Source of the DNA: Actinomycetota bacterium
GTDB taxonomy: Bacteria > Actinomycetota > Acidimicrobiia > Spongiisociales > UBA5794
Length of the DNA stretch: 45,920 nucleotides
Direction of reading: 5' to 3'
Assembly: GCA_030125685.1 (NCBI GenBank)
Contig: JASJYA010000002.1
Span: 1-45,920 of the forward strand
In this document: positions 1-45,920 of the stretch, in pieces
How the letters are laid out: each line of letters begins with the position of its first letter
Position numbering within the stretch: position 1 is the first letter of the stretch
Notes under the pieces: model-generated
Databases searched by the model: none
What the model was told of the DNA's origin: nothing
What the model saw: only the letters and a program-made list of their open reading frames with translations
Translations under genes and position numbers: made by a program

Positions 1-35
1 CCCCCCAGGCCACTGAACCGCCCACTCCCATGGGA

Positions 36-81
36 TTCTTGCGTCAACCATGCCGGAATACCGGCATGGTTGACGCAAGAA
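36..81. terminator. Perfect 21-bp stem / 4-nt loop hairpin just beyond the stop of the minus-strand thioredoxin-like gene. Probably an intrinsic, possibly bidirectional, terminator.
   Basis: Read directly: 36-56 (ttcttgcgtcaaccatgccgg) is the exact reverse complement of 61-81, with loop aata. A weak T-rich run (cggtttggtt) follows on the + strand. There is no clear U-tract on the minus-strand side. Confidence 0.5.
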
Positions 82-89
82 CGGTTTGG

Positions 90-596
90 TTACGCGTCGA
101 CGCGGGTGGCGCCGTTTGATTCGAGGAGTCGAGTGAGCTGGTCCTTCTTGACGAGTCCTGACGCCCTCCACCGAAGCGTTACCCGTCGCTGATTCGACTG
201 TGTGGCGGCTTGGCGATTCTTCGCCTGGTTCCCCTTTTTAGACTTCTTCGCCTTCTTGGGCGGCGCGGTGGTGAGTAGTACCATCGTCGGTGTGGACCGG
301 ATCTGGAATTGCTGGGCAATTCCGGGCAGCCGGCCGATGTCCGCCTTGACGACGTGAGCCGAGTCGCCGTACTCGCGGGCAAGCTCGTTGAAGATGCCGT
401 CCATCACCTGGCAGGGGGCACACCCGACCTGGTAGAAGTCGATAAGCACCGGTTTGCCGGTCATAGCGAGTTCTTCGATCTCGCTGATGTGCTCGAGCTT
501 CCGAGCCTTCGGTCTCTTCCTGAACATATCTATCCCGTGGTTCGAGTGCGGTAGTGCAACGAAGGTAGGACGATAGTTATGCCCGAACGTTTCCAC
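90..596 (-). CDS. Thioredoxin-fold protein with a CAPC redox motif and a Lys/Arg-rich insertion
   Basis: 168-aa ORF. LIDFYQVGCAPCQVMDG...IRSTPTMVLL matches the thioredoxin family (the WCGPC position reads GCAPC). A basic insert, PPKKAKKSKKGNQAKNRQ, precedes the last strand/helix. GTG start at 596; an alternative ATG lies at 527. Confidence 0.8.
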   Translation of the reverse strand: METFGHNYRPTFVALPHSNHGIDMFRKRPKARKLEHISEIEELAMTGKPVLIDFYQVGCAPCQVMDGIFNELAREYGDSAHVVKADIGRLPGIAQQFQIRSTPTMVLLTTAPPKKAKKSKKGNQAKNRQAATQSNQRRVTLRWRASGLVKKDQLTRLLESNGATRVDA

Positions 597-617
597 CTTT
601 CACGGTCGCGACTGCAG

Positions 618-645
618 CACCTGTAGCCTGTCACCTGTCACCTGA
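618..645. repeat. Four tandem heptamers (CACCTGT AGCCTGT CACCTGT CACCTGA) in the 63-bp divergent intergenic region
   Basis: Read directly from the sequence. The array lies between the thioredoxin-like start (596, minus) and the TPP-enzyme start (660, plus). Confidence 0.6.
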
Positions 646-659
646 GTTCGGAGAACGAC

Positions 660-2303
660 ATGGCCAAGATCAGCGGAGGTCGGGTGCTTGCGCGTGCGCT
701 GAAGGCGCAGGGCGTTGACACCGTGTTCACCCTCACCGGCGGTCACATCATGGCGATCATGGATGGCTGTGTCGCCGAAGGGATGCGAGTCGTCGATGTT
801 CGGCATGAGCAGGCCGCCGCGCATGCCGCGGATGCGTACGCACGGCTCACGGGCAAGCTCGGCGTCGCTCTCGTGACGGCAGGACCGGGAGTAACCGACG
901 CCCTGACTGGCGTGGCAAACGCATTCTTCGCGAACACCCCGATGCTCCTCATCGGGGGCCGTCATCTCACGACAGAGGAACTCAAGGGGGGACTCCAGGA
1001 GATGGACCACCCGCAGCTCTTCCACTCCATCACTCGGTGGTCAGACACCATGTGGAACGCGGGAAGGTACCCTGAGTACATCGCCATGGCGGCGAGGCAC
1101 GCCTATACGAACCGAGGTGGGCCTGTGTTCCTCGATACGCCGTGGGACGTGTCTGGAGCGCTCGTCGAGGAAGACGCGATTACGTGGCCGAAAGACTTCC
1201 GTGCGAACCGACCCGCAGGCGTCCCCGAAGAGACCCTCGACGAGATTGTTGAACTGCTCAACGGGGCGCTGAAACCCGTCATCTTCGGAGGAACGGGCCT
1301 TCGCTGGACCCAGCAAGAGAGCTTCATCGAGTCGCTTGACGAGTTCGTTATCGGGTACAAGGCGCCGACCTATCTCAACAGCCTCGCCAGGGGATCTCTG
1401 CCGTTCGGGCATCCTTACCTAGGCAACCGCGCGCGCGGGGCTGCACTGCGTGATGCGGACGTCATACTCGCGCTCGGCGTCGACTGGGACTTTCGCACAG
1501 GCTTCGGGAAGAAGCTGAACCCCGACGCCACGGTGATCCAGATCGATGCGGACCCGTCGAAGATCGGATGGAATCGCGACGCGAACATAGGCGTCGTCGC
1601 GGATCCCGGCACCGTGGTCGCACAGCTCGCCGGTCGACTCAGCAAGATCGGTCGCACAGCAGAACCAGAGTGGACCACCGAGATCAAGGGCGCTGAACGC
1701 GAGAAGCAGGATGCGGCGTACGAAGTCTCGCTCTCGGACGCGAACCCGATTCACCCTGAGCGATTCGCGCGTGAGGTAGCAGACTTTTTCGGTGAGGATG
1801 CGATCGTCGCGGCCGACGGGGGCGATATCGTCTCCACCACCGCCAAGTGGCTTCAAACGTCGCGACCCGGTGGCCTTCTCGACCCCGGGCCGTTCGGCTG
1901 TCTCGGTGTCGGCGCCCCATTCGCACTCGCCGCGAAAACAGTGGAGCCGGATACCCGCGTCGGCATCGTGTACGGCGACGGCTCCTTCGGGTTCAACGGC
2001 ATGGAGTATGACACGTTGATCCGTCACGGACTCCCCGTTGTCGGAGTGATTGGAAACGACGGCGCCTGGAACAACATCAAGACGATCCACCGCATGGCTC
2101 ACCCCGATAGCGCATTCCTGTCAGAGATCGGATTCCGGCCGTACGAGAAGATGGTCGAAGGTCTCGGCGGGTACGGCGAACTTGTGGAGAAGCCATCGGA
2201 GATTCGCCCTGCGCTCGAGCGAGCGGAAGATGCAGGAGTTCCAGCTCTTGTAAACGTGAAGATCGGGGAGCAGCTCCGAATGTCGTCGGCATACGGGATG
2301 TAG
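660..2303 (+). CDS. Thiamine-diphosphate-dependent enzyme (acetolactate synthase large subunit / 2-hydroxyacyl-CoA lyase / oxalyl-CoA decarboxylase superfamily)
   Basis: 547 aa. The N-terminal TPP_enzyme_N pattern is GVDTVFTLTGGHI...RHEQAAAHAADAYARLTGKLGVALVTAGPGVTDA. The C-terminal TPP-binding motif is YGDGSFGFNGMEYDT...GNDGAWN. SD GGAGAA lies upstream of the ATG at 660. Confidence 0.85.
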   Translation: MAKISGGRVLARALKAQGVDTVFTLTGGHIMAIMDGCVAEGMRVVDVRHEQAAAHAADAYARLTGKLGVALVTAGPGVTDALTGVANAFFANTPMLLIGGRHLTTEELKGGLQEMDHPQLFHSITRWSDTMWNAGRYPEYIAMAARHAYTNRGGPVFLDTPWDVSGALVEEDAITWPKDFRANRPAGVPEETLDEIVELLNGALKPVIFGGTGLRWTQQESFIESLDEFVIGYKAPTYLNSLARGSLPFGHPYLGNRARGAALRDADVILALGVDWDFRTGFGKKLNPDATVIQIDADPSKIGWNRDANIGVVADPGTVVAQLAGRLSKIGRTAEPEWTTEIKGAEREKQDAAYEVSLSDANPIHPERFAREVADFFGEDAIVAADGGDIVSTTAKWLQTSRPGGLLDPGPFGCLGVGAPFALAAKTVEPDTRVGIVYGDGSFGFNGMEYDTLIRHGLPVVGVIGNDGAWNNIKTIHRMAHPDSAFLSEIGFRPYEKMVEGLGGYGELVEKPSEIRPALERAEDAGVPALVNVKIGEQLRMSSAYGM

Positions 2304-2305
2304 CG

Positions 2306-3402
2306 ATGTACTGGGCGACGGTGATTGTCACCGAGACGAACGACACGGTGGCTTGGGGCACTCTGATTCTGGGCCTGGTCGGGGGTCTTGCACTCTTCCT
2401 CCTCGGCATGGACAGGATGACCGAGGCGTTGAGGCTCATCGTCGGCAACAAGGCCCGTCGGATTCTCGAACGCCTCACCGTGAACCGATTTGTCGGATTG
2501 GCCACCGGCGCCGGGATCACAGCCGTCGTGCAGTCCTCGTCCGTCACGACGGTATTGATTGTCGGGTTCATCTCCGCAGGGCTCATGACGTTCCTCCAGT
2601 CGATACCCGTGATCATCGGATCGAACATCGGGACGACCGTCACTGCTCAGATCATCGCGTTTAACATCGCGGGCTAGGCCTTGGCTCTGATCGCGGGAGG
2701 ATTCGCCATATCCTCCCTCGCCAAACGCGAACGGCGCCGGTCTCAGGGCGTGGCAATCACAGGGCTCGGACTTGTTTTTTTCGGCATGCGTGATCATCTG
2801 GTTGCCGTTCATCGACAACCTCGGTGTCTGGGTGTCCTCGGTGGGGGGCGGCACGCCGCGAGAGCTAGCCAATGCCCACACGATGTTCAATGTGGTGAAT
2901 GCTCTCCTCTTCCTGCCGTTCATCAGGCAGTTTGCCGCGCTTGTGACCTGGGTCACACCCGATCGGCCCCAGGTCGGTGTGATCGAGCCGAAGTACATCG
3001 ACCTCGGGCTGTTGCGAACGCCGGGAATTGCGCTTGCTAAGGCGCGCATGGAGATGCTGAGGACGTCGTACCGGGTTCGCTCCATGCTCGAGGATGTTCT
3101 TCCCGCGATGCTCGACGGTGATCGAGACGCCCTGGCTGACGTGAGGGAGAGGGACGAGGAGGTCGATGCCCTCCACGGGCTGATTCTTGAGTATCTCGGC
3201 AGATCTCGCAGATGCAGCTCTCAGAGGAAGCGAGCGCGCCGTGACGAGTCGTCAGACGGACAGATTTGTTGTAGATGAGCCAAACCGCGTCGCGACATGC
3301 CGATTCGAGACCGATGTGATCACGAACCTCAAGCGCGTGCACTACTTCACCCGCAGGATCGCCAGGGCAGCCGTTCCAGCGCATGAGCAAGCTGGGATGT
3401 GA
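2306..3402 (+). pseudogene. Decayed Na+/phosphate cotransporter (NptA-type with PhoU-like C-terminus) gene
   Basis: The first Na_Pi_cotrans repeat is intact (GMDRMTEAL...AVVQSSSVTTVLIVGF). An in-frame TAG falls at 2675-2677, and the same frame continues (ALIAGGFAISS...GLGLVFFG). The frame shifts at a T7 run (2774-2780) into ...IIWLPFI...ANAHTMFNVVNALLFLPFI. At least one more shift near 3190-3250 is needed to reach the C-terminal TDVITNLKRVHYFTRRIA. The total is only about 365 codons, and the second SSS-repeat appears to be deleted. Confidence 0.6.
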
Positions 3403-3422
3403 GCTGCATCTAAGCTCCCCGG

Positions 3423-4181
3423 ATGCTCGACGCGATCATCTGGGGTCTCATCCAAGGTCTGACCGAGTTTCTACCCGTTTCGTCGAGTGGCCATCTCGTT
3501 CTGATCCCCGCGCTCTTTGACCGGCCTGGCCCAGACCTGGCAACGAACGCGATGCTCCACCTTGGCACCCTCGGCGCCGTGCTCGCCTATTACCGCTCAG
3601 ACATCGCTCGCATGGCGAAGTTCGATCGGCAGGCTCGCAAGCTCATCACCCTCATCGTGATCGGCACGATCCCAGCCGTAGCCCTCGGGCTCTTGTTTGA
3701 AGACCGCGTCGAGGAGCTGATTTCGGATCCGAAGAAGGTCGCTTTCATGCTCATCGCCACGGGTGTCGTCCTACTGGCGGCGACGCAGCTCCGCATCGGA
3801 GACAGACAGACGGAGGACATTGGTCCCTTTGACGCCCTCGTTGTCGGCCTCTCCCAAGCGTTCGCCCTGATCCCCGGCATTTCCAGGTCGGGCATGACGA
3901 TCTCTTCAGGCCTCGCTCGCGGGATGGAGCGCGTTGAGTCCGCTCGGTTCGCGTTCCTGCTCGGGATTCCTGTCATTGCAGGCGCCGGTCTCCTGAAGAT
4001 CGCAGAGGTCCTGGCCGCGGGAGACGCGATCCCTGCAAGTGTGTGGGTGGGAGTGGCCGTTGCGGGTCTGTCCGGGTATGCCGCGATCGCCATCCTTCTG
4101 AGGCTGCTCACGAGGGTCGGCCTCGCGCCGTTCGGTTTCTACTGTGTCACGTTTGGCACGATCGCGGCGTTCATGCTGTGA
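3423..4181 (+). CDS. uppP: Undecaprenyl-diphosphate phosphatase
   Basis: 252 aa. The N-terminal GLTEFLPVSSSGHLVL and later PGISRSGMTI signatures of UppP/BacA are present, and the protein is multi-TM. Confidence 0.92.
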   Translation: MLDAIIWGLIQGLTEFLPVSSSGHLVLIPALFDRPGPDLATNAMLHLGTLGAVLAYYRSDIARMAKFDRQARKLITLIVIGTIPAVALGLLFEDRVEELISDPKKVAFMLIATGVVLLAATQLRIGDRQTEDIGPFDALVVGLSQAFALIPGISRSGMTISSGLARGMERVESARFAFLLGIPVIAGAGLLKIAEVLAAGDAIPASVWVGVAVAGLSGYAAIAILLRLLTRVGLAPFGFYCVTFGTIAAFML

Positions 4182-4195
4182 TCGGAGCTAGGCGA

Positions 4196-4711
4196 TCATG
4201 GCTCGAGGAGCACCACAAGGTCGCCATTCGCGGATGCCAGGGCAACCGAGTCTGCAACTGACTCGGGGACAGCGACGAGGCCGTGTGTCACGAGTCCGAG
4301 AGAATCTTCGGTCGCCGGCTGGATGATCACCCCGGGGGTGGCAGTACCGTCGGCGAAGACGAGGCGGACAGTCATGCCGATGCCTGCGCCGAGGGGGAGT
4401 ACCACGGGAACCGCCCATGTGTCATCCGGAAGCGGTGGGGACGTCGATATCAGCGATACGACGAGCGGGTCGCCTGCAAGAATGGCGGTCGCCGCCGACG
4501 TTCCGTCGAGAAGGGGCATCACAAGAGTTCCAGCAGGGATCTGGCGCCACTCGATGTCCTCCATTGTGATCGGCTGGCCCCGTGCCAGGTCGACAGCAGC
4601 GAAGGGGAACGGCGCCGTCGCACGTTGCGACGCATCCCAGGTGAACGCGGCCACTACCACCGAAGCGGCGGCGAACCATCGGAGGTAGGGAGGTCGTCCG
4701 AGCCAGAGCAC
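4196..4711 (-). CDS. SAF-domain protein with an N-terminal membrane anchor
   Basis: 171 aa. A hydrophobic N-terminus (WFAAASVVVAAF) is followed by a SAF-like segment (AAVDLARGQPITMEDIEWRQIPAG). GTG start at 4711. Confidence 0.55.
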   Translation of the reverse strand: MLWLGRPPYLRWFAAASVVVAAFTWDASQRATAPFPFAAVDLARGQPITMEDIEWRQIPAGTLVMPLLDGTSAATAILAGDPLVVSLISTSPPLPDDTWAVPVVLPLGAGIGMTVRLVFADGTATPGVIIQPATEDSLGLVTHGLVAVPESVADSVALASANGDLVVLLEP

Positions 4712-4759
4712 ACTGCGAATGTACCGCGAATCAAGAAGGGGTGGAAGACCCTTGAAAGT

Positions 4760-4825
4760 CAGATACCAGATACCAGATACCAGATTTCCGGCTACTGGTA
4801 TCTGGGGTCTGGCATCTGGATTCTG
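4760..4825. repeat. Convergent heptamer array in the SAF/plsY divergent promoter region: 4 forward CAGATAC-type units, a 3-nt spacer, then 5 reverse units
   Basis: Read directly. Forward units are CAGATAC x3 plus CAGATTT (4760-4787), followed by ccg. The reverse units GCTACTG GTATCTG GGGTCTG GCATCTG GATTCTG (4791-4825) are the reverse complement of CAGnnnC units. The arms are partly complementary (about 21/28). Confidence 0.7.
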
Positions 4826-4846
4826 TGAAGTTCCTACACTGGGGGT

Positions 4847-5437
4847 GTGTCCTCAGAAATCGTAATTCCTCTATCAATCCTCGTGGCCTACCTCCTCGGG
4901 AGCGTGAGCTTCGGCATCCTCGTCGCAAAGTCACAAGGCGTCGACATCCGGTCTGAGGGCTCTGGAAACCCGGGTGTGTCGAACGTATTGCGGGTGCTTG
5001 GATACCGTTCTGGGGCGGCGGTTCTCGTTGGAGACGGAGTCAAAGGCGCCGCCGCTGCCTGGATCGGGGCTGCGCTGTGGAGCCCGGAATTCGGCTACGT
5101 GACTCTGCTCGCTGCGGTGGTCGGTCACGCATTCCCGATCTGGCATGGACTCAAGGGCGGTAAGAGTGTGGCGACGGCGATCGGGGGGTTCATGTATCTC
5201 GCTCCCGCCGTAGGTCTTGCTCTCGGCGTGCTGTGGCTCGGGATCGTTGTCGTGTGGAAGAGAGCGTCGGTCGCATCACTCGTTGTGATGACCCTTGTTG
5301 TTCCCGCGCTGTGGTTCATTGATCGAACGAACGCGGAACTCGCATGGGCGGTAGCGATCGCCGTGTTCGTGCTCGTGCGGCACGCAAGCAACATCAAGCG
5401 ACTTCTATCCTCCAGCGAGCAGTTGGTGACTCGGTGA
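4847..5437 (+). CDS. plsY: Glycerol-3-phosphate acyltransferase (acyl-phosphate dependent)
   Basis: 196 aa. The PlsY hallmarks LLGSVSFGILVAK...GSGNPGVSNVLRVLG...HAFPIW..LKGGKSVAT are present. GTG start at 4847, with TACACT 7 nt upstream, so the gene is possibly leaderless. Confidence 0.9.
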   Translation: MSSEIVIPLSILVAYLLGSVSFGILVAKSQGVDIRSEGSGNPGVSNVLRVLGYRSGAAVLVGDGVKGAAAAWIGAALWSPEFGYVTLLAAVVGHAFPIWHGLKGGKSVATAIGGFMYLAPAVGLALGVLWLGIVVVWKRASVASLVVMTLVVPALWFIDRTNAELAWAVAIAVFVLVRHASNIKRLLSSSEQLVTR

Positions 5438-6660
5438 AACCCCTCGATGAGGCTCGCGCCGAGGTGCTCGCCTCGTTGCCGTCCCTCAGCACGGAAACGG
5501 TGCCTGCTGTCCAGAGTCTCGGCAGGGTGACTGCTGAACCGGCGGTCACACTTGAGTCGATTCCTCCCTTTGACAACTCGGCGATGGACGGGTACGCCGT
5601 TATCTCACTAGACACCACCGATGCCCCTGTGGAGCTCACTGTGATCGAGGATGTTGCGGCCGGATCGGTCCCCACTAAGCGAGTCGAGCACGGCGCCGCG
5701 ACTCGCATCATGACAGGCGCCCCTATGCCCGAGGGTGCGGACGCCGTAGTAAAGGTCGAGGACACCGAGTCTCCTGATCGTGACAGGGTGACTGTGAGGT
5801 GTTCGGTTGATGCTGGGAGGAATGTGCGACCCGCAGGCGGCGACATGTCCCCCGGGGATGTCATTGTGGAATCCGGCACGCGGCTTACGGCGCGACACGT
5901 CGCGAGCCTTGCGAGCGCAGGCGTCAATCCGATGGTTTCGATACTCCCGACCGTGGCGATCATGTCGACGGGGGATGAGATCGTCGATCCGGCCACCGAA
6001 CGACTCGAGCCCGGCGCCATCAGGGATTCGAACAGGGCGCTGCTGCGCGCCATGCTCGCCGAACTCGATGTCCCTGTCCTCGATCTGGGAATCATCGGTG
6101 ACGATCCTGTGCAGCTCAGGGCCGCGTACGAGAAGGCTGCGGCTGAAGCGGACCTCATAATCTCGACCGGTGGCGTGTCGATGGGCGACTACGACTACGT
6201 CAAGCAGATCCTCGGTGAACTTGGCAGCGTTGAATTCTGGCGGGTCGCCATGCAGCCCGCCAAACCGTTCGCGTTCGGGACTGTCAACGGCGTGCCGCTG
6301 TTCGGCCTGCCGGGCAACCCTGTCTCGACGTTCGTCTCTTTCGAGCAGTTCGTCCGCCCCGCCCTGCTGCACATGATGGGAGCAACTCGCATATTGCGAA
6401 CACGACTTATCGGAATAATGGGAGAGGATGTCGACACAAGCGAAGCCAAGACAGTCTTCCTCCGGGTCCTTCTCGCCCAGGACGCCAACGGTCCATTCGT
6501 CGCCGTCCGGTCCGGCGGGCAAGGATCGAACGTGCTCTCAGGGCTAGCAAACGCCGAGGCGTTCGCCGTGGTACCGGTCGGCGTCGGCTCGCTCTCCGCG
6601 GGTGATGATGTCACACTGGAGATGTTCAACTGGCCGGAAGGGCGAAGAATCGATGAGTGA
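5434..6660 (+). CDS. moeA: Molybdopterin molybdenumtransferase (MoeA / gephyrin E-domain-like)
   Basis: PPFDNSAMDGYAV, TGAPMPEGADAVV and ISTGGVSMGDYDYV motifs are present. The GTG at 5434 overlaps the plsY TGA (GTGA). The longer ORF from 5344 lies inside plsY. Confidence 0.9.
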   Translation: MKPLDEARAEVLASLPSLSTETVPAVQSLGRVTAEPAVTLESIPPFDNSAMDGYAVISLDTTDAPVELTVIEDVAAGSVPTKRVEHGAATRIMTGAPMPEGADAVVKVEDTESPDRDRVTVRCSVDAGRNVRPAGGDMSPGDVIVESGTRLTARHVASLASAGVNPMVSILPTVAIMSTGDEIVDPATERLEPGAIRDSNRALLRAMLAELDVPVLDLGIIGDDPVQLRAAYEKAAAEADLIISTGGVSMGDYDYVKQILGELGSVEFWRVAMQPAKPFAFGTVNGVPLFGLPGNPVSTFVSFEQFVRPALLHMMGATRILRTRLIGIMGEDVDTSEAKTVFLRVLLAQDANGPFVAVRSGGQGSNVLSGLANAEAFAVVPVGVGSLSAGDDVTLEMFNWPEGRRIDE

Positions 6661-7123
6661 GCTCAACCATCTCGACGAGACCGGCGCCGTGCGCATGGTC
6701 GATGTTGGAGGAAAACCAGCGACACAGCGCGTCGCGGTTGCGGAGGCGTTCGTCGCGATGGCGCCTGACACGACCGAGCGGCTATTCGCCGAAGATCTCG
6801 AGAAGGGGGATGCGCTCGCGACGATTCGGATTGCTGCGATCCAGGCGGCGAAAAGGACACCAGATCTGATCCCGCTGTGTCATCCGCTGCCGATCGACCG
6901 CATTGACGTAGCCGTTGAACGCACAGATTCCGGCGCAAGGATCGAGGTGCTCGTAGGGGTCGAGGCTCGTACGGGCGTCGAGATGGAGGCCATGACCGGC
7001 GCCGCGCTCGGGGCGCTCGCGTTGTACGACATGGTCAAGGGCATCGATAAGGGCGTTTCGATCGAAGCGGTCCGGCTCCTGTCCAAGACCGGCGGAAAGT
7101 CGGGGGAGTGGAAGCGTGCCTGA
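6653..7123 (+). CDS. moaC: Cyclic pyranopterin monophosphate synthase
   Basis: 156 aa with the typical MoaC pattern MVDVGGKP.T.R.A.A...LIPLCHPL...VEARTGVEMEALT. The ATG at 6653 overlaps the end of moeA. Confidence 0.9.
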   Translation: MSELNHLDETGAVRMVDVGGKPATQRVAVAEAFVAMAPDTTERLFAEDLEKGDALATIRIAAIQAAKRTPDLIPLCHPLPIDRIDVAVERTDSGARIEVLVGVEARTGVEMEAMTGAALGALALYDMVKGIDKGVSIEAVRLLSKTGGKSGEWKRA

Positions 7124-7601
7124 CTGGACTGCGGCTGTGGTCACGGTGTCAGACTCAGCCGCGGCGGGCGAATCCACCGATACATCCGGCGCCGTTGCTG
7201 TCGGAGCCCTCGAGAACGTCGGGTTCGACGTCGTTGAGTCTGTGATCGTCCCGGACGGCGTCAATTCTGTCGCAGAGGCGCTCATCCGTCTCTCTCAGTC
7301 TGTGTCGCTCATCGTCACGACAGGCGGTACAGGCCTCAGCCCACGAGATCTCACGCCGGAGGCGACCAGGTCTGTGATCGATAGGGAGATTCCGGGGATC
7401 TCTGAAGCGATGCGGGCAGACACGTTCCGAAAGATCCCATTCGGCATGTTGTCGAGAGGGGTGAGCGGTCTGAGAGGCGGTTGTGTCATCGTCAATCTTC
7501 CGGGATCGCCCAAGGCTGTGACCGAAGGATTAGCTGTTATCGTCGACGTGCTCATCCATGCAGTCGATGTCGCGAGCGGGGAATTCGGCCGACATGGATG
7601 A
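7116..7601 (+). CDS. MogA/MoaB-family molybdenum cofactor biosynthesis protein
   Basis: 161 aa with VVTVSDS...LIVTTGGTGLSPRDLTPEAT...NLPGSPKA. The GTG start overlaps the moaC stop by 8 nt. Confidence 0.85.
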   Translation: MPDWTAAVVTVSDSAAAGESTDTSGAVAVGALENVGFDVVESVIVPDGVNSVAEALIRLSQSVSLIVTTGGTGLSPRDLTPEATRSVIDREIPGISEAMRADTFRKIPFGMLSRGVSGLRGGCVIVNLPGSPKAVTEGLAVIVDVLIHAVDVASGEFGRHG

Positions 7602-7706
7602 AAACGACGTACCCTTTACCACGGGTCGCGAGTTGCCTCCGGGCCGCGACTGATGCAAGAATGTACACAGCACCCCTGAAAACCCTGCAAAATACCCCTG
7701 AAGTTC

Positions 7707-7728
7707 GCCGATCGTGTCTACGATCGGC
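7707..7728. other. Perfect 8-bp inverted repeat (gccgatcg-tgtcta-cgatcggc) in the 157-bp gap upstream of the membrane-protein/translin pair
   Basis: Read directly. It is preceded by a duplicated CCCCTGAA (7673-7680 and 7695-7702) in a locally AT-richer stretch. Function is unknown; it could be an operator or a small hairpin. Confidence 0.3.
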
Positions 7729-7758
7729 TGGCTGGCGGAGTAAGAGAGAGCCGAACCG

Positions 7759-8229
7759 ATGTTCTATGTCGTAGCCATCCTGATCGCAGGTTTGTGGGCT
7801 GCGTTTCTGCTCCCATCGTTCTTCGACCACCGCAGTCGTGCCCCGAAGACGACAACCCGCGACTTCGCCCGCACCAAGCGGATCCTCGGCCAGGTCTCTG
7901 CCGCCCAGCCTGATGGTGAGGATTATGTCCGTCACCACGCTCAGATGAAGCGCCAGCGCATTCTGACCGGACTCGCTGCAACCGCACTGCTGACGCTCGT
8001 GGCAGCGACGTTTACCGGCTCGGTGGCGTGGCTGTGGTTCACGATCATCGTCGATGTCGCCCTCGCAACCTATGTAACGCTGCTGCTGTACATGAAGCAG
8101 CAGTCACTCGTACCAAGGGCGATGGTTGTGCCGATCTCGTCGGCCCAGCCCGCCGCGGTGGCCACCGGGGCCGAGCAACTGGACGCCTACGAGGAGATTC
8201 AGACTGTTCGCGTCATCGCCGCCGGATAG
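7759..8229 (+). CDS. Hypothetical membrane protein (3 predicted TM segments)
   Basis: 156 aa with hydrophobic segments VVAILIAGLWAAFLL, LAATALLTLVAATF and WLWFTIIVDVALATYVTLLLY. No family was recognised. Its stop directly abuts the next ATG. Confidence 0.6.
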   Translation: MFYVVAILIAGLWAAFLLPSFFDHRSRAPKTTTRDFARTKRILGQVSAAQPDGEDYVRHHAQMKRQRILTGLAATALLTLVAATFTGSVAWLWFTIIVDVALATYVTLLLYMKQQSLVPRAMVVPISSAQPAAVATGAEQLDAYEEIQTVRVIAAG

Positions 8230-8868
8230 ATGATGAAGGTGATGCCGTCTCCACTCGATCTCTCAGCTATCGAGTCTGCGGTTCGTACTGAGCTCGACGA
8301 GAAGTACCGGGCCAGGGAGCTCACGCTCAAGAACAGCAGGCCGATCATTCGGAACTCAGCGAACGCCATCCGGGCCCTCCACAGAGGTGAGACCGAACTT
8401 GCGAGAGAGCTGATGGACGAGGTCAAAGTGCTCATTGCTGAGGCCGAGGCCGGGCTCGACGGCCACTGGGACATCTACCACGCAGGGTTCTTCTACGACG
8501 CTGTCAAGGAGTACGCCGAGGCAGAGCTGACCGCAGCGCTGCTCGCACACGAGCCGCTCCCGTCCCCCGCCGATCTGGGGGTACACGCGGTTCCATACCT
8601 GAAGGGTCTCGGCGAGGCGGTGGGGGAACAGCGCAGAAGGCTGCTTGACCAGCTGCGGAAGGGTGACCTTGACGGAGCCGAGCGCACGTTCGAGGACATG
8701 GAGGCGGTCCACGACCTCCTCACATCGATCGACTATCCCGATGGCATGACCGCAGGGCTCAGACGAACCACGGACGTCGCGCGTGCCCTCATCGAACGCT
8801 CCCGGGCAGACCTCACCTCAACTATCGTCCAAGAGCGGTTGCGCGCCCAGCTCGAAGGCGAGAAGTGA
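8230..8868 (+). CDS. Translin-family protein (COG2178-like predicted nucleic-acid-binding protein)
   Basis: 212 aa, apparently all-helical. The pattern SRPIIRNSANAIRALHRGE...AVKEYAEAE...PYLKGLGEAVGEQRRR...LRRTTDVARALIERSRADL matches the translin family layout as I recall it. Confidence 0.6.
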   Translation: MMKVMPSPLDLSAIESAVRTELDEKYRARELTLKNSRPIIRNSANAIRALHRGETELARELMDEVKVLIAEAEAGLDGHWDIYHAGFFYDAVKEYAEAELTAALLAHEPLPSPADLGVHAVPYLKGLGEAVGEQRRRLLDQLRKGDLDGAERTFEDMEAVHDLLTSIDYPDGMTAGLRRTTDVARALIERSRADLTSTIVQERLRAQLEGEK

Positions 8869-8893
8869 CCGCGGGAGTGAGTGAAAGGCTGCC

Positions 8894-10825
8894 ATGATCA
8901 TCACTGCTCCGTACGGGTCCTGGGAATCGTCGATCACGCTCTCCATGTTGACGGACGCCGGTGTGCGCCTCGGCGATGTCGTTGTCGATGGCGACGATCT
9001 CTACTGGACCGAAGGCCGTGCCCAAGAAGGTGGGCGGACCGTCATCGTTCGCCGAGATGCGCGCGGAGTGATCGCAGACGTGACGCCCGCAGGATTCAAT
9101 GCTCGATCCCGCGCGCACGAATATGGTGGAGGCGCTTACGCGGTGCGAGACGGAGTGCTGATCTCGTGCAGCTTCGAGGATCAGCGGGTGTACCTGCTCG
9201 GGGGTGACGATCCGGTGGCGATCACCCCTGAGCCCGAGATACCGGCCGGTGATCGGTACGCCGACTTCGTCTTCCACGGTGACAACATCATCTGCGTGCG
9301 TGAGCGCCATCGCGAGAGCGGTGAGCCGGTCAACTCTCTGGTGGTCTTCCCTCTCGACGGCTCCGAGGAACCGCGTGTCATTGCCGAGGGCTATGACTTC
9401 TACTCGTCTCCCCGTGTCAGTCCGGACGGAGCCACGCTGGCGTGGCTCTCCTGGGATCATCCACGAATGCCGTGGGACGGAACCGAGTTGTGGGGTGCAG
9501 CGCTTGCAGAGGACGGGTTTGTGTCTGAGCCGGAATTGCTCGCGGGGGGTGAGGCCGATTCGATCTTTCAACCTGAGTGGTCACCCGACGGTGTGCTCCA
9601 CTTCGTGTCGGATCGTTCCGGCTGGTGGAATCTGTTCCGCATGGTCGACGACAGGGCCGAGATGCTCCACGGCATGGAGGCGGAGTTCGGCGTTCCACAG
9701 TGGCAATTCGGGATGCGTCGCTATGGCTTCGCGTCCAGGGGTCGCATCGTCACCTTGTATTCGGAGAACGGATTCGATCAAATCGGGATTGTCGAGGACG
9801 GCATGCTGCGCCGCGTGCAGAACACGTCTGAGCGATTCGGCTACTGCCTGGGTGTTCGCGGCGACGTGTTCTATACCACTGCTGGGAGCGGCGGAAGCCT
9901 GCCAGCGGTCGTCGGAATCGACATCGAGACCGGGGGCGTCGAGGTCGTGAGGACAAGCCTCGACATCGACATCGACCCTGGGCTGATCAGCCATCCGAAG
10001 CCGATTGAGTTTCCAACCACTCACGGCGCGGTCGCATTCGCCTTTTACTATCCACCCCGAAACCCGTCGTTTATGGGTCCGGCGGGAGAGCAACCGCCGC
10101 TCCTCGTGCTGAGCCATGGCGGCCCGACCAGTTCTACCTCGCCGGTGCTGGACGTTGGCATTCAGTTTTGGACTTCACGCGGCTTCGCTGTTGTTGATGT
10201 CAATTACCGGGGATCGACTGGATACGGGAGGCGTTACAGGGATGCGCTCCGCGGAGAGTGGGGCGTTTCGGATGTCGACGACTGCATCAACGCCGCCCTA
10301 TATCTCGCGGACGCCGGTTTGGCGGATCCGAACCGAATGGCGATCCGAGGGGGGAGCGCAGGCGGTTACACGACTTTGTGCGCACTCACCTTCTCGGATG
10401 TCTTCGCCGCCGGTGCTTCGTACTACGGAGTCGGTGACCTGGCGGCGCTGGCTGCCGACACCCACAAGTTCGAGTCCCGCTACCTCGACAGCCTGATCGG
10501 TCCCTACCCGGAAGCAGCTGATCTGTACGACGAAAGGTCGCCGTTGCGCAATCTCGACGGATTGTCCTGTCCCGTGATCCTTTTGCAGGGACTTGACGAC
10601 GAGGTGGTTCCCCCCGCCCAGGCGCAGGAGATCGTCGCCGCGCTTCATGCAAGGGGTATCCCGCACGCTCATGTGGAGTTCGAGGGAGAGGGCCACGGTT
10701 TTCGGAGAGCCGAGAACATTGAGCGGGCTCGAGAAGCCGAGTTCTTCTTCTACTCGCGGGTATTCGGAATCGATCCGGCTGACACACTCAACCCTGTGGA
10801 GATCGAGCACGAAGAACAAATCTAG
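8894..10825 (+). CDS. S9-family serine peptidase (prolyl oligopeptidase / acylaminoacyl-peptidase type)
   Basis: 643 aa. An N-terminal propeller-like region is followed by a C-terminal alpha/beta hydrolase with the nucleophile elbow GGSAGGYT, the acid LQGLDDEVVP and the His in EGEGHGF. Confidence 0.9.
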   Translation: MIITAPYGSWESSITLSMLTDAGVRLGDVVVDGDDLYWTEGRAQEGGRTVIVRRDARGVIADVTPAGFNARSRAHEYGGGAYAVRDGVLISCSFEDQRVYLLGGDDPVAITPEPEIPAGDRYADFVFHGDNIICVRERHRESGEPVNSLVVFPLDGSEEPRVIAEGYDFYSSPRVSPDGATLAWLSWDHPRMPWDGTELWGAALAEDGFVSEPELLAGGEADSIFQPEWSPDGVLHFVSDRSGWWNLFRMVDDRAEMLHGMEAEFGVPQWQFGMRRYGFASRGRIVTLYSENGFDQIGIVEDGMLRRVQNTSERFGYCLGVRGDVFYTTAGSGGSLPAVVGIDIETGGVEVVRTSLDIDIDPGLISHPKPIEFPTTHGAVAFAFYYPPRNPSFMGPAGEQPPLLVLSHGGPTSSTSPVLDVGIQFWTSRGFAVVDVNYRGSTGYGRRYRDALRGEWGVSDVDDCINAALYLADAGLADPNRMAIRGGSAGGYTTLCALTFSDVFAAGASYYGVGDLAALAADTHKFESRYLDSLIGPYPEAADLYDERSPLRNLDGLSCPVILLQGLDDEVVPPAQAQEIVAALHARGIPHAHVEFEGEGHGFRRAENIERAREAEFFFYSRVFGIDPADTLNPVEIEHEEQI

Positions 10826-10849
10826 GACGGCCCGCCCTTCGCTGACAGG

Positions 10850-10879
10850 TTGACACATCCCCTCTCCATCCGTTACGAT
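10850..10879 (+). promoter_or_regulatory. Candidate promoter of the tetR-bzd operon: TTGACA - 18 nt - TACGAT
   Basis: Read directly: TTGACA at 10850-10855 and TACGAT (TAnnnT) at 10874-10879, 34 nt upstream of the tetR ATG. Confidence 0.45.
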
Positions 10880-10886
10880 ACGACAG

Positions 10887-10900
10887 ACCGGTCAGTCGGT
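10887..10900 (+). promoter_or_regulatory. Operator-like site ACCGGTCAGTCGGT (ACCG-N6-CGGT), site 1 of a recurrent motif
   Basis: It lies immediately downstream of the -10 element, at about the predicted TSS. Near-identical copies occur at 35868-35881 (13/14) and, on the other strand, at 43699-43712 (12/14 to the 35868 copy). Confidence 0.45.
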
Positions 10901-10912
10901 AGGTAAACGCAG

Positions 10913-11548
10913 ATGACACGAGACGCCACAAGAACCCTTGCAAGATCAAAGGCCAGATCAGAGGCCACCTCGGCCAGGATCATCGCCGCGGCCAGAACGC
11001 TCTTCGTGGCCAAGAATTACGCGGATGTCACTACGGACATGATCGCCGGGGCGGCAGGCGTGACAAAGGGCGGTCTCTATCACCACTTCCCGAGCAAGGA
11101 ACAGCTCTACATCTCGATGATACTCGACGACCTCGATCGTAAACGTCGCCTTTTCGAACAGGCCGTCGCCGCACAGGGTAATTGCCGCGACCGTCTCGCC
11201 AAACTGACCAGGGACTTCCTTGAGCAGCCGGATGAGGAACGCAAACTGGCTCGCCTTGTGCGGCGCGACATCAACATATTCACCGGGGAAGAACGGGACC
11301 GTCTCGTGCGGGCCTACCAGCTCGCTCTGCCGGAGCAGATCGAGGCGATCATCAGAGAAGGGATCGAGGACGGCGAGCTCGCCCCCGGGGATCCTCGAAT
11401 CCTCTCGTGGTCGTTCGTCGCGCTCGTCGAGGTCGTGATCGGTCGGTACGCGAACCACGTTCTCGGAAGCACTGAGGCCCGTCTCGATCATGTTCTCGAA
11501 CTCTTCTTCGACGGAGCAGGCGCCAAACCGACTGGAGGGACAGAATGA
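10913..11548 (+). CDS. TetR/AcrR-family transcriptional regulator
   Basis: 211 aa. The N-terminal HTH is RIIAAARTLFVAKNYADVTTDMIAGAAGVTKGGLYHHFPSKEQLY. The stop overlaps the next start (ATGA). Confidence 0.9.
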   Translation: MTRDATRTLARSKARSEATSARIIAAARTLFVAKNYADVTTDMIAGAAGVTKGGLYHHFPSKEQLYISMILDDLDRKRRLFEQAVAAQGNCRDRLAKLTRDFLEQPDEERKLARLVRRDINIFTGEERDRLVRAYQLALPEQIEAIIREGIEDGELAPGDPRILSWSFVALVEVVIGRYANHVLGSTEARLDHVLELFFDGAGAKPTGGTE

Positions 11549-12720
11549 CACTGACGGCGACAAGAGTCTTCACTGAGTGGCACGACAAATCGCTCGATGA
11601 TGCACTTGGCGAGTGCAGGGACATGATCGAATCCCCCGATTTCGAAACGGTGAAACGTTGGCGTGACGAAGGCGGAAAGGTCGCTGGTCACTTCCAGGTG
11701 TACTTCCCTGAAGAGATCATCCACGCAGCAGGCATGCTCCCGTTCAAGGTGCGTGGCGCACCGATGGAGCCAAACCTGGCGGACTCCCATTTCGGCTCAT
11801 ATCTCTGTTCGATCCTCAAGACTTCACTCGAAATGGCGTTGAGCGACCAGGTTCGGATGGAGATGTTCGTGTCCCACCCCATCTGTGATGCGGCCAGGAA
11901 TCTCGCGGCGATCTGGGGCCGCAACACGGACTATCCGTGCCAGATCTTGTACCTCCCGCAGAATCCGAACTCCTCCGGGAGCGCGGACTATCTCGAACAC
12001 GAGTATGACAGGATCAGAAGGGTCACCGAGGAAGTGGCAGGCGTCGAGATCACCGATGAGGCTCTCCGTGAGTCGATCGTCGTCTTCAACGAGAACCGGA
12101 AGCTCATTCGTGAGTTGTACGCCATCAAGGCGAGCACGCCATGGCTTGTCGCCGCCGAGGACGCGTACGCAATGGTCGCCCTTGCAGGGATGATCCCGCG
12201 CGAAGAGCACAACGAACTTCTCACGACGCTCATCCCGCTGATCAAGGAACGCGATCTAAAACGAGAGGATCGCATCCGCGTCGTATTCGAAGGTGGGTTC
12301 TGTGAGCAGCCGCCTTTCGATCTCATCCGAATGCTCGGGCGAACATGCTACGTGGTTGACGACGACTTCATGATCGGCCTGCGCTACATCACATCCGATG
12401 TCCCGACAGAGGGCCTCCCGCTCAGACAGCTCGCCGAGTCGTACCTCGACCGCTCCTCCTACAGCCCTGTGCAGCACGATCTCCGTAAACCGAAAGAGGA
12501 CATGCTCATCGAGCGAATCCGAGGAGCAAGAGCAGACGCGGCAATCATCGCCGCAGCCAAGATGTGCGAGCCGGGCCTCGAGGAACAAGTCACCTATACC
12601 CATGCCCTCGACGACGAGGGAATCGCGTACTTCGTGAGCGAGTTTGAGGAGAACATGAGCTCCTTCGATCAACTCGAGCTGCAGGTCGAGACATTCGTCG
12701 AGAACCTGCTCTTTCAATGA
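11545..12720 (+). CDS. bzdN: Benzoyl-CoA reductase class I catalytic subunit, BcrC/BzdN (gamma) type (BcrC/BadD/HgdB family)
   Basis: 391 aa. 2-hydroxyacyl-CoA dehydratase/BCR family features are present (FPEEIIHAAGMLPF..., conserved Cys in HPICD and KMCEPG). It is first in a C-B-ATPase-ATPase gene order. The symbol is assigned from architecture and synteny only. Confidence 0.75.
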   Translation: MTLTATRVFTEWHDKSLDDALGECRDMIESPDFETVKRWRDEGGKVAGHFQVYFPEEIIHAAGMLPFKVRGAPMEPNLADSHFGSYLCSILKTSLEMALSDQVRMEMFVSHPICDAARNLAAIWGRNTDYPCQILYLPQNPNSSGSADYLEHEYDRIRRVTEEVAGVEITDEALRESIVVFNENRKLIRELYAIKASTPWLVAAEDAYAMVALAGMIPREEHNELLTTLIPLIKERDLKREDRIRVVFEGGFCEQPPFDLIRMLGRTCYVVDDDFMIGLRYITSDVPTEGLPLRQLAESYLDRSSYSPVQHDLRKPKEDMLIERIRGARADAAIIAAAKMCEPGLEEQVTYTHALDDEGIAYFVSEFEENMSSFDQLELQVETFVENLLFQ

Positions 12721-12748
12721 GGGGAAACGTCATCACAAGGAGGCGGAG

Positions 12749-14056
12749 ATGACCACGCTAGAAGACACGCAGGAACTGCTTGGGCGAGGGAATCGTGAAG
12801 GTGCTGCTCTGTTCAAGGAGTGGTTCGCCGAACTTGATGAGACGGCGAAGACCGGTGGACTCGCTGCCTACGTATTCGTCATGGGGAGTATCAACGAGAT
12901 ACTCAAGACATTCGACCTCCCCGTCGTGTTCCCGGAGATCAACTCGCTTCAGACCGCAGTGCGCCGGGTCGCCCACGAGTATCTCGAGGAGGCGGAGGAC
13001 TATGGGTATTCGCCAGACATCTGCGGATATGTCAAAGCCGACATCGGAACCCAGCTCCGAGGCGGTGAGCATCCGATGGCTCAGATCCCGAAGCCTGGCA
13101 TCACGGTGCTTACCAACGCATGCAACACGTATATCAAGTGGGCAGAGATATGGGAGCGCATGTACAGAACGCCCATGTTCACTATCGACATACCAGGCAC
13201 GCGCCAAGCCGGCGGACAGACATGGAGAGGAAACCCCGATTTCGAAGCTGACCGTAGGTACGTCGAGGTACAGCTGAGGGAACTCATCACCTTGTGCGAA
13301 GACGTCACAGGCAAGGACTTCGACATCGACAAGTTCCGCGAGGTCCTCACCTATGCCAACACCATGAGCCGCTCATGGAAGCGGATTCTCGAACTCAACC
13401 AAGCAAGACCCTCCCTGTTCAATGCGCTGACCGATGGCACGATCTACCTCGGTGTCGCCAACGGTCTCAGGGGTACCGAGGAGGGGGCTCGATACTTCGA
13501 ACGACTCGTCGAGGAGATGGAGTACAAGGCTGCCAACGGAATCGGCCAGACTATCGATGAGAAGTACCGCCTGCTGTTCGTCGGTGTTCCCTGCTACCCG
13601 ATCTTCCGCCGGTTCAACGAGCTCTTCACAGATTGGGGCGGCACGTTCGTCAATTCGACGTATCTCTGGTTCGCGTCCGGGGGCACGAATCGGGGTTTCG
13701 AGTACGACCTTGGCGACCCGCTGGCGAGTCTCGCAGAGGGCATACTCATCAGCGTCAGGGATGCGATGGATTCCATGTTCCACCAGAACGTTGCCCTGGC
13801 AGACATGGCGCAGAACTTCGATGTCGACGGCATCATCTATCACCCGATCAAGAGCTGCAGAACGGTCTCAACCGGCCTTGCAGACAGCAGGAAGCACATG
13901 ACCGAAGAACTCGGCATACCGAGTCTGTTCATGGAGTCGGACATGATGGATCGCAGGGTTGTCTCGGAGGCCCAAATGAAGAACCGTGTGGATGCCTTCT
14001 TCGAGGGCCTCGCAACCCGGCGTCAGCAAGCCCTGGCCGACCCAAAGGTGAGGTGA
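12749..14056 (+). CDS. bzdO: Benzoyl-CoA reductase class I catalytic subunit, BcrB/BzdO (beta) type
   Basis: 435 aa. This is the second HgdA/BcrB-family subunit ([10 protein letters not shown]..., [21 protein letters not shown]). A strong SD, AAGGAGG, lies upstream. Confidence 0.75.
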
Positions 14057-14061
14057 TCTCA

Positions 14062-14883
14062 GTGGCGTACGCAGCAGGAGTCGACGTTGGCTCCACCCAG
14101 ACCAAAGCAATCATCATCGACGAGGACGGCTCGATCGTCGGTCGCTCGCTCATCGACACTGGCGCCAATGTGGTCAAGGCAGCGGAGTCATCCTTTGTCA
14201 CCGCTCTCGCGGAAGGTGATATCGACGAGGAAGAAGTCGAGTACATCATCGGGACAGGCTACGGCCGGTATAGGGTGACATTCGGGAACAGCCAGGTGAC
14301 AGAGATCAGCTGTCACGGGCGGGGCGCCGTGCACTTGTTCCCAGAGACGAGAACCGTCGTCGACATGGGGGGCCAGGACACAAAAGCGATCGCAGTCAAC
14401 GCGAATGGAGAGATCACGGACTTCTGCATGAACGACAAATGTGCTGCAGGGACAGGTCGCTTCCTTGGAGCTGCCGCAGACGCCTTGGATATCCCGCTTG
14501 ACGACCTTGGTCCGGTCTCACTCAAGAGCACGAAACCGGTCAAGATCAGTACCACGTGCACCGTGTTCGCCGAGTCAGAGATACTCGCTTGGATCGGCAA
14601 GGGCAAGAAGATCGAGGATATCCTGTGGGGTGTCCACAAGTCGATTGCGGCCCGATCGGCCGGGCTGATGCGACGAGTCGGTATCAACGATGAGATCACC
14701 TTCACAGGAGGTGTCACTCGCAATGTTGGAATGGTCAAAGCGCTCGAGGATCGCCTCGATAAGCACCTGAACATCAGTGATGACTGCCACTACATGGGTG
14801 CCCTTGGCGCCGCCCTGTTCGCGCTCGACAGCGTGAAGGCTGGACGAGCTCCAGTCGGCAGAACGGCCGCGGTGACGTCGTGA
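14062..14883 (+). CDS. bzdP: Benzoyl-CoA reductase ATPase subunit (BcrAD/BadFG activase family), first copy
   Basis: 273 aa from the GTG at 14062 (SD AGGTGAGG). It has the ASKHA ATPase N-terminus [14 protein letters not shown] and the cluster-ligand motifs [12 protein letters not shown] and CTVFAESE. The symbol is by gene order only. Confidence 0.8.
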
Positions 14884-15707
14884 TCATCACAGCAGGACTG
14901 GACGTCGGATCCACCTACACCAAAGCAGTCATCCAGGGAGAAGACGGCGAGATCCTCGGTAAGGCCTTCGGTCCGACAGGGTTCAGACTCCGCGAGATGG
15001 CACGTTCGATCTACGCCGAGGCACTCACCAATGCCGACCTTCACGAGAAGGACATCGCCTATGTGATCGCAACAGGCGCGGGACGTCACCAGGTCGATTT
15101 CAAGGATCTCCATGTGACGGACCTCACCGCGAGCGCCCGAGGTGCCTGTTTCCTGTTCCCGGGCACGCGCACGATCCTCGACATCGGTGGTCAGACGATG
15201 AAGGCGAGCAGGGTGGATGAATCTGCACAGGTTCAGTCATTCAGGCTCAACGACAAATGTGCTGCCGGCACGGGGGCCTTCTTGGAGAAGACGGCGCGAT
15301 ACATGGGCTACAGCACCCAGGAGATCGGTTCGCTGATGACAACATCGAAGGAGTCCGTCCCGATTTCCGGCGTATGCGCGGTTTTTGCTGAGTCTGAGGT
15401 GATCAACCATCTCTCCATCGGCACATCGCCTGCGGACATCATGCAGGGAGCCATCGAGTCGCTCACAGGTCGTTCAGTGCAGCTCATGAAGCGGGTGAGG
15501 GCTGAGCCCGAGTACACGCTCGTCGGAGGGATCCTCAGGTTCGAGACGATGGGTCGATCTGTCAGTCAGGTGCTCGAAGCCGATGTCAACGTGCCGGATG
15601 AAGAGATGGTTCAGTATGTATCGGCGCTGGGCTGCGCGATTCTGGCTCGTCGACGGTTGGAGAAGCTTGGTGCTGAAGTCGATGTTGAGGCGGCGGTATC
15701 GGCGTGA
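14880..15707 (+). CDS. bzdQ: Benzoyl-CoA reductase ATPase subunit (BcrAD/BadFG family), second non-identical copy
   Basis: 275 aa with [25 protein letters not shown] and [13 protein letters not shown] overlap joins it to the preceding gene. The symbol is by gene order only. Confidence 0.8.
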
Positions 15708-15976
15708 ATACGACGGAGGAGACCGAGCCTGTTTACTGTTCTGAGGGCATCCAGATCCTGCGAGCTCCGGTCCTCGCTTCCGGCGGGTGGAAGCGGCGTA
15801 CCGTCACCGATCCGCAGCGAGTGGACGAACTTGTGGATCTCTACACAGACCTGGGGTACGAGACGATGACGACGGGACTCGATCCCTCAAGCTTCGGCAA
15901 GGCGTGCATGGCCTGCGCTGTCACCGCGTGCGCAACCTATGTCGCGTTGTTCACCCGCAGACCGGATGGCGGCTGA
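15704..15976 (+). CDS. Small (90 aa) Cys-containing protein of unknown function, translationally coupled to the reductase
   Basis: The GTG start overlaps the preceding TGA. Cys residues fall at 12, 68, 71 and 76 (C-X55-C-X2-C-X4-C). This is not a canonical CxxCxxCxxxCP ferredoxin, and no family was recognised. Confidence 0.5.
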   Translation: MNTTEETEPVYCSEGIQILRAPVLASGGWKRRTVTDPQRVDELVDLYTDLGYETMTTGLDPSSFGKACMACAVTACATYVALFTRRPDGG

Positions 15977-16073
15977 ACCGAACCGCCCCGGCAAGGGATG
16001 TCGTTGACTTATCCCCGGCTCGTCGAGACGGTCACCTTCGAGCGAACCTCACTCTCGTTGGTTTCCCATCACG

Positions 16074-16191
16074 TCTGCCGACAAGGGAGAGGAACCCCCA
16101 GTCCGAAGTGTGCTTCCCCGGCACGGTGCGTCGCAATCTGTATCGTGACTCGCCAATCCTGATCTGTCCCAGAGACCACACGGTGTCGGCA
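16074..16191 (+). promoter_or_regulatory. Possible structured 5' leader of the P-type ATPase gene, closed by a 9-bp helix
   Basis: CTGCCGACA (16074-16082) is exactly complementary to TGTCGGCAG (16183-16191), and the second arm ends 24 nt before the ATG. GGGAGAGG follows the 5' arm and AGAGACC precedes the 3' arm. No riboswitch class was securely recognised. Confidence 0.25.
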
Positions 16192-16215
16192 GGTTGGCGG
16201 TAGGCTCGAAAGGGT

Positions 16216-18690
16216 ATGACGACGCCATCGCCAATGGTCGGCTGTCCCCCGACGGGTCTGACCAGTGCCGAAGTGATGGAGCGGACCACGGCGGGGAAGG
16301 TGAACGTCGTCCTAGACACTCCCGCCCGTACCACGTGGGACATCGTTCGGGCCAACGTGGTCACACGGTTCAACATCCTGGTGGGTATCTTGCTCGCCGT
16401 CGTCCTCGTCGTTGTGCGCGAGCCGCGGGATGCTCTATTCGGAATCGTCCTTGTCTCGAACGCGGCCATCGGGATCGTTCAGGAGCTCCGCGCGAAGGCA
16501 ACGCTCGACCGCCTGACGCTTCTCACGGCGCCAACGGCGACTGTGACTCGCGACGGGCGCCGGCAGGAGGTTTCCGTCGAAGCTCTGGTCGAGGGGGACA
16601 TCATCGCTCTTGTGTCGGGGGATCAGGTGCCCGTGGACGGACCGGTACTGATGGGCCGCGGTCTCGAGGTCGACGAGTCGCTGTTGACGGGTGAATCCGA
16701 GTCTGTGTTCAAGCAGCCCGGCGACGTGTGTCTGTCCGGGTCGTTCGTCGTTGCGGGGAGCGGCTGGTTCCGCGCCGAACGTGTCGGCAACGAAGCATAC
16801 GCCGCCGTCCTGACGCGCGAAGCGAAGCAGTTCACATTGGTCCGCTCGGAACTGCGCAAGGGCATCGATTGGTTCCTGGGCGGGGTGTCCTGGGCGGTGG
16901 CGCCGGTCATTGCCCTGCTGGTGTGGAGTCAGTACCGGCTCGGATTCGGGTACAAAGAAGCACTCGGCTCCGCGGTGGCAGGCGCCATCGGCATGATCCC
17001 CCAGGGTCTCGTCCTCCTGACCTCGCTGGCATTTGCAGTCGGGGTGATCCGGCTCGGACGTCGCAACGTCCTCGTGCAGGAACTGTCTGCACTTGAAGGC
17101 CTCGCCCGGGTCGACACGGTGTGTTTCGACAAGACCGGCACCCTCACCCAGGGGGTGCTCGCGGTCAAAGAGGCCGTATGGCTCGGCGACATCGACCCGG
17201 GACCGGCTCTGGCCGCATTGGCAGCCGCTGAGCCCGTCCCGAATGCAACACTGCGGGCGATTGGAGATCGCTTCGGCGAGACGCCCGCTTGGACGCCCGA
17301 TGGCGCCATTCCGTTCTCGTCGGCGCGAAAGTGGAGTGCCGCCTCGTTCCACGAGTCCGGAACGTGGGTTCTCGGAGCGCCCGAGATCGTCGCTCCCAAC
17401 GACCCGAGCGTTGCCGAGCGATCCCGGGCCTACGCCCGATCCGGTCTTCGCGTTCTGCTGCTGGCCTGGACAGACCAGCCGTTGAACGGGGATCGTCTCG
17501 CGCGTCGGCTACGGCCATCCGCCATCATTACCCTCGGCGATCGGGTCCGCCCAGATGCGGCGGAGACCCTGCGTTTCTTCGCGGCGCAGGGGGTACGGGC
17601 CAAAGTCGTCTCGGGAGACCATCCAGACACGGTCGCCGCCATCGCCCGCGACGTCGGAGTGCCAAATTCCGGTGATGTAGTCGATGCCAGGCGACTCCCC
17701 GAGGATCCCGCCGCTTTTGCCGAGATCGTTGAACGTACAACGGTGTTCGGGCGGGTGACGCCCCATCAGAAACAGGCAATCGTGCACGCTCTCCAGTCGC
17801 GGGGTCACGTGGTTGCGATGACCGGGGACGGCGTTAACGACGTCCTTGCGCTCAAAGACGCCGATATCGGGATCGCCATCGGTGGGGGCAGCGCCGCGGC
17901 TCGCTCGGTCGCCCAACTGGTGTTGATCGACGGCGAGTTCAACAGGCTGCCCAACGTCGTGGCCGAGGGCCGCCGGGTGATAGCCAACATCGAGCTGGTC
18001 GCCAACCTCTTCGTCACCAAGACCGTGTACGCCATCTTTCTCGCCCTCGCGGTCGGCCTGACGGCTCAGCCGTTCCCGCTCCTTCCCCGCCACCTGACGT
18101 TGGTCGGGTCGATCACCATCGGCGTACCGGCTTTCTTCCTCGCTCTCGCTCCTAATTCACAGCGGGCCCGGCTGGGTTTCACCCGACGCGTGCTTGCCTT
18201 TGCGCTCCCGACCGGGTTGGCCGCCGGACTTGCGACCTGGGCGGCATACCAGCTCGCGATCGACGACGGCGTCACCCTCGGGGAGGCCAGAACAACTGCG
18301 ATGCTGGTACTCTCGGCGATCGGCATCTTCGCCCTCGGAATCGTGAGTCGGCCGCTGACACCATGGAAAAAGACCCTCATTGGATCGATGGTTGCCCTCC
18401 TCGTACTTGCGCTGGTCTCCACATCGGCGCAGGAATTCTTCGAGCTCGCGCTGCCCCGACCTGTCGTGCTGATGGCAGCGATCGGAGTGGTGGCGATCAC
18501 CGGCACGGTGATGATCTTCGTGCTGCGAGCGGTCGGCTGGATCAAGAAGGTTCCAATCTACTTGCACGATCATCCTCCGACAGTGAACGGCGCATGGCGT
18601 ATGTCGCGCAATCGGCTGATCCAGGCATGGAACAGCGAGGCCGTAGGCAGCCTGATCGACCGCTATCGTGCGTGGCGTCGGTCACGGTGA
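16216..18690 (+). CDS. Cation-translocating P-type ATPase (P2-like; resembles actinobacterial CtpE-type)
   Basis: 824 aa with TGES (LLTGESESV), the phosphorylation site CFDKTGTLTQG, the hinge MTGDGVNDVLALKDADIGIA and about 10 TM segments. Confidence 0.92.
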   Translation: MTTPSPMVGCPPTGLTSAEVMERTTAGKVNVVLDTPARTTWDIVRANVVTRFNILVGILLAVVLVVVREPRDALFGIVLVSNAAIGIVQELRAKATLDRLTLLTAPTATVTRDGRRQEVSVEALVEGDIIALVSGDQVPVDGPVLMGRGLEVDESLLTGESESVFKQPGDVCLSGSFVVAGSGWFRAERVGNEAYAAVLTREAKQFTLVRSELRKGIDWFLGGVSWAVAPVIALLVWSQYRLGFGYKEALGSAVAGAIGMIPQGLVLLTSLAFAVGVIRLGRRNVLVQELSALEGLARVDTVCFDKTGTLTQGVLAVKEAVWLGDIDPGPALAALAAAEPVPNATLRAIGDRFGETPAWTPDGAIPFSSARKWSAASFHESGTWVLGAPEIVAPNDPSVAERSRAYARSGLRVLLLAWTDQPLNGDRLARRLRPSAIITLGDRVRPDAAETLRFFAAQGVRAKVVSGDHPDTVAAIARDVGVPNSGDVVDARRLPEDPAAFAEIVERTTVFGRVTPHQKQAIVHALQSRGHVVAMTGDGVNDVLALKDADIGIAIGGGSAAARSVAQLVLIDGEFNRLPNVVAEGRRVIANIELVANLFVTKTVYAIFLALAVGLTAQPFPLLPRHLTLVGSITIGVPAFFLALAPNSQRARLGFTRRVLAFALPTGLAAGLATWAAYQLAIDDGVTLGEARTTAMLVLSAIGIFALGIVSRPLTPWKKTLIGSMVALLVLALVSTSAQEFFELALPRPVVLMAAIGVVAITGTVMIFVLRAVGWIKKVPIYLHDHPPTVNGAWRMSRNRLIQAWNSEAVGSLIDRYRAWRRSR

Positions 18691-18939
18691 AGGTTGCGTC
18701 GCTCGCCTCGGGTGACAACCCCAATTCGATGGGCCCGCTGCCAGCAAGATCAATGGTCGCCTCCCTCAGCAAACGTGACGTCTCGGGCTCACGCGCCGGG
18801 TCCATCATCATCCAGGCGCCGAGACAGGAGGAGCACCGTCACCATCACACCTGCGGGGCGGTCACCCGACCCTGCACCGTGGATGCCTGCCGGCACCCCC
18901 CACATTACGAAGCAGGAGGGCAGCCGCAGCGAATTCCGA

Positions 18940-19599
18940 TCAATCCGTTACCCGACACCAATAGTCACCGGCGGTGTTGCCCGAGAAGGTGTTCTCCGTC
19001 ACGGTGACGACACCCGGTTCCGGCCACGGGCAGACGCCGAAGTTCCACAGGTAGATGCCCTACAGGTTGTCGGTGGTCGTGTTTCCTGCCACAACGTACC
19101 CGGTCGGTCCCTGGCCGTCCTCATCGCTGAGCTGGAGCCCCGGTCCATGGTTACGTGACAAGATGTTGTTCGTCACGGTAACGTCGCGCCCGCCGTCGAC
19201 CCAGATCGCACCGTCCCAGTAGTCGCCGTTGGCATCGAGTTCATTGTCGGTAACGACATTGCCATCGACGAGCAGACCCACGCCGTCTTCGACCAGAATT
19301 CCCCCTCCCACGTTGTGGTGGATCCAGTTGTTGCGGATCACGGCGTCCCTGATCTCGAAGGTATCGATACCGGTGCCGAGGACGAAGCGCTCCTGTCGCG
19401 TCGGTGAGGGGCCGTTCTCGAATGCCTCGCTCTCCTCAACGACAAGACCGGTCACGCCGATGGCGGCGAACCCGAAACCTTCTCCGTCCAGATCCGAACT
19501 GATACTGGCGAAGCCATTGGAAACGAACCGGACGTCAAAGTCGGGACTGTGCCGCTCGACACATGAGGGAACCCCTGGGTCCATCGAGCCTGGGTCCAT
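18940..19599 (-). pseudogene. Remnant of a right-handed parallel beta-helix repeat protein (NosD/pectate-lyase-like), interrupted by an in-frame TAG
   Basis: Beta-helix repeats are present (IRNNWIHHNVGGGILVEDG, VDGNVVTDNE, VTVTNNILSRNHGPGLQL, VVAGNTTTDNL). The TAG at 19060-19062 is followed, in frame, by 39 more repeat-like codons (GIYLWNFGV...VTVTENTFSGNTAGDYW) up to the TGA at 18940. There is no signal peptide or credible N-terminus. A 13-bp direct repeat (ctgggtccatcga, copies 15 bp apart) gives MDPGSMDPG. Confidence 0.55.
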
Positions 19600-19696
19600 C
19601 GAACCGGCACAGCGTCGAATCCATACCCCGATGCCGCAATCGACTCGGAATCCGCGAGCACCGCGGGTGTCGCCCTTTTTCGAGGAAGCTTGTCTC

Positions 19697-21001
19697 TTAC
19701 CAAGGCCTCCGGGCGATGGCCTCGATCGGCTTCATACCCTGTCCGAATCGCGCGATGGCCTCGCGGTTTTTCGTGAGCTCGCTGTAGGCAATAAAGTGAA
19801 CGTCCAGCAGATTGGCCACTCGACTGAAGGCAGGACGCTTCAACTGTTCCCAGATGTCAGCCTCGCGGGCGTCCGGGGCGACCAGGAATAGCGACAACTC
19901 ATCGTGTTCCAGACCGAGCGCAAGGTCCGACATTCGTAGGATCCCGGAGTAGATCGATGTCGTATGCTCGACTTCGAAGGCTGCCACCACGCGATCGGCG
20001 GTCGAATCGACCCAGAGCACGTCGATCAACCGGATTGCGTCGAATGACGGGTTCTTCTTCAAGCTTTCCGGGAGCCCATCAAGGCAGCCATCAGACAGAC
20101 GCCCGTCGCGGTAGGGTCGGTTGACGTCGTTGCTTGCGATCCACACGTCGAATCCCACCGCGAACCCCAGATCCCGCAGCCAACCCTGAATCTCAGTGTG
20201 GGTGTGGTCCTGGTCCTGCGCTGCCTGAATTGCTCGGTCGGCGCGGTCGGACTCGGCACGAACCTCGGCGAGATCCGTCTCCCATCGCGCAAGGGCTGCG
20301 TCATCCGACTCGCGGGGCGGAGCCGGGTACCTCCCGGAGCCGACATCGAACAGGAGGCCCGCAATCGCTCCAAGGTCGTTGGAAAAAAGGTCTCTGTACT
20401 TCGAGTTCAACTCCAGAATCCCGCGACGCATTGCCAGATACCCGTCCCACCGACCCAACTTCACTTTCGCCCCGGTTACGGCGTTGTAGCCCTTGACGAT
20501 TTTGGTGTTCGAGGGAGGAACCACGGTTGGGTGAAGAAAGTAAAGGATATTGGCGGCGGCGGGCCCGAGACCTTTGATTGCTACGCGGTCCAAGGTCTGG
20601 ATGGCTTCAACGATCTCCGACTCCTCACCGGAACAGCCGACGCACGTCTGGAGGAAACGGCCGAAAGCGAGCTGGTTCTCGGGGCTCTCGTAGATGTCGG
20701 GGATACGTAGCTTCGGCTTCCAGAGGAAGGCGTGGTCGGCGCCTCGGAAGATCTGCCTCTGTTCCGCGATGGACTTTACGACCGTTTCGAGCGAAGAACC
20801 CTTGTACACGTTTCCGAAGGTACCCGCCTCGATCTCTGCTACTACCACCGAAATGCCCTGTCGAATGGAGCGGAAGTTTTTCAGCCGTTCTTCCCAGAGG
20901 AACCAGGTCCGGTAGGTGCCCAACGGGTCCTCCCGCCAACGAGTCAGGAGACGCCGAAACGGATCGATCGTAGAAAGCTGCGGCTCAGGCGCGATATTCA
21001 A
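19697..21001 (-). CDS. Orphan protein with a C-terminal PD-(D/E)xK-like (restriction-endonuclease-fold) domain; N-terminal domain unassigned
   Basis: 434 aa. TTG start at 21001 behind a strong SD (GGAGGAGGAAG). The C-terminal pattern is HTEIQGWLRDLGFAVGFDVWIASND...IDVLWVD...VVAAFEVEHTTSIYSGILRMSDL...LFLVAPD. I recall this arrangement from uncharacterised restriction-endonuclease-like proteins. There is no methyltransferase or partner gene nearby. Confidence 0.5.
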   Translation of the reverse strand: MNIAPEPQLSTIDPFRRLLTRWREDPLGTYRTWFLWEERLKNFRSIRQGISVVVAEIEAGTFGNVYKGSSLETVVKSIAEQRQIFRGADHAFLWKPKLRIPDIYESPENQLAFGRFLQTCVGCSGEESEIVEAIQTLDRVAIKGLGPAAANILYFLHPTVVPPSNTKIVKGYNAVTGAKVKLGRWDGYLAMRRGILELNSKYRDLFSNDLGAIAGLLFDVGSGRYPAPPRESDDAALARWETDLAEVRAESDRADRAIQAAQDQDHTHTEIQGWLRDLGFAVGFDVWIASNDVNRPYRDGRLSDGCLDGLPESLKKNPSFDAIRLIDVLWVDSTADRVVAAFEVEHTTSIYSGILRMSDLALGLEHDELSLFLVAPDAREADIWEQLKRPAFSRVANLLDVHFIAYSELTKNREAIARFGQGMKPIEAIARRPW

Positions 21002-21083
21002 CTTCCTCCTCCGCGAAGCGCCGAATCACAAAGCGGCTCGACGACCTCGCCGCATATTGCCAACGCACCTCCGACCCGGAACA

Positions 21084-21848
21084 CTAGGCGTTCCTCCATT
21101 CGGGGGGGCGTTTCTCGATGAACGCCGTGATGCCCTCGACACCGTCGTGGGTCGCGAGCAGCTCTTCGAGGTAGAGGCGCTCTGTCTCCGCGAGGCGCTG
21201 TTCGACCTCGACTCGCCTCGGTTCTCTGATGGCCCTGGTTGCCAAACGAAGCGACAGCGCCGACCGAGGAACGAAGTGCGTGTTGACGAACGACTCGAGT
21301 GCCGTATCCAGGTCTCCATCGAGCGCGAGCGCGTTGACGATACCCATCCGTCTGGCTTCCTTGGCCGTCAGGCTGCGGCCTGTCAGGAGCACGTCCTCAG
21401 CAACTCTGCCGGTGAGAAGAGCGGTTGCTGCGGGTGGAAAGACGCCGAGCTGAATCTCGGGGCAGGCCAGCGTCGCTCCCTCCTCTGCGATGACGATGCC
21501 GCAGGCGAGCACGAGTTCGAGTCCACCTCCGAGACAGCTGCCTTGAACTCCAGCAACTGTCGGGTAGGGGAAACCGACGAGGGCCCGGATCACTGCGCCA
21601 AGCGCGGCAAGCATCTCTGGTGCCTTGTCAGGGAGATGCTCTTCGACACTGGCGCCAAACGAGAAGTGTCTGCCTGCTCCGCGCAGAACGAGGACCTTGC
21701 CATCGTCTGCCTCGGCAGCAGTCTCGATGGCCTCGAGAAGCTGGCCACACAGGGCGATATCGATGACATTCCCGGGGGCCTTGTCGAGTGTGACCGTGTG
21801 AACCGCGCCATCGGGCGAGGCTTCGTGATGAACCCAGGTGCTGGTCAT
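21084..21848 (-). CDS. dch: Enoyl-CoA hydratase/crotonase; probably cyclohexa-1,5-diene-1-carbonyl-CoA hydratase
   Basis: 254 aa with a crotonase fold (GAGRHFSFGASVEEH...GGGLELVLAC). It overlaps oah by 4 nt. The Dch assignment rests on context plus the HFSFGASV.EH motif as I remember it. Confidence 0.6.
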   Translation of the reverse strand: MTSTWVHHEASPDGAVHTVTLDKAPGNVIDIALCGQLLEAIETAAEADDGKVLVLRGAGRHFSFGASVEEHLPDKAPEMLAALGAVIRALVGFPYPTVAGVQGSCLGGGLELVLACGIVIAEEGATLACPEIQLGVFPPAATALLTGRVAEDVLLTGRSLTAKEARRMGIVNALALDGDLDTALESFVNTHFVPRSALSLRLATRAIREPRRVEVEQRLAETERLYLEELLATHDGVEGITAFIEKRPPEWRNA

Positions 21849-22945
21849 TCGTCTGACTTGTACTGTGGTGACACTGCCTCAATGAGATCGTCGCCCCATG
21901 TTTCACCTGCAGCGAGCCTTCGCCTGAGGTCGATGAAGTCAACCTCTCTTCCGACCTCTCTTGAACCTCTGTGGAACGCCTGGAAGCCTGCCTTGGCCTC
22001 GGTCATCATGTTGAGCGAGAGCCATGCCCTGTTCGATTCCTTGTTCTTGTCCCAATGCTCGAGCTTCTTTTTGCGAACGGACTCTGTTGTCTTCAGCGTG
22101 CAATCGGGCATCGTGTACAGGATCTTGGTGAGCATCGCATCGACACCGGCGTCGAGCATCGAGAAGTCTGTGACGCCGGACCTCAACATGGCCTTTGCGG
22201 CCACGAGCTCGTCGCCCTCCTTCGGCTTGCCGTGCACGATCTTGCCCCACTCATCCAGGTAGCGGTCCGTGATCACGAGGGGATTGGGAATGAATGCTCC
22301 GTCGACTTTCAGCACGGGAAAGATGTCGTTGACAAGGCCGAGGCGCAGTGCCTCATGGGCGCTCCAGGGCTCGCACAGGACACAGCTTGCCATTGCTTCG
22401 CCCCATCCGACGTACAGGTCGAGGAAGTCTGTTGAACCGCCATCCGGAGCGGAGCCGTGTTTCGGTCCTGCCTGGCCGAACCGTGCAAGGTCGGACGCAA
22501 GCGAGAAGTCGCATGCCATCCCGATCTCCTGCCCACCGCCGATTCGCATGCCGTTCACCCTGTTGACCACCGGTTTGTCACACATGAGAATCGCCGAGAC
22601 CATGTCGTTGAACAGGCGCATGTACTGGCGATACTCGCCCGGCCTGCCCGCGTAGTACTCCGAGTACTCCTCGGTGTTTCCTCCCGTGCAGAACGACCGA
22701 TCACCCGTCCCGGTGAAGACAACAGCCACCGCGGCGCGATCGACGGAGGCACGTCGGAAGGCCAGGATGACTTCTTTGACCGCCTTGGTCGTGTAGGAGT
22801 TGAGCTGCTCCGGATTGTCCAGGGTGATCCACACCGCGTGAAGTCCCGCAACAGGTTCGCCGCTGGTGTCGAGGATTCGTCGCTCCTCGTAGAGGATCTC
22901 CGTATATTCGTGGTCGGGGACCAGGTCGTGGTTTACAAACTTCAC
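21845..22945 (-). CDS. oah: 6-oxocyclohex-1-ene-1-carbonyl-CoA hydrolase (ring-cleaving; Oah/BamA)
   Basis: 366 aa, an extended crotonase with NGMRIGGGQEIGMACDF..FGQAGPKHGSAPDGGSTDFL and a long C-terminal domain, as in Oah/BamA. Confidence 0.85.
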   Translation of the reverse strand: MKFVNHDLVPDHEYTEILYEERRILDTSGEPVAGLHAVWITLDNPEQLNSYTTKAVKEVILAFRRASVDRAAVAVVFTGTGDRSFCTGGNTEEYSEYYAGRPGEYRQYMRLFNDMVSAILMCDKPVVNRVNGMRIGGGQEIGMACDFSLASDLARFGQAGPKHGSAPDGGSTDFLDLYVGWGEAMASCVLCEPWSAHEALRLGLVNDIFPVLKVDGAFIPNPLVITDRYLDEWGKIVHGKPKEGDELVAAKAMLRSGVTDFSMLDAGVDAMLTKILYTMPDCTLKTTESVRKKKLEHWDKNKESNRAWLSLNMMTEAKAGFQAFHRGSREVGREVDFIDLRRRLAAGETWGDDLIEAVSPQYKSDE

Positions 22946-22958
22946 AGCGTTTTACCTT

Positions 22959-24023
22959 TCATGGGATGAGGATCGTTCGTTTGGCGCTTCCACGCCGGTG
23001 TGCTTCTTCGAGAGCCTGATCGATGTTGGCCATCGGGGCCTTGCGTATGAATGGCGCAAGATCGACCTTTCCTGACGTGACCAACTGAATGGCCTCCGGG
23101 TATCGCTCGGGAGGGCAGCCCCAACTCCCGAAAGCAGTCGCGTCAAATGCCATCAGGTTCGACAGCCTGATGGTCACCTTCTCCATCGTGAATCCGACCA
23201 CCGCGAGGATTGCGGCCGGACCGAGCATTCCGTACGCAGTCTCCTGACCCATGGGAGTTCCGGAGCACTCGAAGATCTTCCAGCCAGTACGCGATATGTC
23301 GGACGATGCCGCGTACTCCCTGACCGAGTCTCGGATATCGCGAGCTGAGCGGTCTCTTGCGTTGACGGTCGCGGATGCTCCGTGTTCACGAAGCAGAGAG
23401 AGGCGGTCGTCGTCGATGTCGACTGCGAGCACGGTGGCTCCGCTCGCGGCAGCGATTTGCACGGCGTAGGCACCGATGCCGCCTGCTCCGACCACCACCA
23501 CGAAGTCACCCTCGCGCACCTCGGCACGTCTGACAGCTTGGAGCGGTGTCGTGACGGCATCGGCGATGACGCACAGGTCGGCGAGCTCGTACCGGTCGGG
23601 GAGGTTCTGGATGGGGAAGAGGCCGGCGGCCGGTACGGTCACATGCGTGGCAAAACCGCCATCGAGATCGTTCCCCGGCATCTTCTGGTTGACACAAACA
23701 TTGCCCCTGCCGGCGTTGCACAGGTCGCAGTGCCCGCACGCAATGACTGCAGCAACGAGGACATCCCTTCCGATCCAGGATTCAGCGCCCTCTCCTGCTT
23801 CTGTGACCCGGCCACTGATCTCGTGGCCGAGCACGAGGGGGAGCTTCGAGCGGGTTCTGACCGTACCGTCGATGAATCCGAGGTCGGTGTGGCAGAGGCC
23901 GCAGCCGGCCACCTCGACGAGTACTTCGTCGGCCTGGGGTGTTCGCCCTGCGTCGGGGAACCGCTCGAGCGGCTGGCCGGGCGCCACCATGCGCCAGGAG
24001 TATCTGTTGGTACGGGGTTTCAT
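22959..24023 (-). CDS. had: Zn-dependent MDR dehydrogenase; probably 6-hydroxycyclohex-1-ene-1-carbonyl-CoA dehydrogenase
   Basis: 354 aa. CGLCHTDLGF...LGHEISG, WKIFECSGT, VVGFTMEKVTIRLSNLMAF and the C-terminal RTILIP resemble Thauera Had as I recall it. It lies directly upstream of oah. Confidence 0.75.
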   Translation of the reverse strand: MKPRTNRYSWRMVAPGQPLERFPDAGRTPQADEVLVEVAGCGLCHTDLGFIDGTVRTRSKLPLVLGHEISGRVTEAGEGAESWIGRDVLVAAVIACGHCDLCNAGRGNVCVNQKMPGNDLDGGFATHVTVPAAGLFPIQNLPDRYELADLCVIADAVTTPLQAVRRAEVREGDFVVVVGAGGIGAYAVQIAAASGATVLAVDIDDDRLSLLREHGASATVNARDRSARDIRDSVREYAASSDISRTGWKIFECSGTPMGQETAYGMLGPAAILAVVGFTMEKVTIRLSNLMAFDATAFGSWGCPPERYPEAIQLVTSGKVDLAPFIRKAPMANIDQALEEAHRRGSAKRTILIP

Positions 24024-24281
24024 CCCGGCTCCTATCTCGTGTTCCGGTCACGCATTATGAACCACCAGGTAGCTGAACGCCCTTGCGGTGCGCCCTGGGC
24101 TTGTTGGAGGCTCAATTGGCTTTCAATCGGTTGTCTTTCGGCGTATTGTGCACATGGTAGGCATCCTTGAACTCGGCGGGCGAGGTCGGAATTCGGACGT
24201 CGTGCTGTGTCACGCGTACTGCGAAGCACGATATATTCTTGCTCTCTCGTCCAAGGACCGCGAAGCGCAGCGAGCAATCTG

Positions 24282-25250
24282 TCAGCCAAGCTCCTCAAGG
24301 GCACGCCTTACGAAGACCGGGATCATTCGCGTCCGATAGCGGGAGGTGAGGTCTGTGTTGTTGAGGGGTCTGGCGAGCTTTCTCGCGGCCTCAGCAGCCT
24401 CAGCGATCGTTTCCGCGTTGTATGTCCGCCCCACCAGCACTTCCTCGGAAGTTGGAACCCGCAGAGGGGCGGAAGCGACTGCGCCGAGAACGATGCGGGC
24501 CTCGGTGCAGATGTCGGCGTCATCCAGTCGAACAGCAGCGGCGACTCCCAGGATGGGGAAGTCGATACTCCCCCGACGCCGCAGTTTGCGGTAGGTGGCT
24601 CGCAGACCGGCGTGGGGTCCGATAACCACCTCGGTGAGGATCTCCTCAGTTGTCTTGGTGAGGTAGGCCATGCCGTCGTTCCGGTACAGCTGCTCGATGG
24701 GGATGGAGCGCCGCCCGTCGGGACCGATGAGCTGCACCTCGGCGCCCAATGCGACCATCACCGGAGCGAGGTCGGAGCTGCTTACGGCCCAGCAGTCCTT
24801 CTTCGCCGGAGCGACCCAGCACATCTCCCCACCGGCTTTGAGGCACGGCTCGGCGGCTTGGCGCCAAGTGTCGGGAACGTTCAACCAGTCGCAGCGCGTG
24901 TCAACGCAGAGGTTTCCTCCCACCGTGCCCTGGTTGCGGATCTGCGGAGAAGCCACTGCCCCGGCTGCTTCCCGCAACACCTTGGGAAGCCGTGAATCTT
25001 CGACAACCGTCGCCAGTGTCGTGAGCGCGGCAATCCGGATGGTCCCATCGCTCTCGACACGAATCCCGACCAGGTCGGCGACCCGACGAAGGGAGACGAT
25101 GGTTCGAGCTGTCGGGTACTGACGGCGCTTGAGATTCGGAACAAGGTCGCTGCCGCCGGCAGCGAGGAGAGCGCCATCCTCAGCGAGCAGCGCTACTGCT
25201 TCCTCGAGCGTCGACGGCGCCTCATAGCGCAAGGGCGGGAGTCTTAGCAT
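24282..25250 (-). CDS. hcrB: FAD-binding medium subunit of a xanthine-dehydrogenase-family enzyme, HcrB type, with an extra Cys-rich (4Fe-4S) loop
   Basis: 322 aa. FAD_binding_5 pattern (AGGSDLVPNLK...GTVGGNL) followed by the insert CVDTRCDWLNVPDTWRQAAEPCLKAGGEMCWVAPAKKDC. The Cys residues at 120/136/144/153 are spaced X15, X7 and X8. Confidence 0.7.
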   Translation of the reverse strand: MLRLPPLRYEAPSTLEEAVALLAEDGALLAAGGSDLVPNLKRRQYPTARTIVSLRRVADLVGIRVESDGTIRIAALTTLATVVEDSRLPKVLREAAGAVASPQIRNQGTVGGNLCVDTRCDWLNVPDTWRQAAEPCLKAGGEMCWVAPAKKDCWAVSSSDLAPVMVALGAEVQLIGPDGRRSIPIEQLYRNDGMAYLTKTTEEILTEVVIGPHAGLRATYRKLRRRGSIDFPILGVAAAVRLDDADICTEARIVLGAVASAPLRVPTSEEVLVGRTYNAETIAEAAEAARKLARPLNNTDLTSRYRTRMIPVFVRRALEELG

Positions 25251-27625
25251 CAGACCGTTACCGCTTCCGGTGGTGGATCAACCCGCAGCGGTGAGCGAAA
25301 CGTGTAGTCGGGGAGATCCGTCGGCCCGTAACGGCCCGGCCCGCCCCGCTCCAGGTCGTCAAGAGCGGCGAGAACCTTGTCCGGCCGGAGCGGGATCGCG
25401 TCCAACCGGATACCGAGGGCGTCGTGGACGGCGTTTACCACCGCTGGGATAACCGGCAGGAGCGGGCCCTGGCCAACCTCCTTTGCGCCGAAAGGACCCT
25501 CTGCATCGATGGATTCAACGATGATGGACTCGACACGGGGCATCTCAAGAACGGTGGGGATCTTGTAGTCCAGCAGCGACGGGCCGCTGTGCAACGCTCC
25601 CCGGAAGGTCTGTTCCTCCATGAGGACCTCTCCGAGAGCCATATGGACGCTTCCTTCGATCTGGCCGCGGACAAGCAGGGGGTTGATAGCCCGACCGACA
25701 TCGTGGGCGAGCCACACTCTCTCAACCGATACGTGTCCGGTCTCCGGATCGCACTTGACGTCTGCGACGCATGCCGAGTACGAATACGCAGGTGACGGCC
25801 CGACACCTGCGCCCCGATAGTCACCCTTGATGTCCTTCGGGGGTTTGTAGGTTCCCGTCGTCACGAGGAGACCCCATCTTGCCTCGGCGATGCGTGCGGC
25901 TTCTGCCCATGGGATCTCACGATCACCCGCAACAACCACGCCATGGCCGATCTCCACGGCGTCCTGATCGATGTCGAGTTCGTCCGCAATGGCGGTGAGA
26001 ACAAGGTCGGTGAGCTTGAGAGCGGCTTCGAGGGCTGCGTTGCCGGCCATGAAGGTTACGCGGCTGGAGTACGACCCGAGGTCGACTGGCGTGAGGTCCG
26101 TGTCGGCGGTGATGACAACCAGGTCCGAGGGGTCGAGCCCGAGCGCTTCACCCACGACCGTGGCGAGCATGGTCGTCGACCCTTGCCCGCAGTCGGCGGC
26201 CATCGAGTAGACGGTCACACCGCCGCCACGGTCGACCTTGATCATCACTTCGGACTGGGGCATGTCGTTGAAGTAGATGGGCAGCCCAGCTCCAGACATG
26301 TAGGCCCCAATCGCAAAGCCAATGCCGTGGCCCTGGGGGAGATGGCGGCGCTTGTCGAGATACCCCGAATCTGCGACCACGCGATCAATGCACTCTGTCA
26401 GACCGCAGCTCGTGATCCGGAGGTGGTTCACGGTGACGGTGTTCGGTGACACGAGGTTCCGTTTCCGGATGGTCACCGGATCGAGGCCCAGGTCATCCGC
26501 TGCCTTGTCGAGGTGTACCTCGAGGCCAAACCGGGGTTGAGGGGTTCCGTGACCTCGTTTCGGACCACACGCTGGTTTGTTCGTGAACAGCCGAACCCCC
26601 TCGAATCGGTAGGCAGGGATGCGGTAGGTGATGGTCTGTAGCTGTCCGGTGTAGAGCAGGGAAGCTGCCCCGTAGCTGCCGTATGCGCCACCGTCGATGA
26701 ACGTCCTGAACGACATGGCGGTGATGCGTCCGTCGGACGTGAAGCCGGTCTTTACCCACATGAGCACCGGATGGCGGCCGCGGTGGGCGTAGAAGACCTC
26801 CTCCCTGGTGAGTACGAACTTCACTGGACGGCCGGTGATCAGTGCCATCTGCCCAGCGACGAGCTCATGGGAGAACACGTCAGTCTTCGCTCCGAAGCCG
26901 CCGCCCGTGGGAGTGGCCGTCACGCGGATTCGGCTCTCAGGCATCTCGAGAACCTTGGCAAGGATCCTGTGAAGATAGTGGGGGACCTGGGTGGAGGAGA
27001 AGACGTGGAGGCGCCCATCGTCTTCGACGACTCCAAGTGCCCCGTGAGCTTCGAGGGCGGCGTGGTTGTTTCCCTGGTAGAAAAACACATCCTCTCGTAT
27101 GTGGTATGCGATGTCGAAGCCGGCATCGACATCGCCGAACTCGAGTGATATCTCCCTGTCACGGTTGTTTCTTGGCCCGTCGCCGTGAATGGGTTCCTCC
27201 GTGGTCTCGACGGCTTCTGTCATCGTGGTGACAACCGGCAGGGACTCGTACGTGACTTCGATGAGTTCCATGGCCCGTTGAGCGATGTCTGGATGTTCGG
27301 CGGCGACTGCGGCGATGGGATCGCCGATGTGGCGAACCTTATCGACTGCCAGGGCGTGCTCATCCTGGCTCACCGGGAGCAGTCCGAAGGCCACCGGAAG
27401 ATCTTCACCGGTGAGAATCCCATGGACGCCGGGTAGCGCCTTGGCTGCGGAGGTGTCGACGGCGACGATTCGGGCATGTGCCTCGGTGGAGCGGAGGATC
27501 TTGCCATGAAGCATCCCTGAATATGAGAGGTCATCGAGGTACTTCACCCTGCCCGTGGCCTGGGCCAGCGCGTCGACACGGGGAGCCGCACGGCCGACGA
27601 TTCCGAGGTGTGGCTCGCTTCTCAC
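25250..27625 (-). CDS. hcrA: Molybdopterin-binding large subunit of a xanthine-dehydrogenase-family enzyme (4-hydroxybenzoyl-CoA reductase alpha-like)
   Basis: 791 aa with aldehyde oxidase/XDH a/b-hammerhead and MoCo-binding domains (GGGFGAK, ...GQIEGS..MALG, FGAKEVGQGPL). GTGA and ATGA overlaps join it to both neighbours. Confidence 0.7.
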   Translation of the reverse strand: MRSEPHLGIVGRAAPRVDALAQATGRVKYLDDLSYSGMLHGKILRSTEAHARIVAVDTSAAKALPGVHGILTGEDLPVAFGLLPVSQDEHALAVDKVRHIGDPIAAVAAEHPDIAQRAMELIEVTYESLPVVTTMTEAVETTEEPIHGDGPRNNRDREISLEFGDVDAGFDIAYHIREDVFFYQGNNHAALEAHGALGVVEDDGRLHVFSSTQVPHYLHRILAKVLEMPESRIRVTATPTGGGFGAKTDVFSHELVAGQMALITGRPVKFVLTREEVFYAHRGRHPVLMWVKTGFTSDGRITAMSFRTFIDGGAYGSYGAASLLYTGQLQTITYRIPAYRFEGVRLFTNKPACGPKRGHGTPQPRFGLEVHLDKAADDLGLDPVTIRKRNLVSPNTVTVNHLRITSCGLTECIDRVVADSGYLDKRRHLPQGHGIGFAIGAYMSGAGLPIYFNDMPQSEVMIKVDRGGGVTVYSMAADCGQGSTTMLATVVGEALGLDPSDLVVITADTDLTPVDLGSYSSRVTFMAGNAALEAALKLTDLVLTAIADELDIDQDAVEIGHGVVVAGDREIPWAEAARIAEARWGLLVTTGTYKPPKDIKGDYRGAGVGPSPAYSYSACVADVKCDPETGHVSVERVWLAHDVGRAINPLLVRGQIEGSVHMALGEVLMEEQTFRGALHSGPSLLDYKIPTVLEMPRVESIIVESIDAEGPFGAKEVGQGPLLPVIPAVVNAVHDALGIRLDAIPLRPDKVLAALDDLERGGPGRYGPTDLPDYTFRSPLRVDPPPEAVTV

Positions 27626-28086
27626 TGATTCTCCTCAGTCACAGCGGCGACTGCGCTGAGAATGGACAGGTATCCGGTGCATCGGCACATGTTCCCCGCG
27701 ATCGCCTCCGCGATTGTCTCCTCGGACGGGTTGGGGTCACGGTCGAGCAGTGCTTTCGCGGTGAGGATCATTGCGGGTGTGCAGTACCCACACTGTGCCG
27801 CGCCGTGTTCGCCGAAGGAGCGTTGCAGAGGGTGGGGCTCGGTCATCGAGCCGATCCCTTCGATGGTGACAATCTCGCAATCGGTTGCGTTGACGGTCAG
27901 CGTGAGGCAGGAGAGGATCGGCACGCCGTCGATGAGCACCGTGCAGGCGCCACACTCCCCCAGCTCACAGCCGTGTTTGGTTCCGGTAAGCCCGAGGTCT
28001 TCACGCACGGTTTCGAGCAGGGTGCGTTGGGGAGGGACGAAGAGGCGCCTGGTCGCGCCGTTCACTGTTAGTGTCACCGGTTCCAT
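27622..28086 (-). CDS. hcrC: [2Fe-2S]x2 small subunit of a xanthine-dehydrogenase-family enzyme (HcrC-like)
   Basis: 154 aa from the ATG at 28086 (SD GGGAGAG 4 nt upstream), with GCELGECGACTVLIDG and QCGYCTPAMIL...CRCTGY. The longer ORF to 28269 would overlap boxB; an alternative ATG lies at 28113. Confidence 0.8.
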   Translation of the reverse strand: MEPVTLTVNGATRRLFVPPQRTLLETVREDLGLTGTKHGCELGECGACTVLIDGVPILSCLTLTVNATDCEIVTIEGIGSMTEPHPLQRSFGEHGAAQCGYCTPAMILTAKALLDRDPNPSEETIAEAIAGNMCRCTGYLSILSAVAAVTEENQ

Positions 28087-28177
28087 CAACTCTCCCGAAA
28101 TGCGTTGCGTCATCGTAGCGGAGCGGAACCTGGCGCCCGGCGAGTACAGATCGGCGACACAAACCAGAGCGGCAGCC

Positions 28178-29647
28178 TCATACGGTGCCTGGGATTTGCA
28201 CGTACTCGAACTCGACCGGTTTCCCGCCGATACCCTTTTTCGGAGGGGCGATCCACGAGGCGAACTCACCCGGCGTCGTCACCTGCTGCATGAGTTCCTC
28301 GATGAATATCTTGTCGTCCTCGACCGGAAGGTACGAAGCGCGTCGCGAATTCCACGTGGCGGCGTCCAGGAACTCGCCTTCGGGGGTCACGTGGAGGCTG
28401 GCGAATTCCCCGACCTCACGGTGGAACGCGATGTGGGGGAGCCTGAGTTCGAAGTCGATGCCGGCTTCCGAGATGTAGCGATTCCATCGCCTCAGGCCGC
28501 CTGCGCAGTCCTCGACATAGTCGTCCCGAAGCCTGGCGTTGAGCGCGTTGAGGGCAGGCACCTCGACCGTGCGGAATTCGCCTTCGACATGTTTTGTGAC
28601 CGGGTACGTGGATCCGACAAGCTGGTGGTCATCATCTATCGAAGTCTCGTGATAGCGGCCCTTCACCCCGGAGTGGAACGCGCTTGCTGCGTTCGTCGAC
28701 TCCTCCGCACCGAAGAGGTCGAGCGTGAGGGAGAAGTGGAAATTGAGCTTGCGCAGAATGAGTGGCAGGTCGATGACCCCGAGCGACCGAATACGCTCCG
28801 TGTCGTGTGGGTCGTCGATGCCAGCATCTCGCATTGCCTCCACGGTTCGATTCACGATGCGGCCAACGCCTGTGGCTCCCACGAACATATGGTGAGCTTC
28901 TTCGGCAAGCATGAAACGACAGGTGCGCGAGAGTGGGTCGAAGCCGGACTGGGCGAGCGCCTCGAGCTGCATTTTTCCGTCGCGGTCGGTGAAGTAGGTG
29001 AACAGGAAAAACGACAGCCAGTCCGGTGTCTCCTCGTTGAAGGCTCCGAGCATCCGGGGACGGTCGGGGTCGCCGGAACGGCGGCGTAGCAACTCCTCGG
29101 CTTCCTCACGGCCATCCCGTCCGAAGTATCGTTGGAGGAGGTAGACCATCGCCCAGAGATGCCGACCCTCCTCGACGTTGACCTGGAAGAGGTTGCGCAT
29201 GTCGTAGAACGACGGAGCTGTACTTCCGAGGAAGCGCTGCTGCTCGACGGACGCTGGCTCGGTGTCGCCCTGAATGACAATGAGGCGCCGAAACATGGCG
29301 CGGTACGCCCCGGGAACCTCCTGCCAGGCCGGTTCCCCCTTGTGCTCACCGAAAGGAATTGTGCGTCCTTCCTCCGGTGGTGCCAGGAGAATTCCCCAGC
29401 GATATTCAGGCATTTTTACATAGTCGAACTTTGCCCAGCCGCCTTTCTCCACGCTTACCGCGGTGCGCAGCCATATCTCGGCTTCCTGGAATGGCGTCTC
29501 GGCGATGAAGCCGGTCGGTCCCATGTCGGACCACCATTCGAGGTACTTCGGATACCACTTCTCGAGCGCTCGCAGGAGCTTCTGGTCGTCGGCAAGCCCG
29601 ACGTTGTTCGGTATCAGCGTCGAGTAGTCGACAGTGTCAGCAGCCAT
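28178..29647 (-). CDS. boxB: Benzoyl-CoA 2,3-epoxidase (oxygenase) component B, diiron enzyme
   Basis: 489 aa. Long near-identical blocks match Azoarcus BoxB as I recall it (QGDTEPASVEQQR, NLFQVNVEEGRHLWAMVYLL, FGRDGREE, TPDWLSFF, TDRDGK.QL, EEAHH). Confidence 0.95.
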   Translation of the reverse strand: MAADTVDYSTLIPNNVGLADDQKLLRALEKWYPKYLEWWSDMGPTGFIAETPFQEAEIWLRTAVSVEKGGWAKFDYVKMPEYRWGILLAPPEEGRTIPFGEHKGEPAWQEVPGAYRAMFRRLIVIQGDTEPASVEQQRFLGSTAPSFYDMRNLFQVNVEEGRHLWAMVYLLQRYFGRDGREEAEELLRRRSGDPDRPRMLGAFNEETPDWLSFFLFTYFTDRDGKMQLEALAQSGFDPLSRTCRFMLAEEAHHMFVGATGVGRIVNRTVEAMRDAGIDDPHDTERIRSLGVIDLPLILRKLNFHFSLTLDLFGAEESTNAASAFHSGVKGRYHETSIDDDHQLVGSTYPVTKHVEGEFRTVEVPALNALNARLRDDYVEDCAGGLRRWNRYISEAGIDFELRLPHIAFHREVGEFASLHVTPEGEFLDAATWNSRRASYLPVEDDKIFIEELMQQVTTPGEFASWIAPPKKGIGGKPVEFEYVQIPGTV

Positions 29648-29662
29648 GGTTGGAGCTCTCCC

Positions 29663-31312
29663 TCAGGTTCGTTTGCGACCAAACTTGGGCCGGAGCCCTG
29701 TGCCGTAGCGCTGGAGGGCGCCGTCCGGACCCGAAGCATTGGGTCGTGTGAATATCCAGTTCTGCCAGGCGGTGAGCCTGCCAAATATCTTCGTCTCCAA
29801 GGTCTCAGGCCCGGGAAAGCGGAGGTTCGCCTCCATACCGGTGAGAGCATCAGGCGAGAACGACGCCCGCTCCTCGAGCGAGGTCCGCAGCTCGTCGTCC
29901 CAGTCGAGTTCGTCGTAGGCGAAAGTGATGAGCTCCGCGTCGAGCGCCTCCACGGCGCTGAGGTCCTTTCCCAATAGTGCTTCGGCCTGCTCACGAGTCT
30001 CGTCGCGTCCCCAGAAGCGGGTGGCGAGCCTGGTGAGGTGGTTGTCCATCGTGAGCGGACCGACGTTCATTGCGGTGAGGCGGAACTTCGGTGCGGGCAG
30101 ATCGGAACCCTCGAACGTTCCTTCGAGCATGTAACAACGGTCCGCGGAGAGAGCAAGCTCGGCGAGGCCGCCGACGAAGCAGCTTCCCGGTTCGATGAGA
30201 GCGAACGTCGATCGGGATGTCGCGTCGAGCCGCCGCAGTGTCCGTTTCAGGTACAGAACGATCTCCCGCACGGCCCAGTGATCGACATGTTTCAGAAGGA
30301 AGTCGTCGTGTGCAGCGACCAGGTCGGCGTCGCCCTCGGTCTTGAGCAGCCAGGTGCCGATCTCCCTCTCGTTGGTGCGCAGGTGCAGGATGGCGTCGTC
30401 GAGGGCTCGGGTCATCGCCAGAGGCCAGAACGCCGCACCCAGGGCAACGACCGCTTCGGGGTCTGCGGGTGGCGCTTCGCCTGGGCCGGAGACGATCAGG
30501 GTCGCGATACCCGCTCCGTGGTCGAGGTCGATGCGGAGGTGGGGGTATACGATCGCGTCTTCGGCTATTTCTCGCGCCAGCGGCGTCAGCTCGATACCGG
30601 GACCATGAGAGGGGCGGTCGCTTGTTGTCGTCATCTCTGCAAGGCGTTCGTCGACCAACTCGGCGAATCGTGAGGTGGGGATGATCTCGTCGACAAGACG
30701 CCACTCGACGGCACGCTGGCCCTTGATTCCCTCCTCGACGGTGCAGAACACATCAGCACGGTCACGGCGAACGAATCGTTTGTCAACCAGTCGGGTGAGG
30801 CCACCCGTTCCGGGCAACACAGCGAGAAGCGGCACCTCTGGAAGAGCGACGGTGGCACTGCCGTCATCGACAAGGATGATGTAATCGGTGGCGAGGGCGA
30901 GCTCGTATCCACCTCCGGCGGCGTTGCCTCTGAGGGCGGCAACGTAGCGCTGGCCCGAGTTGTTGCTTGCGTCCTCGATACCGTTTCGAGTTTCGTTCGT
31001 GAACTTGCAGAAATTCACCTTCTCAGGATGCGTGGAGCTGCCGAGCATCCGAATGTTCGCCCCCGCGCAGAAGATGCGTTCCTTGAGCGATTCGATCACG
31101 ACGACTTTCACCTCGGGGTGCTCGAAGCGGAGTCGCTGTACTGCGTCGTAGAGTTCGATGTCGACGCCGAGGTCGTAGGAATTCATCTTCAGCTCCCACG
31201 GGCCGAGCCCCCCTGCTTCGTCGACATCCATGCCGAGACGGGCAACATTGCCCTGAACGGTCAGCTTCCAGTGCCTGTAGCGATCTGGATGGGTGCGGAA
31301 GTCCACGTTCAT
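29663..31312 (-). CDS. boxC: Benzoyl-CoA-dihydrodiol (2,3-epoxybenzoyl-CoA) lyase
   Basis: 549 aa from the ATG at 31312 (MNVDFRTHPDRYRHWKL...LKMNSYDLGVDIELYDAVQRLRFEHPEV), a double crotonase. The 5' extension of the ORF to 31591 is implausible. Confidence 0.9.
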   Translation of the reverse strand: MNVDFRTHPDRYRHWKLTVQGNVARLGMDVDEAGGLGPWELKMNSYDLGVDIELYDAVQRLRFEHPEVKVVVIESLKERIFCAGANIRMLGSSTHPEKVNFCKFTNETRNGIEDASNNSGQRYVAALRGNAAGGGYELALATDYIILVDDGSATVALPEVPLLAVLPGTGGLTRLVDKRFVRRDRADVFCTVEEGIKGQRAVEWRLVDEIIPTSRFAELVDERLAEMTTTSDRPSHGPGIELTPLAREIAEDAIVYPHLRIDLDHGAGIATLIVSGPGEAPPADPEAVVALGAAFWPLAMTRALDDAILHLRTNEREIGTWLLKTEGDADLVAAHDDFLLKHVDHWAVREIVLYLKRTLRRLDATSRSTFALIEPGSCFVGGLAELALSADRCYMLEGTFEGSDLPAPKFRLTAMNVGPLTMDNHLTRLATRFWGRDETREQAEALLGKDLSAVEALDAELITFAYDELDWDDELRTSLEERASFSPDALTGMEANLRFPGPETLETKIFGRLTAWQNWIFTRPNASGPDGALQRYGTGLRPKFGRKRT

Positions 31313-31395
31313 GGCTGCGATCTTACCAGCGGGCAAGTCCGACGTTGTTGGGTGGGTGAGCAGATCTTGGGTGACCGCGCCAGGGGGAGTGTTGC

Positions 31396-31422
31396 TATGA
31401 TGCCGAACGGCATTACCGGCAT
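31396..31422 (+). promoter_or_regulatory. Candidate -10 element (TGcTATGAT) plus a direct repeat CGGCAT-tac-CGGCAT in the boxC/ligase divergent region
   Basis: Read directly: TATGAT at 31396-31401; CGGCAT at 31408-31413 and 31417-31422, 27 nt upstream of the ligase ATG. No convincing -35 element was found. Confidence 0.3.
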
Positions 31423-31448
31423 GCAGAGCAGACGGAAACGGAGATGCG

Positions 31449-33017
31449 ATGGACCACAACGTGACAGTGACGGCGGAGGAACTGACCTTCACTCCGGTCT
31501 TCAACGTCGCAGTTCCCTTCGTCGATCGGCACATCACAGAGGGTCGGGCAGGGAACATCGCCATTCGGACGACCTCCGGCGAAGAGGTCACCTACGGGGA
31601 CCTCGTGGACCGAGTGAACCGGGCCGGGAACGCCCTCCGAGGTATGGGCCTCGAAAAAGGGGACCGGATCCTCATGGTGGTCAAGGATGACCCCGTTTTC
31701 TACTACCTGTTCTGGGGCGCGATCAAGGCGGGATTCATCCCCGTTCCCCTCAACACGCTTCTGCGGGCGAAGGACTACGAGTTCATCATCGCGGACTCGC
31801 AGGCGACCGCGCTCATATGGTCCCCAGAGTATGACGAGGCAGTGATTCCGGCGCTGGGCGCCGTGTCGCCGGGTCCGGCGCACCGTATCCCAACGGAGGG
31901 GGAGGGGACGACGATCCGTTCCCTTCTCGAGGAGGCCTCGCCGAACCTGGAGGCTGTCGCCACGGCAGCTCTTGATGACTGCTTCTGGCTGTATTCGTCA
32001 GGGTCGACGGGTGACCCGAAAGGCGCGATCCATCGCCATCGCGACATGGTGGTGGCCTCCCAGCGTTACGGCGTCGAAACCCTGGGCGCCATGGAGGACG
32101 ATGTCTTCTTCTCCGCCGCAAAGCTGTTCTTCGCATACGGCCTCGGCAACGGCATGACGTTCCCTCTGTGGGTCGGTGGAACAGCAATCCTCTTTGACGG
32201 TCGCCCAACTCCTGAAACCACCTTTGACATCATCGGACGACTTGAGCCGACCCTGTATTTTGGCGTGCCAACGCTCTATGCGGCACAACTCGCCGCATTC
32301 GACGAGCTCGAGCCCGACACGTCGTCCGTGCGTTTGTGCGTCTCGGCCGGCGAGGCTCTGCCACCGGACATTCTTCGGCGCTGGAAGGAACACACGGGGC
32401 TCGACATCATTGATGGAATCGGGTCGACGGAGCTCCTTCACATCTTCATCTCAAACCTGCCGGGAGACATTCGGCCGGGCGCAACGGGCAAACCTGTTCA
32501 TGGGTACGACGCCCGGATCGTCGATGACGATGGCAACGATGTAGCCGTCGGGGAGGCGGGACGTCTTCTTGATCGCGGCGAATCGACGGCAAGGGCGTAC
32601 TGGAACAATCCTGAGAAGACGGCAGCGACGATGCTCGCTGATGGCTGGCTGGACACTGGCGACACCTACCTCCGTGACGAAGAGGGGTACTTCTACTACC
32701 AGGGCCGAAGCGACGACATGATGAAGGTCGGAGGGATCTGGACCTCACCGTTCGAGATTGAGGCGAAACTCATGGAGCATCCGCTTGTTCTTGAGGCGGC
32801 GATCGTCGGCCGCGAGGACGACGCTGGTCTTGTGAAGCCGGCCGCGTTCGTTGTCCTCACCGATTCCTCGGCGGAAGGTGAGGACCTGAAGGCGGAGCTG
32901 CGGGCTCTGTGCAGGAAGGATCTTGCTCCCTACAAGTACCCCCGCTGGATCGAGTTCGTCGCTGACCTGTCGAAGACCGCGACCGGCAAGATCCAGCGAT
33001 TCAAGCTCCGCGCCTAG
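31449..33017 (+). CDS. bclA: Benzoate-CoA ligase family (AMP-forming aryl-CoA ligase)
   Basis: 522 aa with the AMP-binding signature YSSGSTGDPKG, ...GEAL..., and the C-terminal KYPRWIEFV..L.KTATGKIQRFKLR. It is divergent from boxC, as in known box clusters. Confidence 0.8.
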   Translation: MDHNVTVTAEELTFTPVFNVAVPFVDRHITEGRAGNIAIRTTSGEEVTYGDLVDRVNRAGNALRGMGLEKGDRILMVVKDDPVFYYLFWGAIKAGFIPVPLNTLLRAKDYEFIIADSQATALIWSPEYDEAVIPALGAVSPGPAHRIPTEGEGTTIRSLLEEASPNLEAVATAALDDCFWLYSSGSTGDPKGAIHRHRDMVVASQRYGVETLGAMEDDVFFSAAKLFFAYGLGNGMTFPLWVGGTAILFDGRPTPETTFDIIGRLEPTLYFGVPTLYAAQLAAFDELEPDTSSVRLCVSAGEALPPDILRRWKEHTGLDIIDGIGSTELLHIFISNLPGDIRPGATGKPVHGYDARIVDDDGNDVAVGEAGRLLDRGESTARAYWNNPEKTAATMLADGWLDTGDTYLRDEEGYFYYQGRSDDMMKVGGIWTSPFEIEAKLMEHPLVLEAAIVGREDDAGLVKPAAFVVLTDSSAEGEDLKAELRALCRKDLAPYKYPRWIEFVADLSKTATGKIQRFKLRA

Positions 33018-33158
33018 CCAATAGGCGCACGACGACGGGGGCGAAGCGGCTGGCTCGAGGCCGAGAACCGGGTTATGAGCCCGATCTTCTTACGGTGGCG
33101 GGGCTTGTGTGCCAGACTGACTGGCGATGCGCCTTGTTCACAACTCAGTATCCATGCT

Positions 33159-34283
33159 ATGACCAACTTTCGAGGCGCAGTGCTGCGCGAGCGCGGTCTT
33201 CCTCGACCCTATGTCGAGTCCCGCCCCCTCAAGATCGTCGAACTCGAACTGCCCGATCCGGGATTGGGTGAGTTGCTCGTCGAAGTAGGCGCCGCCAGCC
33301 TGTGCCGGTCCGATCTCTCTGTGGTCACAGGTGCGCGCGTGTGGCCGCTCCCGATGGTGATCGGCCACGAGGCCGCAGGAAAGGTCGCCGCGGTCGGACC
33401 CGGTGTAACAAGCTTCGCACCCGAGGATGACGTCGTGCTTGTCTACCTGCCTCAGTGCGGCGAATGCGTCCGGTGCCGTGGTGGTGAGGCGTGGTTGTGC
33501 GATGTCGGTGCGACGGCAAACCAGAAGGGTGAGCTGCTCACCGGAGGTACTCGCCTTACCCACCACGGCGAAAAGCTCCACCATCACATGGGAGTGGCGG
33601 CCTTCGCCGAGTACACGCTCGTGTCCGAAGCCTCCGCTGTGAAGGTGCCGCCGGGTCTCGCGGCGCGAGACACCTGCATCTTCGGATGCGCCGTGCTCTG
33701 CGGCGCGGGGACCGCGCTCAATACAACCGGGGTCGGTGAGCACGGCTCCGCGGCGGTCGTGGGCTTAGGCGCTGTTGGGCTCTCGGCCATCCTCGGTGCC
33801 AGGGTCGCCGGCGCGGAGCGGATCGTAGCGATCGACCGGCTCGAAGCAAAGCTCGCCTTGGCCGCCTCACTCGGGGCGACCGACGTGCTGGTGGCAGATG
33901 AACAGACAGCGGTCCGCGTTACCGACCTGACGGCAGGAGGCGTCGATCATGCCATCGAAGCCTCTGGCACCTTGGAGGGCTTCGATCTGGCGATGAGGCT
34001 TGTGAGGCGGGGCGGCACAGTGACCACGCTCGGCCTTCCCGGACCGGCAGTCTCTCACGACCTCGAGCTTGCGCCCCTGGTCGCCAACGGTGTGACGATC
34101 CGAGGCAGCTACCTCGGATCGTGCGTCACCTCGCGCGATGTCCCGCGCTTCATCGAGCTGTACCGGGAGGGTCGCTTACCCGCCGACAAGCTCATCTCGC
34201 ACCGCATCGCGCTGGACGACATCAACCTTGCTCTCGATCGTCTCGCCGATGGTGAGGCACTTCGCCAAGTTATCGAGTTCTGA
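33159..34283 (+). CDS. Zn-dependent alcohol dehydrogenase (MDR family; aryl/benzyl-alcohol or class III-like)
   Basis: 374 aa from the ATG at 33159. Present are CRSDLSV..G...PMVIGHEAAGKV, the structural-Zn CGECVRCRGGEAWLC and the Rossmann GLGAVGLSA. Confidence 0.8.
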   Translation: MTNFRGAVLRERGLPRPYVESRPLKIVELELPDPGLGELLVEVGAASLCRSDLSVVTGARVWPLPMVIGHEAAGKVAAVGPGVTSFAPEDDVVLVYLPQCGECVRCRGGEAWLCDVGATANQKGELLTGGTRLTHHGEKLHHHMGVAAFAEYTLVSEASAVKVPPGLAARDTCIFGCAVLCGAGTALNTTGVGEHGSAAVVGLGAVGLSAILGARVAGAERIVAIDRLEAKLALAASLGATDVLVADEQTAVRVTDLTAGGVDHAIEASGTLEGFDLAMRLVRRGGTVTTLGLPGPAVSHDLELAPLVANGVTIRGSYLGSCVTSRDVPRFIELYREGRLPADKLISHRIALDDINLALDRLADGEALRQVIEF

Positions 34284-34433
34284 CGGGAGGAAGCTCGGGC
34301 TAGGAAGTAGTTTTCAGTTCACAGTCAGAAGCTGCTACGCCACAAGCTGCTAATGGTGAGCCCGAGTGCCTCACTTCGCCCAGCGAACACGAAACCGTGA
34401 ACTTTTTCCGGTTTGCATATTTTGGGGCCGGTG

Positions 34434-35744
34434 ATGCAGACTGCTCGCATGGATGTCACGTTCTTCGACCATGAGATTGAGACGCTTCCGAGGGAGCGAC
34501 TGGTCAAGCTTCAGGAGGCGAAGCTCGCCGCGGTGGTGAGAGAAACGTACGGCAGCAATCGTTTCGTTTCCGACAAGCTTGATGCTGCGGGCGCTGCACC
34601 ACAGGACGTGCGCACGCTTGAGGATCTCGTCGGCTTGCCGTTCACCACGAAGGCCGAACTCCTCGCAGCGCAAGATGAGGGACCGATGAGCACCAACTGC
34701 ACCTTCCCCGAGGCGGCTTACACACGGATTCACCAGACATCGGGAACCACGGGTTCACCCCTGCGGGTCTTCGACACACCACAGAGCTGGGACTGGTGGG
34801 GTCGATGCTGGGGGTTCGTGCTTGCGGGCGCCGGGCTTACTGCTGAGGACCGGTTCTTCGTACCCTTCTCTTTCGGTCCATTCATCGGGTTCTGGGCAGC
34901 CGTCGGGGGCGCCGAGAAGATCGGCGCCTTGATGGTCCCTGGAGGGGGTCGCACCTCGGCACAGCGCCTCCAGCTCATGGCGGACCACGGGGTCACTGCA
35001 ATGTGCTGCACCCCAACCTACGCACTGCGACTGGTTGAAGTCGCGGATGAAGAGGGTTTCGACCTGTCGGCGATCCCGATGCGGATCACGGTGCATGCCG
35101 GGGAGCCCGGCGCCAACGTTCCTGCCACAAAGGCCCGGATCGAGGACGCATGGGGGGCGAAGTGCTATGACCACGCCGGGGCTTCGGAGGTGGGGGCCCA
35201 CAGTTTCGAGTGTCAGGCCCAACCCGGGGGGACCCATGCGATCGACAGCGAGTTCATCGTCGAAGTGGTCGATCCCGCCAGCGGACGGGCGGTCTCGCCC
35301 GGCGATGAAGGTGAACTCGTCATCACAAACTTGGGTCGAGTCGCGTTCCCTGTGATCCGATATCGTACCGGTGATATCGTACGGATCGACAACGCTCCGT
35401 GCGCGTGTGGGCGGACCTTCACGCGCTTCGCGGGAGGAGTCATTGGGAGAGCCGACGACATGGTTGTCGTCCGCGGTGTGAATATCTACCCGGCTGCGGT
35501 GGAGAACCTACTGCTGCTTCACGACACGATCGACGAGTTCCGGGTCACGATCACGCGGCGTCACTCGACGGCGGTGATCCTCATCGAGATCGAGTGCCGC
35601 GACGGCGCCAGCGGTGAGGACACTGTGCGTGCCGTGAGAGCGGCATTCGAATCCTCGCTGGGGTTGCGACCGGAGATCGAAATGGCGCCGCGAGGCACTC
35701 TCCCGCGCTTCGAGTTGAAGGCACAACGCTTCTTCATCAAGTGA
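34434..35744 (+). CDS. paaK: Phenylacetate-CoA ligase family protein (PaaK / F390-synthetase-like)
   Basis: Present are LPFTTKAELL, IHQTSGTTGSPLRVFDT, YDHAGASEVG, RYRTGDIV and GRADDMVVVRGVNIYP. The start is ambiguous (TTG 34413, GTG 34431, ATG 34434, ATG 34449). Confidence 0.75.
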   Translation: MQTARMDVTFFDHEIETLPRERLVKLQEAKLAAVVRETYGSNRFVSDKLDAAGAAPQDVRTLEDLVGLPFTTKAELLAAQDEGPMSTNCTFPEAAYTRIHQTSGTTGSPLRVFDTPQSWDWWGRCWGFVLAGAGLTAEDRFFVPFSFGPFIGFWAAVGGAEKIGALMVPGGGRTSAQRLQLMADHGVTAMCCTPTYALRLVEVADEEGFDLSAIPMRITVHAGEPGANVPATKARIEDAWGAKCYDHAGASEVGAHSFECQAQPGGTHAIDSEFIVEVVDPASGRAVSPGDEGELVITNLGRVAFPVIRYRTGDIVRIDNAPCACGRTFTRFAGGVIGRADDMVVVRGVNIYPAAVENLLLLHDTIDEFRVTITRRHSTAVILIEIECRDGASGEDTVRAVRAAFESSLGLRPEIEMAPRGTLPRFELKAQRFFIK

Positions 35745-35803
35745 TGTCACTGAGGCCATACGGTCGCGTCACGGGCGTCTCTCTGTGACGGCGAGTGGTC
35801 AGC

Positions 35804-35818
35804 AGTTCACAGTGAACT
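35804..35818. promoter_or_regulatory. Perfect 15-bp palindrome AGTTCAC-A-GTGAACT between paaK and the ABC-transporter operon
   Basis: Read directly. It is flanked by GACGG (35787-35791) and CCGTC (35820-35824). The same half-sites occur separately upstream of paaK (AGTTCAC 34316-34322; GTGAACT 34397-34403). It could be an operator or part of a terminator hairpin. Confidence 0.4.
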
Positions 35819-35867
35819 TCCGTCGCCCTTGCATCGTTTGGACGCGACTGCTACGGTGGATTCACAT

Positions 35868-35881
35868 ACCGGCCAGTCGGT
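35868..35881 (+). promoter_or_regulatory. Operator-like site ACCGGCCAGTCGGT, site 2 of the recurrent motif
   Basis: It matches 10887-10900 at 13/14 positions. It directly follows a promoter-like TTGGAC (35838-35843) - N17 - TTCACAT, and lies 80 nt upstream of the binding-protein ATG. Confidence 0.45.
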
Positions 35882-35960
35882 TTCCAAATGTCCGACAACA
35901 GAGACTGGGCCTCGCTAGCACATCGACGAAGCATTCATCTGCGAAAAGGAGACATCAATC

Positions 35961-37253
35961 ATGAAGCGTTACCGGCCAATCATCGTGAGCCTTACCTTGG
36001 CACTGGCGCTCGTGCTCAGTGCATGCGGCGGGACAGACGAACCCGCCGACACCACAACCGGCGCGGCGGAAACGACCACCACAGCCCCTGCCGCAACCCC
36101 GACTACCGCCGCAACCCCGACTACCGCCGCAACCCCGGTGAGTACCGAGCCGATCAAGATCGGTCTCCTCACTTCGCTGACCGCGACCTTCGCGCCTTGG
36201 GGCATATCGGTCCGCGACGGAATGCGGCTCGCCGTGAAAGAGATCAACGCGGCCGGGGGCGTGGATGGACGAATGCTCGAGCTGATCGAACGCGACGACC
36301 AGTCGAATCCTGAGGAAGGGGTGAAAGGTCTCGAACGGCTCATCGAAGATGGCGTTGTTGCCGCCGGCGGTGTGATCTCGAGCGATGTCGGTCTAGCGAC
36401 GGCGCGAGTCGCCGAAGAGCTAAAGGTTCCGCTCTTCCTTGTCAAGGCCGGCTCCGACGCTATCCTCACGACCGAGAGCCGCTATACGTTCCGTACCTGC
36501 CTACCTGCTGCACCCATGGTCGCCGGTCCCGTGGCTCAGTATGTCGTGAGCACCGGGGTCACGAAGGTCGGCGCCATCATCGCCGACTACGCGTGGGGAC
36601 AAGCCGTGAAGTCGGCACTTGAGAACGAATTCGCCGGTCTTGAGGGAGTCGAACTCCAGATTGAGGTGGCGCCGGTGTCCGAGAAGGACTTCGCGGCCTA
36701 TCTCAGGCGACTCGACGATTTCGGGGCCGAGATCATCGTTGCCACGGGTCACCCGCCGGGAGGCGTGTCGATCACAAAGCAAACCGGCGATTTCGGGATG
36801 GATCTAGCGGTCACCGGTTCATGGAACCCTTTGGGGTTGATTGTGGGTGCGGTCGGCGACCAAGCGTTTGATCGATACGCGGACTTCGCTTGCGTCGACT
36901 ATGACAGCGCCGAATACCAGGATCTCGCTCGCAGATACCTCGCGTTCTCCGAGAACACATTCATGGAGGACGACGCTGTTGCAGGATTCGGCATGGTGCA
37001 TGCGATCGCCGAGGCTGTCGGCGAGGTCGGCGACGACCCCGTGGCCGTGGCCGCGTACCTGCACGCCAACACCTTCGACATTCCGGGGTACTCATTCTCG
37101 TTGAGTTGGACCGAATGGGGCGAGATCGCAGCCGCCCAGCCAACGTTCGTGGTGATCCGTGAACAGGAGCCGCCCGAAGGTGTCAGTCCAGGGGCCAACT
37201 GGTATCCAGAACTCCTTCTGTTGTCGGAGCCTCTTGAGCCGTACGTCCCATAG
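35961..37253 (+). CDS. ABC transporter substrate-binding lipoprotein, LivK/Peripla_BP_6 family (probably an aromatic-acid binder)
   Basis: 430 aa. The signal peptide carries a lipobox (LVLSAC), followed by a Thr/Ala/Pro linker and a type I periplasmic-binding fold (IKIGLLTSLTATFAPWG...). Confidence 0.85.
   Translation: MKRYRPIIVSLTLALALVLSACGGTDEPADTTTGAAETTTTAPAATPTTAATPTTAATPVSTEPIKIGLLTSLTATFAPWGISVRDGMRLAVKEINAAGGVDGRMLELIERDDQSNPEEGVKGLERLIEDGVVAAGGVISSDVGLATARVAEELKVPLFLVKAGSDAILTTESRYTFRTCLPAAPMVAGPVAQYVVSTGVTKVGAIIADYAWGQAVKSALENEFAGLEGVELQIEVAPVSEKDFAAYLRRLDDFGAEIIVATGHPPGGVSITKQTGDFGMDLAVTGSWNPLGLIVGAVGDQAFDRYADFACVDYDSAEYQDLARRYLAFSENTFMEDDAVAGFGMVHAIAEAVGEVGDDPVAVAAYLHANTFDIPGYSFSLSWTEWGEIAAAQPTFVVIREQEPPEGVSPGANWYPELLLLSEPLEPYVP
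36089..36140 (+). repeat. 18-bp tandem repeat (about 2.9 copies of cgccgcaaccccgactac) encoding the AATPTT linker of the lipoprotein
   Basis: Read directly. The repeat is in frame and encodes a low-complexity linker after the lipobox. Confidence 0.8.
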
Positions 37254-37260
37254 TCAGTGG

Positions 37261-38004
37261 ATGGCGATTCTTAATCTGGAGAACGTGCACAAGCACTTCG
37301 GCGGCCTCCCGGCCGTTGACGGGGTGACGTTGGGGGTCGACGATGGCGAGATTCTCGCCATCGTCGGCCCGAACGGCGCGGGGAAAAGCACACTGCTCAA
37401 GTCGATCATCGGGGTGCTGAAACTGACGAGTGGCGCGATCAAGTTCGAGAACGTCGATATCACCAAGATGTCAACGCATCGGATTCGTCAGTCCGGAGTC
37501 GCGATGGTGCTGCAAACTCCACGGGTCTTCCCGTCTCTCACCGTGGAAGAGAACGTGATGGTTGGAGCCATGTTCGGCAAGAAGGCGAAGACATTTTCCG
37601 AGTTCGAGGCCTACGACGAGGCCGGTGCGATGCTCGACTTTGTGGGATTGCGGGACAAGAGCAAGCTCGCGGTGGATCAGTTGAACCTGCATGAACAGCG
37701 CCAAGTTGATTTCGCCAGAGCGCTAACGGGCCGGCCACGGCTGCTCCTTCTCGATGAAGTGATGGCCGGCTTGAACCCCACAGAGACCCACGCGTCGATC
37801 GAGATGATCCGAAGCGCCCGAGACCGCCTGGGCGTCACGATCATCTGGGTCGAACATGTGATGAAAGCGGTGATGAACCTCGCCGAGCGCGTCGTCGTGC
37901 TGGATTTCGGGAAACTGCTTGCCGATGGGCGCCCGGAGACGGTGATGCGTGACCCGGGTGTGATCGAAGCATATCTGGGGAAGGAAGTGCTGCCGGATGC
38001 TTGA
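37261..38004 (+). CDS. ABC transporter ATP-binding protein (LivG type)
   Basis: 247 aa with Walker A GPNGAGKST, Walker B LLLLDEVMAGLNP and a typical LivG C-terminus (DPGVIEAYLG). Confidence 0.85.
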   Translation: MAILNLENVHKHFGGLPAVDGVTLGVDDGEILAIVGPNGAGKSTLLKSIIGVLKLTSGAIKFENVDITKMSTHRIRQSGVAMVLQTPRVFPSLTVEENVMVGAMFGKKAKTFSEFEAYDEAGAMLDFVGLRDKSKLAVDQLNLHEQRQVDFARALTGRPRLLLLDEVMAGLNPTETHASIEMIRSARDRLGVTIIWVEHVMKAVMNLAERVVVLDFGKLLADGRPETVMRDPGVIEAYLGKEVLPDA

Positions 38005-38695
38005 GATTTCAGATCTTTCGGCTGGGTACGACTCCAAAGACGTCGTTCTTGGCGTGTCGATCGACGTCCGTGAAGGCGAGGTTGTCGCCATCATCGGCTC
38101 CAACGGGGCGGGAAAGACCACCTTCTTGAAGGCCGTCTGCGGACTGCTTCCCGTATCTGCAGGCGAGGTGCGATATGAAGGCAGGTCGATCACCGACCTC
38201 GCCATCCACGAGATCGCACGCGCAGGCATCTCGTTCGTGCCTGCGGGACGACACCTCTTTCCGGAGATGACTGTCGCCGAGAACCTCGGCCTCGGGGCGT
38301 ATCCCCACCGACCCGAAGCTGGCCAGCAGTCGGTGGTGTTCGATCTCTTCCCCCGGCTCGCGGAGCGCCGTCGCCAAGCGGCGGGGACGATGAGCGGCGG
38401 CGAGCAGCAGATGCTCGCGGTCGGCCGCGCCCTGATGTCTCGTCCGCGCCTGCTCATCCTCGACGAGCCCACGGCGGGTCTCGCTCCCAAACTCGCCGCC
38501 CAGGCATACGAGTCGCTCGCCGCGCTGCGTACCCAGGGCATGACGATCCTGGTGGCCGAACAGCAGGTTCCGCTCGTCCTCAGCCTCGCCGATCGAGGAT
38601 ACGTGATGGAGACTGGTGCGATACAGCTCCAGGGTTCGGCCGCCGAACTGAGGGATAACCCGACCGTCCGACGCGCCTACCTAGGAGTCGCGTGA
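37997..38695 (+). CDS. ABC transporter ATP-binding protein (LivF type)
   Basis: 232 aa with Walker A GSNGAGKTT, signature MSGGEQQML, Walker B LLILDEPTAGLAP and the terminal VRRAYLG. Confidence 0.88.
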   Translation: MLEISDLSAGYDSKDVVLGVSIDVREGEVVAIIGSNGAGKTTFLKAVCGLLPVSAGEVRYEGRSITDLAIHEIARAGISFVPAGRHLFPEMTVAENLGLGAYPHRPEAGQQSVVFDLFPRLAERRRQAAGTMSGGEQQMLAVGRALMSRPRLLILDEPTAGLAPKLAAQAYESLAALRTQGMTILVAEQQVPLVLSLADRGYVMETGAIQLQGSAAELRDNPTVRRAYLGVA

Positions 38696-39549
38696 CTGCG
38701 GCAATCCTCGACGGAATCGTGCTCGGCCTCCAGTTCGGCATTCTGGGTGTGGGCCTCACCATCATGTACGGCCTGGGTGGAGTGCTCAACCTGGCATACG
38801 GATCAATGGCCGTTGTCGCGGCCGTTGTCGTGTCATTCAGCATGAGATCGGGGCTGCCGGCCGGTCTGGCCGTGTTGCTCGGCATCCTCACCGCGGCCGG
38901 AATCGGATTGGCGCTCAACCTCACCATCCTGAAGCCCGTTTATCGAAGACAGGGCGAGGCTCGGGTTCTCCTCAGCCTGATACTGACCATCGGCGTCGCC
39001 TTCATCATCGATGGATTCCTCGTCTGGCGTTTCCCTATCGAGGTTCTGAGTTTGAGCATCGGTGGGAATCCGGTTTTGATACTCGGCGTGCCGATGCGCA
39101 CGGGCAGCCTCCTGGCTTCCGCGATCACGCTCCTGACGGGCGGCGCTCTCATCTTCTTCTTTCGAGCCACCGTTACCGGCAGAGCTGTGCGATCGGTGAT
39201 CCAGGACGAGGTAGGCGCCCAGCTGTGCGGGGTGAATCCGGCGACGACGCGCACGTTGATCTTCACATTGAGCGGGGCTCTTGTCGGCCTCGTCGTTGTC
39301 ATGCAATCGATGACCAGCCCCGTGCCGATCAGCGCTGGATTCGAGATCACGATCCTGGCGCTCATAGTCACGGTTGTTGGAGGTCTCGGCAGTATTCGCG
39401 GCGCCATGTTGGCCGGCCTCATCCTGGGCGTAGTCCATGCAATGAGTTCGTTTTACATCGGTTCCTACATCACGACGATTATTCTGCTGGCCGCGGCAGC
39501 CTTCACGATCCTGCTTCGTCCCTCCGGACTCTTCGGTAAACACGCATGA
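38692..39549 (+). CDS. Branched-chain-type ABC transporter permease (LivH type)
   Basis: 285 aa, multi-TM, starting MYGLGGVLNLAYGSM, with a typical LivH layout. A 4-nt overlap joins it to livF. Confidence 0.85.
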   Translation: MTAAILDGIVLGLQFGILGVGLTIMYGLGGVLNLAYGSMAVVAAVVVSFSMRSGLPAGLAVLLGILTAAGIGLALNLTILKPVYRRQGEARVLLSLILTIGVAFIIDGFLVWRFPIEVLSLSIGGNPVLILGVPMRTGSLLASAITLLTGGALIFFFRATVTGRAVRSVIQDEVGAQLCGVNPATTRTLIFTLSGALVGLVVVMQSMTSPVPISAGFEITILALIVTVVGGLGSIRGAMLAGLILGVVHAMSSFYIGSYITTIILLAAAAFTILLRPSGLFGKHA

Positions 39550-40583
39550 CTACTGAAGATGTCAACTCCGTGTCCGGAACCTCCGGCGTCCTGAGGGGAC
39601 GTAGGAAGGATCGGCGAGTGTCGAACCTGGTGGCCCTCACTTCTATCGCCGTCGCGGGAATTGTCTTGGCTCTCCTGCCGATCTGGATCGGCGACTCGCG
39701 CAGCCACATGAGTGTCGCGATCTCCGGGTTGCTCTTCGTCTGCTACGCCATCGCGTTTAACCTGATCTTCGGCAGCACTGGGCAGCTCTTCCTGGCGGTC
39801 GGGGCGCTCGCCGGGGTCGGAGCCTATGCCTCGGCGATCATCAGCGATCGCTTGGGCGTACCGTTCCCACTCGCCATGATGCTCGCCACCGGATTGTCGA
39901 TGCTCATTGGCGGCGGGTTCAGCTGGATCGCCGTCCGTCGATCGCTCGACATCATCTTCACCGGAATCGTCACACTGGTATTTTCTCTGGCCTTCGACAA
40001 CATCCTTCTCGGACAGCGAGATCTCACAGGGGGAGAGACCGGGCTCGTCGTCGAAGCAGGGTCGGACACGTTCCTCCGCCAGCAAATTCCTCCGTACTAC
40101 GTGTTCCTCGGCCTCGTGCTCATCTATCTCGTTGGCTACGTTCTGCTCCACAGCTCGCACATCGGGTGGGCCTTCCGGGCGCTCCGAGACGATAGGATGG
40201 CAGCAGAGCTGACGGGTATCGACGTTTCCAGATACCGGATCTACGCTGGTGTGATCGGAGGCGGGATGCTCGGCTTGGCCGGGGCTTTGTGGGCCCACGT
40301 TGAAGGCTTCATCAGCCCGGCGACGTTCACCTTCATCCACGTCGATGTTCCCGTACTCCTGATGGTGGTGTTCGGGGGACTCGGCATGCTGATGGGTCCT
40401 GTGATTGGGTCGGCCTTCTTCACCTACATGGGGGAGGTGCTGGCCGCGTTCAGCCATCTGCGGCTCATCGGCGAGGGAACGATGCTCATCGTGCTGTTTC
40501 TCCTCCTCCCCAAGGGGATCCTCGGCGCTCTGCGCTCCGGCGCTAGCGGATTACGGAGGAGACGACAGACATCGAAACGGTAG
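39546..40583 (+). CDS. Branched-chain-type ABC transporter permease (LivM type)
   Basis: 345 aa, multi-TM, with NLIFGSTGQLFLAVGALAGVGAY...RALRDDRMAAELTGID. Confidence 0.85.
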   Translation: MTTEDVNSVSGTSGVLRGRRKDRRVSNLVALTSIAVAGIVLALLPIWIGDSRSHMSVAISGLLFVCYAIAFNLIFGSTGQLFLAVGALAGVGAYASAIISDRLGVPFPLAMMLATGLSMLIGGGFSWIAVRRSLDIIFTGIVTLVFSLAFDNILLGQRDLTGGETGLVVEAGSDTFLRQQIPPYYVFLGLVLIYLVGYVLLHSSHIGWAFRALRDDRMAAELTGIDVSRYRIYAGVIGGGMLGLAGALWAHVEGFISPATFTFIHVDVPVLLMVVFGGLGMLMGPVIGSAFFTYMGEVLAAFSHLRLIGEGTMLIVLFLLLPKGILGALRSGASGLRRRRQTSKR

Positions 40584-40693
40584 CCGCGACTACGCTCGCC
40601 GCGGTAGCGACCGGGCGGCGGCGCCCCCTCAGGCTCGCAGAAGGCCGTTCGTCTGGTTCTTGTTGCTGATGTGGAGGGTGAGGGACTGGTCCG

Positions 40694-41833
40694 TCACTGC
40701 GTGGTGGTCCCAGATGTGACAGCGCTTCTGCGAATGTATGCCGTGCCCTCGGCGAGCCGACGTGCGGTTCGTTGGTAGGTGGCTTCCTCAACGGACCAAC
40801 TCCCTCCTTCGCGGCTCACCCGTACCGAGACAGGCATCACACCGGATGTGTGTCCGATGTTGATCTGATTAGGAACTCTCCGGACCCGCCTGGTGACGGC
40901 ATTCACTGTCGTTCCATCCATGAGCGCGGCAATGCCCGTGCACGCACCGAGCGTTCCGGGGTATGCCTTGTGGAGCGCTGGAGGCCTGCCACCGACCACA
41001 CGTGCGACAAGGTCGACATCGTCAGATGTCACCTCCTGTCCTGTGGCGACGTTGACGTAGGAACCAGGTGGAGACACGATCGCTGGCACAGGTGTGAGCC
41101 CGTCGGTTGGCATGCCGAGCAGCCGTGCAGCCGCATCCTTGACGGCTGACACGGAACGAAGGTGCTCTTCGCTGAATTCGGCTGGACCTTCTCTCCCGGT
41201 CATACCGATCGCCTCGGCGCGGAAGAAGACCGTGAGGTTGGCCAGATCCATGATCGTGGCCTCGATGGGTCCTATGTCGGCCTTGAGCACGTCGATCTCG
41301 TTGCCTGTTGGAAGAAGCGACCCGGTGATGCCTCCGGCCGTCTGAGCGAAGTCGAGAGCGATCGGGGCGCCGGTGCCTGGCACCCCATGTACCGCATACG
41401 TGCCCTCGACACCTGCGGCGCCGTCCACGATCGGCACTTTCGCCAGGAGTACGCGCCCAGTGTTGGTGTTGTGGATACGGACCGTTGTGACGGGTTCTAC
41501 GGCTGCAACCAGTCCTTCGTCGATCGCGTAGGCACCAACTGCCGCTGATATGTTGCCGCAATTGATGTCGTAGTCGACTACGGCTTCGGTGATGCTCACC
41601 TGGGCGAACGTGTAGTCCAGATCTGCGTCAGGTCGGCTAGGCGCACCGATGATCGCCAGTTTGCTCGTCAGCAGATCCGCCCCGCCGAGGCCATCCACCT
41701 GGCGCGGATCAGGGCTACCGAACAGGGAGAGGATCAGTGTGTCCCTCAGCTCCCTCTCCGCAGGCAGCGTGTCAGAGCGCAAGAACACGGCCTTGCTTGT
41801 CCCACCGCGCATCAACACGAAGGGAAGAGACAT
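40694..41833 (-). CDS. PrpF-family isomerase (2-methylaconitate isomerase / 4-oxalomesaconate tautomerase / methylitaconate isomerase family)
   Basis: 379 aa from the ATG at 41833 (SD AAGGAG), with the N-terminal signature PFVLMRGGTSKAVF and a diaminopimelate-epimerase-like fold. The longer ORF would overlap the upstream thiolase gene. Confidence 0.75.
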   Translation of the reverse strand: MSLPFVLMRGGTSKAVFLRSDTLPAERELRDTLILSLFGSPDPRQVDGLGGADLLTSKLAIIGAPSRPDADLDYTFAQVSITEAVVDYDINCGNISAAVGAYAIDEGLVAAVEPVTTVRIHNTNTGRVLLAKVPIVDGAAGVEGTYAVHGVPGTGAPIALDFAQTAGGITGSLLPTGNEIDVLKADIGPIEATIMDLANLTVFFRAEAIGMTGREGPAEFSEEHLRSVSAVKDAAARLLGMPTDGLTPVPAIVSPPGSYVNVATGQEVTSDDVDLVARVVGGRPPALHKAYPGTLGACTGIAALMDGTTVNAVTRRVRRVPNQINIGHTSGVMPVSVRVSREGGSWSVEEATYQRTARRLAEGTAYIRRSAVTSGTTTQ

Positions 41834-41853
41834 CTGCTCCTTTGACGCTGTTG

Positions 41854-42996
41854 TCAGCGAATCAGGATCTGTACCGTGCATGCGGCTCCTTCGATGCCGA
41901 CGGCTTTTCCTCCCCGACAGTGGGCGAGTCCCACTCTTACGCCTTCGATCTGACGATCACCTGCTTCGCCTCGTAGTTGCCTCACGAGTTCGACGACCTG
42001 GGCCACGCCTGTGCCTCCCAATGGATGACCTTTCCCGAGGAGACCGCCGCTTGGGTTGATCGGCAGCCTTCCGTCGATGTTGGCCTCGCCGCGTTCGACC
42101 GCCCACGGGTAGCTTCCCTGCTCGAAGAGCCCAAGGCCTTCCACTCTGAGCACTTCAGCGATGCTGAAGCAGTCGTGGACTTCGGCGAAATCGACCTCAT
42201 CGGGACCGATGCCGGACTTCTCGTAGGCTTCCTTGGCTGTTGCCCATGTGAGCGGCTCGTACGTCATCGAGGTCGGCTCGACATCGACCGATCCGGATCG
42301 CAGCGTCGATGCGGCGAGCCGAACGCCACGTCCGTTTGCGTACTTCTTTGCCGCCGTGTCGCTCATCACGATCACCGCCGCTGCACCGTCCGTGATGGGG
42401 GAGCAGTCGTGCAGCCGGAGCGGATCTGCAATCGGGCGTGACTCGAGGACATCGGCTACGGTGATCTCCTTGCGGAAGTGGGCGAGTGGGTTCGCCGCAG
42501 CGTTCGCCTTGTTCTTGACCGGGATCAGCGCAAGCTGCTCCCTCGTCATCCCGTATTCCTCCATGTAGCGTGTCGCGCGCATCGCGTACACGCCCGGCAT
42601 CGTTGCACCGACCGCAGCCTCAGGGTCGCTCGGGTCGGGAGTGAGGGCGCCTGAGAACCTGGTCGTGAGATGTTCGGTTCCGATCGCGACGACGACGTCG
42701 TTCTCCCCGGCGCGGATGGCGAGTGACGCTTCCCTGATGGCTGTTGCACCGCTGCTGCATGCGTTCTCGACGTTGGCGAGGGGCAGGCCGGCCAGTCCGA
42801 CCTGTGCGAGGATCCGTTGCCCCGTGACCATGCCCTGAAACACATGACCGACGTAGGCGGCCTCAATGATTCGGGGGTCGATACCTGCGTCGGCGACCGC
42901 CTCGAGCAGGGCGGCAGCGCCGAGGTCTGTTGCGTCACTGTCCGGGTGCTTCCCGAAGCGGGTCATGCCGACCCCTACGACGTGGACATCAGTCAT
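41854..42996 (-). CDS. Thiolase-domain protein (SCP-x / non-specific lipid-transfer-type thiolase)
   Basis: 380 aa from the ATG at 42996 (SD GGAGG). Present are VVGVGMTRFGK, the active-site NACSSGATA, and the C-terminal NPSGGLLGKGHPLGGTG. Confidence 0.85.
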   Translation of the reverse strand: MTDVHVVGVGMTRFGKHPDSDATDLGAAALLEAVADAGIDPRIIEAAYVGHVFQGMVTGQRILAQVGLAGLPLANVENACSSGATAIREASLAIRAGENDVVVAIGTEHLTTRFSGALTPDPSDPEAAVGATMPGVYAMRATRYMEEYGMTREQLALIPVKNKANAAANPLAHFRKEITVADVLESRPIADPLRLHDCSPITDGAAAVIVMSDTAAKKYANGRGVRLAASTLRSGSVDVEPTSMTYEPLTWATAKEAYEKSGIGPDEVDFAEVHDCFSIAEVLRVEGLGLFEQGSYPWAVERGEANIDGRLPINPSGGLLGKGHPLGGTGVAQVVELVRQLRGEAGDRQIEGVRVGLAHCRGGKAVGIEGAACTVQILIR

Positions 42997-43411
42997 TGTC
43001 AGCCTCCGCGGGTCGGAATCGGTAGCCGGTGAGTGCGTTTCCGTCCTCGTCCTTACCGAAGGGTTCAAGCACAAGCGTCATCGGCATGCCGATCGCTATC
43101 TCATCGAACTCGACACCGACAATCTGGCCCATGATGCGGACGCCTTCGGGGAAATCGACGTATCCGAGGGCGTAGGGAACCTCGAAGGCCGGTGTCGACT
43201 GCCTTACTATCGTGTAGGTGTAGAGGGTCCCCTCGGTCGAGAACTTGACGGTTTCGAGGTCCTGACCCAGACACCCGGCGCAGGCTTGCCGTATTGGGAA
43301 GAAGTGGGCGCCGCACGATCGGCATTTGCTGCCGAGGAGGTTCCCCGTTCCATCCGATCGGACCTCGAGCTCACCCGGTCGGAACGACTCTCCGATCACA
43401 GTTGTGGTCAA
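42989..43411 (-). CDS. DUF35 OB-fold / Zn-ribbon protein (thiolase partner)
   Basis: About 140 aa from the TTG at 43411 (SD GAAGGAGGAG). It has the Zn-ribbon CRSCGAHFFPIRQACAGC followed by an OB fold, and overlaps the thiolase start by 8 nt. The start is uncertain. Confidence 0.7.
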   Translation of the reverse strand: MTTTVIGESFRPGELEVRSDGTGNLLGSKCRSCGAHFFPIRQACAGCLGQDLETVKFSTEGTLYTYTIVRQSTPAFEVPYALGYVDFPEGVRIMGQIVGVEFDEIAIGMPMTLVLEPFGKDEDGNALTGYRFRPAEADND

Positions 43412-43620
43412 TTCTCCTCCTTCATGGACCGACCGATTGCTGTCAGCGCTCGGCGGAGAGCGCGCAACCGTCCGTCCGTTCGGTCGACTATGTCGAGTGT
43501 CTACTGCGAACCATGGCTCCGTCAATGAGTCATCGGCTCCATTTGCGTGATGCAAAGGACCCATATGAAGTTTCGCCCGTGCCAGGTCGGGCGCTTCGTG
43601 CGGTGGATCAGTCTGGTGAG

Positions 43621-43636
43621 TGATGCATTTGCATCA
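43621..43636. promoter_or_regulatory. Perfect 7-bp inverted repeat TGATGCA-tt-TGCATCA in the AT-richer divergent region
   Basis: Read directly. It lies between the DUF35-thiolase-prpF operon (minus) and the IPMS-like/iorA genes (plus). Confidence 0.35.
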
Positions 43637-43698
43637 TGAAAATGACACAGGAGCCGGATTGTCAGCAGGGCGAGTACCTGGGATTCTGGATCTAGCCA

Positions 43699-43712
43699 AC
43701 CGACCGGCCGGA
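43699..43712 (-). promoter_or_regulatory. Operator-like site, site 3 of the recurrent motif (minus-strand reading TCCGGCCGGTCGGT)
   Basis: The plus strand reads ACCGACCGGCCGGA. Its reverse complement matches the 35868 site at 12/14 positions. It lies 28-41 nt upstream of the proposed GTG start at 43740. Confidence 0.4.
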
Positions 43713-43739
43713 CGGCTTGGTTTTCGAGGAGGTGAACAC

Positions 43740-44993
43740 GTGGTGCAAGGAGACGAGAACAGCACGAGAGAACGAGAGTTGCTCTACGACTGGAACAAGA
43801 TCGGAGAAGGAGGCATCGCCGCGCCAGGCACTGTGGAGATCGATGACGAGACATTGCGCGACGGCTTGCAGAGTCCGTCCGTCCGCCAACCGAATCTCGA
43901 AGAAAAGCTCGACATCCTCCATCGGATGGCTGGACTCGGCATCCATGCCGCAGATCTTGGGTACCCGAGCGCTGATCCCGTTGTGCTCGACCATGTCGTA
44001 GCTCTCGCTGAGGAGATTGCGAACGAGAGGCTCGACATCGAACCCAACTGCGCAGGTCGCACGCACGCGTCTGACATCCTGCCCATTGCTGAGGCTCAGC
44101 AGCGCTCCGGTGTAGCCATCGAAGCGGCTTTGTTTCTCGGCTCCAGTCCGATCCGCCAGTTCGTTGAGGGTTGGGACGCCGACTTCCTCGTACGGACAAC
44201 CGTCGATGCCGTCACTCTCGCCCGAAAAGAGGGTCTCGAGGTCATGTACGTCACCGAGGACACGACGAGGGCCCGCCCAGATGTTCTGAAACGGGTGTAC
44301 ACAGCCGCCATCGAGGCAGGTGCACGTCGTATCTGTCTTTCGGACACCGTCGGCCATGCCACACCGTGGGGCGTTCGAGCGTTGGTGATGTTTGCCAGGG
44401 AGATTGTCGAGGAGTCGGGCGAAGACGTGAAGATCGATTGGCACGGTCATCGGGATCGAAACCTCAGCGTGGTCAACTCGCTCGCAGCGCTCTCGGCTGG
44501 TGCGGACCGGGTACATGGATGCGGACTCGGGATTGGCGAGCGCGTCGGGAACACGCCCATGGAGATGCTTCTTGTCAACCTGAAGCTTCTCGGTTGGCTT
44601 GACACAGACTTGCATGGATTGCCCGCCTACTGTGAGGCGATCTCCAAGGCGACGGACACGCCCATACCGAACAACAGTCCAGCTATCGGGAAGGACGCCT
44701 TCGAAACCAGTACGGGCGTTCATGCCGCCGCGGTTCTCAAAGCGCTCCGAACCGGTGACACATGGCTCGCGAACCGCATCTACAGCGGGGTTCCTGCGGA
44801 CGAACTCGGGCGTGAGCAGGAGATAACGGTCGGGCCGATGAGCGGCAAAGCCAACGCGGTTGCCTGGTTGGACAAGCGTGGGCACCCGTGTGACGACCCG
44901 ACGGTTGACAAGATCCTGGCCGTGGCCAAGACATCTGACCATGTCCTTCGCGAGGACGAGATCCTCGAGTTGCTGAGCACAGCCAACACATAA
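43740..44993 (+). CDS. HMGL-like DRE-TIM metallolyase (2-isopropylmalate / homocitrate / citramalate synthase family, no LeuA regulatory domain)
   Basis: Present are LYDWNK...IDDETLRDGLQSPSV, ...SDTVGHATP and ...HGHRDRNLSVVNSLAALSAGADRVHG. The GTG at 43740 follows SD GGAGG; the ORF is open from 43620. Confidence 0.75.
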   Translation: MVQGDENSTRERELLYDWNKIGEGGIAAPGTVEIDDETLRDGLQSPSVRQPNLEEKLDILHRMAGLGIHAADLGYPSADPVVLDHVVALAEEIANERLDIEPNCAGRTHASDILPIAEAQQRSGVAIEAALFLGSSPIRQFVEGWDADFLVRTTVDAVTLARKEGLEVMYVTEDTTRARPDVLKRVYTAAIEAGARRICLSDTVGHATPWGVRALVMFAREIVEESGEDVKIDWHGHRDRNLSVVNSLAALSAGADRVHGCGLGIGERVGNTPMEMLLVNLKLLGWLDTDLHGLPAYCEAISKATDTPIPNNSPAIGKDAFETSTGVHAAAVLKALRTGDTWLANRIYSGVPADELGREQEITVGPMSGKANAVAWLDKRGHPCDDPTVDKILAVAKTSDHVLREDEILELLSTANT

Positions 44994-45028
44994 TGACTAT
45001 CGACACGGAACCTCGTGTGGAGGCCGGA

Positions 45029-45920
45029 ATGAGCGTTCTCCTTTCCGGCAACGAGGCAGTGGCGCGCGGAGCTGTTGAAGCCGGAGCACTCGTCGCCGTT
45101 GGCTACCCGGGGACGCCGAGTACCGAGATCCTCGAATCGATCGCCGACCGTGACGACATGGATGTCCGCTGGTCGACGAACGAGAAAGTGGCGCTCGATG
45201 TGGCTCTCGGCGCGTCTCTTGGAGGCGTCAGAGTTCTGACGACGATGAAGCACGTTGGTCTCAATGTCGCCGCGGACACGTTCATGACCATGGCCTACAC
45301 AGGGGTCGGGGCCGGTCTCGTGATCGTGGTTGCAGACGATCCCGGCATGCACAGTTCCCAGAACGAACAGGACACTCGGGCGTATGCACGAATGGCCGGC
45401 GTGCCTCTGCTCGAGCCAAGCGACAGTGCCGAGGCGAAGGAGTTCACGGCACTCGCGTTCGATATCTCAGAGGAGTTCGACACTCCGGTACTTGTTCGCA
45501 CAACAACACGTGTCTCGCACAATCGGGGTGTCGTTGAGCTTGGTCCCCGGGTCGACAGGCCGGTCACGGGCTTCGATCGCAACCCGCAGAAATACGTCAT
45601 GATTCCCGGCCACGCCCGCACACGGCGCCCCCTGTTCCTCGAACGCCTCAAACGCCTCGTCGACTACGTTGAGGAGAGTCCATTGACAGTCGAGTCGGGC
45701 AGCGGCACGGACCTCGGTGTCGTGACCTCGGGCATCGCGCACCACTATGTCCGGGAAGTGCTTCCCGACGGAAGGGTTCTCAAACTCGGCATGAGCTACC
45801 CGCTCCCCATCGAGCGGATCAGGGAGTTCGCTCGATCTGTTGACAGGCTCTTCGTGGTTGAGGAGCTTGACCCGTGGGTGGAGAACGACATACTCGCAGC
45901 AGGCATCGCTGTTGAGGGGA
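45029..45920 (+). CDS. iorA: Indolepyruvate/arylpyruvate:ferredoxin oxidoreductase alpha subunit (IorA), 5' part; runs off the window
   Basis: Present are LLSGNEAVARGAVEAGALVAVGYPGTPSTEILE..., NEKVALDVALGAS, MKHVGLNVAAD and ADDPGMHSSQNEQDTR. The ATG at 45029 follows SD GGAGG at 5-nt spacing; an alternative coupled ATG lies at 44993 (TAATG). No stop occurs before 45920. Confidence 0.85.
   Translation, partial: MSVLLSGNEAVARGAVEAGALVAVGYPGTPSTEILESIADRDDMDVRWSTNEKVALDVALGASLGGVRVLTTMKHVGLNVAADTFMTMAYTGVGAGLVIVVADDPGMHSSQNEQDTRAYARMAGVPLLEPSDSAEAKEFTALAFDISEEFDTPVLVRTTTRVSHNRGVVELGPRVDRPVTGFDRNPQKYVMIPGHARTRRPLFLERLKRLVDYVEESPLTVESGSGTDLGVVTSGIAHHYVREVLPDGRVLKLGMSYPLPIERIREFARSVDRLFVVEELDPWVENDILAAGIAVEG

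Follow-up and report, generated by a model that had tools for sequence, protein, structure and literature searches.

The 45.9-kb stretch of DNA analysed here (45,920 nucleotides; hereafter the window), from an uncultured marine member of the Acidimicrobiia, contains an operon that, judging from its predicted proteins, is likely to encode an MBR-type (MbdONQP) aryl-CoA (benzoyl-CoA) reductase, which would use ATP to dearomatise benzoate-type compounds in the absence of oxygen. The operon is real and intact. Downstream of tetR lie genes for a 391-aa and a 435-aa catalytic subunit, both HGD-D, then for two distinct ATPases of the BcrAD/BadFG family (273 and 275 aa), and finally for a protein of 90 aa. 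All of the ORFs are intact, with catalytic and cluster residues kept. The gene positions, the tetR overlap, the subunits and their sizes, the two ATPases, and the tight coupling are all as given by the first-pass annotation. The operon comprises the following:

10850–10879, + strand: predicted sigma-70-type promoter, TTGACA, 18-nt spacer, TACGAT (10 of 12 consensus matches)
10881–10898, no strand assigned: predicted TetR operator, 18-bp palindrome CGACAGACCGGTCAGTCG (xxAC-N10-GTxx; 16 of 18 positions palindromic)
10913–11548, + strand: TetR-family repressor, 211 aa, first gene (TetR_N plus TetR_C_24; ATGA overlap with next gene)
11545–12720, + strand: gamma subunit, MbdN-like, 391 aa, HGD-D (PDB 9g87_B MbdN, E 1.2e-157, 528 bits)
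12749–14056, + strand: beta subunit, MbdO-like, 435 aa, HGD-D (PDB 9g87_A MbdO, E 5.8e-161)
14062–14883, + strand: ATPase alpha subunit, MbdQ-like, 273 aa, GTG start (PDB 9gai_D MbdQ, E 2e-127)
14880–15707, + strand: ATPase delta subunit, MbdP-like, 275 aa, GTG start, GTGA overlap (PDB 9gai_C MbdP, E 1.9e-87)
15704–15976, + strand: conserved 90-aa protein, translationally coupled to the delta subunit (position conserved after the delta-subunit gene)

ATGA or GTGA overlaps are present at three of the five gene junctions. The ATGA at 11545–11548 combines the tetR stop with the start of the 391-aa subunit gene, and GTGA sequences join the first ATPase gene to the second (14880–14883) and the second to the 90-aa gene (15704–15707). 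The 435-aa subunit gene has an AAGGAGG ribosome-binding site of its own.

Class I reductases are of three types, BCR, MBR, and BZD, with described architecture and mechanism (PMC11971306). The four subunits have one-to-one best matches in the solved 3-methylbenzoyl-CoA reductase MbdO/N/Q/P (PDB 9g87, 9gai; Thauera chlorobenzoica / Aromatoleum sp. CIB; E 1e-161 to 1e-88), with 54% identity and 539 bits between the beta subunit and MbdO, and 427 and 296 bits for the ATPases against MbdQ and MbdP. These matches, and the assignment of both large subunits to HGD-D and both ATPases to BcrAD_BadFG (Pfam and NCBIfam; E-values 1e-50 to 1e-78), bear out the class I four-subunit architecture proposed earlier. 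The cysteine pattern of N and O and the short ATPases are also shared with MBR. Differences are that the gene order is N-O-Q-P in the window and in 80 of 80 related loci rather than O-N-Q-P as in the proteobacterial cluster, that Tyr replaces Phe three residues past the second cluster cysteine, and that the host phylum is Actinomycetota rather than Betaproteobacteria.

All four subunits score below the NCBIfam equivalog cut-offs for benzoyl-CoA reductases, which argues little against the assignment since genuine MbdO also falls below these cut-offs, including that for BcrB; the score pattern is that of genuine MbdO and of a near-MBR cluster. TIGR00241 scores 264 bits on the alpha ATPase, above its cut-off. 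Enzymes of the BCR type (Thauera aromatica BcrCBAD, Rhodopseudomonas BadDEFG) are ATP-dependent heterotetramers of the same family, and both BCR and MBR types are permanent tetramers (PMC11971306). The BcrB and BcrC models score best of the NCBIfam models on the O and N subunits (199 and 243 bits), but far under their equivalog cut-offs of 487 and 421, and the BcrA model (432 positions) is matched only over its C-terminal half (226–432); the enzyme here thus lacks the long N-terminal part of the BcrA type.

The gamma subunit shares all seven of its cysteines with MbdN and is predicted to carry an electron-relay [4Fe-4S] cluster, and the beta subunit is predicted to be the substrate-binding, catalytic [4Fe-4S] subunit. 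Beta-subunit Cys92, Cys125, and Cys370 align with the BzdO cluster ligands Cys95, Cys128, and Cys380. Glu63, part of a conserved FPE motif, precedes the region covered by the phmmer alignment (BzdO residue 75 onwards), and its motif and position suggest that it is the equivalent of BzdO Glu65. Tyr128 aligns at the position of BzdO His131 and is kept in 114 of 120 close homologues, whereas proteobacterial MBR relatives have Phe. The two ATPases are 39% identical to each other, and each contains the previously noted NDKCAAGTG (residues 124–132) and C(T/A)VFAESE (from residue 166; CTVFAESE in alpha) motifs, with Cys127 in NDKC and Cys166 in the latter. The same two cysteines occur in the activator-type ATPase fold of the 2-hydroxyacyl-CoA dehydratases, where they serve as the bridging-cluster ligands of HgdC.

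The reductase function is supported by neighbouring genes for a benzoate-CoA ligase, Dch, Had, and Oah, a 4-hydroxybenzoyl-CoA-reductase-like enzyme, and BoxBC. Oah, Had, BoxB, BoxC, and the ligase score above curated equivalog or subfamily cut-offs (NCBIfam):

21084–21848, − strand: Dch-like dienoyl-CoA hydratase (TIGR03189 213 bits, best match but under the cut-off of 292)
21845–22945, − strand: Oah (TIGR03200 551 bits, cut-off 464)
22959–24023, − strand: Had (TIGR03201 450 bits, cut-off 339)
24282–25250, − strand: 4-hydroxybenzoyl-CoA-reductase-like molybdenum enzyme, beta (best NCBIfam model 4-hydroxybenzoyl-CoA reductase beta, under cut-off)
25250–27625, − strand: alpha subunit of the same type of enzyme (best model 4-hydroxybenzoyl-CoA reductase alpha, under cut-off)
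27622 to ~28101, − strand: gamma subunit of the same type of enzyme (NF041020 173.5 bits first; TIGR03193 164.6 second)
28178–29647, − strand: BoxB, oxygen-dependent benzoyl-CoA route (TIGR03225 835 bits, above cut-off)
29663–31591, − strand: BoxC, oxygen-dependent benzoyl-CoA route (TIGR03222 855 bits, above cut-off)
31449–33017, + strand: benzoate-CoA ligase family protein (TIGR02262 603 bits, cut-off 375)

The top model for the molybdenum enzyme's gamma subunit, NF041020, is that of a glyceraldehyde dehydrogenase gamma subunit, and TIGR03193 is that of the 4-hydroxybenzoyl-CoA reductase gamma subunit; the beta subunit has a Cys-rich insert. The true BoxC start is probably ~90 codons downstream of the first start codon of the ORF. 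A PaaK-like ligase and an extra alcohol dehydrogenase are also encoded in the island. In many Acidimicrobiia, Acidobacteriota, and Gemmatimonadota loci, the reductase module has homologues of Dch, Oah, and Had beside it.

By homology, we infer a mechanism in which the alpha and delta ATPases would dimerise around a [4Fe-4S] cluster that bridges them through Cys127 and Cys166 of both subunits, and would receive an electron from reduced ferredoxin encoded elsewhere in the genome. ATP hydrolysis would then drive very-low-potential electron transfer to the catalytic gamma-beta dimer, where the beta-subunit cluster (Cys92, Cys125, and Cys370, with Glu63 nearby) would reduce benzoyl-CoA or substituted analogues, yielding cyclohexa-1,5-diene-1-carbonyl-CoA. 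Dch, Had, and Oah, encoded 5 kb downstream, would hydrate and oxidise this product and open the ring. Benzoyl-CoA would be supplied by the benzoate-CoA ligase, and probably also by the 4-hydroxybenzoyl-CoA-reductase-like enzyme, and BoxBC would provide an oxygen-dependent route starting at the same intermediate. A point against this reading is that oxygen inactivates enzymes of the class I benzoyl-CoA reductase type, and the oxygen-dependent box genes in the same island show that the organism also meets oxygen.

An actinobacterial host had been proposed from gene style, and the contig is indeed found in NCBI MAGs labelled Actinomycetota, with the closest copies (80–92% identity) in Acidimicrobiia MAGs. 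Rarity outside known lineages, which had also been suggested, does not hold: close relatives of the module are present in at least 564 species-level genomes, including Acidimicrobiia, Planctomycetota, Acidobacteriota, Chloroflexota, Gemmatimonadota, and some Proteobacteria. Both bcrBC and boxBC were already reported from marine-sediment Acidimicrobiia in 2025 (PMC12008989). The module is of the known MBR type and common to hundreds of uncultured bacteria.

The first-pass annotation called the enzyme Bzd-type, pointing to ATPases of ~273 aa, short like those of Bzd enzymes; the ATPases of MBR enzymes, at 269 and 273 aa, are just as short. The Aromatoleum/Azoarcus BzdNOPQ enzymes share family and reaction with the one described here, as well as the three aligned cluster cysteines and a glutamate in an FPE motif where BzdO Glu65 would be expected, and the Bzd Q model scores moderately on the ATPases (182 and 125 bits). 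However, BzdO and BzdN (PDB 8s02) match at only 93 and 109 bits (E ~1e-25 to 1e-30), and the HMM check that had been recommended gives 99 and 103 bits for TIGR03191 and TIGR03190 against cut-offs of 449 and 454. BzdNO and MBR have only 24–25% identity, and BzdN carries a six-cysteine double-cubane cluster (PMC11971306). The gamma subunit, which keeps only three of the BzdN cysteine positions and lacks at least three, would therefore not be expected to hold a double-cubane [8Fe-9S] cluster, and BzdO His131 is replaced by Tyr; a Bzd-type enzyme is accordingly highly improbable. It is also very improbable that the operon encodes a 2-hydroxyacyl-CoA dehydratase (HadBC/HadI, HgdAB/HgdC), or some other BCR/HAD-family enzyme that does not dearomatise, together with a duplicated activator. 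These belong to the same superfamily, the Pfam domain of both large subunits is HGD-D, the second-best hits are to HadB/HadC models and structures (125–168 bits), matches to the dehydratase systems being put at 125–138 bits, and NCBI names the homologues '2-hydroxyacyl-CoA dehydratase family protein', a name that reflects the absence of an MBR model. The MbdO/N matches are nevertheless ~400 bits stronger. Dehydratases have one activator gene, use ATP catalytically, and occur in the context of amino-acid fermentation; here two different ATPase genes are orthologous to MbdQ and MbdP respectively, and the neighbourhood is one of aromatic acyl-CoA catabolism.

Within the MBR type, the substrate range is not readable from sequence at only 54% identity to MbdO, which leaves room for a shift in specificity. 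An MBR-like enzyme whose physiological substrate is another aryl- or alicyclic-CoA (for example a methyl-, halo-, or hydroxy-substituted benzoyl-CoA, or a partly reduced bicyclic carboxyl-CoA) seems unlikely overall. It would accord with the naming of the closest characterised enzyme for 3-methylbenzoyl-CoA (termed catalytically versatile in a title cited in PMC11971306), with Tyr128 beside the catalytic cluster, and with the PaaK-like ligase, alcohol dehydrogenase, and 4-hydroxybenzoyl-CoA-reductase-like enzyme of the island; but the ligase, Oah, and Had pass cut-offs trained on the benzoyl-CoA pathway, boxBC act on benzoyl-CoA itself, and the simplest reading is a broad specificity that includes benzoyl-CoA. 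The module does appear to move horizontally, being shared between unrelated phyla at 73–78% identity and under the same promoter and operator; horizontal transfer was inferred for box genes (PMC12008989), and some MAG labels look inconsistent (e.g. 'Kiloniellaceae' and 'Armatimonadetes' with copies 82–86% identical to the window's). A relic in an aerobe or a mis-binned, non-actinobacterial contig is still hardly credible given the intact ORFs and conserved residues, the identical protein on nine contigs (three of which belong to different NCBI MAG assemblies within a single series and also have identical neighbours), the conserved synteny in more than 25 Acidimicrobiia MAGs, and the uniform G+C (0.575–0.65) across the window.

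The reported absence of a linked ferredoxin gene stands: no 2x[4Fe-4S] ferredoxin ORF is present anywhere in the 45.9-kb window, and none of 80 related loci has a ferredoxin gene less than 10 kb from its reductase genes. This differs from the MBR operon of strain CIB, described as encoding MbdMNOPQWXYZ; MbdM is presumably a ferredoxin, with 2-oxoglutarate:ferredoxin oxidoreductase genes linked there. Such an oxidoreductase, which ~85% of the genomes of UBA5794, a related order of Acidimicrobiia, contain (PMC12008989), is a plausible unlinked source of reduced ferredoxin.

The predicted promoter would give a ~25-nt 5′ leader before tetR, in contrast to the leaderless arrangement suggested at first, and TTGACA followed by a TAnnnT-like hexamer is at the same place in many of 38 related loci. 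The predicted operator begins 2 nt past the −10 box. In 29 of the 38 loci, a site with no more than four mismatches to its 16-mer core precedes tetR, and ATACCGACCGGTCGGTAT or near variants occur in other phyla; a site at least 14/18 palindromic occurred in 14 of 2000 random 165-nt windows. As the earlier reading had it, regulator and reductase genes are transcribed together, tetR being the first gene, and the regulator is presumably autoregulated; tetR is syntenic upstream of the reductase genes in ~40 of the 80 loci (51–82% identity). Such regulation is less of a departure than was supposed, as an MBR-type cluster is already known to be controlled by the TetR-family repressor MbdR (PDB 4uds), with 3-methylbenzoyl-CoA as inducer and an ATAC-N10-GTAT operator spanning the transcription start (PMC4424350). 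Both operators are 18-bp palindromes with 4-nt outer half-sites 10 nt apart, over a transcription start that is predicted here; exact ATAC-N10-GTAT occurs in related loci, whereas the outer half-sites in the window are CGAC/GTCG, and mbdR forms a separate operon (PMC4424350). The shared geometry could be coincidence, since in sequence the TetR resembles MbdR no more than it does many other TetRs (E 1.4e-8; MbdR ranks 19th among the TetRs of the PDB). The co-transcribed TetR probably controls expression by binding the palindrome, and an aromatic acyl-CoA would release it, as 3-methylbenzoyl-CoA releases MbdR. The MbdR-like geometry of the operator in the window looks undescribed so far.

The 90-aa ORF lies within the interval covered by the first-pass annotation but is missing from its description, and a CxxC gene after the second ATPase gene likewise appears not to have been described. 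Its homologues (1026 in a profile search, 952 clusters at 50% identity) are all 'hypothetical' and without a Pfam domain, and an AF2 model (pLDDT 72) has neither a fold nor a sequence match in the PDB. The pattern is GW-RR ... LY-LG(F/Y)E ... CxxC ... YTR, with G28, W29, R32, E42, Y47, C68, C71, T84, and R85 invariant. Of 68 assessable loci, drawn from at least six phyla, 65 have the gene directly after that for the delta subunit, and it takes the same place in the proteobacterial O-N-Q-P cluster 78% identical to MbdO (L084:6350-6628). The protein very probably serves the MBR-type reductase as a dedicated accessory partner, and is a candidate for its fifth component.

The operon at 10850-15976 very probably encodes a functional ATP-dependent benzoyl-/aryl-CoA reductase of the MBR type (MbdONQP-like), placed under a predicted MbdR-like TetR switch and within a benzoate/4-hydroxybenzoate catabolic island of a marine Acidimicrobiia MAG. 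To our knowledge, work on class I benzoyl-CoA reductases has so far been confined to a small number of Proteobacteria, either denitrifying or phototrophic. Six co-directional genes are present at 10913-15976 (from an ORF list and the junctions as read in the sequence), and Pfam and NCBIfam agree with the HGD-D and BcrAD/BadFG family assignments.

Genes of the reductase operon
10913-11548, plus strand, tetR, 211 aa
11545-12720, plus strand, N (gamma subunit), HGD-D protein, 391 aa
12749-14056, plus strand, O (beta subunit), HGD-D protein, 435 aa
14062-14883, plus strand, Q (alpha subunit), BcrAD/BadFG ATPase, GTG start, 273 aa
14880-15707, plus strand, P (delta subunit), second ATPase, GTG start, 275 aa
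15704-15976, plus strand, ORF90, GTG start, 90 aa

The genes overlap as ATGA at tetR/N and as GTGA at Q/P and P/ORF90, O is preceded by AAGGAGG, and no intrinsic terminator is predicted 3' of 15976. The first-pass annotation described this layout correctly, omitting only the sixth gene. Its class I assignment is likewise borne out by the two catalytic and two ATPase subunits, the cluster cysteines, and the pathway neighbours. Two different HGD-D catalytic subunits and two different BcrAD/BadFG ATPases are encoded together, which is the class I architecture, and the ATPases Q and P are paralogues with 39% mutual identity. Both contain NDKCAAGTG and C(T/A)VFAESE, with Cys127 and Cys166 in each, and both have the actin-type ATP-binding fold (TIGR00241, 264 and 205 bits, cut-off 125). 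In class I enzymes two cysteines per ATPase subunit hold a bridging [4Fe-4S] cluster, and benzoyl-CoA is reduced to cyclohexa-1,5-diene-1-carbonyl-CoA with stoichiometric use of ATP.

The MBR type reduces 3-methylbenzoyl-CoA and other substituted benzoyl-CoAs; its substrate range and subunit composition were reportedly described by Tiedt et al. in 2018. By HMM and pairwise scores, on which the assignment rests, the locus is of the MBR type and not of the Bzd type proposed in the first-pass annotation, a label contradicted by the Mbd top matches, the low scores of both the Bzd HMMs and BzdO/N in the PDB, and the cysteines of N. Among all PDB sequences the top match of O is the 3-methylbenzoyl-CoA reductase subunit MbdO (E 5.8e-161, 54% identity), and those of N, Q, and P are MbdN (E 1.2e-157), MbdQ (E 2e-127), and MbdP (E 1.9e-87). 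These Mbd matches score 539, 528, 427, and 296 bits for O, N, Q, and P, and any non-Mbd chain scores at most 223 bits. For O and N, hydroxyisocaproyl-CoA dehydratase subunits rank second (125-138 bits) and BzdO/N third (93-109 bits, E 1e-25 and 1e-30).

The Thauera-type BcrB and BcrC are the top-scoring NCBIfam models for O and N (199 and 243 bits), but not at the level of a BCR-type (BcrCBAD-like) enzyme: the scores with TIGR02259 to TIGR02263 are 243, 199, 218, and 151 bits against equivalog cut-offs of 421, 487, 578, and 313, and an A subunit of ~430 aa is expected, whereas both ATPases here are ~274 aa. For the BZD type (BzdNOPQ-like), the scores are 103 bits with TIGR03190 (cut-off 454), 99 bits with TIGR03191 (cut-off 449), and 182 bits with TIGR03192 (cut-off 380). 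N has cysteines at just three aligned BzdN cysteine positions, compared with the six-Cys double-cubane [8Fe-9S] site of BzdN (PMC11971306), and a double cubane is therefore not expected in N. Fuchs et al. (2025) distinguish the three types BCR, MBR, and BZD, with 24-25% identity between BzdNO and MBR (PMC11971306). Genuine MbdO gives the same NCBIfam score pattern as the window subunits, as do the N, Q, and P proteins of a proteobacterial cluster whose O is 78% identical to MbdO, and NCBIfam thus lacks an MBR model. Homologues are consequently named '2-hydroxyacyl-CoA dehydratase family protein', and because the NCBI pipeline calls them '2-hydroxyacyl-CoA dehydratase', surveys probably under-count MBR genes. 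The gene order is N-O-Q-P in the window and in all 80 related loci, in contrast to O-N-Q-P in that proteobacterial cluster.

Class I enzymes have a three-cysteine [4Fe-4S] site and a catalytic glutamate in the substrate-binding subunit, which is O here. Cys92, Cys125, and Cys370 of O align with the BzdO cluster ligands Cys95, Cys128, and Cys380 (PMC11971306). Glu63, within a conserved FPE motif, is by motif and position the presumed counterpart of BzdO Glu65, the phmmer alignment of O with BzdO beginning at BzdO residue 75, past Glu65. Three residues after the second cluster cysteine is Tyr128 (~13130-13132), at the position of BzdO His131, a proposed acid/base group; tyrosine, within CNTYIKW, is shared by 114 of 120 close homologues, and the counterpart in solved MbdO and the nearest proteobacterial relatives is phenylalanine. 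Residue 128 may determine specificity or mechanism, and since tyrosine replaces their phenylalanine, specificity may differ from that of the proteobacterial MBR relatives. This Tyr/Phe/His difference beside the catalytic cluster should be useful to enzymologists.

The pathway genes near the operon are as follows.

Aromatic catabolic island
21084-21848, minus strand, Dch-like hydratase, beside Oah
21845-22945, minus strand, Oah, NCBIfam 551 bits, cut-off 464
22959-24023, minus strand, Had, NCBIfam 450 bits, cut-off 339
24282 to ~28101, minus strand, 4-hydroxybenzoyl-CoA-reductase-like Mo enzyme, all three subunits below NCBIfam cut-offs
28178-29647, minus strand, BoxB, above equivalog cut-off
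29663-31591, minus strand, BoxC, above equivalog cut-off
31449-33017, divergent from boxC, benzoate-CoA ligase family gene, 603 bits, cut-off 375

On the minus strand at 21084-31591, boxC-boxB runs straight into the Mo-enzyme trio and then had-oah-dch, the successive junctions from boxC to dch being 15 nt, ~77 nt, overlap, overlap, 258 nt, 13 nt, and overlap. Also divergent from boxC are the genes of a PaaK-like ligase and of an ABC system for uptake. Since ligase, box, and Had/Oah/Dch-like genes accompany the reductase operon, this appears to be a two-route island: it would produce benzoyl-CoA, which would be dearomatised reductively by the reductase operon together with Dch/Had/Oah, or alternatively, with oxygen, by BoxBC. 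Both reductive and oxygen-dependent routes are known in facultative anaerobes such as Aromatoleum. Dch, Had, and Oah denote the dienoyl-CoA hydratase, the hydroxyenoyl-CoA dehydrogenase, and the ring-opening hydrolase, and their linkage to the reductase module recurs in other phyla. No boxA was seen in the window, which lacks its ferredoxin-type motif, nor was a boxD-like aldehyde dehydrogenase.

The beta (FAD) subunit of the Mo enzyme (24282-25250, minus strand) contains a Cys-rich insert (NLC..TRC..EPC..EMC..KDC), which we take to resemble the extra [4Fe-4S] loop marking true 4-hydroxybenzoyl-CoA reductases. Just upstream of the island, at 5344 to ~7600, are moeA, moaC, and a MoCF_biosynth gene for molybdenum-cofactor biosynthesis, which fit a Mo-dependent 4-hydroxybenzoyl-CoA-reductase-like enzyme. 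After the ABC transporter, a thiolase-domain protein and a PrpF/4-oxalomesaconate-tautomerase-like protein are encoded at 40694-43074 (minus strand); the top models for the former include BbsB-like and lipid-transfer-type ones, all below cut-off, and the two proteins may belong to a lower (pimelyl-CoA-type) pathway or another aromatic route. In a related Acidimicrobiia MAG (locus L004) the reductase operon ends ~770 nt from a convergent dch (L004:13228-13997), whereas ~5 kb is inserted between operon and dch in the window (15977-21001), encoding, besides a P-type ATPase (16216-18690), a small protein of the NosD/beta-helix kind and an NmeDI_C-domain protein of 434 aa (19697-21001).

The first-pass annotation also noted the lack of a linked ferredoxin gene, and this was upheld by a scan of the window and 80 related loci for the motif CxxCxxCxxxC(P/G/A/S). 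Among small ORFs no 2x[4Fe-4S] ferredoxin was found in the window, and in none of the 80 loci does a small ferredoxin ORF lie 10 kb or less from the reductase genes, which makes the absence a trait of the whole clade. A 2-oxoglutarate:ferredoxin oxidoreductase (KOR) is present in ~85% of UBA5794-order genomes, with a KOR-based TCA cycle (PMC12008989). Given this report from related Acidimicrobiia, the simplest donor would be a housekeeping ferredoxin that is encoded elsewhere and reduced by KOR.

The sixth gene is clearly tied to MBR-type reductases. In 65 of the 68 loci that could be assessed, a homologue is positioned directly 3' of P, mostly translationally coupled; one also follows P in the proteobacterial O-N-Q-P cluster and in two more genomes, identified with the small protein as query. 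The family has ~1000 members, all of them unnamed and lacking a Pfam, NCBIfam, or PDB sequence match. Its invariant residues are G28, W29, R32, E42, Y47, C68, C71, T84, and R85, the CxxC pair being the sole invariant cysteines; members from Acidobacteriota and Chloroflexota lack the third cysteine, and a fourth (C12) is confined to Acidimicrobiia. An AF2 model (pLDDT 72) predicts a beta-alpha-beta-alpha-beta unit in which a helix begins at the CxxC, and for this model Foldseek returned no significant structural neighbour.

With two invariant cysteines only, the protein is not an ordinary ferredoxin, and a likeness to nucleoside diphosphate kinase (best Foldseek E 0.14, TM ~0.35) was rejected as a generic beta-alpha-beta fold. 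A hemerythrin HHE domain is fused to the protein in two family members (L055:13020-13862, in a related locus, and the homologue P0411), and nine other loci from several phyla have separate hemerythrin genes beside the module (L050:13306-13878, L077:5367-5939, L076:13086-13538, L020, L023, L025, L027, L066, and L075); none was found in the window. Hemerythrin is a di-iron domain, oxygen- or iron-sensing. From these sequence features, ORF90 could be an accessory subunit, or a redox-active or metal-binding partner acting in electron delivery to, or protection or repair of, the oxygen-sensitive iron-sulfur reductase. It is a tentative and rather doubtful suggestion that MBR-type benzoyl-CoA reductases have a dedicated fifth component, not described before, in this protein; if true, this would help explain a clade without a linked ferredoxin gene. 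As a small CxxC protein linked to the module, it is a useful lead for enzymologists.

Upstream of tetR there is a predicted promoter, TTGACA-18-TACGAT (10850-10879), and two bases after it begins the palindrome CGACAGACCGGTCAGTCG (10881-10898), which is palindromic at 16 of 18 positions. A site with at most four mismatches from the 16-mer core is present upstream of tetR in 29 of 38 related loci, with flanks that are not conserved, and 10 of 39 upstream regions pass a strict palindrome test (≥14/18); the motif is thus better conserved in its sequence than in its palindromic symmetry. In non-actinobacterial loci the operator-like site reads ATACCGACCGGTCGGTAT or near variants, which corresponds to the MbdR operator consensus ATAC-N10-GTAT. 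That consensus spans the transcription start, and MbdR is released by 3-methylbenzoyl-CoA (PMC4424350). The TetR-family gene and predicted conserved palindrome share the geometry and position of the MbdR system; the window TetR itself is no closer to MbdR than to the acyl-CoA-sensing FadR, DarR, and FasR, and MbdR ranks 19th among PDB TetRs. We infer that it is an autoregulated repressor, predicted to respond to an aromatic acyl-CoA. The transcript had been described as leaderless, at odds with the predicted tetR leader of ~25 nt with GGTAGG ahead of the ATG.

An identical O protein is encoded on nine contigs, three of them in the MAG assemblies GCA_030125705.1, GCA_030125865.1, and GCA_030125725.1; a further related locus, L005, is from a sister assembly of the same MAG series, Actinomycetota bacterium MT_MAG3. 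A scan of one genome per species identified relatives in at least 564 genomes. The best 30 of these (79-92% identity) are almost all Acidimicrobiia, followed at 71-78% identity, among the matches listed, by Planctomycetota, Acidobacteriota, Chloroflexota, Gemmatimonadota, and a few Gammaproteobacteria; every genome among these matches is a MAG, and many were recovered from samples of marine sediment, trenches, or vents. A survey published in 2025 on UBA5794, an order of Acidimicrobiia, reported bcrBC and boxBC in marine-sediment members (PMC12008989). The class I reductase in an actinobacterial lineage is thus real, as first proposed, but in view of this survey and the at least 564 relatives it is neither unique nor unnoticed. 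The window locus and these genomes show the MBR type to be a mobile five-gene module, with a TetR repressor and predicted operator of its own in roughly half of the 80 loci; its sediment and vent hosts are spread over Acidimicrobiia, Planctomycetota, Acidobacteriota, Chloroflexota, and Gemmatimonadota. This bears on estimates of who degrades aromatics in low-oxygen sediments; as the known chemistry is unchanged, we regard the finding as solid but incremental.

Two loci labelled Kiloniellaceae (L024) and Armatimonadetes (L015) encode O copies 82-86% identical to that of the window and have an Acidimicrobiia-type operator, suggesting mis-binning or mislabelling rather than recent transfer. A Phycisphaerales MAG contig (JASMMN010000024.1) contains two inverted copies of the module, L070 at 9249-30529 and L071 at 32656-53936 (reversed), with identical match positions and identities, reflecting a large inverted duplication or else an artefact of assembly.

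Follow-up and report, generated by a model that had tools for sequence, protein, structure and literature searches.

TetR-type candidate operators at a benzoyl-CoA reductase-like operon of an uncultured acidimicrobiial bacterium

Organisation of the TetR1 operon

The window considered here, that is the whole stretch of 45,920 nucleotides that was analysed, encodes on its forward strand a TetR-family regulator (TetR1, 10913–11548) that carries the TetR_N and TetR_C_24 domains (PF00440 at 7e-17 and PF17932 at 1.2e-8). The structural model of TetR1 is all-helical (pLDDT 89.6) and has only TetR regulators as its nearest PDB entries; the recognition helix, TKGGLYHHF, does not vary among 24 homologues. 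The TetR1 stop codon shares the sequence ATGA with the start of the following gene, which opens a class I benzoyl-CoA reductase (BCR)-like operon (11545–15707, forward strand) apparently co-transcribed with TetR1. This operon encodes, all on the forward strand, two HGD-D subunits (11545–12720 and 12749–14056) and two BcrAD-type ATPases (approximately 14060–14883, and 14880–15707). The designation “bzd operon” given in the original prediction is too specific, since the subunits score best against Bcr-type models (C, B and D) and fall under the cut-offs of both the Bcr and the Bzd families: the Bcr-type C and B models give 243 and 199 bits, above the Bzd-type models (bzdN, 103 bits against a cut-off of 454; bzdO, 99 against 449) but below their own cut-offs.

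Upstream of TetR1 lies a sigma-70-like promoter (10850–10879, forward strand), TTGACA(10850)-N18-TACGAT(10879), which agrees with the consensus at 10 of 12 positions. It is followed by site 1 (10883–10904, forward strand), a candidate TetR1 operator consisting of a 22-mer, ACAGACCGGTCAGTCGGTAGGT, with a 14-bp core, ACCGGTCAGTCGGT, at 10887–10900. The core begins 7 nt past the TACGAT -10 box, and site 1 covers the predicted transcription start.

Recurrence of the motif in the window

The original prediction had listed three further relatives of this core and proposed one TetR regulon across the island. All four sequences are present in the window where it placed them: site 1, site 2 (35864–35885, forward strand, with the core ACCGGCCAGTCGGT at 35868–35881), site 3 (TCCGGCCGGTCGGT on the minus strand at 43699–43712) and site 4 (GCCAGACTGACTGGC at 33111–33125). 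They are also all intergenic, as had been claimed, once gene starts are corrected by homologue lengths and by the gene calls of a near-identical contig (HMGL-like start, 43740; OB-fold gene, 42989–43411; Zn-ADH start, 33159), and sites 1, 2 and 3 all fall within the non-coding fraction, which makes up about 7% of the window.

The occurrence of the motif in the window is statistically unusual. The pattern as first formulated has three matches in the window against 0.23 expected, and none of 100 shuffles reached three, although this test is circular, the sites having themselves supplied the pattern. With a consensus drawn exclusively from other genomes and published work, ACCGACYRGTCGGT, up to two mismatches give four overlapping matches (1.19 expected), and these mark only the places of sites 1, 2 and 3. 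We also built a weight matrix from 36 distinct operator sequences of orthologous loci (maximum score 23.1), for which the top three positions of the whole window are site 2 (22.6), site 1 (22.6) and site 3 (14.9); matches expected per window number 0.005 at a score of at least 22.6 and 0.38 at a score of at least 14.9, so that site 3 taken alone is not significant with the 14-mer matrix. The 22-mer version of the matrix gives site 3 a score of 16.7 (0.015 expected per window) and site 2 a score of 25.7, which was reached in none of 200 simulated windows. Site 4, which had been put forward as a weaker relative, lies outside the motif family and was rejected because its matrix score of -2.3 is no better than chance. 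The bare core ACCG-N6-CGGT was likewise discarded as a search pattern, having four exact matches and, at one mismatch, dozens more, most of which fall in coding sequence; it is too unspecific, and the inner six bases are needed. By matrix scan no site was found at the box, hcr-like and benzoate-CoA ligase promoters of the window.

Conservation of site 1 in orthologous loci

A palindrome of the family ACCG(A/G)(C/T)YRGTCGGT is present at the position of site 1 in 57 of 60 orthologous TetR1 loci, from at least four phyla, where it lies just past the -10 box of a TTGACA-N17/18-TAnnnT promoter. An equivalent promoter was found in 56 of 59 loci, and in 39 the core starts 6–8 nt past the -10 box. 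The usable loci, which number 58 and come from Acidimicrobiia, Planctomycetota, Gemmatimonadota and Gammaproteobacteria with 48–81% protein identity, nearly all contain ACCG-N6-CGGT no more than about 50 nt ahead of the TetR1 start. Across these loci the flanking bases diverge, and the core and the promoter hold their spacing. In 57 upstream regions the 16 most enriched 8-mers proved, without exception, to be operator sub-words. In the remainder of the 877 kb of orthologous loci, matches occur at background level and in coding sequence; many loci share a near-match roughly 4.5 kb past TetR1, which is located inside the conserved coding sequence of a BcrAD-type ATPase and was not retained as an operator.

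On this comparative evidence the recurring 14-nt word is genuine and conserved in evolution, an operator-like element associated with the TetR protein encoded in the window, as originally proposed, and site 1 is almost certainly the operator of the adjacent TetR1. The suggestion that the regulator controls its own operon is strongly backed by this phylogenetic footprinting.

The gene directly downstream of TetR1 is bcrC-like, and part of a BCR-like operon, in 49 of the 60 loci, and is replaced by boxC-boxB in eight. Because BCR-like and BoxCB enzymes are unrelated systems that have only the substrate benzoyl-CoA in common, the position of TetR1 directly upstream of one or the other points to benzoyl-CoA as the most likely effector. 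An aryl-CoA effector, as had been supposed, is therefore a reasonable deduction from the gene neighbours of TetR1. The nearest structural neighbours of the TetR1 model include the acyl-CoA-sensing regulators PfmR, AibR, FadR and FasR, as well as DarR and Rv0078, which do not sense CoA compounds, all at 21–26% identity.

An ABC importer as a candidate second target

The core of site 2 lies 10 nt past a weak TTGCAT-N17-TACGGT element and 80 nt ahead of the ATG of a substrate-binding-protein gene. This gene opens an ABC importer operon (35961–40583, forward strand) that encodes a Peripla_BP_6 substrate-binding protein, two ATPases and two permeases. Strict sigma-70 scans detected no strong consensus promoter at site 2 or at site 3. 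The motif also precedes the orthologous substrate-binding-protein gene in 23 of 75 metagenome loci, where it lies between -330 and +60 of the gene start (28.4 kb in total), compared with 19 matches in the remaining 600.6 kb. This amounts to an enrichment of about 25-fold before substrate-binding-protein orthologues in unrelated lineages, in which the motif is a perfect palindrome, and the usual neighbours of the importer operon in the metagenome loci are boxCB and a benzoate-CoA ligase gene. No operator was found upstream in the closest relatives of the substrate-binding protein (82–88% identity, loci L081–L089), so that control of the importer would be lineage-specific at best. With the site 2 score of 22.6 and the enrichment before orthologues, co-regulation of the importer by the TetR protein of the window, as predicted, is plausible, and we regard the importer operon as a candidate second target of TetR1.

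A second motif class linked to a TetR paralogue

Site 3 in its full extent is a 17-mer, ACCGACCGGCCGGACGG (43699–43715, forward strand), that ends 24 nt ahead of the HMGL-like start at 43740. Downstream of the HMGL/isopropylmalate-synthase-like gene (43740–44993) lies an iorA-like gene that runs from 45029 and is truncated at the window end, and together these occupy 43740–45920 of the forward strand. On the reverse strand, an operon at 40694–43411 encodes a ChsH2-like OB-fold protein (42989–43411), a thiolase-like protein (41854–42996) and PrpF (40694–41881). An inverted second copy of the 17-mer, ACCGAACGGACGGACGG (site 3b, 43468–43484, reverse strand), lies upstream of this operon; it was absent from the original list of sites. 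The strictly conserved 17-mer, ACCGAMCGGNCGGAMGG, is accordingly found twice, inverted, between the OB-fold/thiolase and HMGL-like operons. Each of the 11 loci with this intergenic region contains the pattern ACCGA[AC]CGGNCGGA[ACGT]GG in exactly two copies, inverted to one another, and the rest of the 2.1 Mb has none.

On the near-identical contig the HMGL-like operon runs on to a second TetR gene (TetR2; L167, 16416–17006) and a CoA-transferase gene, which places TetR2 about 4.2 kb past the window end. TetR2 is encoded downstream in each of the nine distinct loci examined, as well as in the contig with 99.94% identity to the window. Within single genomes (loci L005/L165, L007/L163, L021/L164 and L033/L173), distinct conserved differences separate the TetR1 operator from the 17-mer. 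The recognition helices of TetR1 and TetR2 are nearly the same (TK[GG/SS]LYHHFPSK), which makes cross-binding possible; as the 17-mer is always accompanied by TetR2, however, the latter is the likelier binder of site 3, an assignment that rests on this linkage and on the motif differences. Site 3 thus falls into a second, separate motif class, always linked to TetR2, and is probably an operator of this paralogue; a single regulon “across the island” is not supported.

Regulatory model and alternative explanations

We consider it probable that TetR-family operators control aromatic-acid (benzoyl-CoA) catabolism in this uncultured Acidimicrobiia-type bacterium, with sites 1 and 2 assigned to TetR1 and sites 3 and 3b to TetR2. 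According to this model, a TetR1 dimer would bind the imperfect palindrome at 10887–10900, past the -10 box and over its own transcription start, and would block the operon of TetR1 and the four-subunit ATP-dependent BCR-like enzyme, while the TetR1-type operator at 35868–35881 would place the ABC importer under the same control. An aryl-CoA thioester, most likely benzoyl-CoA, would on accumulation occupy the C-terminal domain of TetR1 and free the protein from its operators, such that the presence of aromatic acids would switch on the BCR-like operon and the uptake system. TetR2, whose gene lies at the end of the HMGL-like/oxidoreductase operon, would bind at 43699–43715 and 43468–43484 and control the two divergent operons around sites 3 and 3b. 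The analysis establishes the presence and rarity of the sequences, their conservation in both position and register from phylum to phylum, their linkage to the two TetR genes and the identity of the consensus to a validated PaaR operator; binding by TetR1 or TetR2, repression, the paralogue acting at site 3 and the identity of the effector are what we infer.

An unlikely alternative is that TetR1 alone binds sites 1, 2, 3 and 3b, and hence co-regulates the BCR-like, importer, HMGL-like/oxidoreductase and OB-fold/thiolase operons, while TetR2 has other targets. Site 3 is indeed the third-best match to the TetR1 matrix in the window, site 3b is the fourth-best with the 22-mer version, and the first nine bases of the 17-mer, ACCGACCGG, equal the TetR1/PaaR consensus; moreover, a Ralstonia paaA operator, ACCGACCGGTCGGAcg, resembles the 17-mer, and the two recognition helices are almost identical. 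Nevertheless, across loci spanning 72–100% HMGL-like identity both copies of the 17-mer have an invariant A at position 14, then a [C/A]GG extension, and prefer A at position 6, whereas in those genomes GTCGGT is without exception the end of the TetR1 operator. A symmetrised matrix gives the 17-mers scores of 7–15 compared with 18–22 for the TetR1-type sites, and TetR2 is encoded in the operon preceded by site 3 in every locus examined. It is very improbable that only site 1 is an operator, and that sites 2 and 3 are by-products of G+C-rich, CCGG-rich intergenic DNA or elements of an RNA 5'-leader. A leader RNA would fit the 17-mer, which has the same orientation to both downstream genes and lies 24–76 nt before their start codons, and site 2 is missing in the closest relatives. 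Against this, the score of site 2 is expected 0.005 times per window, the perfect palindrome is enriched before substrate-binding-protein orthologues in unrelated lineages, no Rfam family matches anywhere in the window, and palindromic symmetry together with adjacency to promoter-like hexamers fits a DNA operator.

The identity of the operator consensus to that of PaaR from Burkholderia cenocepacia raises another possibility, which we judge to be quite unlikely: that TetR1 is PaaR in an orthologous system and responds to phenylacetyl-CoA, rather than benzoyl-CoA, supplied by a PaaK-like ligase or an indolepyruvate/phenylpyruvate oxidoreductase. The gene for a PaaK-like ligase (34434–35744) is located immediately upstream of site 2, and iorA-like genes adjoin site 3. 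The ligase, however, falls far short of the PaaK cut-offs (281 bits for a cut-off of 700 and 239 for one of 646), paaABCDE are found neither in the window nor in any of the 60 TetR1 loci, and the constant neighbours of TetR1 are enzymes that dearomatise benzoyl-CoA. TetR1 is also only 26% identical (E = 3e-7) to the TetR protein of a plasmid paa cluster that has the same operators, which argues against close orthology with PaaR.

Beyond the assignment of TetR1 and TetR2 to their respective sites, we offer tentatively, as possible though doubtful, the idea that ACCGAC..GTCGGT is an ancient cis-element, shared across phyla and read by distant TetR subfamilies, and that a cross-talking TetR1/TetR2 circuit splits the pathway. 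The effector pockets would then have diverged, with PaaR sensing phenylacetyl-CoA, TetR1 benzoyl-CoA and TetR2 a downstream CoA ester. The paralogues of such a circuit, almost alike in recognition helix and with operator words that overlap, would serve two modules of the anaerobic benzoyl-CoA pathway, “uptake plus ring reduction” and “lower pathway plus 2-oxoacid”.

To our knowledge, nothing is known of the regulation of benzoyl-CoA catabolism in uncultured marine and sediment Acidimicrobiia or in the several other phyla represented here, for which the present analysis provides a testable model. No new mechanism is proposed, but rather an ordinary kind of switch in an unstudied bacterial group. 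The operator matrix could be used to map the regulon across hundreds of metagenome-assembled genomes, the operator word of the Burkholderia PaaR appears to be in use well outside phenylacetate genes, and TetR1 and its operator are a candidate benzoyl-CoA-responsive pair for biosensor work.

Comparison with known regulators

No TetR regulator of box or bcr genes with a TetR1-type operator came to light in a search of the literature. The PaaR protein of B. cenocepacia (BCAL0210) is a repressor of the TetR type that acts on phenylacetate genes (Hamlin et al. 2009, PMC2770484; reviewed in PMC9493321); mutation of its operator, ACCGACCGGTCGGT, abolishes repression, and phenylacetyl-CoA releases the protein (PMC2770484). 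This validated operator is the perfect TetR1-family consensus, from which the sites in the window are one or two bases off, and the link to PaaR operators, which the original prediction made for Corynebacterium, is right in substance for the Burkholderia operator. Its appearance as a dual overlapping inverted repeat is similar to the 22-mer ACCGACCGGTCAGTCGGTCGGT of most acidimicrobiial relatives. PaaR and the TetR1 model have in common a TetR-type repressor, an aryl-CoA effector (presumed for TetR1) and one operator word at several promoters. They differ in their targets (the BCR-like operon or boxCB plus the importer, as opposed to paaABCDE, paaZ and paaH), in operator position (past the -10 box for TetR1 and between -35 and -10 for PaaR) and in the probable effector (benzoyl-CoA and phenylacetyl-CoA, respectively). 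TetR1 is distant from PaaR-type proteins, as judged by its identity to a paa-cluster TetR and not to BCAL0210 itself.

We reached paa clusters through E. coli PaaA, and a plasmid labelled Roseateles supplied the paa-cluster TetR used above. The sequence ACCGACCGGTCGGT is also present in the Ralstonia paaA promoter and in the plasmid paa cluster that encodes its own TetR. The Ralstonia paa cluster contains the operator and no clearly assignable PaaR gene, and no site was found in an Embleya paa record, which is without annotation. A search of the plasmid collection with TetR1 gave four weak matches (Sulfitobacter, Deinococcus and others), none of them in paa clusters.

Known benzoyl-CoA-responsive regulators are BzdR and BoxR (Azoarcus/Aromatoleum) and GenR (PMC4424350). 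These perform the same logical task, in that benzoyl-CoA induces the anaerobic bzd and aerobic box pathways through related regulators, but they belong to other families (XRE with a shikimate-kinase-like domain, or MarR) and recognise other operators. TetR1 carries only TetR_N and TetR_C domains and does not have the XRE/shikimate-kinase-like architecture of BzdR and BoxR. CoA thioesters are the effectors of PfmR and PaaR from Thermus thermophilus and of FadR from Bacillus, which count among the proteins structurally closest to the TetR1 model; these proteins are only 21–22% identical to TetR1 and use other operators, for example CNAACGNNCGTTNG in the case of T. thermophilus PaaR.

A further parallel is MbdR of Azoarcus sp. 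CIB (PMC4424350; PDB 4uds), an autoregulated TetR repressor of a class I BCR-type cluster that acts at several promoters, among them the promoters of uptake and activation genes, through operators that overlap the -10 box and the transcription start, and that is released by 3-methylbenzoyl-CoA (PMC4424350). The MbdR operator, ATAC-N10-GTAT, is unrelated to the ACCG-N6-CGGT of TetR1, and the sequence similarity between the two proteins is remote (E = 1.4e-8 to 4uds). What MbdR would share with the TetR1 model is the regulator type, the association with a class I BCR-type cluster, autoregulation, multiple target promoters with those for uptake among them, an operator over the transcription start and, as we suppose for TetR1, release by an aryl-CoA thioester.

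Gene content of the island

The window has a G+C content of 62%, and the nearest relatives of its proteins are found in metagenome-assembled genomes of Acidimicrobiia. Genes were mapped with Pfam and NCBIfam scans, and their starts were set by homologue lengths and by the gene calls of JASJYD010000002.1, which is 99.94% identical to the window. Molybdenum-cofactor genes (5344-7601) and an S9 peptidase gene (8894-10825, plus strand) precede the gene encoding the TetR regulator TetR1 (10913-11548, plus strand), whose stop codon overlaps the start of a four-gene class I benzoyl-CoA reductase (BCR)-like set (11545-15707) encoding two HGD-D subunits and two BcrAD ATPases. The best matches of these subunits are Bcr-type rather than Bzd-type, although all fall under the family cut-offs. 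The same island contains enoyl-CoA hydratase and alcohol dehydrogenase genes (dch/had/oah-like, about 21084-24023), a 4-hydroxybenzoyl-CoA-reductase-like (hcr-like) molybdenum enzyme (24282-28100) and boxB and boxC (28178-31310). With an ATP-dependent BCR-like enzyme and the oxygen-dependent boxB/boxC side by side, anaerobic and aerobic benzoyl-CoA routes thus coexist in an Acidimicrobiia-type genome. Genes for a benzoate-CoA ligase (31449-33017), a Zn-dependent alcohol dehydrogenase (33159-34283) and a PaaK-like ligase (34434-35744) are followed by an ABC importer operon (35961-40583), a minus-strand PrpF/thiolase-like/OB-fold operon (40694-43411) and an HMGL-like gene (43740-44993), after which an iorA-like gene is truncated at the window end.

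Neither the S9 peptidase gene nor the block at 15787-21001 (a small ORF, a P-type ATPase, a beta-helix protein and an unknown protein) has a counterpart in any of 60 loci encoding TetR1 orthologues, and the BCR-like operon of relatives leads straight into the hydratase and dehydrogenase genes. Both therefore look like lineage-specific insertions flanking this operon. A terminator-like hairpin lies on the minus strand (10824-10838) between the peptidase gene and the TetR1 promoter, both flanking genes being on the plus strand.

Occurrence of the operator motif

The four sequences listed in the original prediction of a single TetR regulon are all present and, under the corrected gene starts, all intergenic: site 1 (core ACCGGTCAGTCGGT, 10887-10900), 7 nt past a TTGACA-N18-TACGAT promoter (10850-10879); site 2 (core ACCGGCCAGTCGGT, 35868-35881); site 3 (core TCCGGCCGGTCGGT, minus strand, 43699-43712); and site 4 (GCCAGACTGACTGGC, 33111-33125). 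The pattern derived from them has 3 matches in the window against 0.23 expected, but this test is circular because the pattern came from the sites themselves. The external consensus ACCGACYRGTCGGT, with up to two mismatches, matches the window only at sites 1-3, which all lie within the non-coding ~7% of the sequence. Likewise, when 36 distinct orthologous operators, not including the window's own, were used to construct a weight matrix, sites 2, 1 and 3 came out as the top three of the whole window (22.6, 22.6 and 14.9; maximum 23.1), with chance expectations per window of 0.005 at ≥22.6 and 0.38 at ≥14.9. A 22-mer matrix gave scores of 32.9, 25.7 and 16.7 for sites 1, 2 and 3 (0.015 expected at ≥16.7). 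Site 4, taken previously for a weaker relative of the motif, scored -2.3, and no other intergenic region of the window exceeded 4, a limit that also holds for the hcr-like gene promoters and for the divergent region between boxC and the ligase gene.

Across 877 kb of orthologous loci there were 28 additional two-mismatch matches, located in coding sequence, compared with ~23 by chance; within these loci the motif is thus not common in coding regions. One near-match, ACCGSCCGNTCSGT, recurs ~4.5 kb downstream of TetR1 (L003 13825, L014 14535, L016 14489, L027 7033 and L033 14511, L numbers denoting fetched orthologous loci). It lies inside conserved BcrAD-type ATPase coding sequence and was rejected as an operator, representing a false-positive class for motif scans.

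Probable autoregulation and effector of TetR1

A search limited to one genome per species yielded the 60 TetR1-orthologue loci (48-81% identity), which span Acidimicrobiia, Planctomycetota, Gemmatimonadota, Acidobacteriota and Gammaproteobacteria. An ACCG-N6-CGGT word is found directly upstream of the TetR start in 57/60, with surrounding bases that vary by lineage. Most Acidimicrobiia loci have the 22-mer ACCGACCGGTCAGTCGGTCGGT, a shorter form (acagACCGGTCAGTCGGT) occurs in the window, L021 and L027, and the Planctomycetota and Gammaproteobacteria possess a perfect palindrome, cat-ACCGACYRGTCGGT-atg. A TTGACA-N17/18-TAnnnT promoter is present in 56/59 loci, and in 39 of those with a promoter the 14-mer begins 6-8 nt past the -10 box, so that a bound protein would cover the transcription start. 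The top 16 words in an unbiased 8-mer count of 57 upstream regions are all operator sub-words, each found in 42-68% of these regions versus 0.3-2% of background windows. The recognition helix, TKGGLYHHF, is invariant. From these comparisons it is very likely that TetR1 autoregulates via site 1; this part of the original prediction is well supported for the BCR-like operon, but the label "bzd" attached to it is not.

The genes directly after TetR1 are those of the BCR-like operon in 49 cases and boxC-boxB in 8. As these two systems are unrelated and have only benzoyl-CoA as a common substrate, this is the main argument from which we infer benzoyl-CoA as the TetR1 effector. In Gammaproteobacteria and one Acidobacteriota genome (L047-L058), boxC-boxB replaces the BCR-like operon and the benzoate-CoA ligase gene is divergent. 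The metagenome-assembled genome CAJWEF01 (Acidiferrobacteraceae; L048, L052) has both kinds of locus, and their operators, ACCGACTGGTCGGT and ACTGACTGGTCGGT, differ slightly.

Likely control of the ABC importer

Site 2 lies 10 nt past a weak TTGCAT-N17-TACGGT and 80 nt ahead of the substrate-binding-protein gene. Orthologues of this gene were fetched in 80 metagenome loci (75 usable), where the importer operon usually adjoins boxCB and the benzoate-CoA ligase gene, a neighbourhood that fits an aromatic-acid importer. With a symmetrised matrix the motif was found between positions -330 and +60 relative to the gene start in 23/75 loci (28.4 kb span), compared with 19 matches in the remaining 600.6 kb, an upstream enrichment of ~25-fold. 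At these sites marine lineages have ACCGGTCAGTCGGT and soil lineages the perfectly palindromic ACTGACYRGTCAGT. The motif is missing from the nearest relatives of the binding protein (L081-L089, 82-88% identity), though a -10-like TATGGT is kept, indicating that importer control by this operator family is recurrent but lineage-specific. In the window, the predicted co-regulation of uptake genes is considered likely, which would make the importer the second target.

A probable second TetR/operator system

In all fetched contigs with HMGL-like homologues (72-100% identity), the OB-fold/thiolase/PrpF operon is divergent from the HMGL-like operon, and often extends further, taking in either the molybdenum enzyme or the hydratase and dehydrogenase genes for the lower part of the benzoyl-CoA pathway. 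The HMGL-like operon usually contains two 2-oxoacid:ferredoxin oxidoreductases, followed in every locus examined (L163-L173) by a second TetR (TetR2; TetR_C_24, about 200 aa) and a family III CoA-transferase. TetR2 lies about 4.2 kb past the window end, as judged from a near-identical contig (L167 16416-17006).

The intergenic region always contains two copies of a 17-mer, ACCGA[AC]CGGNCGGA[ACGT]GG. In the window one precedes the HMGL-like gene (site 3, 43699-43715) and an inverted copy, missed originally, precedes the OB-fold gene (43468-43484). All 22 occurrences in 2.1 Mb of fetched DNA are in this region, two per locus. Positions 1-9 equal the TetR1 consensus, but every copy has A for T at position 14 and then a [C/A]GG extension, whereas GTCGGT is the invariable ending of the TetR1 operators found in these same genomes (pairs L005/L165, L007/L163, L021/L164 and L033/L173). 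TetR2 is 27-39% identical to TetR1 in partial alignments and its recognition helix, TKSSLYHHFPSK, is nearly the same. It is possible that TetR1 cross-binds the 17-mers; the most economical reading of the conserved differences is that they are TetR2 operators, in which case TetR2 would autoregulate its own operon. Instead of one regulon across the island, we therefore favour two neighbouring TetR/operator systems, site 3 belonging to another motif class linked to TetR2. Neither system includes site 4 or the box, hcr-like and ligase genes.

Between the two 17-mers are a perfect 16-bp palindrome (TGATGCATTTGCATCA, 43540-43555) and a conserved block (CCATTTGCGTGATGCA, 43621-43636). Similar blocks recur upstream of the HMGL-like gene in orthologous regions (L163-L173) and might be bound by an additional regulator.

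Comparison with known regulators

ACCGACCGGTCGGT, the perfect consensus, is known from Burkholderia cenocepacia as the PaaR (BCAL0210) operator; its mutation abolishes repression, and PaaR is released from it by phenylacetyl-CoA (PMC2770484). The same word occurs in the Ralstonia paaA promoter (cattgACCGACCGGTCGGAcgatttataat) and in two promoters of a plasmid paa cluster encoding a TetR; this protein shares only 26% identity with TetR1 (E = 3e-7) and 26-28% with TetR2. Judged by sequence, we regard the motif as a true PaaR-type TetR operator. No paaABCDE genes were found in the window or the 60 TetR1 loci, and our literature search found no published description of this operator outside Burkholderia. 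The switch would be an uncharacterised example of a well-known sort and mechanistically unsurprising; the TetR/operator pair is useful in annotation and could serve as a biosensor.

The nearest structural neighbours of the TetR1 model (pLDDT 89.6) are Rv0078, DarR, PfmR, AibR, FadR and FasR (21-26% identity), which is compatible with, but no proof of, a CoA-ester ligand. The closest functional analogue is MbdR of Azoarcus, a TetR-family regulator that responds to 3-methylbenzoyl-CoA and is associated with a BCR-type cluster, although its operator, ATAC-N10-GTAT, differs from the ACCG-N6-CGGT of TetR1.

Follow-up and report, generated by a model that had tools for sequence, protein, structure and literature searches.

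boxC and boxB adjoin genes for a 4-hydroxybenzoyl-CoA reductase-like molybdenum enzyme in an uncultured marine actinobacterium

Genes of the locus

We analysed a 45,920-nt stretch of DNA (the window) from an uncultured marine actinobacterium, in which boxC, boxB and the three genes of a Mo/FeS/FAD enzyme (the trio) all lie on the minus strand (Table 1). A preliminary description of this DNA had boxC and boxB followed directly by an hcrCAB-type trio, with gaps of 15 nt (boxC/boxB) and 91 nt (boxB/small subunit) and a GTGA overlap between the small and large subunit genes, and our coordinates and profile matches agree with it. It also gave an ATGA overlap at the large/medium subunit junction; the sequence there is instead TGATG, a 1-nt overlap. 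After a further 258 nt beyond hcrB, had, oah and a dch-like gene continue on the strand of the trio. These genes and an operon resembling class-I benzoyl-CoA reductase (BCR; 11545-15707, preceded by a TetR gene) were both absent from that description. The molybdenum cofactor genes of the window are consistent with a Mo enzyme being encoded nearby.

Table 1. Positions of genes and features in the window
Feature	Position	Strand	Family or domain match
TetR regulator and four-gene class-I benzoyl-CoA-reductase-like operon	10913..15707	+	HGD-D x2, BcrAD_BadFG x2
Molybdenum cofactor biosynthesis: moeA, moaC, MoCF_biosynth	5344..7601	+	Pfam
dch-like dienoyl-CoA hydratase	21084..21848	-	TIGR03189 best family
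oah, 6-oxocyclohex-1-ene-1-carbonyl-CoA hydrolase	21845..22945	-	TIGR03200
had, 6-hydroxycyclohex-1-ene-1-carbonyl-CoA dehydrogenase	22959..24023	-	TIGR03201
hcrB-like FAD medium subunit, [4Fe-4S] Cys loop, 322 aa	24282..25250	-	FAD_binding_5 + CO_deh_flav_C
hcrA-like molybdopterin large subunit, Gln-type, 791 aa	25250..27625	-	Ald_Xan_dh_C + MoCoBD_1 + MoCoBD_2
hcrC-like small subunit, 2x[2Fe-2S], 154 aa	27622..28086	-	Fer2 + Fer2_2
boxB-hcrC intergenic gap, 91 nt	28087..28177	-	
boxB, diiron benzoyl-CoA 2,3-epoxidase, 489 aa	28178..29647	-	TIGR03225, 3PER_A alignment
boxC, 2,3-epoxybenzoyl-CoA dihydrolase, 549 aa	29663..31312	-	TIGR03222
Benzoate-CoA ligase family gene, divergent from boxC	31449..33017	+	TIGR02262
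PaaK-type aryl-CoA ligase, candidate 4-hydroxybenzoate-CoA ligase	34413..35744	+	PaaK models
Liv-type ABC uptake system: binding protein, 2 ATPases, 2 permeases	35961..40583	+	
ChsH2(DUF35)-thiolase-PrpF operon	40694..43564	-	

In profile searches BoxC, which starts with the ATG at 31312 and has ECH_1 and ECH_2 domains, matched the TIGR03222 equivalog over its full length (856 bits; cut-off 712). BoxB scored 835 bits against TIGR03225 (cut-off 499), residues 6-485 covering profile positions 1-471, and aligned end to end with Azoarcus evansii BoxB (PDB 3PER, 3PER_A; 641 bits). Both of its E-x-x-H motifs, whose assignment as diiron ligands is taken from the published structure, align to 3PER_A, and the segments NVEEGRHLW and EEAHH are identical or conserved.

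The benzoate-CoA ligase family gene is well above the cut-off of its family (603 bits; cut-off 375). The PaaK-type ligase matched PaaK models at 240-280 bits, under their cut-offs; in loci of the phenol type and of Rokubacteria the trio is flanked by homologues of this ligase, whose substrate may be 4-hydroxybenzoate. Had and Oah exceeded their cut-offs (450 bits against 339 and 551 against 464), and the Dch-like protein fell below that of its best family (213 bits against 292). The BCR-like operon encodes two HGD-D and two BcrAD_BadFG subunits (Pfam), with BcrC, BcrB, BcrA and BcrD as best NCBIfam matches, all beneath their cut-offs (243 vs 421, 199 vs 487, 218 vs 578 and 151 vs 313 bits, respectively); in three related loci (L090, L103 and L107) such an operon abuts dch-oah-had. 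By predicted function, two benzoyl-CoA branches are encoded in the window, one that depends on O2 and one that does not.

The preliminary description held that a terminator/promoter pair in the 91-nt gap, as a sign of independent transcription, would count against a common unit. We found neither a terminator-like nor a sigma-70-like element on the minus strand of the gap, and its RNA fold had a z score of +0.68. There is, however, a block, GCGCTACGATGRC (TACGAT at 28117..28112), conserved in 8 relatives with gaps of 70-92 nt, which could be a -10-like element. The ATG at 28113 is not conserved as a start codon among the relatives compared, and a ribosome-binding site, GGGAGAG, precedes the hcrC-like ATG at 28086. 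In one relative (L092) only 9 nt separate boxB from hcrC.

Cofactors and phylogeny of the trio

The preliminary description assigned the trio to enzymes of the 4-hydroxybenzoyl-CoA reductase (4-HBCR) kind, with 2x[2Fe-2S], Mo-pterin and FAD plus a Cys loop, and the Pfam domains, the Cys loop and the phylogenetic position of the large subunit are in line with this. The translated small subunit carries the cysteine motifs C-x4-C-x2-C-x11-C and C-x2-C-x31-C-x-C. Against the structure of Thauera HcrA (1RM6_A) the large subunit scored 602 bits, the next PDB match reaching 289, and identity to the Thauera enzyme is 41.6% for the alpha subunit (HcrA) and 35.4% for the beta subunit. The medium subunit aligns unbroken through the ~40-aa insertion of 1RM6_B, its Cys120, Cys136, Cys144 and Cys153 matching the four cysteines of the [4Fe-4S] cluster, whereas most other solved medium subunits of the family align in two stretches, skipping residues about 116-157. 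These four cysteines of the insertion, a feature diagnostic of HcrB, are kept in 88 of 89 related medium subunits. Phylogeny, the check proposed for the 791-aa subunit, places it as sister to Thauera HcrA.

Two observations set the trio apart from 4-HBCR. All three subunits score under the cut-offs of the corresponding families, which counts against 4-HBCR identity: 165 bits against 258 for the small subunit (TIGR03193), 826 against 995 for the large subunit (TIGR03194, its best family) and 263 against 405 for the medium subunit (TIGR03195). A Rokubacteria homologue likewise stays below the cut-offs of TIGR03194, TIGR03195 and TIGR03193 (861, 314 and 195 bits, respectively). In addition, Q719 of the large subunit aligns with the catalytic Glu726 of Thauera HcrA, and its counterpart is Glu in four further enzymes of the family with solved structures (nicotinate dehydrogenase, CoxL, 6-hydroxypseudooxynicotine dehydrogenase and quinoline oxidoreductase). 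The role of the catalytic Glu is established across the xanthine-oxidase family. Gln occupies this site in every one of the 120 close homologues and across 92 loci, so the chemistry or the substrate of the whole clade may differ from that of 4-HBCR. The finding raises the question of how an enzyme of the xanthine-oxidase family works with Gln replacing the catalytic Glu.

Recurrence of the pairing and absence of BoxA

Apart from the Xanthobacteraceae loci described below, boxCB is paired with the trio in Acidimicrobiia, in a single Proteobacteria-labelled MAG and in Rokubacteria. By locus, this linkage was found, together with a benzoate-CoA ligase gene, in Acidimicrobiia (L002, L087-L092, L095, L099 and L100), in L070 and in a group of trios of under 60% identity, mostly of Rokubacteria type, where it holds in 21 of the 31 loci whose sequence runs 2.5 kb or more past the medium subunit. 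The order in that group is hcrCAB-regulator-boxCB-RidA-bclA; in the window clade and L070 the trio takes the boxA position. Two Xanthobacteraceae loci (L036 and L055) pair boxCB with a Glu-type trio, and the linkage spans four BoxB lineages, two gene orders and both Glu-type and Gln-type enzymes. It occurs without BCR, had or oah genes within 10 kb in L091 and the Rokubacteria loci. Many related loci show linkage between boxC and the benzoate-CoA ligase gene, and in the window clade the two are divergent neighbours.

The trio also occurs without box genes, its contexts varying inside one tight clade between box, phenol and PrpF genes. Trios 80-84% identical to that of the window lie in a phenol-carboxylation locus (L082) and behind a ChsH2-thiolase-PrpF operon (L084). 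In L082 (84% identical) and L086 (67%) the trio adjoins phenylphosphate-synthase-like genes, a UbiD-type carboxylase, UbiX and a PaaK-type ligase. The phenol-carboxylation pathway (Pps/UbiD/UbiX/ligase) ends in 4-hydroxybenzoyl-CoA. The ChsH2-thiolase-PrpF operon is directly upstream of hcrCAB in L084, L086, L107 and L111-L114, L084 and L123 have a 2-oxoacid:ferredoxin oxidoreductase gene close to the trio, and a homologue of the Liv binding protein (83% identical) adjoins the trio in L082.

The preliminary description had noted that the window lacks boxA, and a tblastn search agrees: the best match to a verified BoxA used as query (L022:11486-12661; TIGR03224, 563 bits) had E = 0.054 over 15 residues. 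A scan of all frames found no CxxCxxCxxxC-type ferredoxin motif. Nor did the scanned window ORFs include an Aldedh-domain protein of the kind expected for BoxD, the NADP-dependent aldehyde dehydrogenase, a gene that may lie elsewhere in the genome and that, by a crude motif scan, is rarely adjacent even in canonical box loci. BoxA was found, following boxB, in 40 of 80 BoxB-seeded loci. Among the HCR-linked loci it was found nowhere, which includes all 36 that have a near-full-length BoxB in the BoxB tree; L036 and L055 are without it, whereas their sister L043 has boxA. The BoxA-linked loci are nearly all proteobacterial, and BoxA is absent from all Actinomycetota, Acidobacteriota, Gemmatimonadales and Rokubacteria loci examined. 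In at least 30 BoxA-less boxCB loci, including the Actinomycetota sister clade, the 10 kb around the box genes contain no trio. These absences raise the question of which protein reduces BoxB when there is no BoxA.

Proposed pathway and comparison with known systems

The explanation we favour, at somewhat better than even odds, is that the five genes form one catabolic unit, presumably co-transcribed, for aromatic acids whose breakdown converges on benzoyl-CoA, in which the trio would act as a 4-hydroxybenzoyl-CoA-type dehydroxylase feeding benzoyl-CoA to BoxB and BoxC or to the reductase, with the donor for BoxB encoded elsewhere. As a putative member of a Gln-type sister clade of 4-HBCR, the trio would receive low-potential electrons at its surface [4Fe-4S] cluster, pass them through FAD and the two [2Fe-2S] clusters to the Mo centre, and strip the para-hydroxyl from 4-hydroxybenzoyl-CoA supplied by one of the two neighbouring ligases. 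Its product would enter one pool with benzoate-derived benzoyl-CoA. When O2 is available, BoxB would epoxidise this benzoyl-CoA and BoxC would open the epoxide; when O2 is absent, the BCR-like enzyme would reduce it, followed by Dch, Had and Oah. The two electrons for BoxB would be supplied not by an adjoining BoxA but most likely by a donor whose gene lies elsewhere; the ferredoxin pool that serves the trio is a plausible source.

Such a funnel, from 4-hydroxybenzoyl-CoA to benzoyl-CoA to the epoxide, was one of two options put forward in the preliminary description. It is the better supported, because of the HcrB-type loop, the sister position to HcrA, the relatives (67-84% identical) in Pps/UbiD clusters without box genes and the recurrence of the pairing in four BoxB lineages and two orders. 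Besides the scores below the cut-offs and the Gln residue, other points count against it. No ferredoxin is encoded in the window, and no BoxB reductase either. The Thauera 4-HBCR is described as O2-sensitive and ferredoxin-dependent, which raises the question of how an enzyme apparently of this type would operate beside the O2-dependent BoxB. The paradox once seen in this arrangement is nevertheless weaker than stated, since the window also has the BCR-like reductase and had, oah and dch, and since mixed box and bcr contexts and expression of box genes or proteins under anoxic or nitrate-reducing conditions have been described in Proteobacteria (PMC10803450; PMC9290046; PMC4453571).

The adjacency might have no direct metabolic meaning, benzoyl-CoA genes being pooled for co-inheritance and common regulation while the trio serves the anaerobic branch only. 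The shifting context of the trio within its tight clade fits this idea, as do the had-oah-dch genes that come after it in the window and L090 with the BCR-like operon facing, the conserved gap block, which could be the own promoter of hcrCAB, and the mixed box/bcr contexts already known (PMC10803450). We nonetheless regard it as unlikely: linkage to boxCB recurs across BoxB lineages, gene orders and Glu-type and Gln-type enzymes, and holds where anaerobic genes are not nearby. Less probable still is the other option of the preliminary description, that the trio replaces BoxA: the diiron site would be fed by the FAD/[4Fe-4S] medium subunit, alone or together with the 2x[2Fe-2S] subunit, while dehydroxylase activity may persist. 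The lack of BoxA in HCR-linked loci, L036 and L055 among them, is as compatible with a partner role of the trio as with the funnel; the trio sits in the boxA slot in the window clade and L070, as close as 9 nt to boxB in L092, the unit stands without anaerobic genes in L091 and Rokubacteria, and BoxA and the medium subunit share the combination of FAD and [4Fe-4S]. That option is disfavoured by the close relatives of the trio (L082 with its phenol module, L084) that have no boxB in the locus, by the many BoxA-less boxCB loci that do without the trio, and by the 791-aa Mo subunit, which is fully conserved, as much as the FeS and FAD subunits, although a pure donor role would not need it. Moreover, the mutual exclusion of BoxA and trio is confounded by phylogeny, and BoxA may sit elsewhere in these genomes.

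A related proposal, to which we would give similarly low odds, is that in the BoxA-less lineages (marine Acidimicrobiia, soil Rokubacteria and the Proteobacteria-labelled MAG) the Gln-type HcrCAB-like enzyme is an obligatory partner of BoxB and BoxC, either handing electrons from its surface [4Fe-4S]/FAD module to the diiron centre of BoxB, as BoxA otherwise would, or coupling a Mo-site reaction of its own to epoxidation. If true, boxCB plus hcrCAB would be a self-contained form of the aerobic benzoyl-CoA pathway new to description. Very improbable, in our estimate, is action of the trio on Box intermediates, either oxidising the aldehyde product of BoxC in place of BoxD, with electrons returned to BoxB, or reductively removing oxygen from epoxide-derived hydroxybenzoyl-CoA by-products. 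The window has neither BoxD nor BoxA, the xanthine-oxidase family includes aldehyde oxidoreductases and the unit is self-contained in L091; yet Gln in place of the catalytic Glu argues against hydroxylase or aldehyde-oxidase chemistry, the same enzyme is found without box genes, canonical loci seldom have BoxD adjacent either, and the by-product repair version is conjectural.

The breakdown of lignin and of pollutants yields 4-hydroxybenzoate and phenol as major products, and the textbook routes for these two are hydroxylation with O2 or dehydroxylation under strict anoxia. A dehydroxylating Mo enzyme joined to an O2-sparing epoxidase route, as in the dehydroxylase reading that we favour, would be a third, low-oxygen strategy. 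The organisms using it would belong to uncultured groups of very high abundance, the Rokubacteria of soil and the Acidimicrobiia of sediment. The pairing across several phyla, without BoxA, probably represents a low-oxygen route for phenolic acids that is new to description, rather than the oddity of one genome.

The window shares with the BoxABC system of Aromatoleum (Azoarcus) evansii and other Proteobacteria full-length equivalogs of BoxB and BoxC, and in its boxC-boxB order and the linkage of a benzoate-CoA ligase it resembles L022 and similar loci; it differs in having no boxA or boxD and a Mo enzyme in the slot after boxB. Hybrid bcl/box/bcr systems of Thauera, Azoarcus, Georgfuchsia and Sedimenticola resemble the predicted arrangement in that a single benzoyl-CoA pool serves O2-dependent and O2-independent branches, a two-branch use that is established in Proteobacteria; they express box genes or proteins while reducing nitrate or perchlorate, and the box pathway has been suggested to scavenge oxygen (PMC10803450; PMC9290046; PMC4453571). 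Unlike the window, they have boxA, or else a full box cluster at another site, no 4-HBCR-type linkage is described for them in the papers found, and the BCR of the window is of a divergent, sub-threshold class-I type. A report on SAR324 bins describes a conserved ligase-BoxB-BoxC cluster with BoxD missing and BoxA unmentioned, and 4-HBCR in two bins, the authors not connecting the reductase with the box genes (PMC4782131).

By far the nearest solved structure to the trio is Thauera aromatica HcrCAB (PDB 1RM6/1SB3). The two have in common three subunits in small-large-medium order, 2x[2Fe-2S], FAD and Mo-pterin domains and, in the medium subunit, an insertion of ~40 residues that supplies four Cys for one more [4Fe-4S] cluster, and relatives of the trio lie in phenol/4-hydroxybenzoate gene contexts. 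The trio departs from the Thauera enzyme in scoring under all three NCBIfam equivalog cut-offs, in the Gln at the Glu726 position throughout its separate sister clade, and in being linked to boxCB in several lineages.

Identity of the five-gene unit

ORF listing and family scans bore out the five co-directional minus-strand genes of the preliminary description, and the window BoxB and the solved BoxB of A. evansii aligned over their full length (641 bits). The gaps of 15 nt (boxC to boxB) and 91 nt (boxB to the small-subunit gene, hcrC) and the GTGA overlap were also as described; the junction of the large- and medium-subunit genes, given as ATGA, is instead TGATG, a 1-nt overlap.

Genes and operons of the window, with family scores where available
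Feature	Position	Strand	Family match or content
Molybdenum-cofactor biosynthesis genes	5344-7601
TetR gene and four-gene operon		plus	two HGD-D and two BcrAD/BadFG proteins
dch-like hydratase gene		minus	family scan
oah		minus	TIGR03200, 551 bits (cut-off 464)
had	22959-24023	minus	TIGR03201, 450 bits (cut-off 339)
FAD (medium) subunit	24282-25250	minus	322 aa
Molybdopterin (large) subunit	25250-27625	minus	791 aa
Small subunit	27622-28086	minus	154 aa, 2x[2Fe-2S]
boxB	28178-29647	minus	TIGR03225, 835 bits (cut-off 499)
boxC	29663-31312	minus	TIGR03222, 856 bits (cut-off 712)
Genes diverging from boxC			benzoate-CoA-ligase-family gene, Zn-dependent alcohol dehydrogenase, PaaK-type ligase, Liv-type ABC importer
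ChsH2-thiolase-PrpF operon	40694-43564
HMGL-like gene	43620-44993		divergent gene

The medium subunit aligned without a break to Thauera aromatica HcrB (1RM6_B), through an insertion of ~40 residues that in the Thauera protein carries an extra [4Fe-4S] cluster. The four cluster cysteines are matched by Cys120, Cys136, Cys144 and Cys153 of the window protein and are retained in 88 of 89 medium subunits; other solved medium subunits of the family mostly align as two stretches, skipping the insertion. The large subunit scored 602 bits against HcrA and 289 against the next solved relative. In a neighbour-joining tree without bootstrap its clade is sister to Thauera HcrA and two alphaproteobacterial sequences, in line with the preliminary assignment to the 4-hydroxybenzoyl-CoA-reductase kind rather than to non-aryl-CoA xanthine-dehydrogenase-family enzymes. 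A plasmid collection queried with this subunit returned only generic xanthine-dehydrogenase-family genes at 36% identity.

The trio nevertheless differs from the Thauera enzyme: identity is just 41.6% (alpha) and 35.4% (beta), and all three subunits missed the NCBIfam cut-offs. In addition, Q719 (motif GAKEVGQG; codon 25469-25471, minus strand) occupies a Mo-site position that is Glu in every solved family member, namely HcrA (Glu726), nicotinate dehydrogenase, CoxL, 6-hydroxypseudooxynicotine dehydrogenase and quinoline oxidoreductase. Gln stands there in 120 of 120 closest homologues and in the 92 loci examined, and among trios Glu is kept only in the alphaproteobacterial loci L036 and L055 and in Thauera HcrA. 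Because of the substitution, the low identity and the sub-cut-off scores, we label the trio, as judged from its sequence, a Gln-type HcrCAB-like enzyme, short of an established 4-hydroxybenzoyl-CoA reductase (4-HBCR).

Distribution of the unit and of BoxA

The HCR-like/BoxBC unit is real and broader than the preliminary description knew. The benzoate-CoA ligase gene bclA lies divergent to boxC-boxB-hcrCAB in loci L002, L087-L092, L095, L099 and L100 (BoxB 85-98% identical); within 10 kb of the unit in L091 there are no anaerobic genes. Identical BoxB was matched, in the public index, only in a 4.8-kb fragment of GCA_030123745.1. A MAG labelled Proteobacteria (L070) has boxC-boxB-hcrCAB with a gene of the PnbB family (4-hydroxylaminobenzoate lyase; 6533-7006) between boxB and hcrC, and in Xanthobacteraceae/alphaproteobacterial MAGs (L036, L055) boxCB is convergent with bclA and a Glu-type trio.

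A metagenome scan with the large subunit added a group of loci less than 60% identical to the window enzyme, including L123, where the few named homologues are from Rokubacteria/Methylomirabilota. Genes in these high-GC loci were set by homology mapping and manual ORF choice. Their same-strand order is hcrCAB, an XRE-cupin regulator, boxC, boxB, a RidA-family gene and bclA, often with a PaaK-type ligase; hcrCAB-regulator-boxCB-RidA-bclA was present in 21 of the 31 loci reaching at least 2.5 kb past the medium subunit, and no BCR (class-I benzoyl-CoA-reductase-like), had or oah genes were found near the unit in this group. The operon with its XRE-HTH and cupin regulator spans 9510-19100 in L123 and recurs in about 20 similar loci; L123 also has CoA-transferase and enolase-superfamily genes in divergent orientation and, upstream of the operon, a gene for a fused 2-oxoacid:ferredoxin oxidoreductase of IOR type (1411-5112). 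Loci in which boxCB adjoins a trio fall into four separate lineages of the BoxB tree, and box-linked members occupy three places inside the Gln-type clade of the large-subunit tree.

The absence of boxA from the window, as first reported, held. We searched by tblastn with a verified BoxA (L022:11486-12661, directly after boxB in Alloalcanivorax; TIGR03224, 563 bits) and found only noise (top match E = 0.054 over 15 residues), and the classical ferredoxin Cys motif is absent from every frame. Among the 80 genome loci closest in BoxB, boxA directly follows boxB in 40 and is not found within 10 kb in the other 40, which include all Actinomycetota, Acidobacteriota and Gemmatimonadales loci. BoxA-linked loci are restricted to proteobacterial clades of the BoxB tree, and BoxA was found in none of the trio-linked loci; the trio is also missing from many BoxA-less loci.

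Clustering of the ORFs downstream of boxB in BoxA-less loci revealed no shared substitute reductase. It yielded only a flavodoxin-like ORF immediately 3' of boxB in two alphaproteobacterial loci (L032 2373-2834; L077 11505-11963), which might serve BoxB as another electron carrier, and a 745-aa FAD_oxidored protein in L036 (6032-8269). A motif scan of all loci found no conserved ferredoxin motif across the trio-linked ones, except for 7Fe ferredoxin genes alongside the trio in L036 and L070 (in L070 at 247-744, with Fer4 and DUF3470 domains). In L055, also of Xanthobacteraceae type and without boxA, boxB is followed by an aldehyde dehydrogenase (11582-13162) that could be BoxD. A crude ALDH-motif scan found such enzymes in just four loci, so that absence of BoxD is uninformative.

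Gene surroundings and transcription

The nearest relatives in public data come from Acidimicrobiia MAGs, of which many derive from marine and hydrothermal sediments. Box-free loci with trios at 67-84% identity are of three types: the trio stands next to genes for phenylphosphate-synthase-like proteins, UbiX, a carboxylase of UbiD type and a PaaK-type ligase (L082, L086); immediately after a ChsH2-thiolase-PrpF operon with 2-oxoacid:ferredoxin oxidoreductases nearby (L084, L101, L107, L111-L114); and beside the lower-pathway genes had-oah-dch and a BCR-like operon (L103, L107). In L084, L086, L107 and L113 hcrCAB is directly preceded by the ChsH2-thiolase-PrpF operon and a divergent HMGL-like gene, whereas in the window these lie 12 kb away, which indicates that a rearrangement brought boxCB beside the trio.

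Two gene sets were overlooked by the preliminary description: had-oah-dch, on the trio's strand beyond a 258-nt gap, and the TetR gene with its four-gene operon, whose products match BcrC, B, A and D best, all under the equivalog cut-offs. From its gene content, the window is a benzoyl-CoA island with O2-dependent and O2-independent branches. The paradox seen earlier in the joining of an O2-requiring and an O2-sensitive enzyme is thereby softened. Indeed, in Proteobacteria mixed box/bcr gene contexts and box expression under anoxic/nitrate-reducing conditions have been described, and the box pathway has been proposed to scavenge oxygen (PMC10803450, PMC9290046, PMC4453571).

Between the BCR-like operon and dch, ~5 kb (16216-21001) hold a P-type ATPase gene (16216-18690), a parallel beta-helix fragment (19060-19599) and a 434-aa ORF without family match (19697-21001). 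This stretch looks like an insertion, judging by L090, where the BCR operon directly adjoins dch. An ORF 3' of the BCR operon (15787-16203, 138 aa) is probably not a gene, as it has no family match and its translation is Arg-rich and of low complexity; short ORFs without annotation sit at the equivalent place in L086 and L090.

A scan for promoter and terminator consensus sequences, with RNA folding, gave no significant result in the 91-nt gap, which shows neither a hairpin of terminator type nor an unusual fold. The gap is 70-92 nt in eight Acidimicrobiia relatives, with the block GCGCTACGATGRC kept ~25-30 nt before the start codon (28104-28122 in the window, minus strand; TACGAT at 28117-28112); in L092 it is just 9 nt and the block is absent. 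The block is non-coding, since L087 and L090 either lack the ATG upstream or have it in another frame. It appears to match the actinobacterial TANNNT -10 pattern and could serve as a -10 element or as an operator, and read-through from boxB combined with an internal hcrCAB promoter is plausible. Thus, of the terminator/promoter pair raised earlier as a sign of separate transcription, the terminator is lacking and a -10-like block is conserved, which does not demonstrate independent transcription. In the 258-nt gap (24024-24281), CATAAT lies ~35 nt upstream of the had start codon. The had-oah-dch genes may have their own promoter, which would fit L091, where the five-gene unit occurs without them.

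Role of the trio and relation to known systems

We consider it somewhat probable that the trio dehydroxylates 4-hydroxybenzoyl-CoA, feeding benzoyl-CoA to BoxB/BoxC or to the reductase, the first of two options proposed earlier. Its chief support is the box-free context with phenol-carboxylation genes, as that route to benzoyl-CoA requires exactly a 4-hydroxybenzoyl-CoA reductase. Such a role accounts for the homology, including the diagnostic loop, for the phenol and ligase contexts, for the linkage of both Glu-type and Gln-type enzymes to boxCB, and for both benzoyl-CoA branches in the window. Mere island formation of benzoyl-CoA genes is an unlikely explanation of the pairing.

The second option, that the trio replaces BoxA as the reductase of BoxB (for BoxA biochemistry we drew in part on PMC5489048), gains support from the mutual exclusion of BoxA and trio-linked loci and with the self-contained units of L091 and Rokubacteria. 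The trio, however, also occurs in box-free contexts, some loci lack both BoxA and the trio, and the Mo subunit is conserved, and we regard this replacement as decidedly unlikely. Action of the trio on intermediates of the Box pathway is hardly credible. A function of the trio as aldehyde oxidoreductase in place of BoxD (and BoxA) was rejected: the exchange of the catalytic Glu for Gln makes the role unlikely, and the enzyme is also found without box genes.

We found no description of boxCB-HCR linkage in the literature; a SAR324 study (PMC4782131) mentions a 4-HBCR apart from its ligase-BoxB-BoxC cluster and draws no connection between the two. The unit is not a categorical novelty, as its components come from known families and hybrid benzoyl-CoA islands are known. 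What distinguishes it from these is the conserved HCR-like/BoxBC arrangement itself, the consistent absence of BoxA from its loci and the Gln-type active site.
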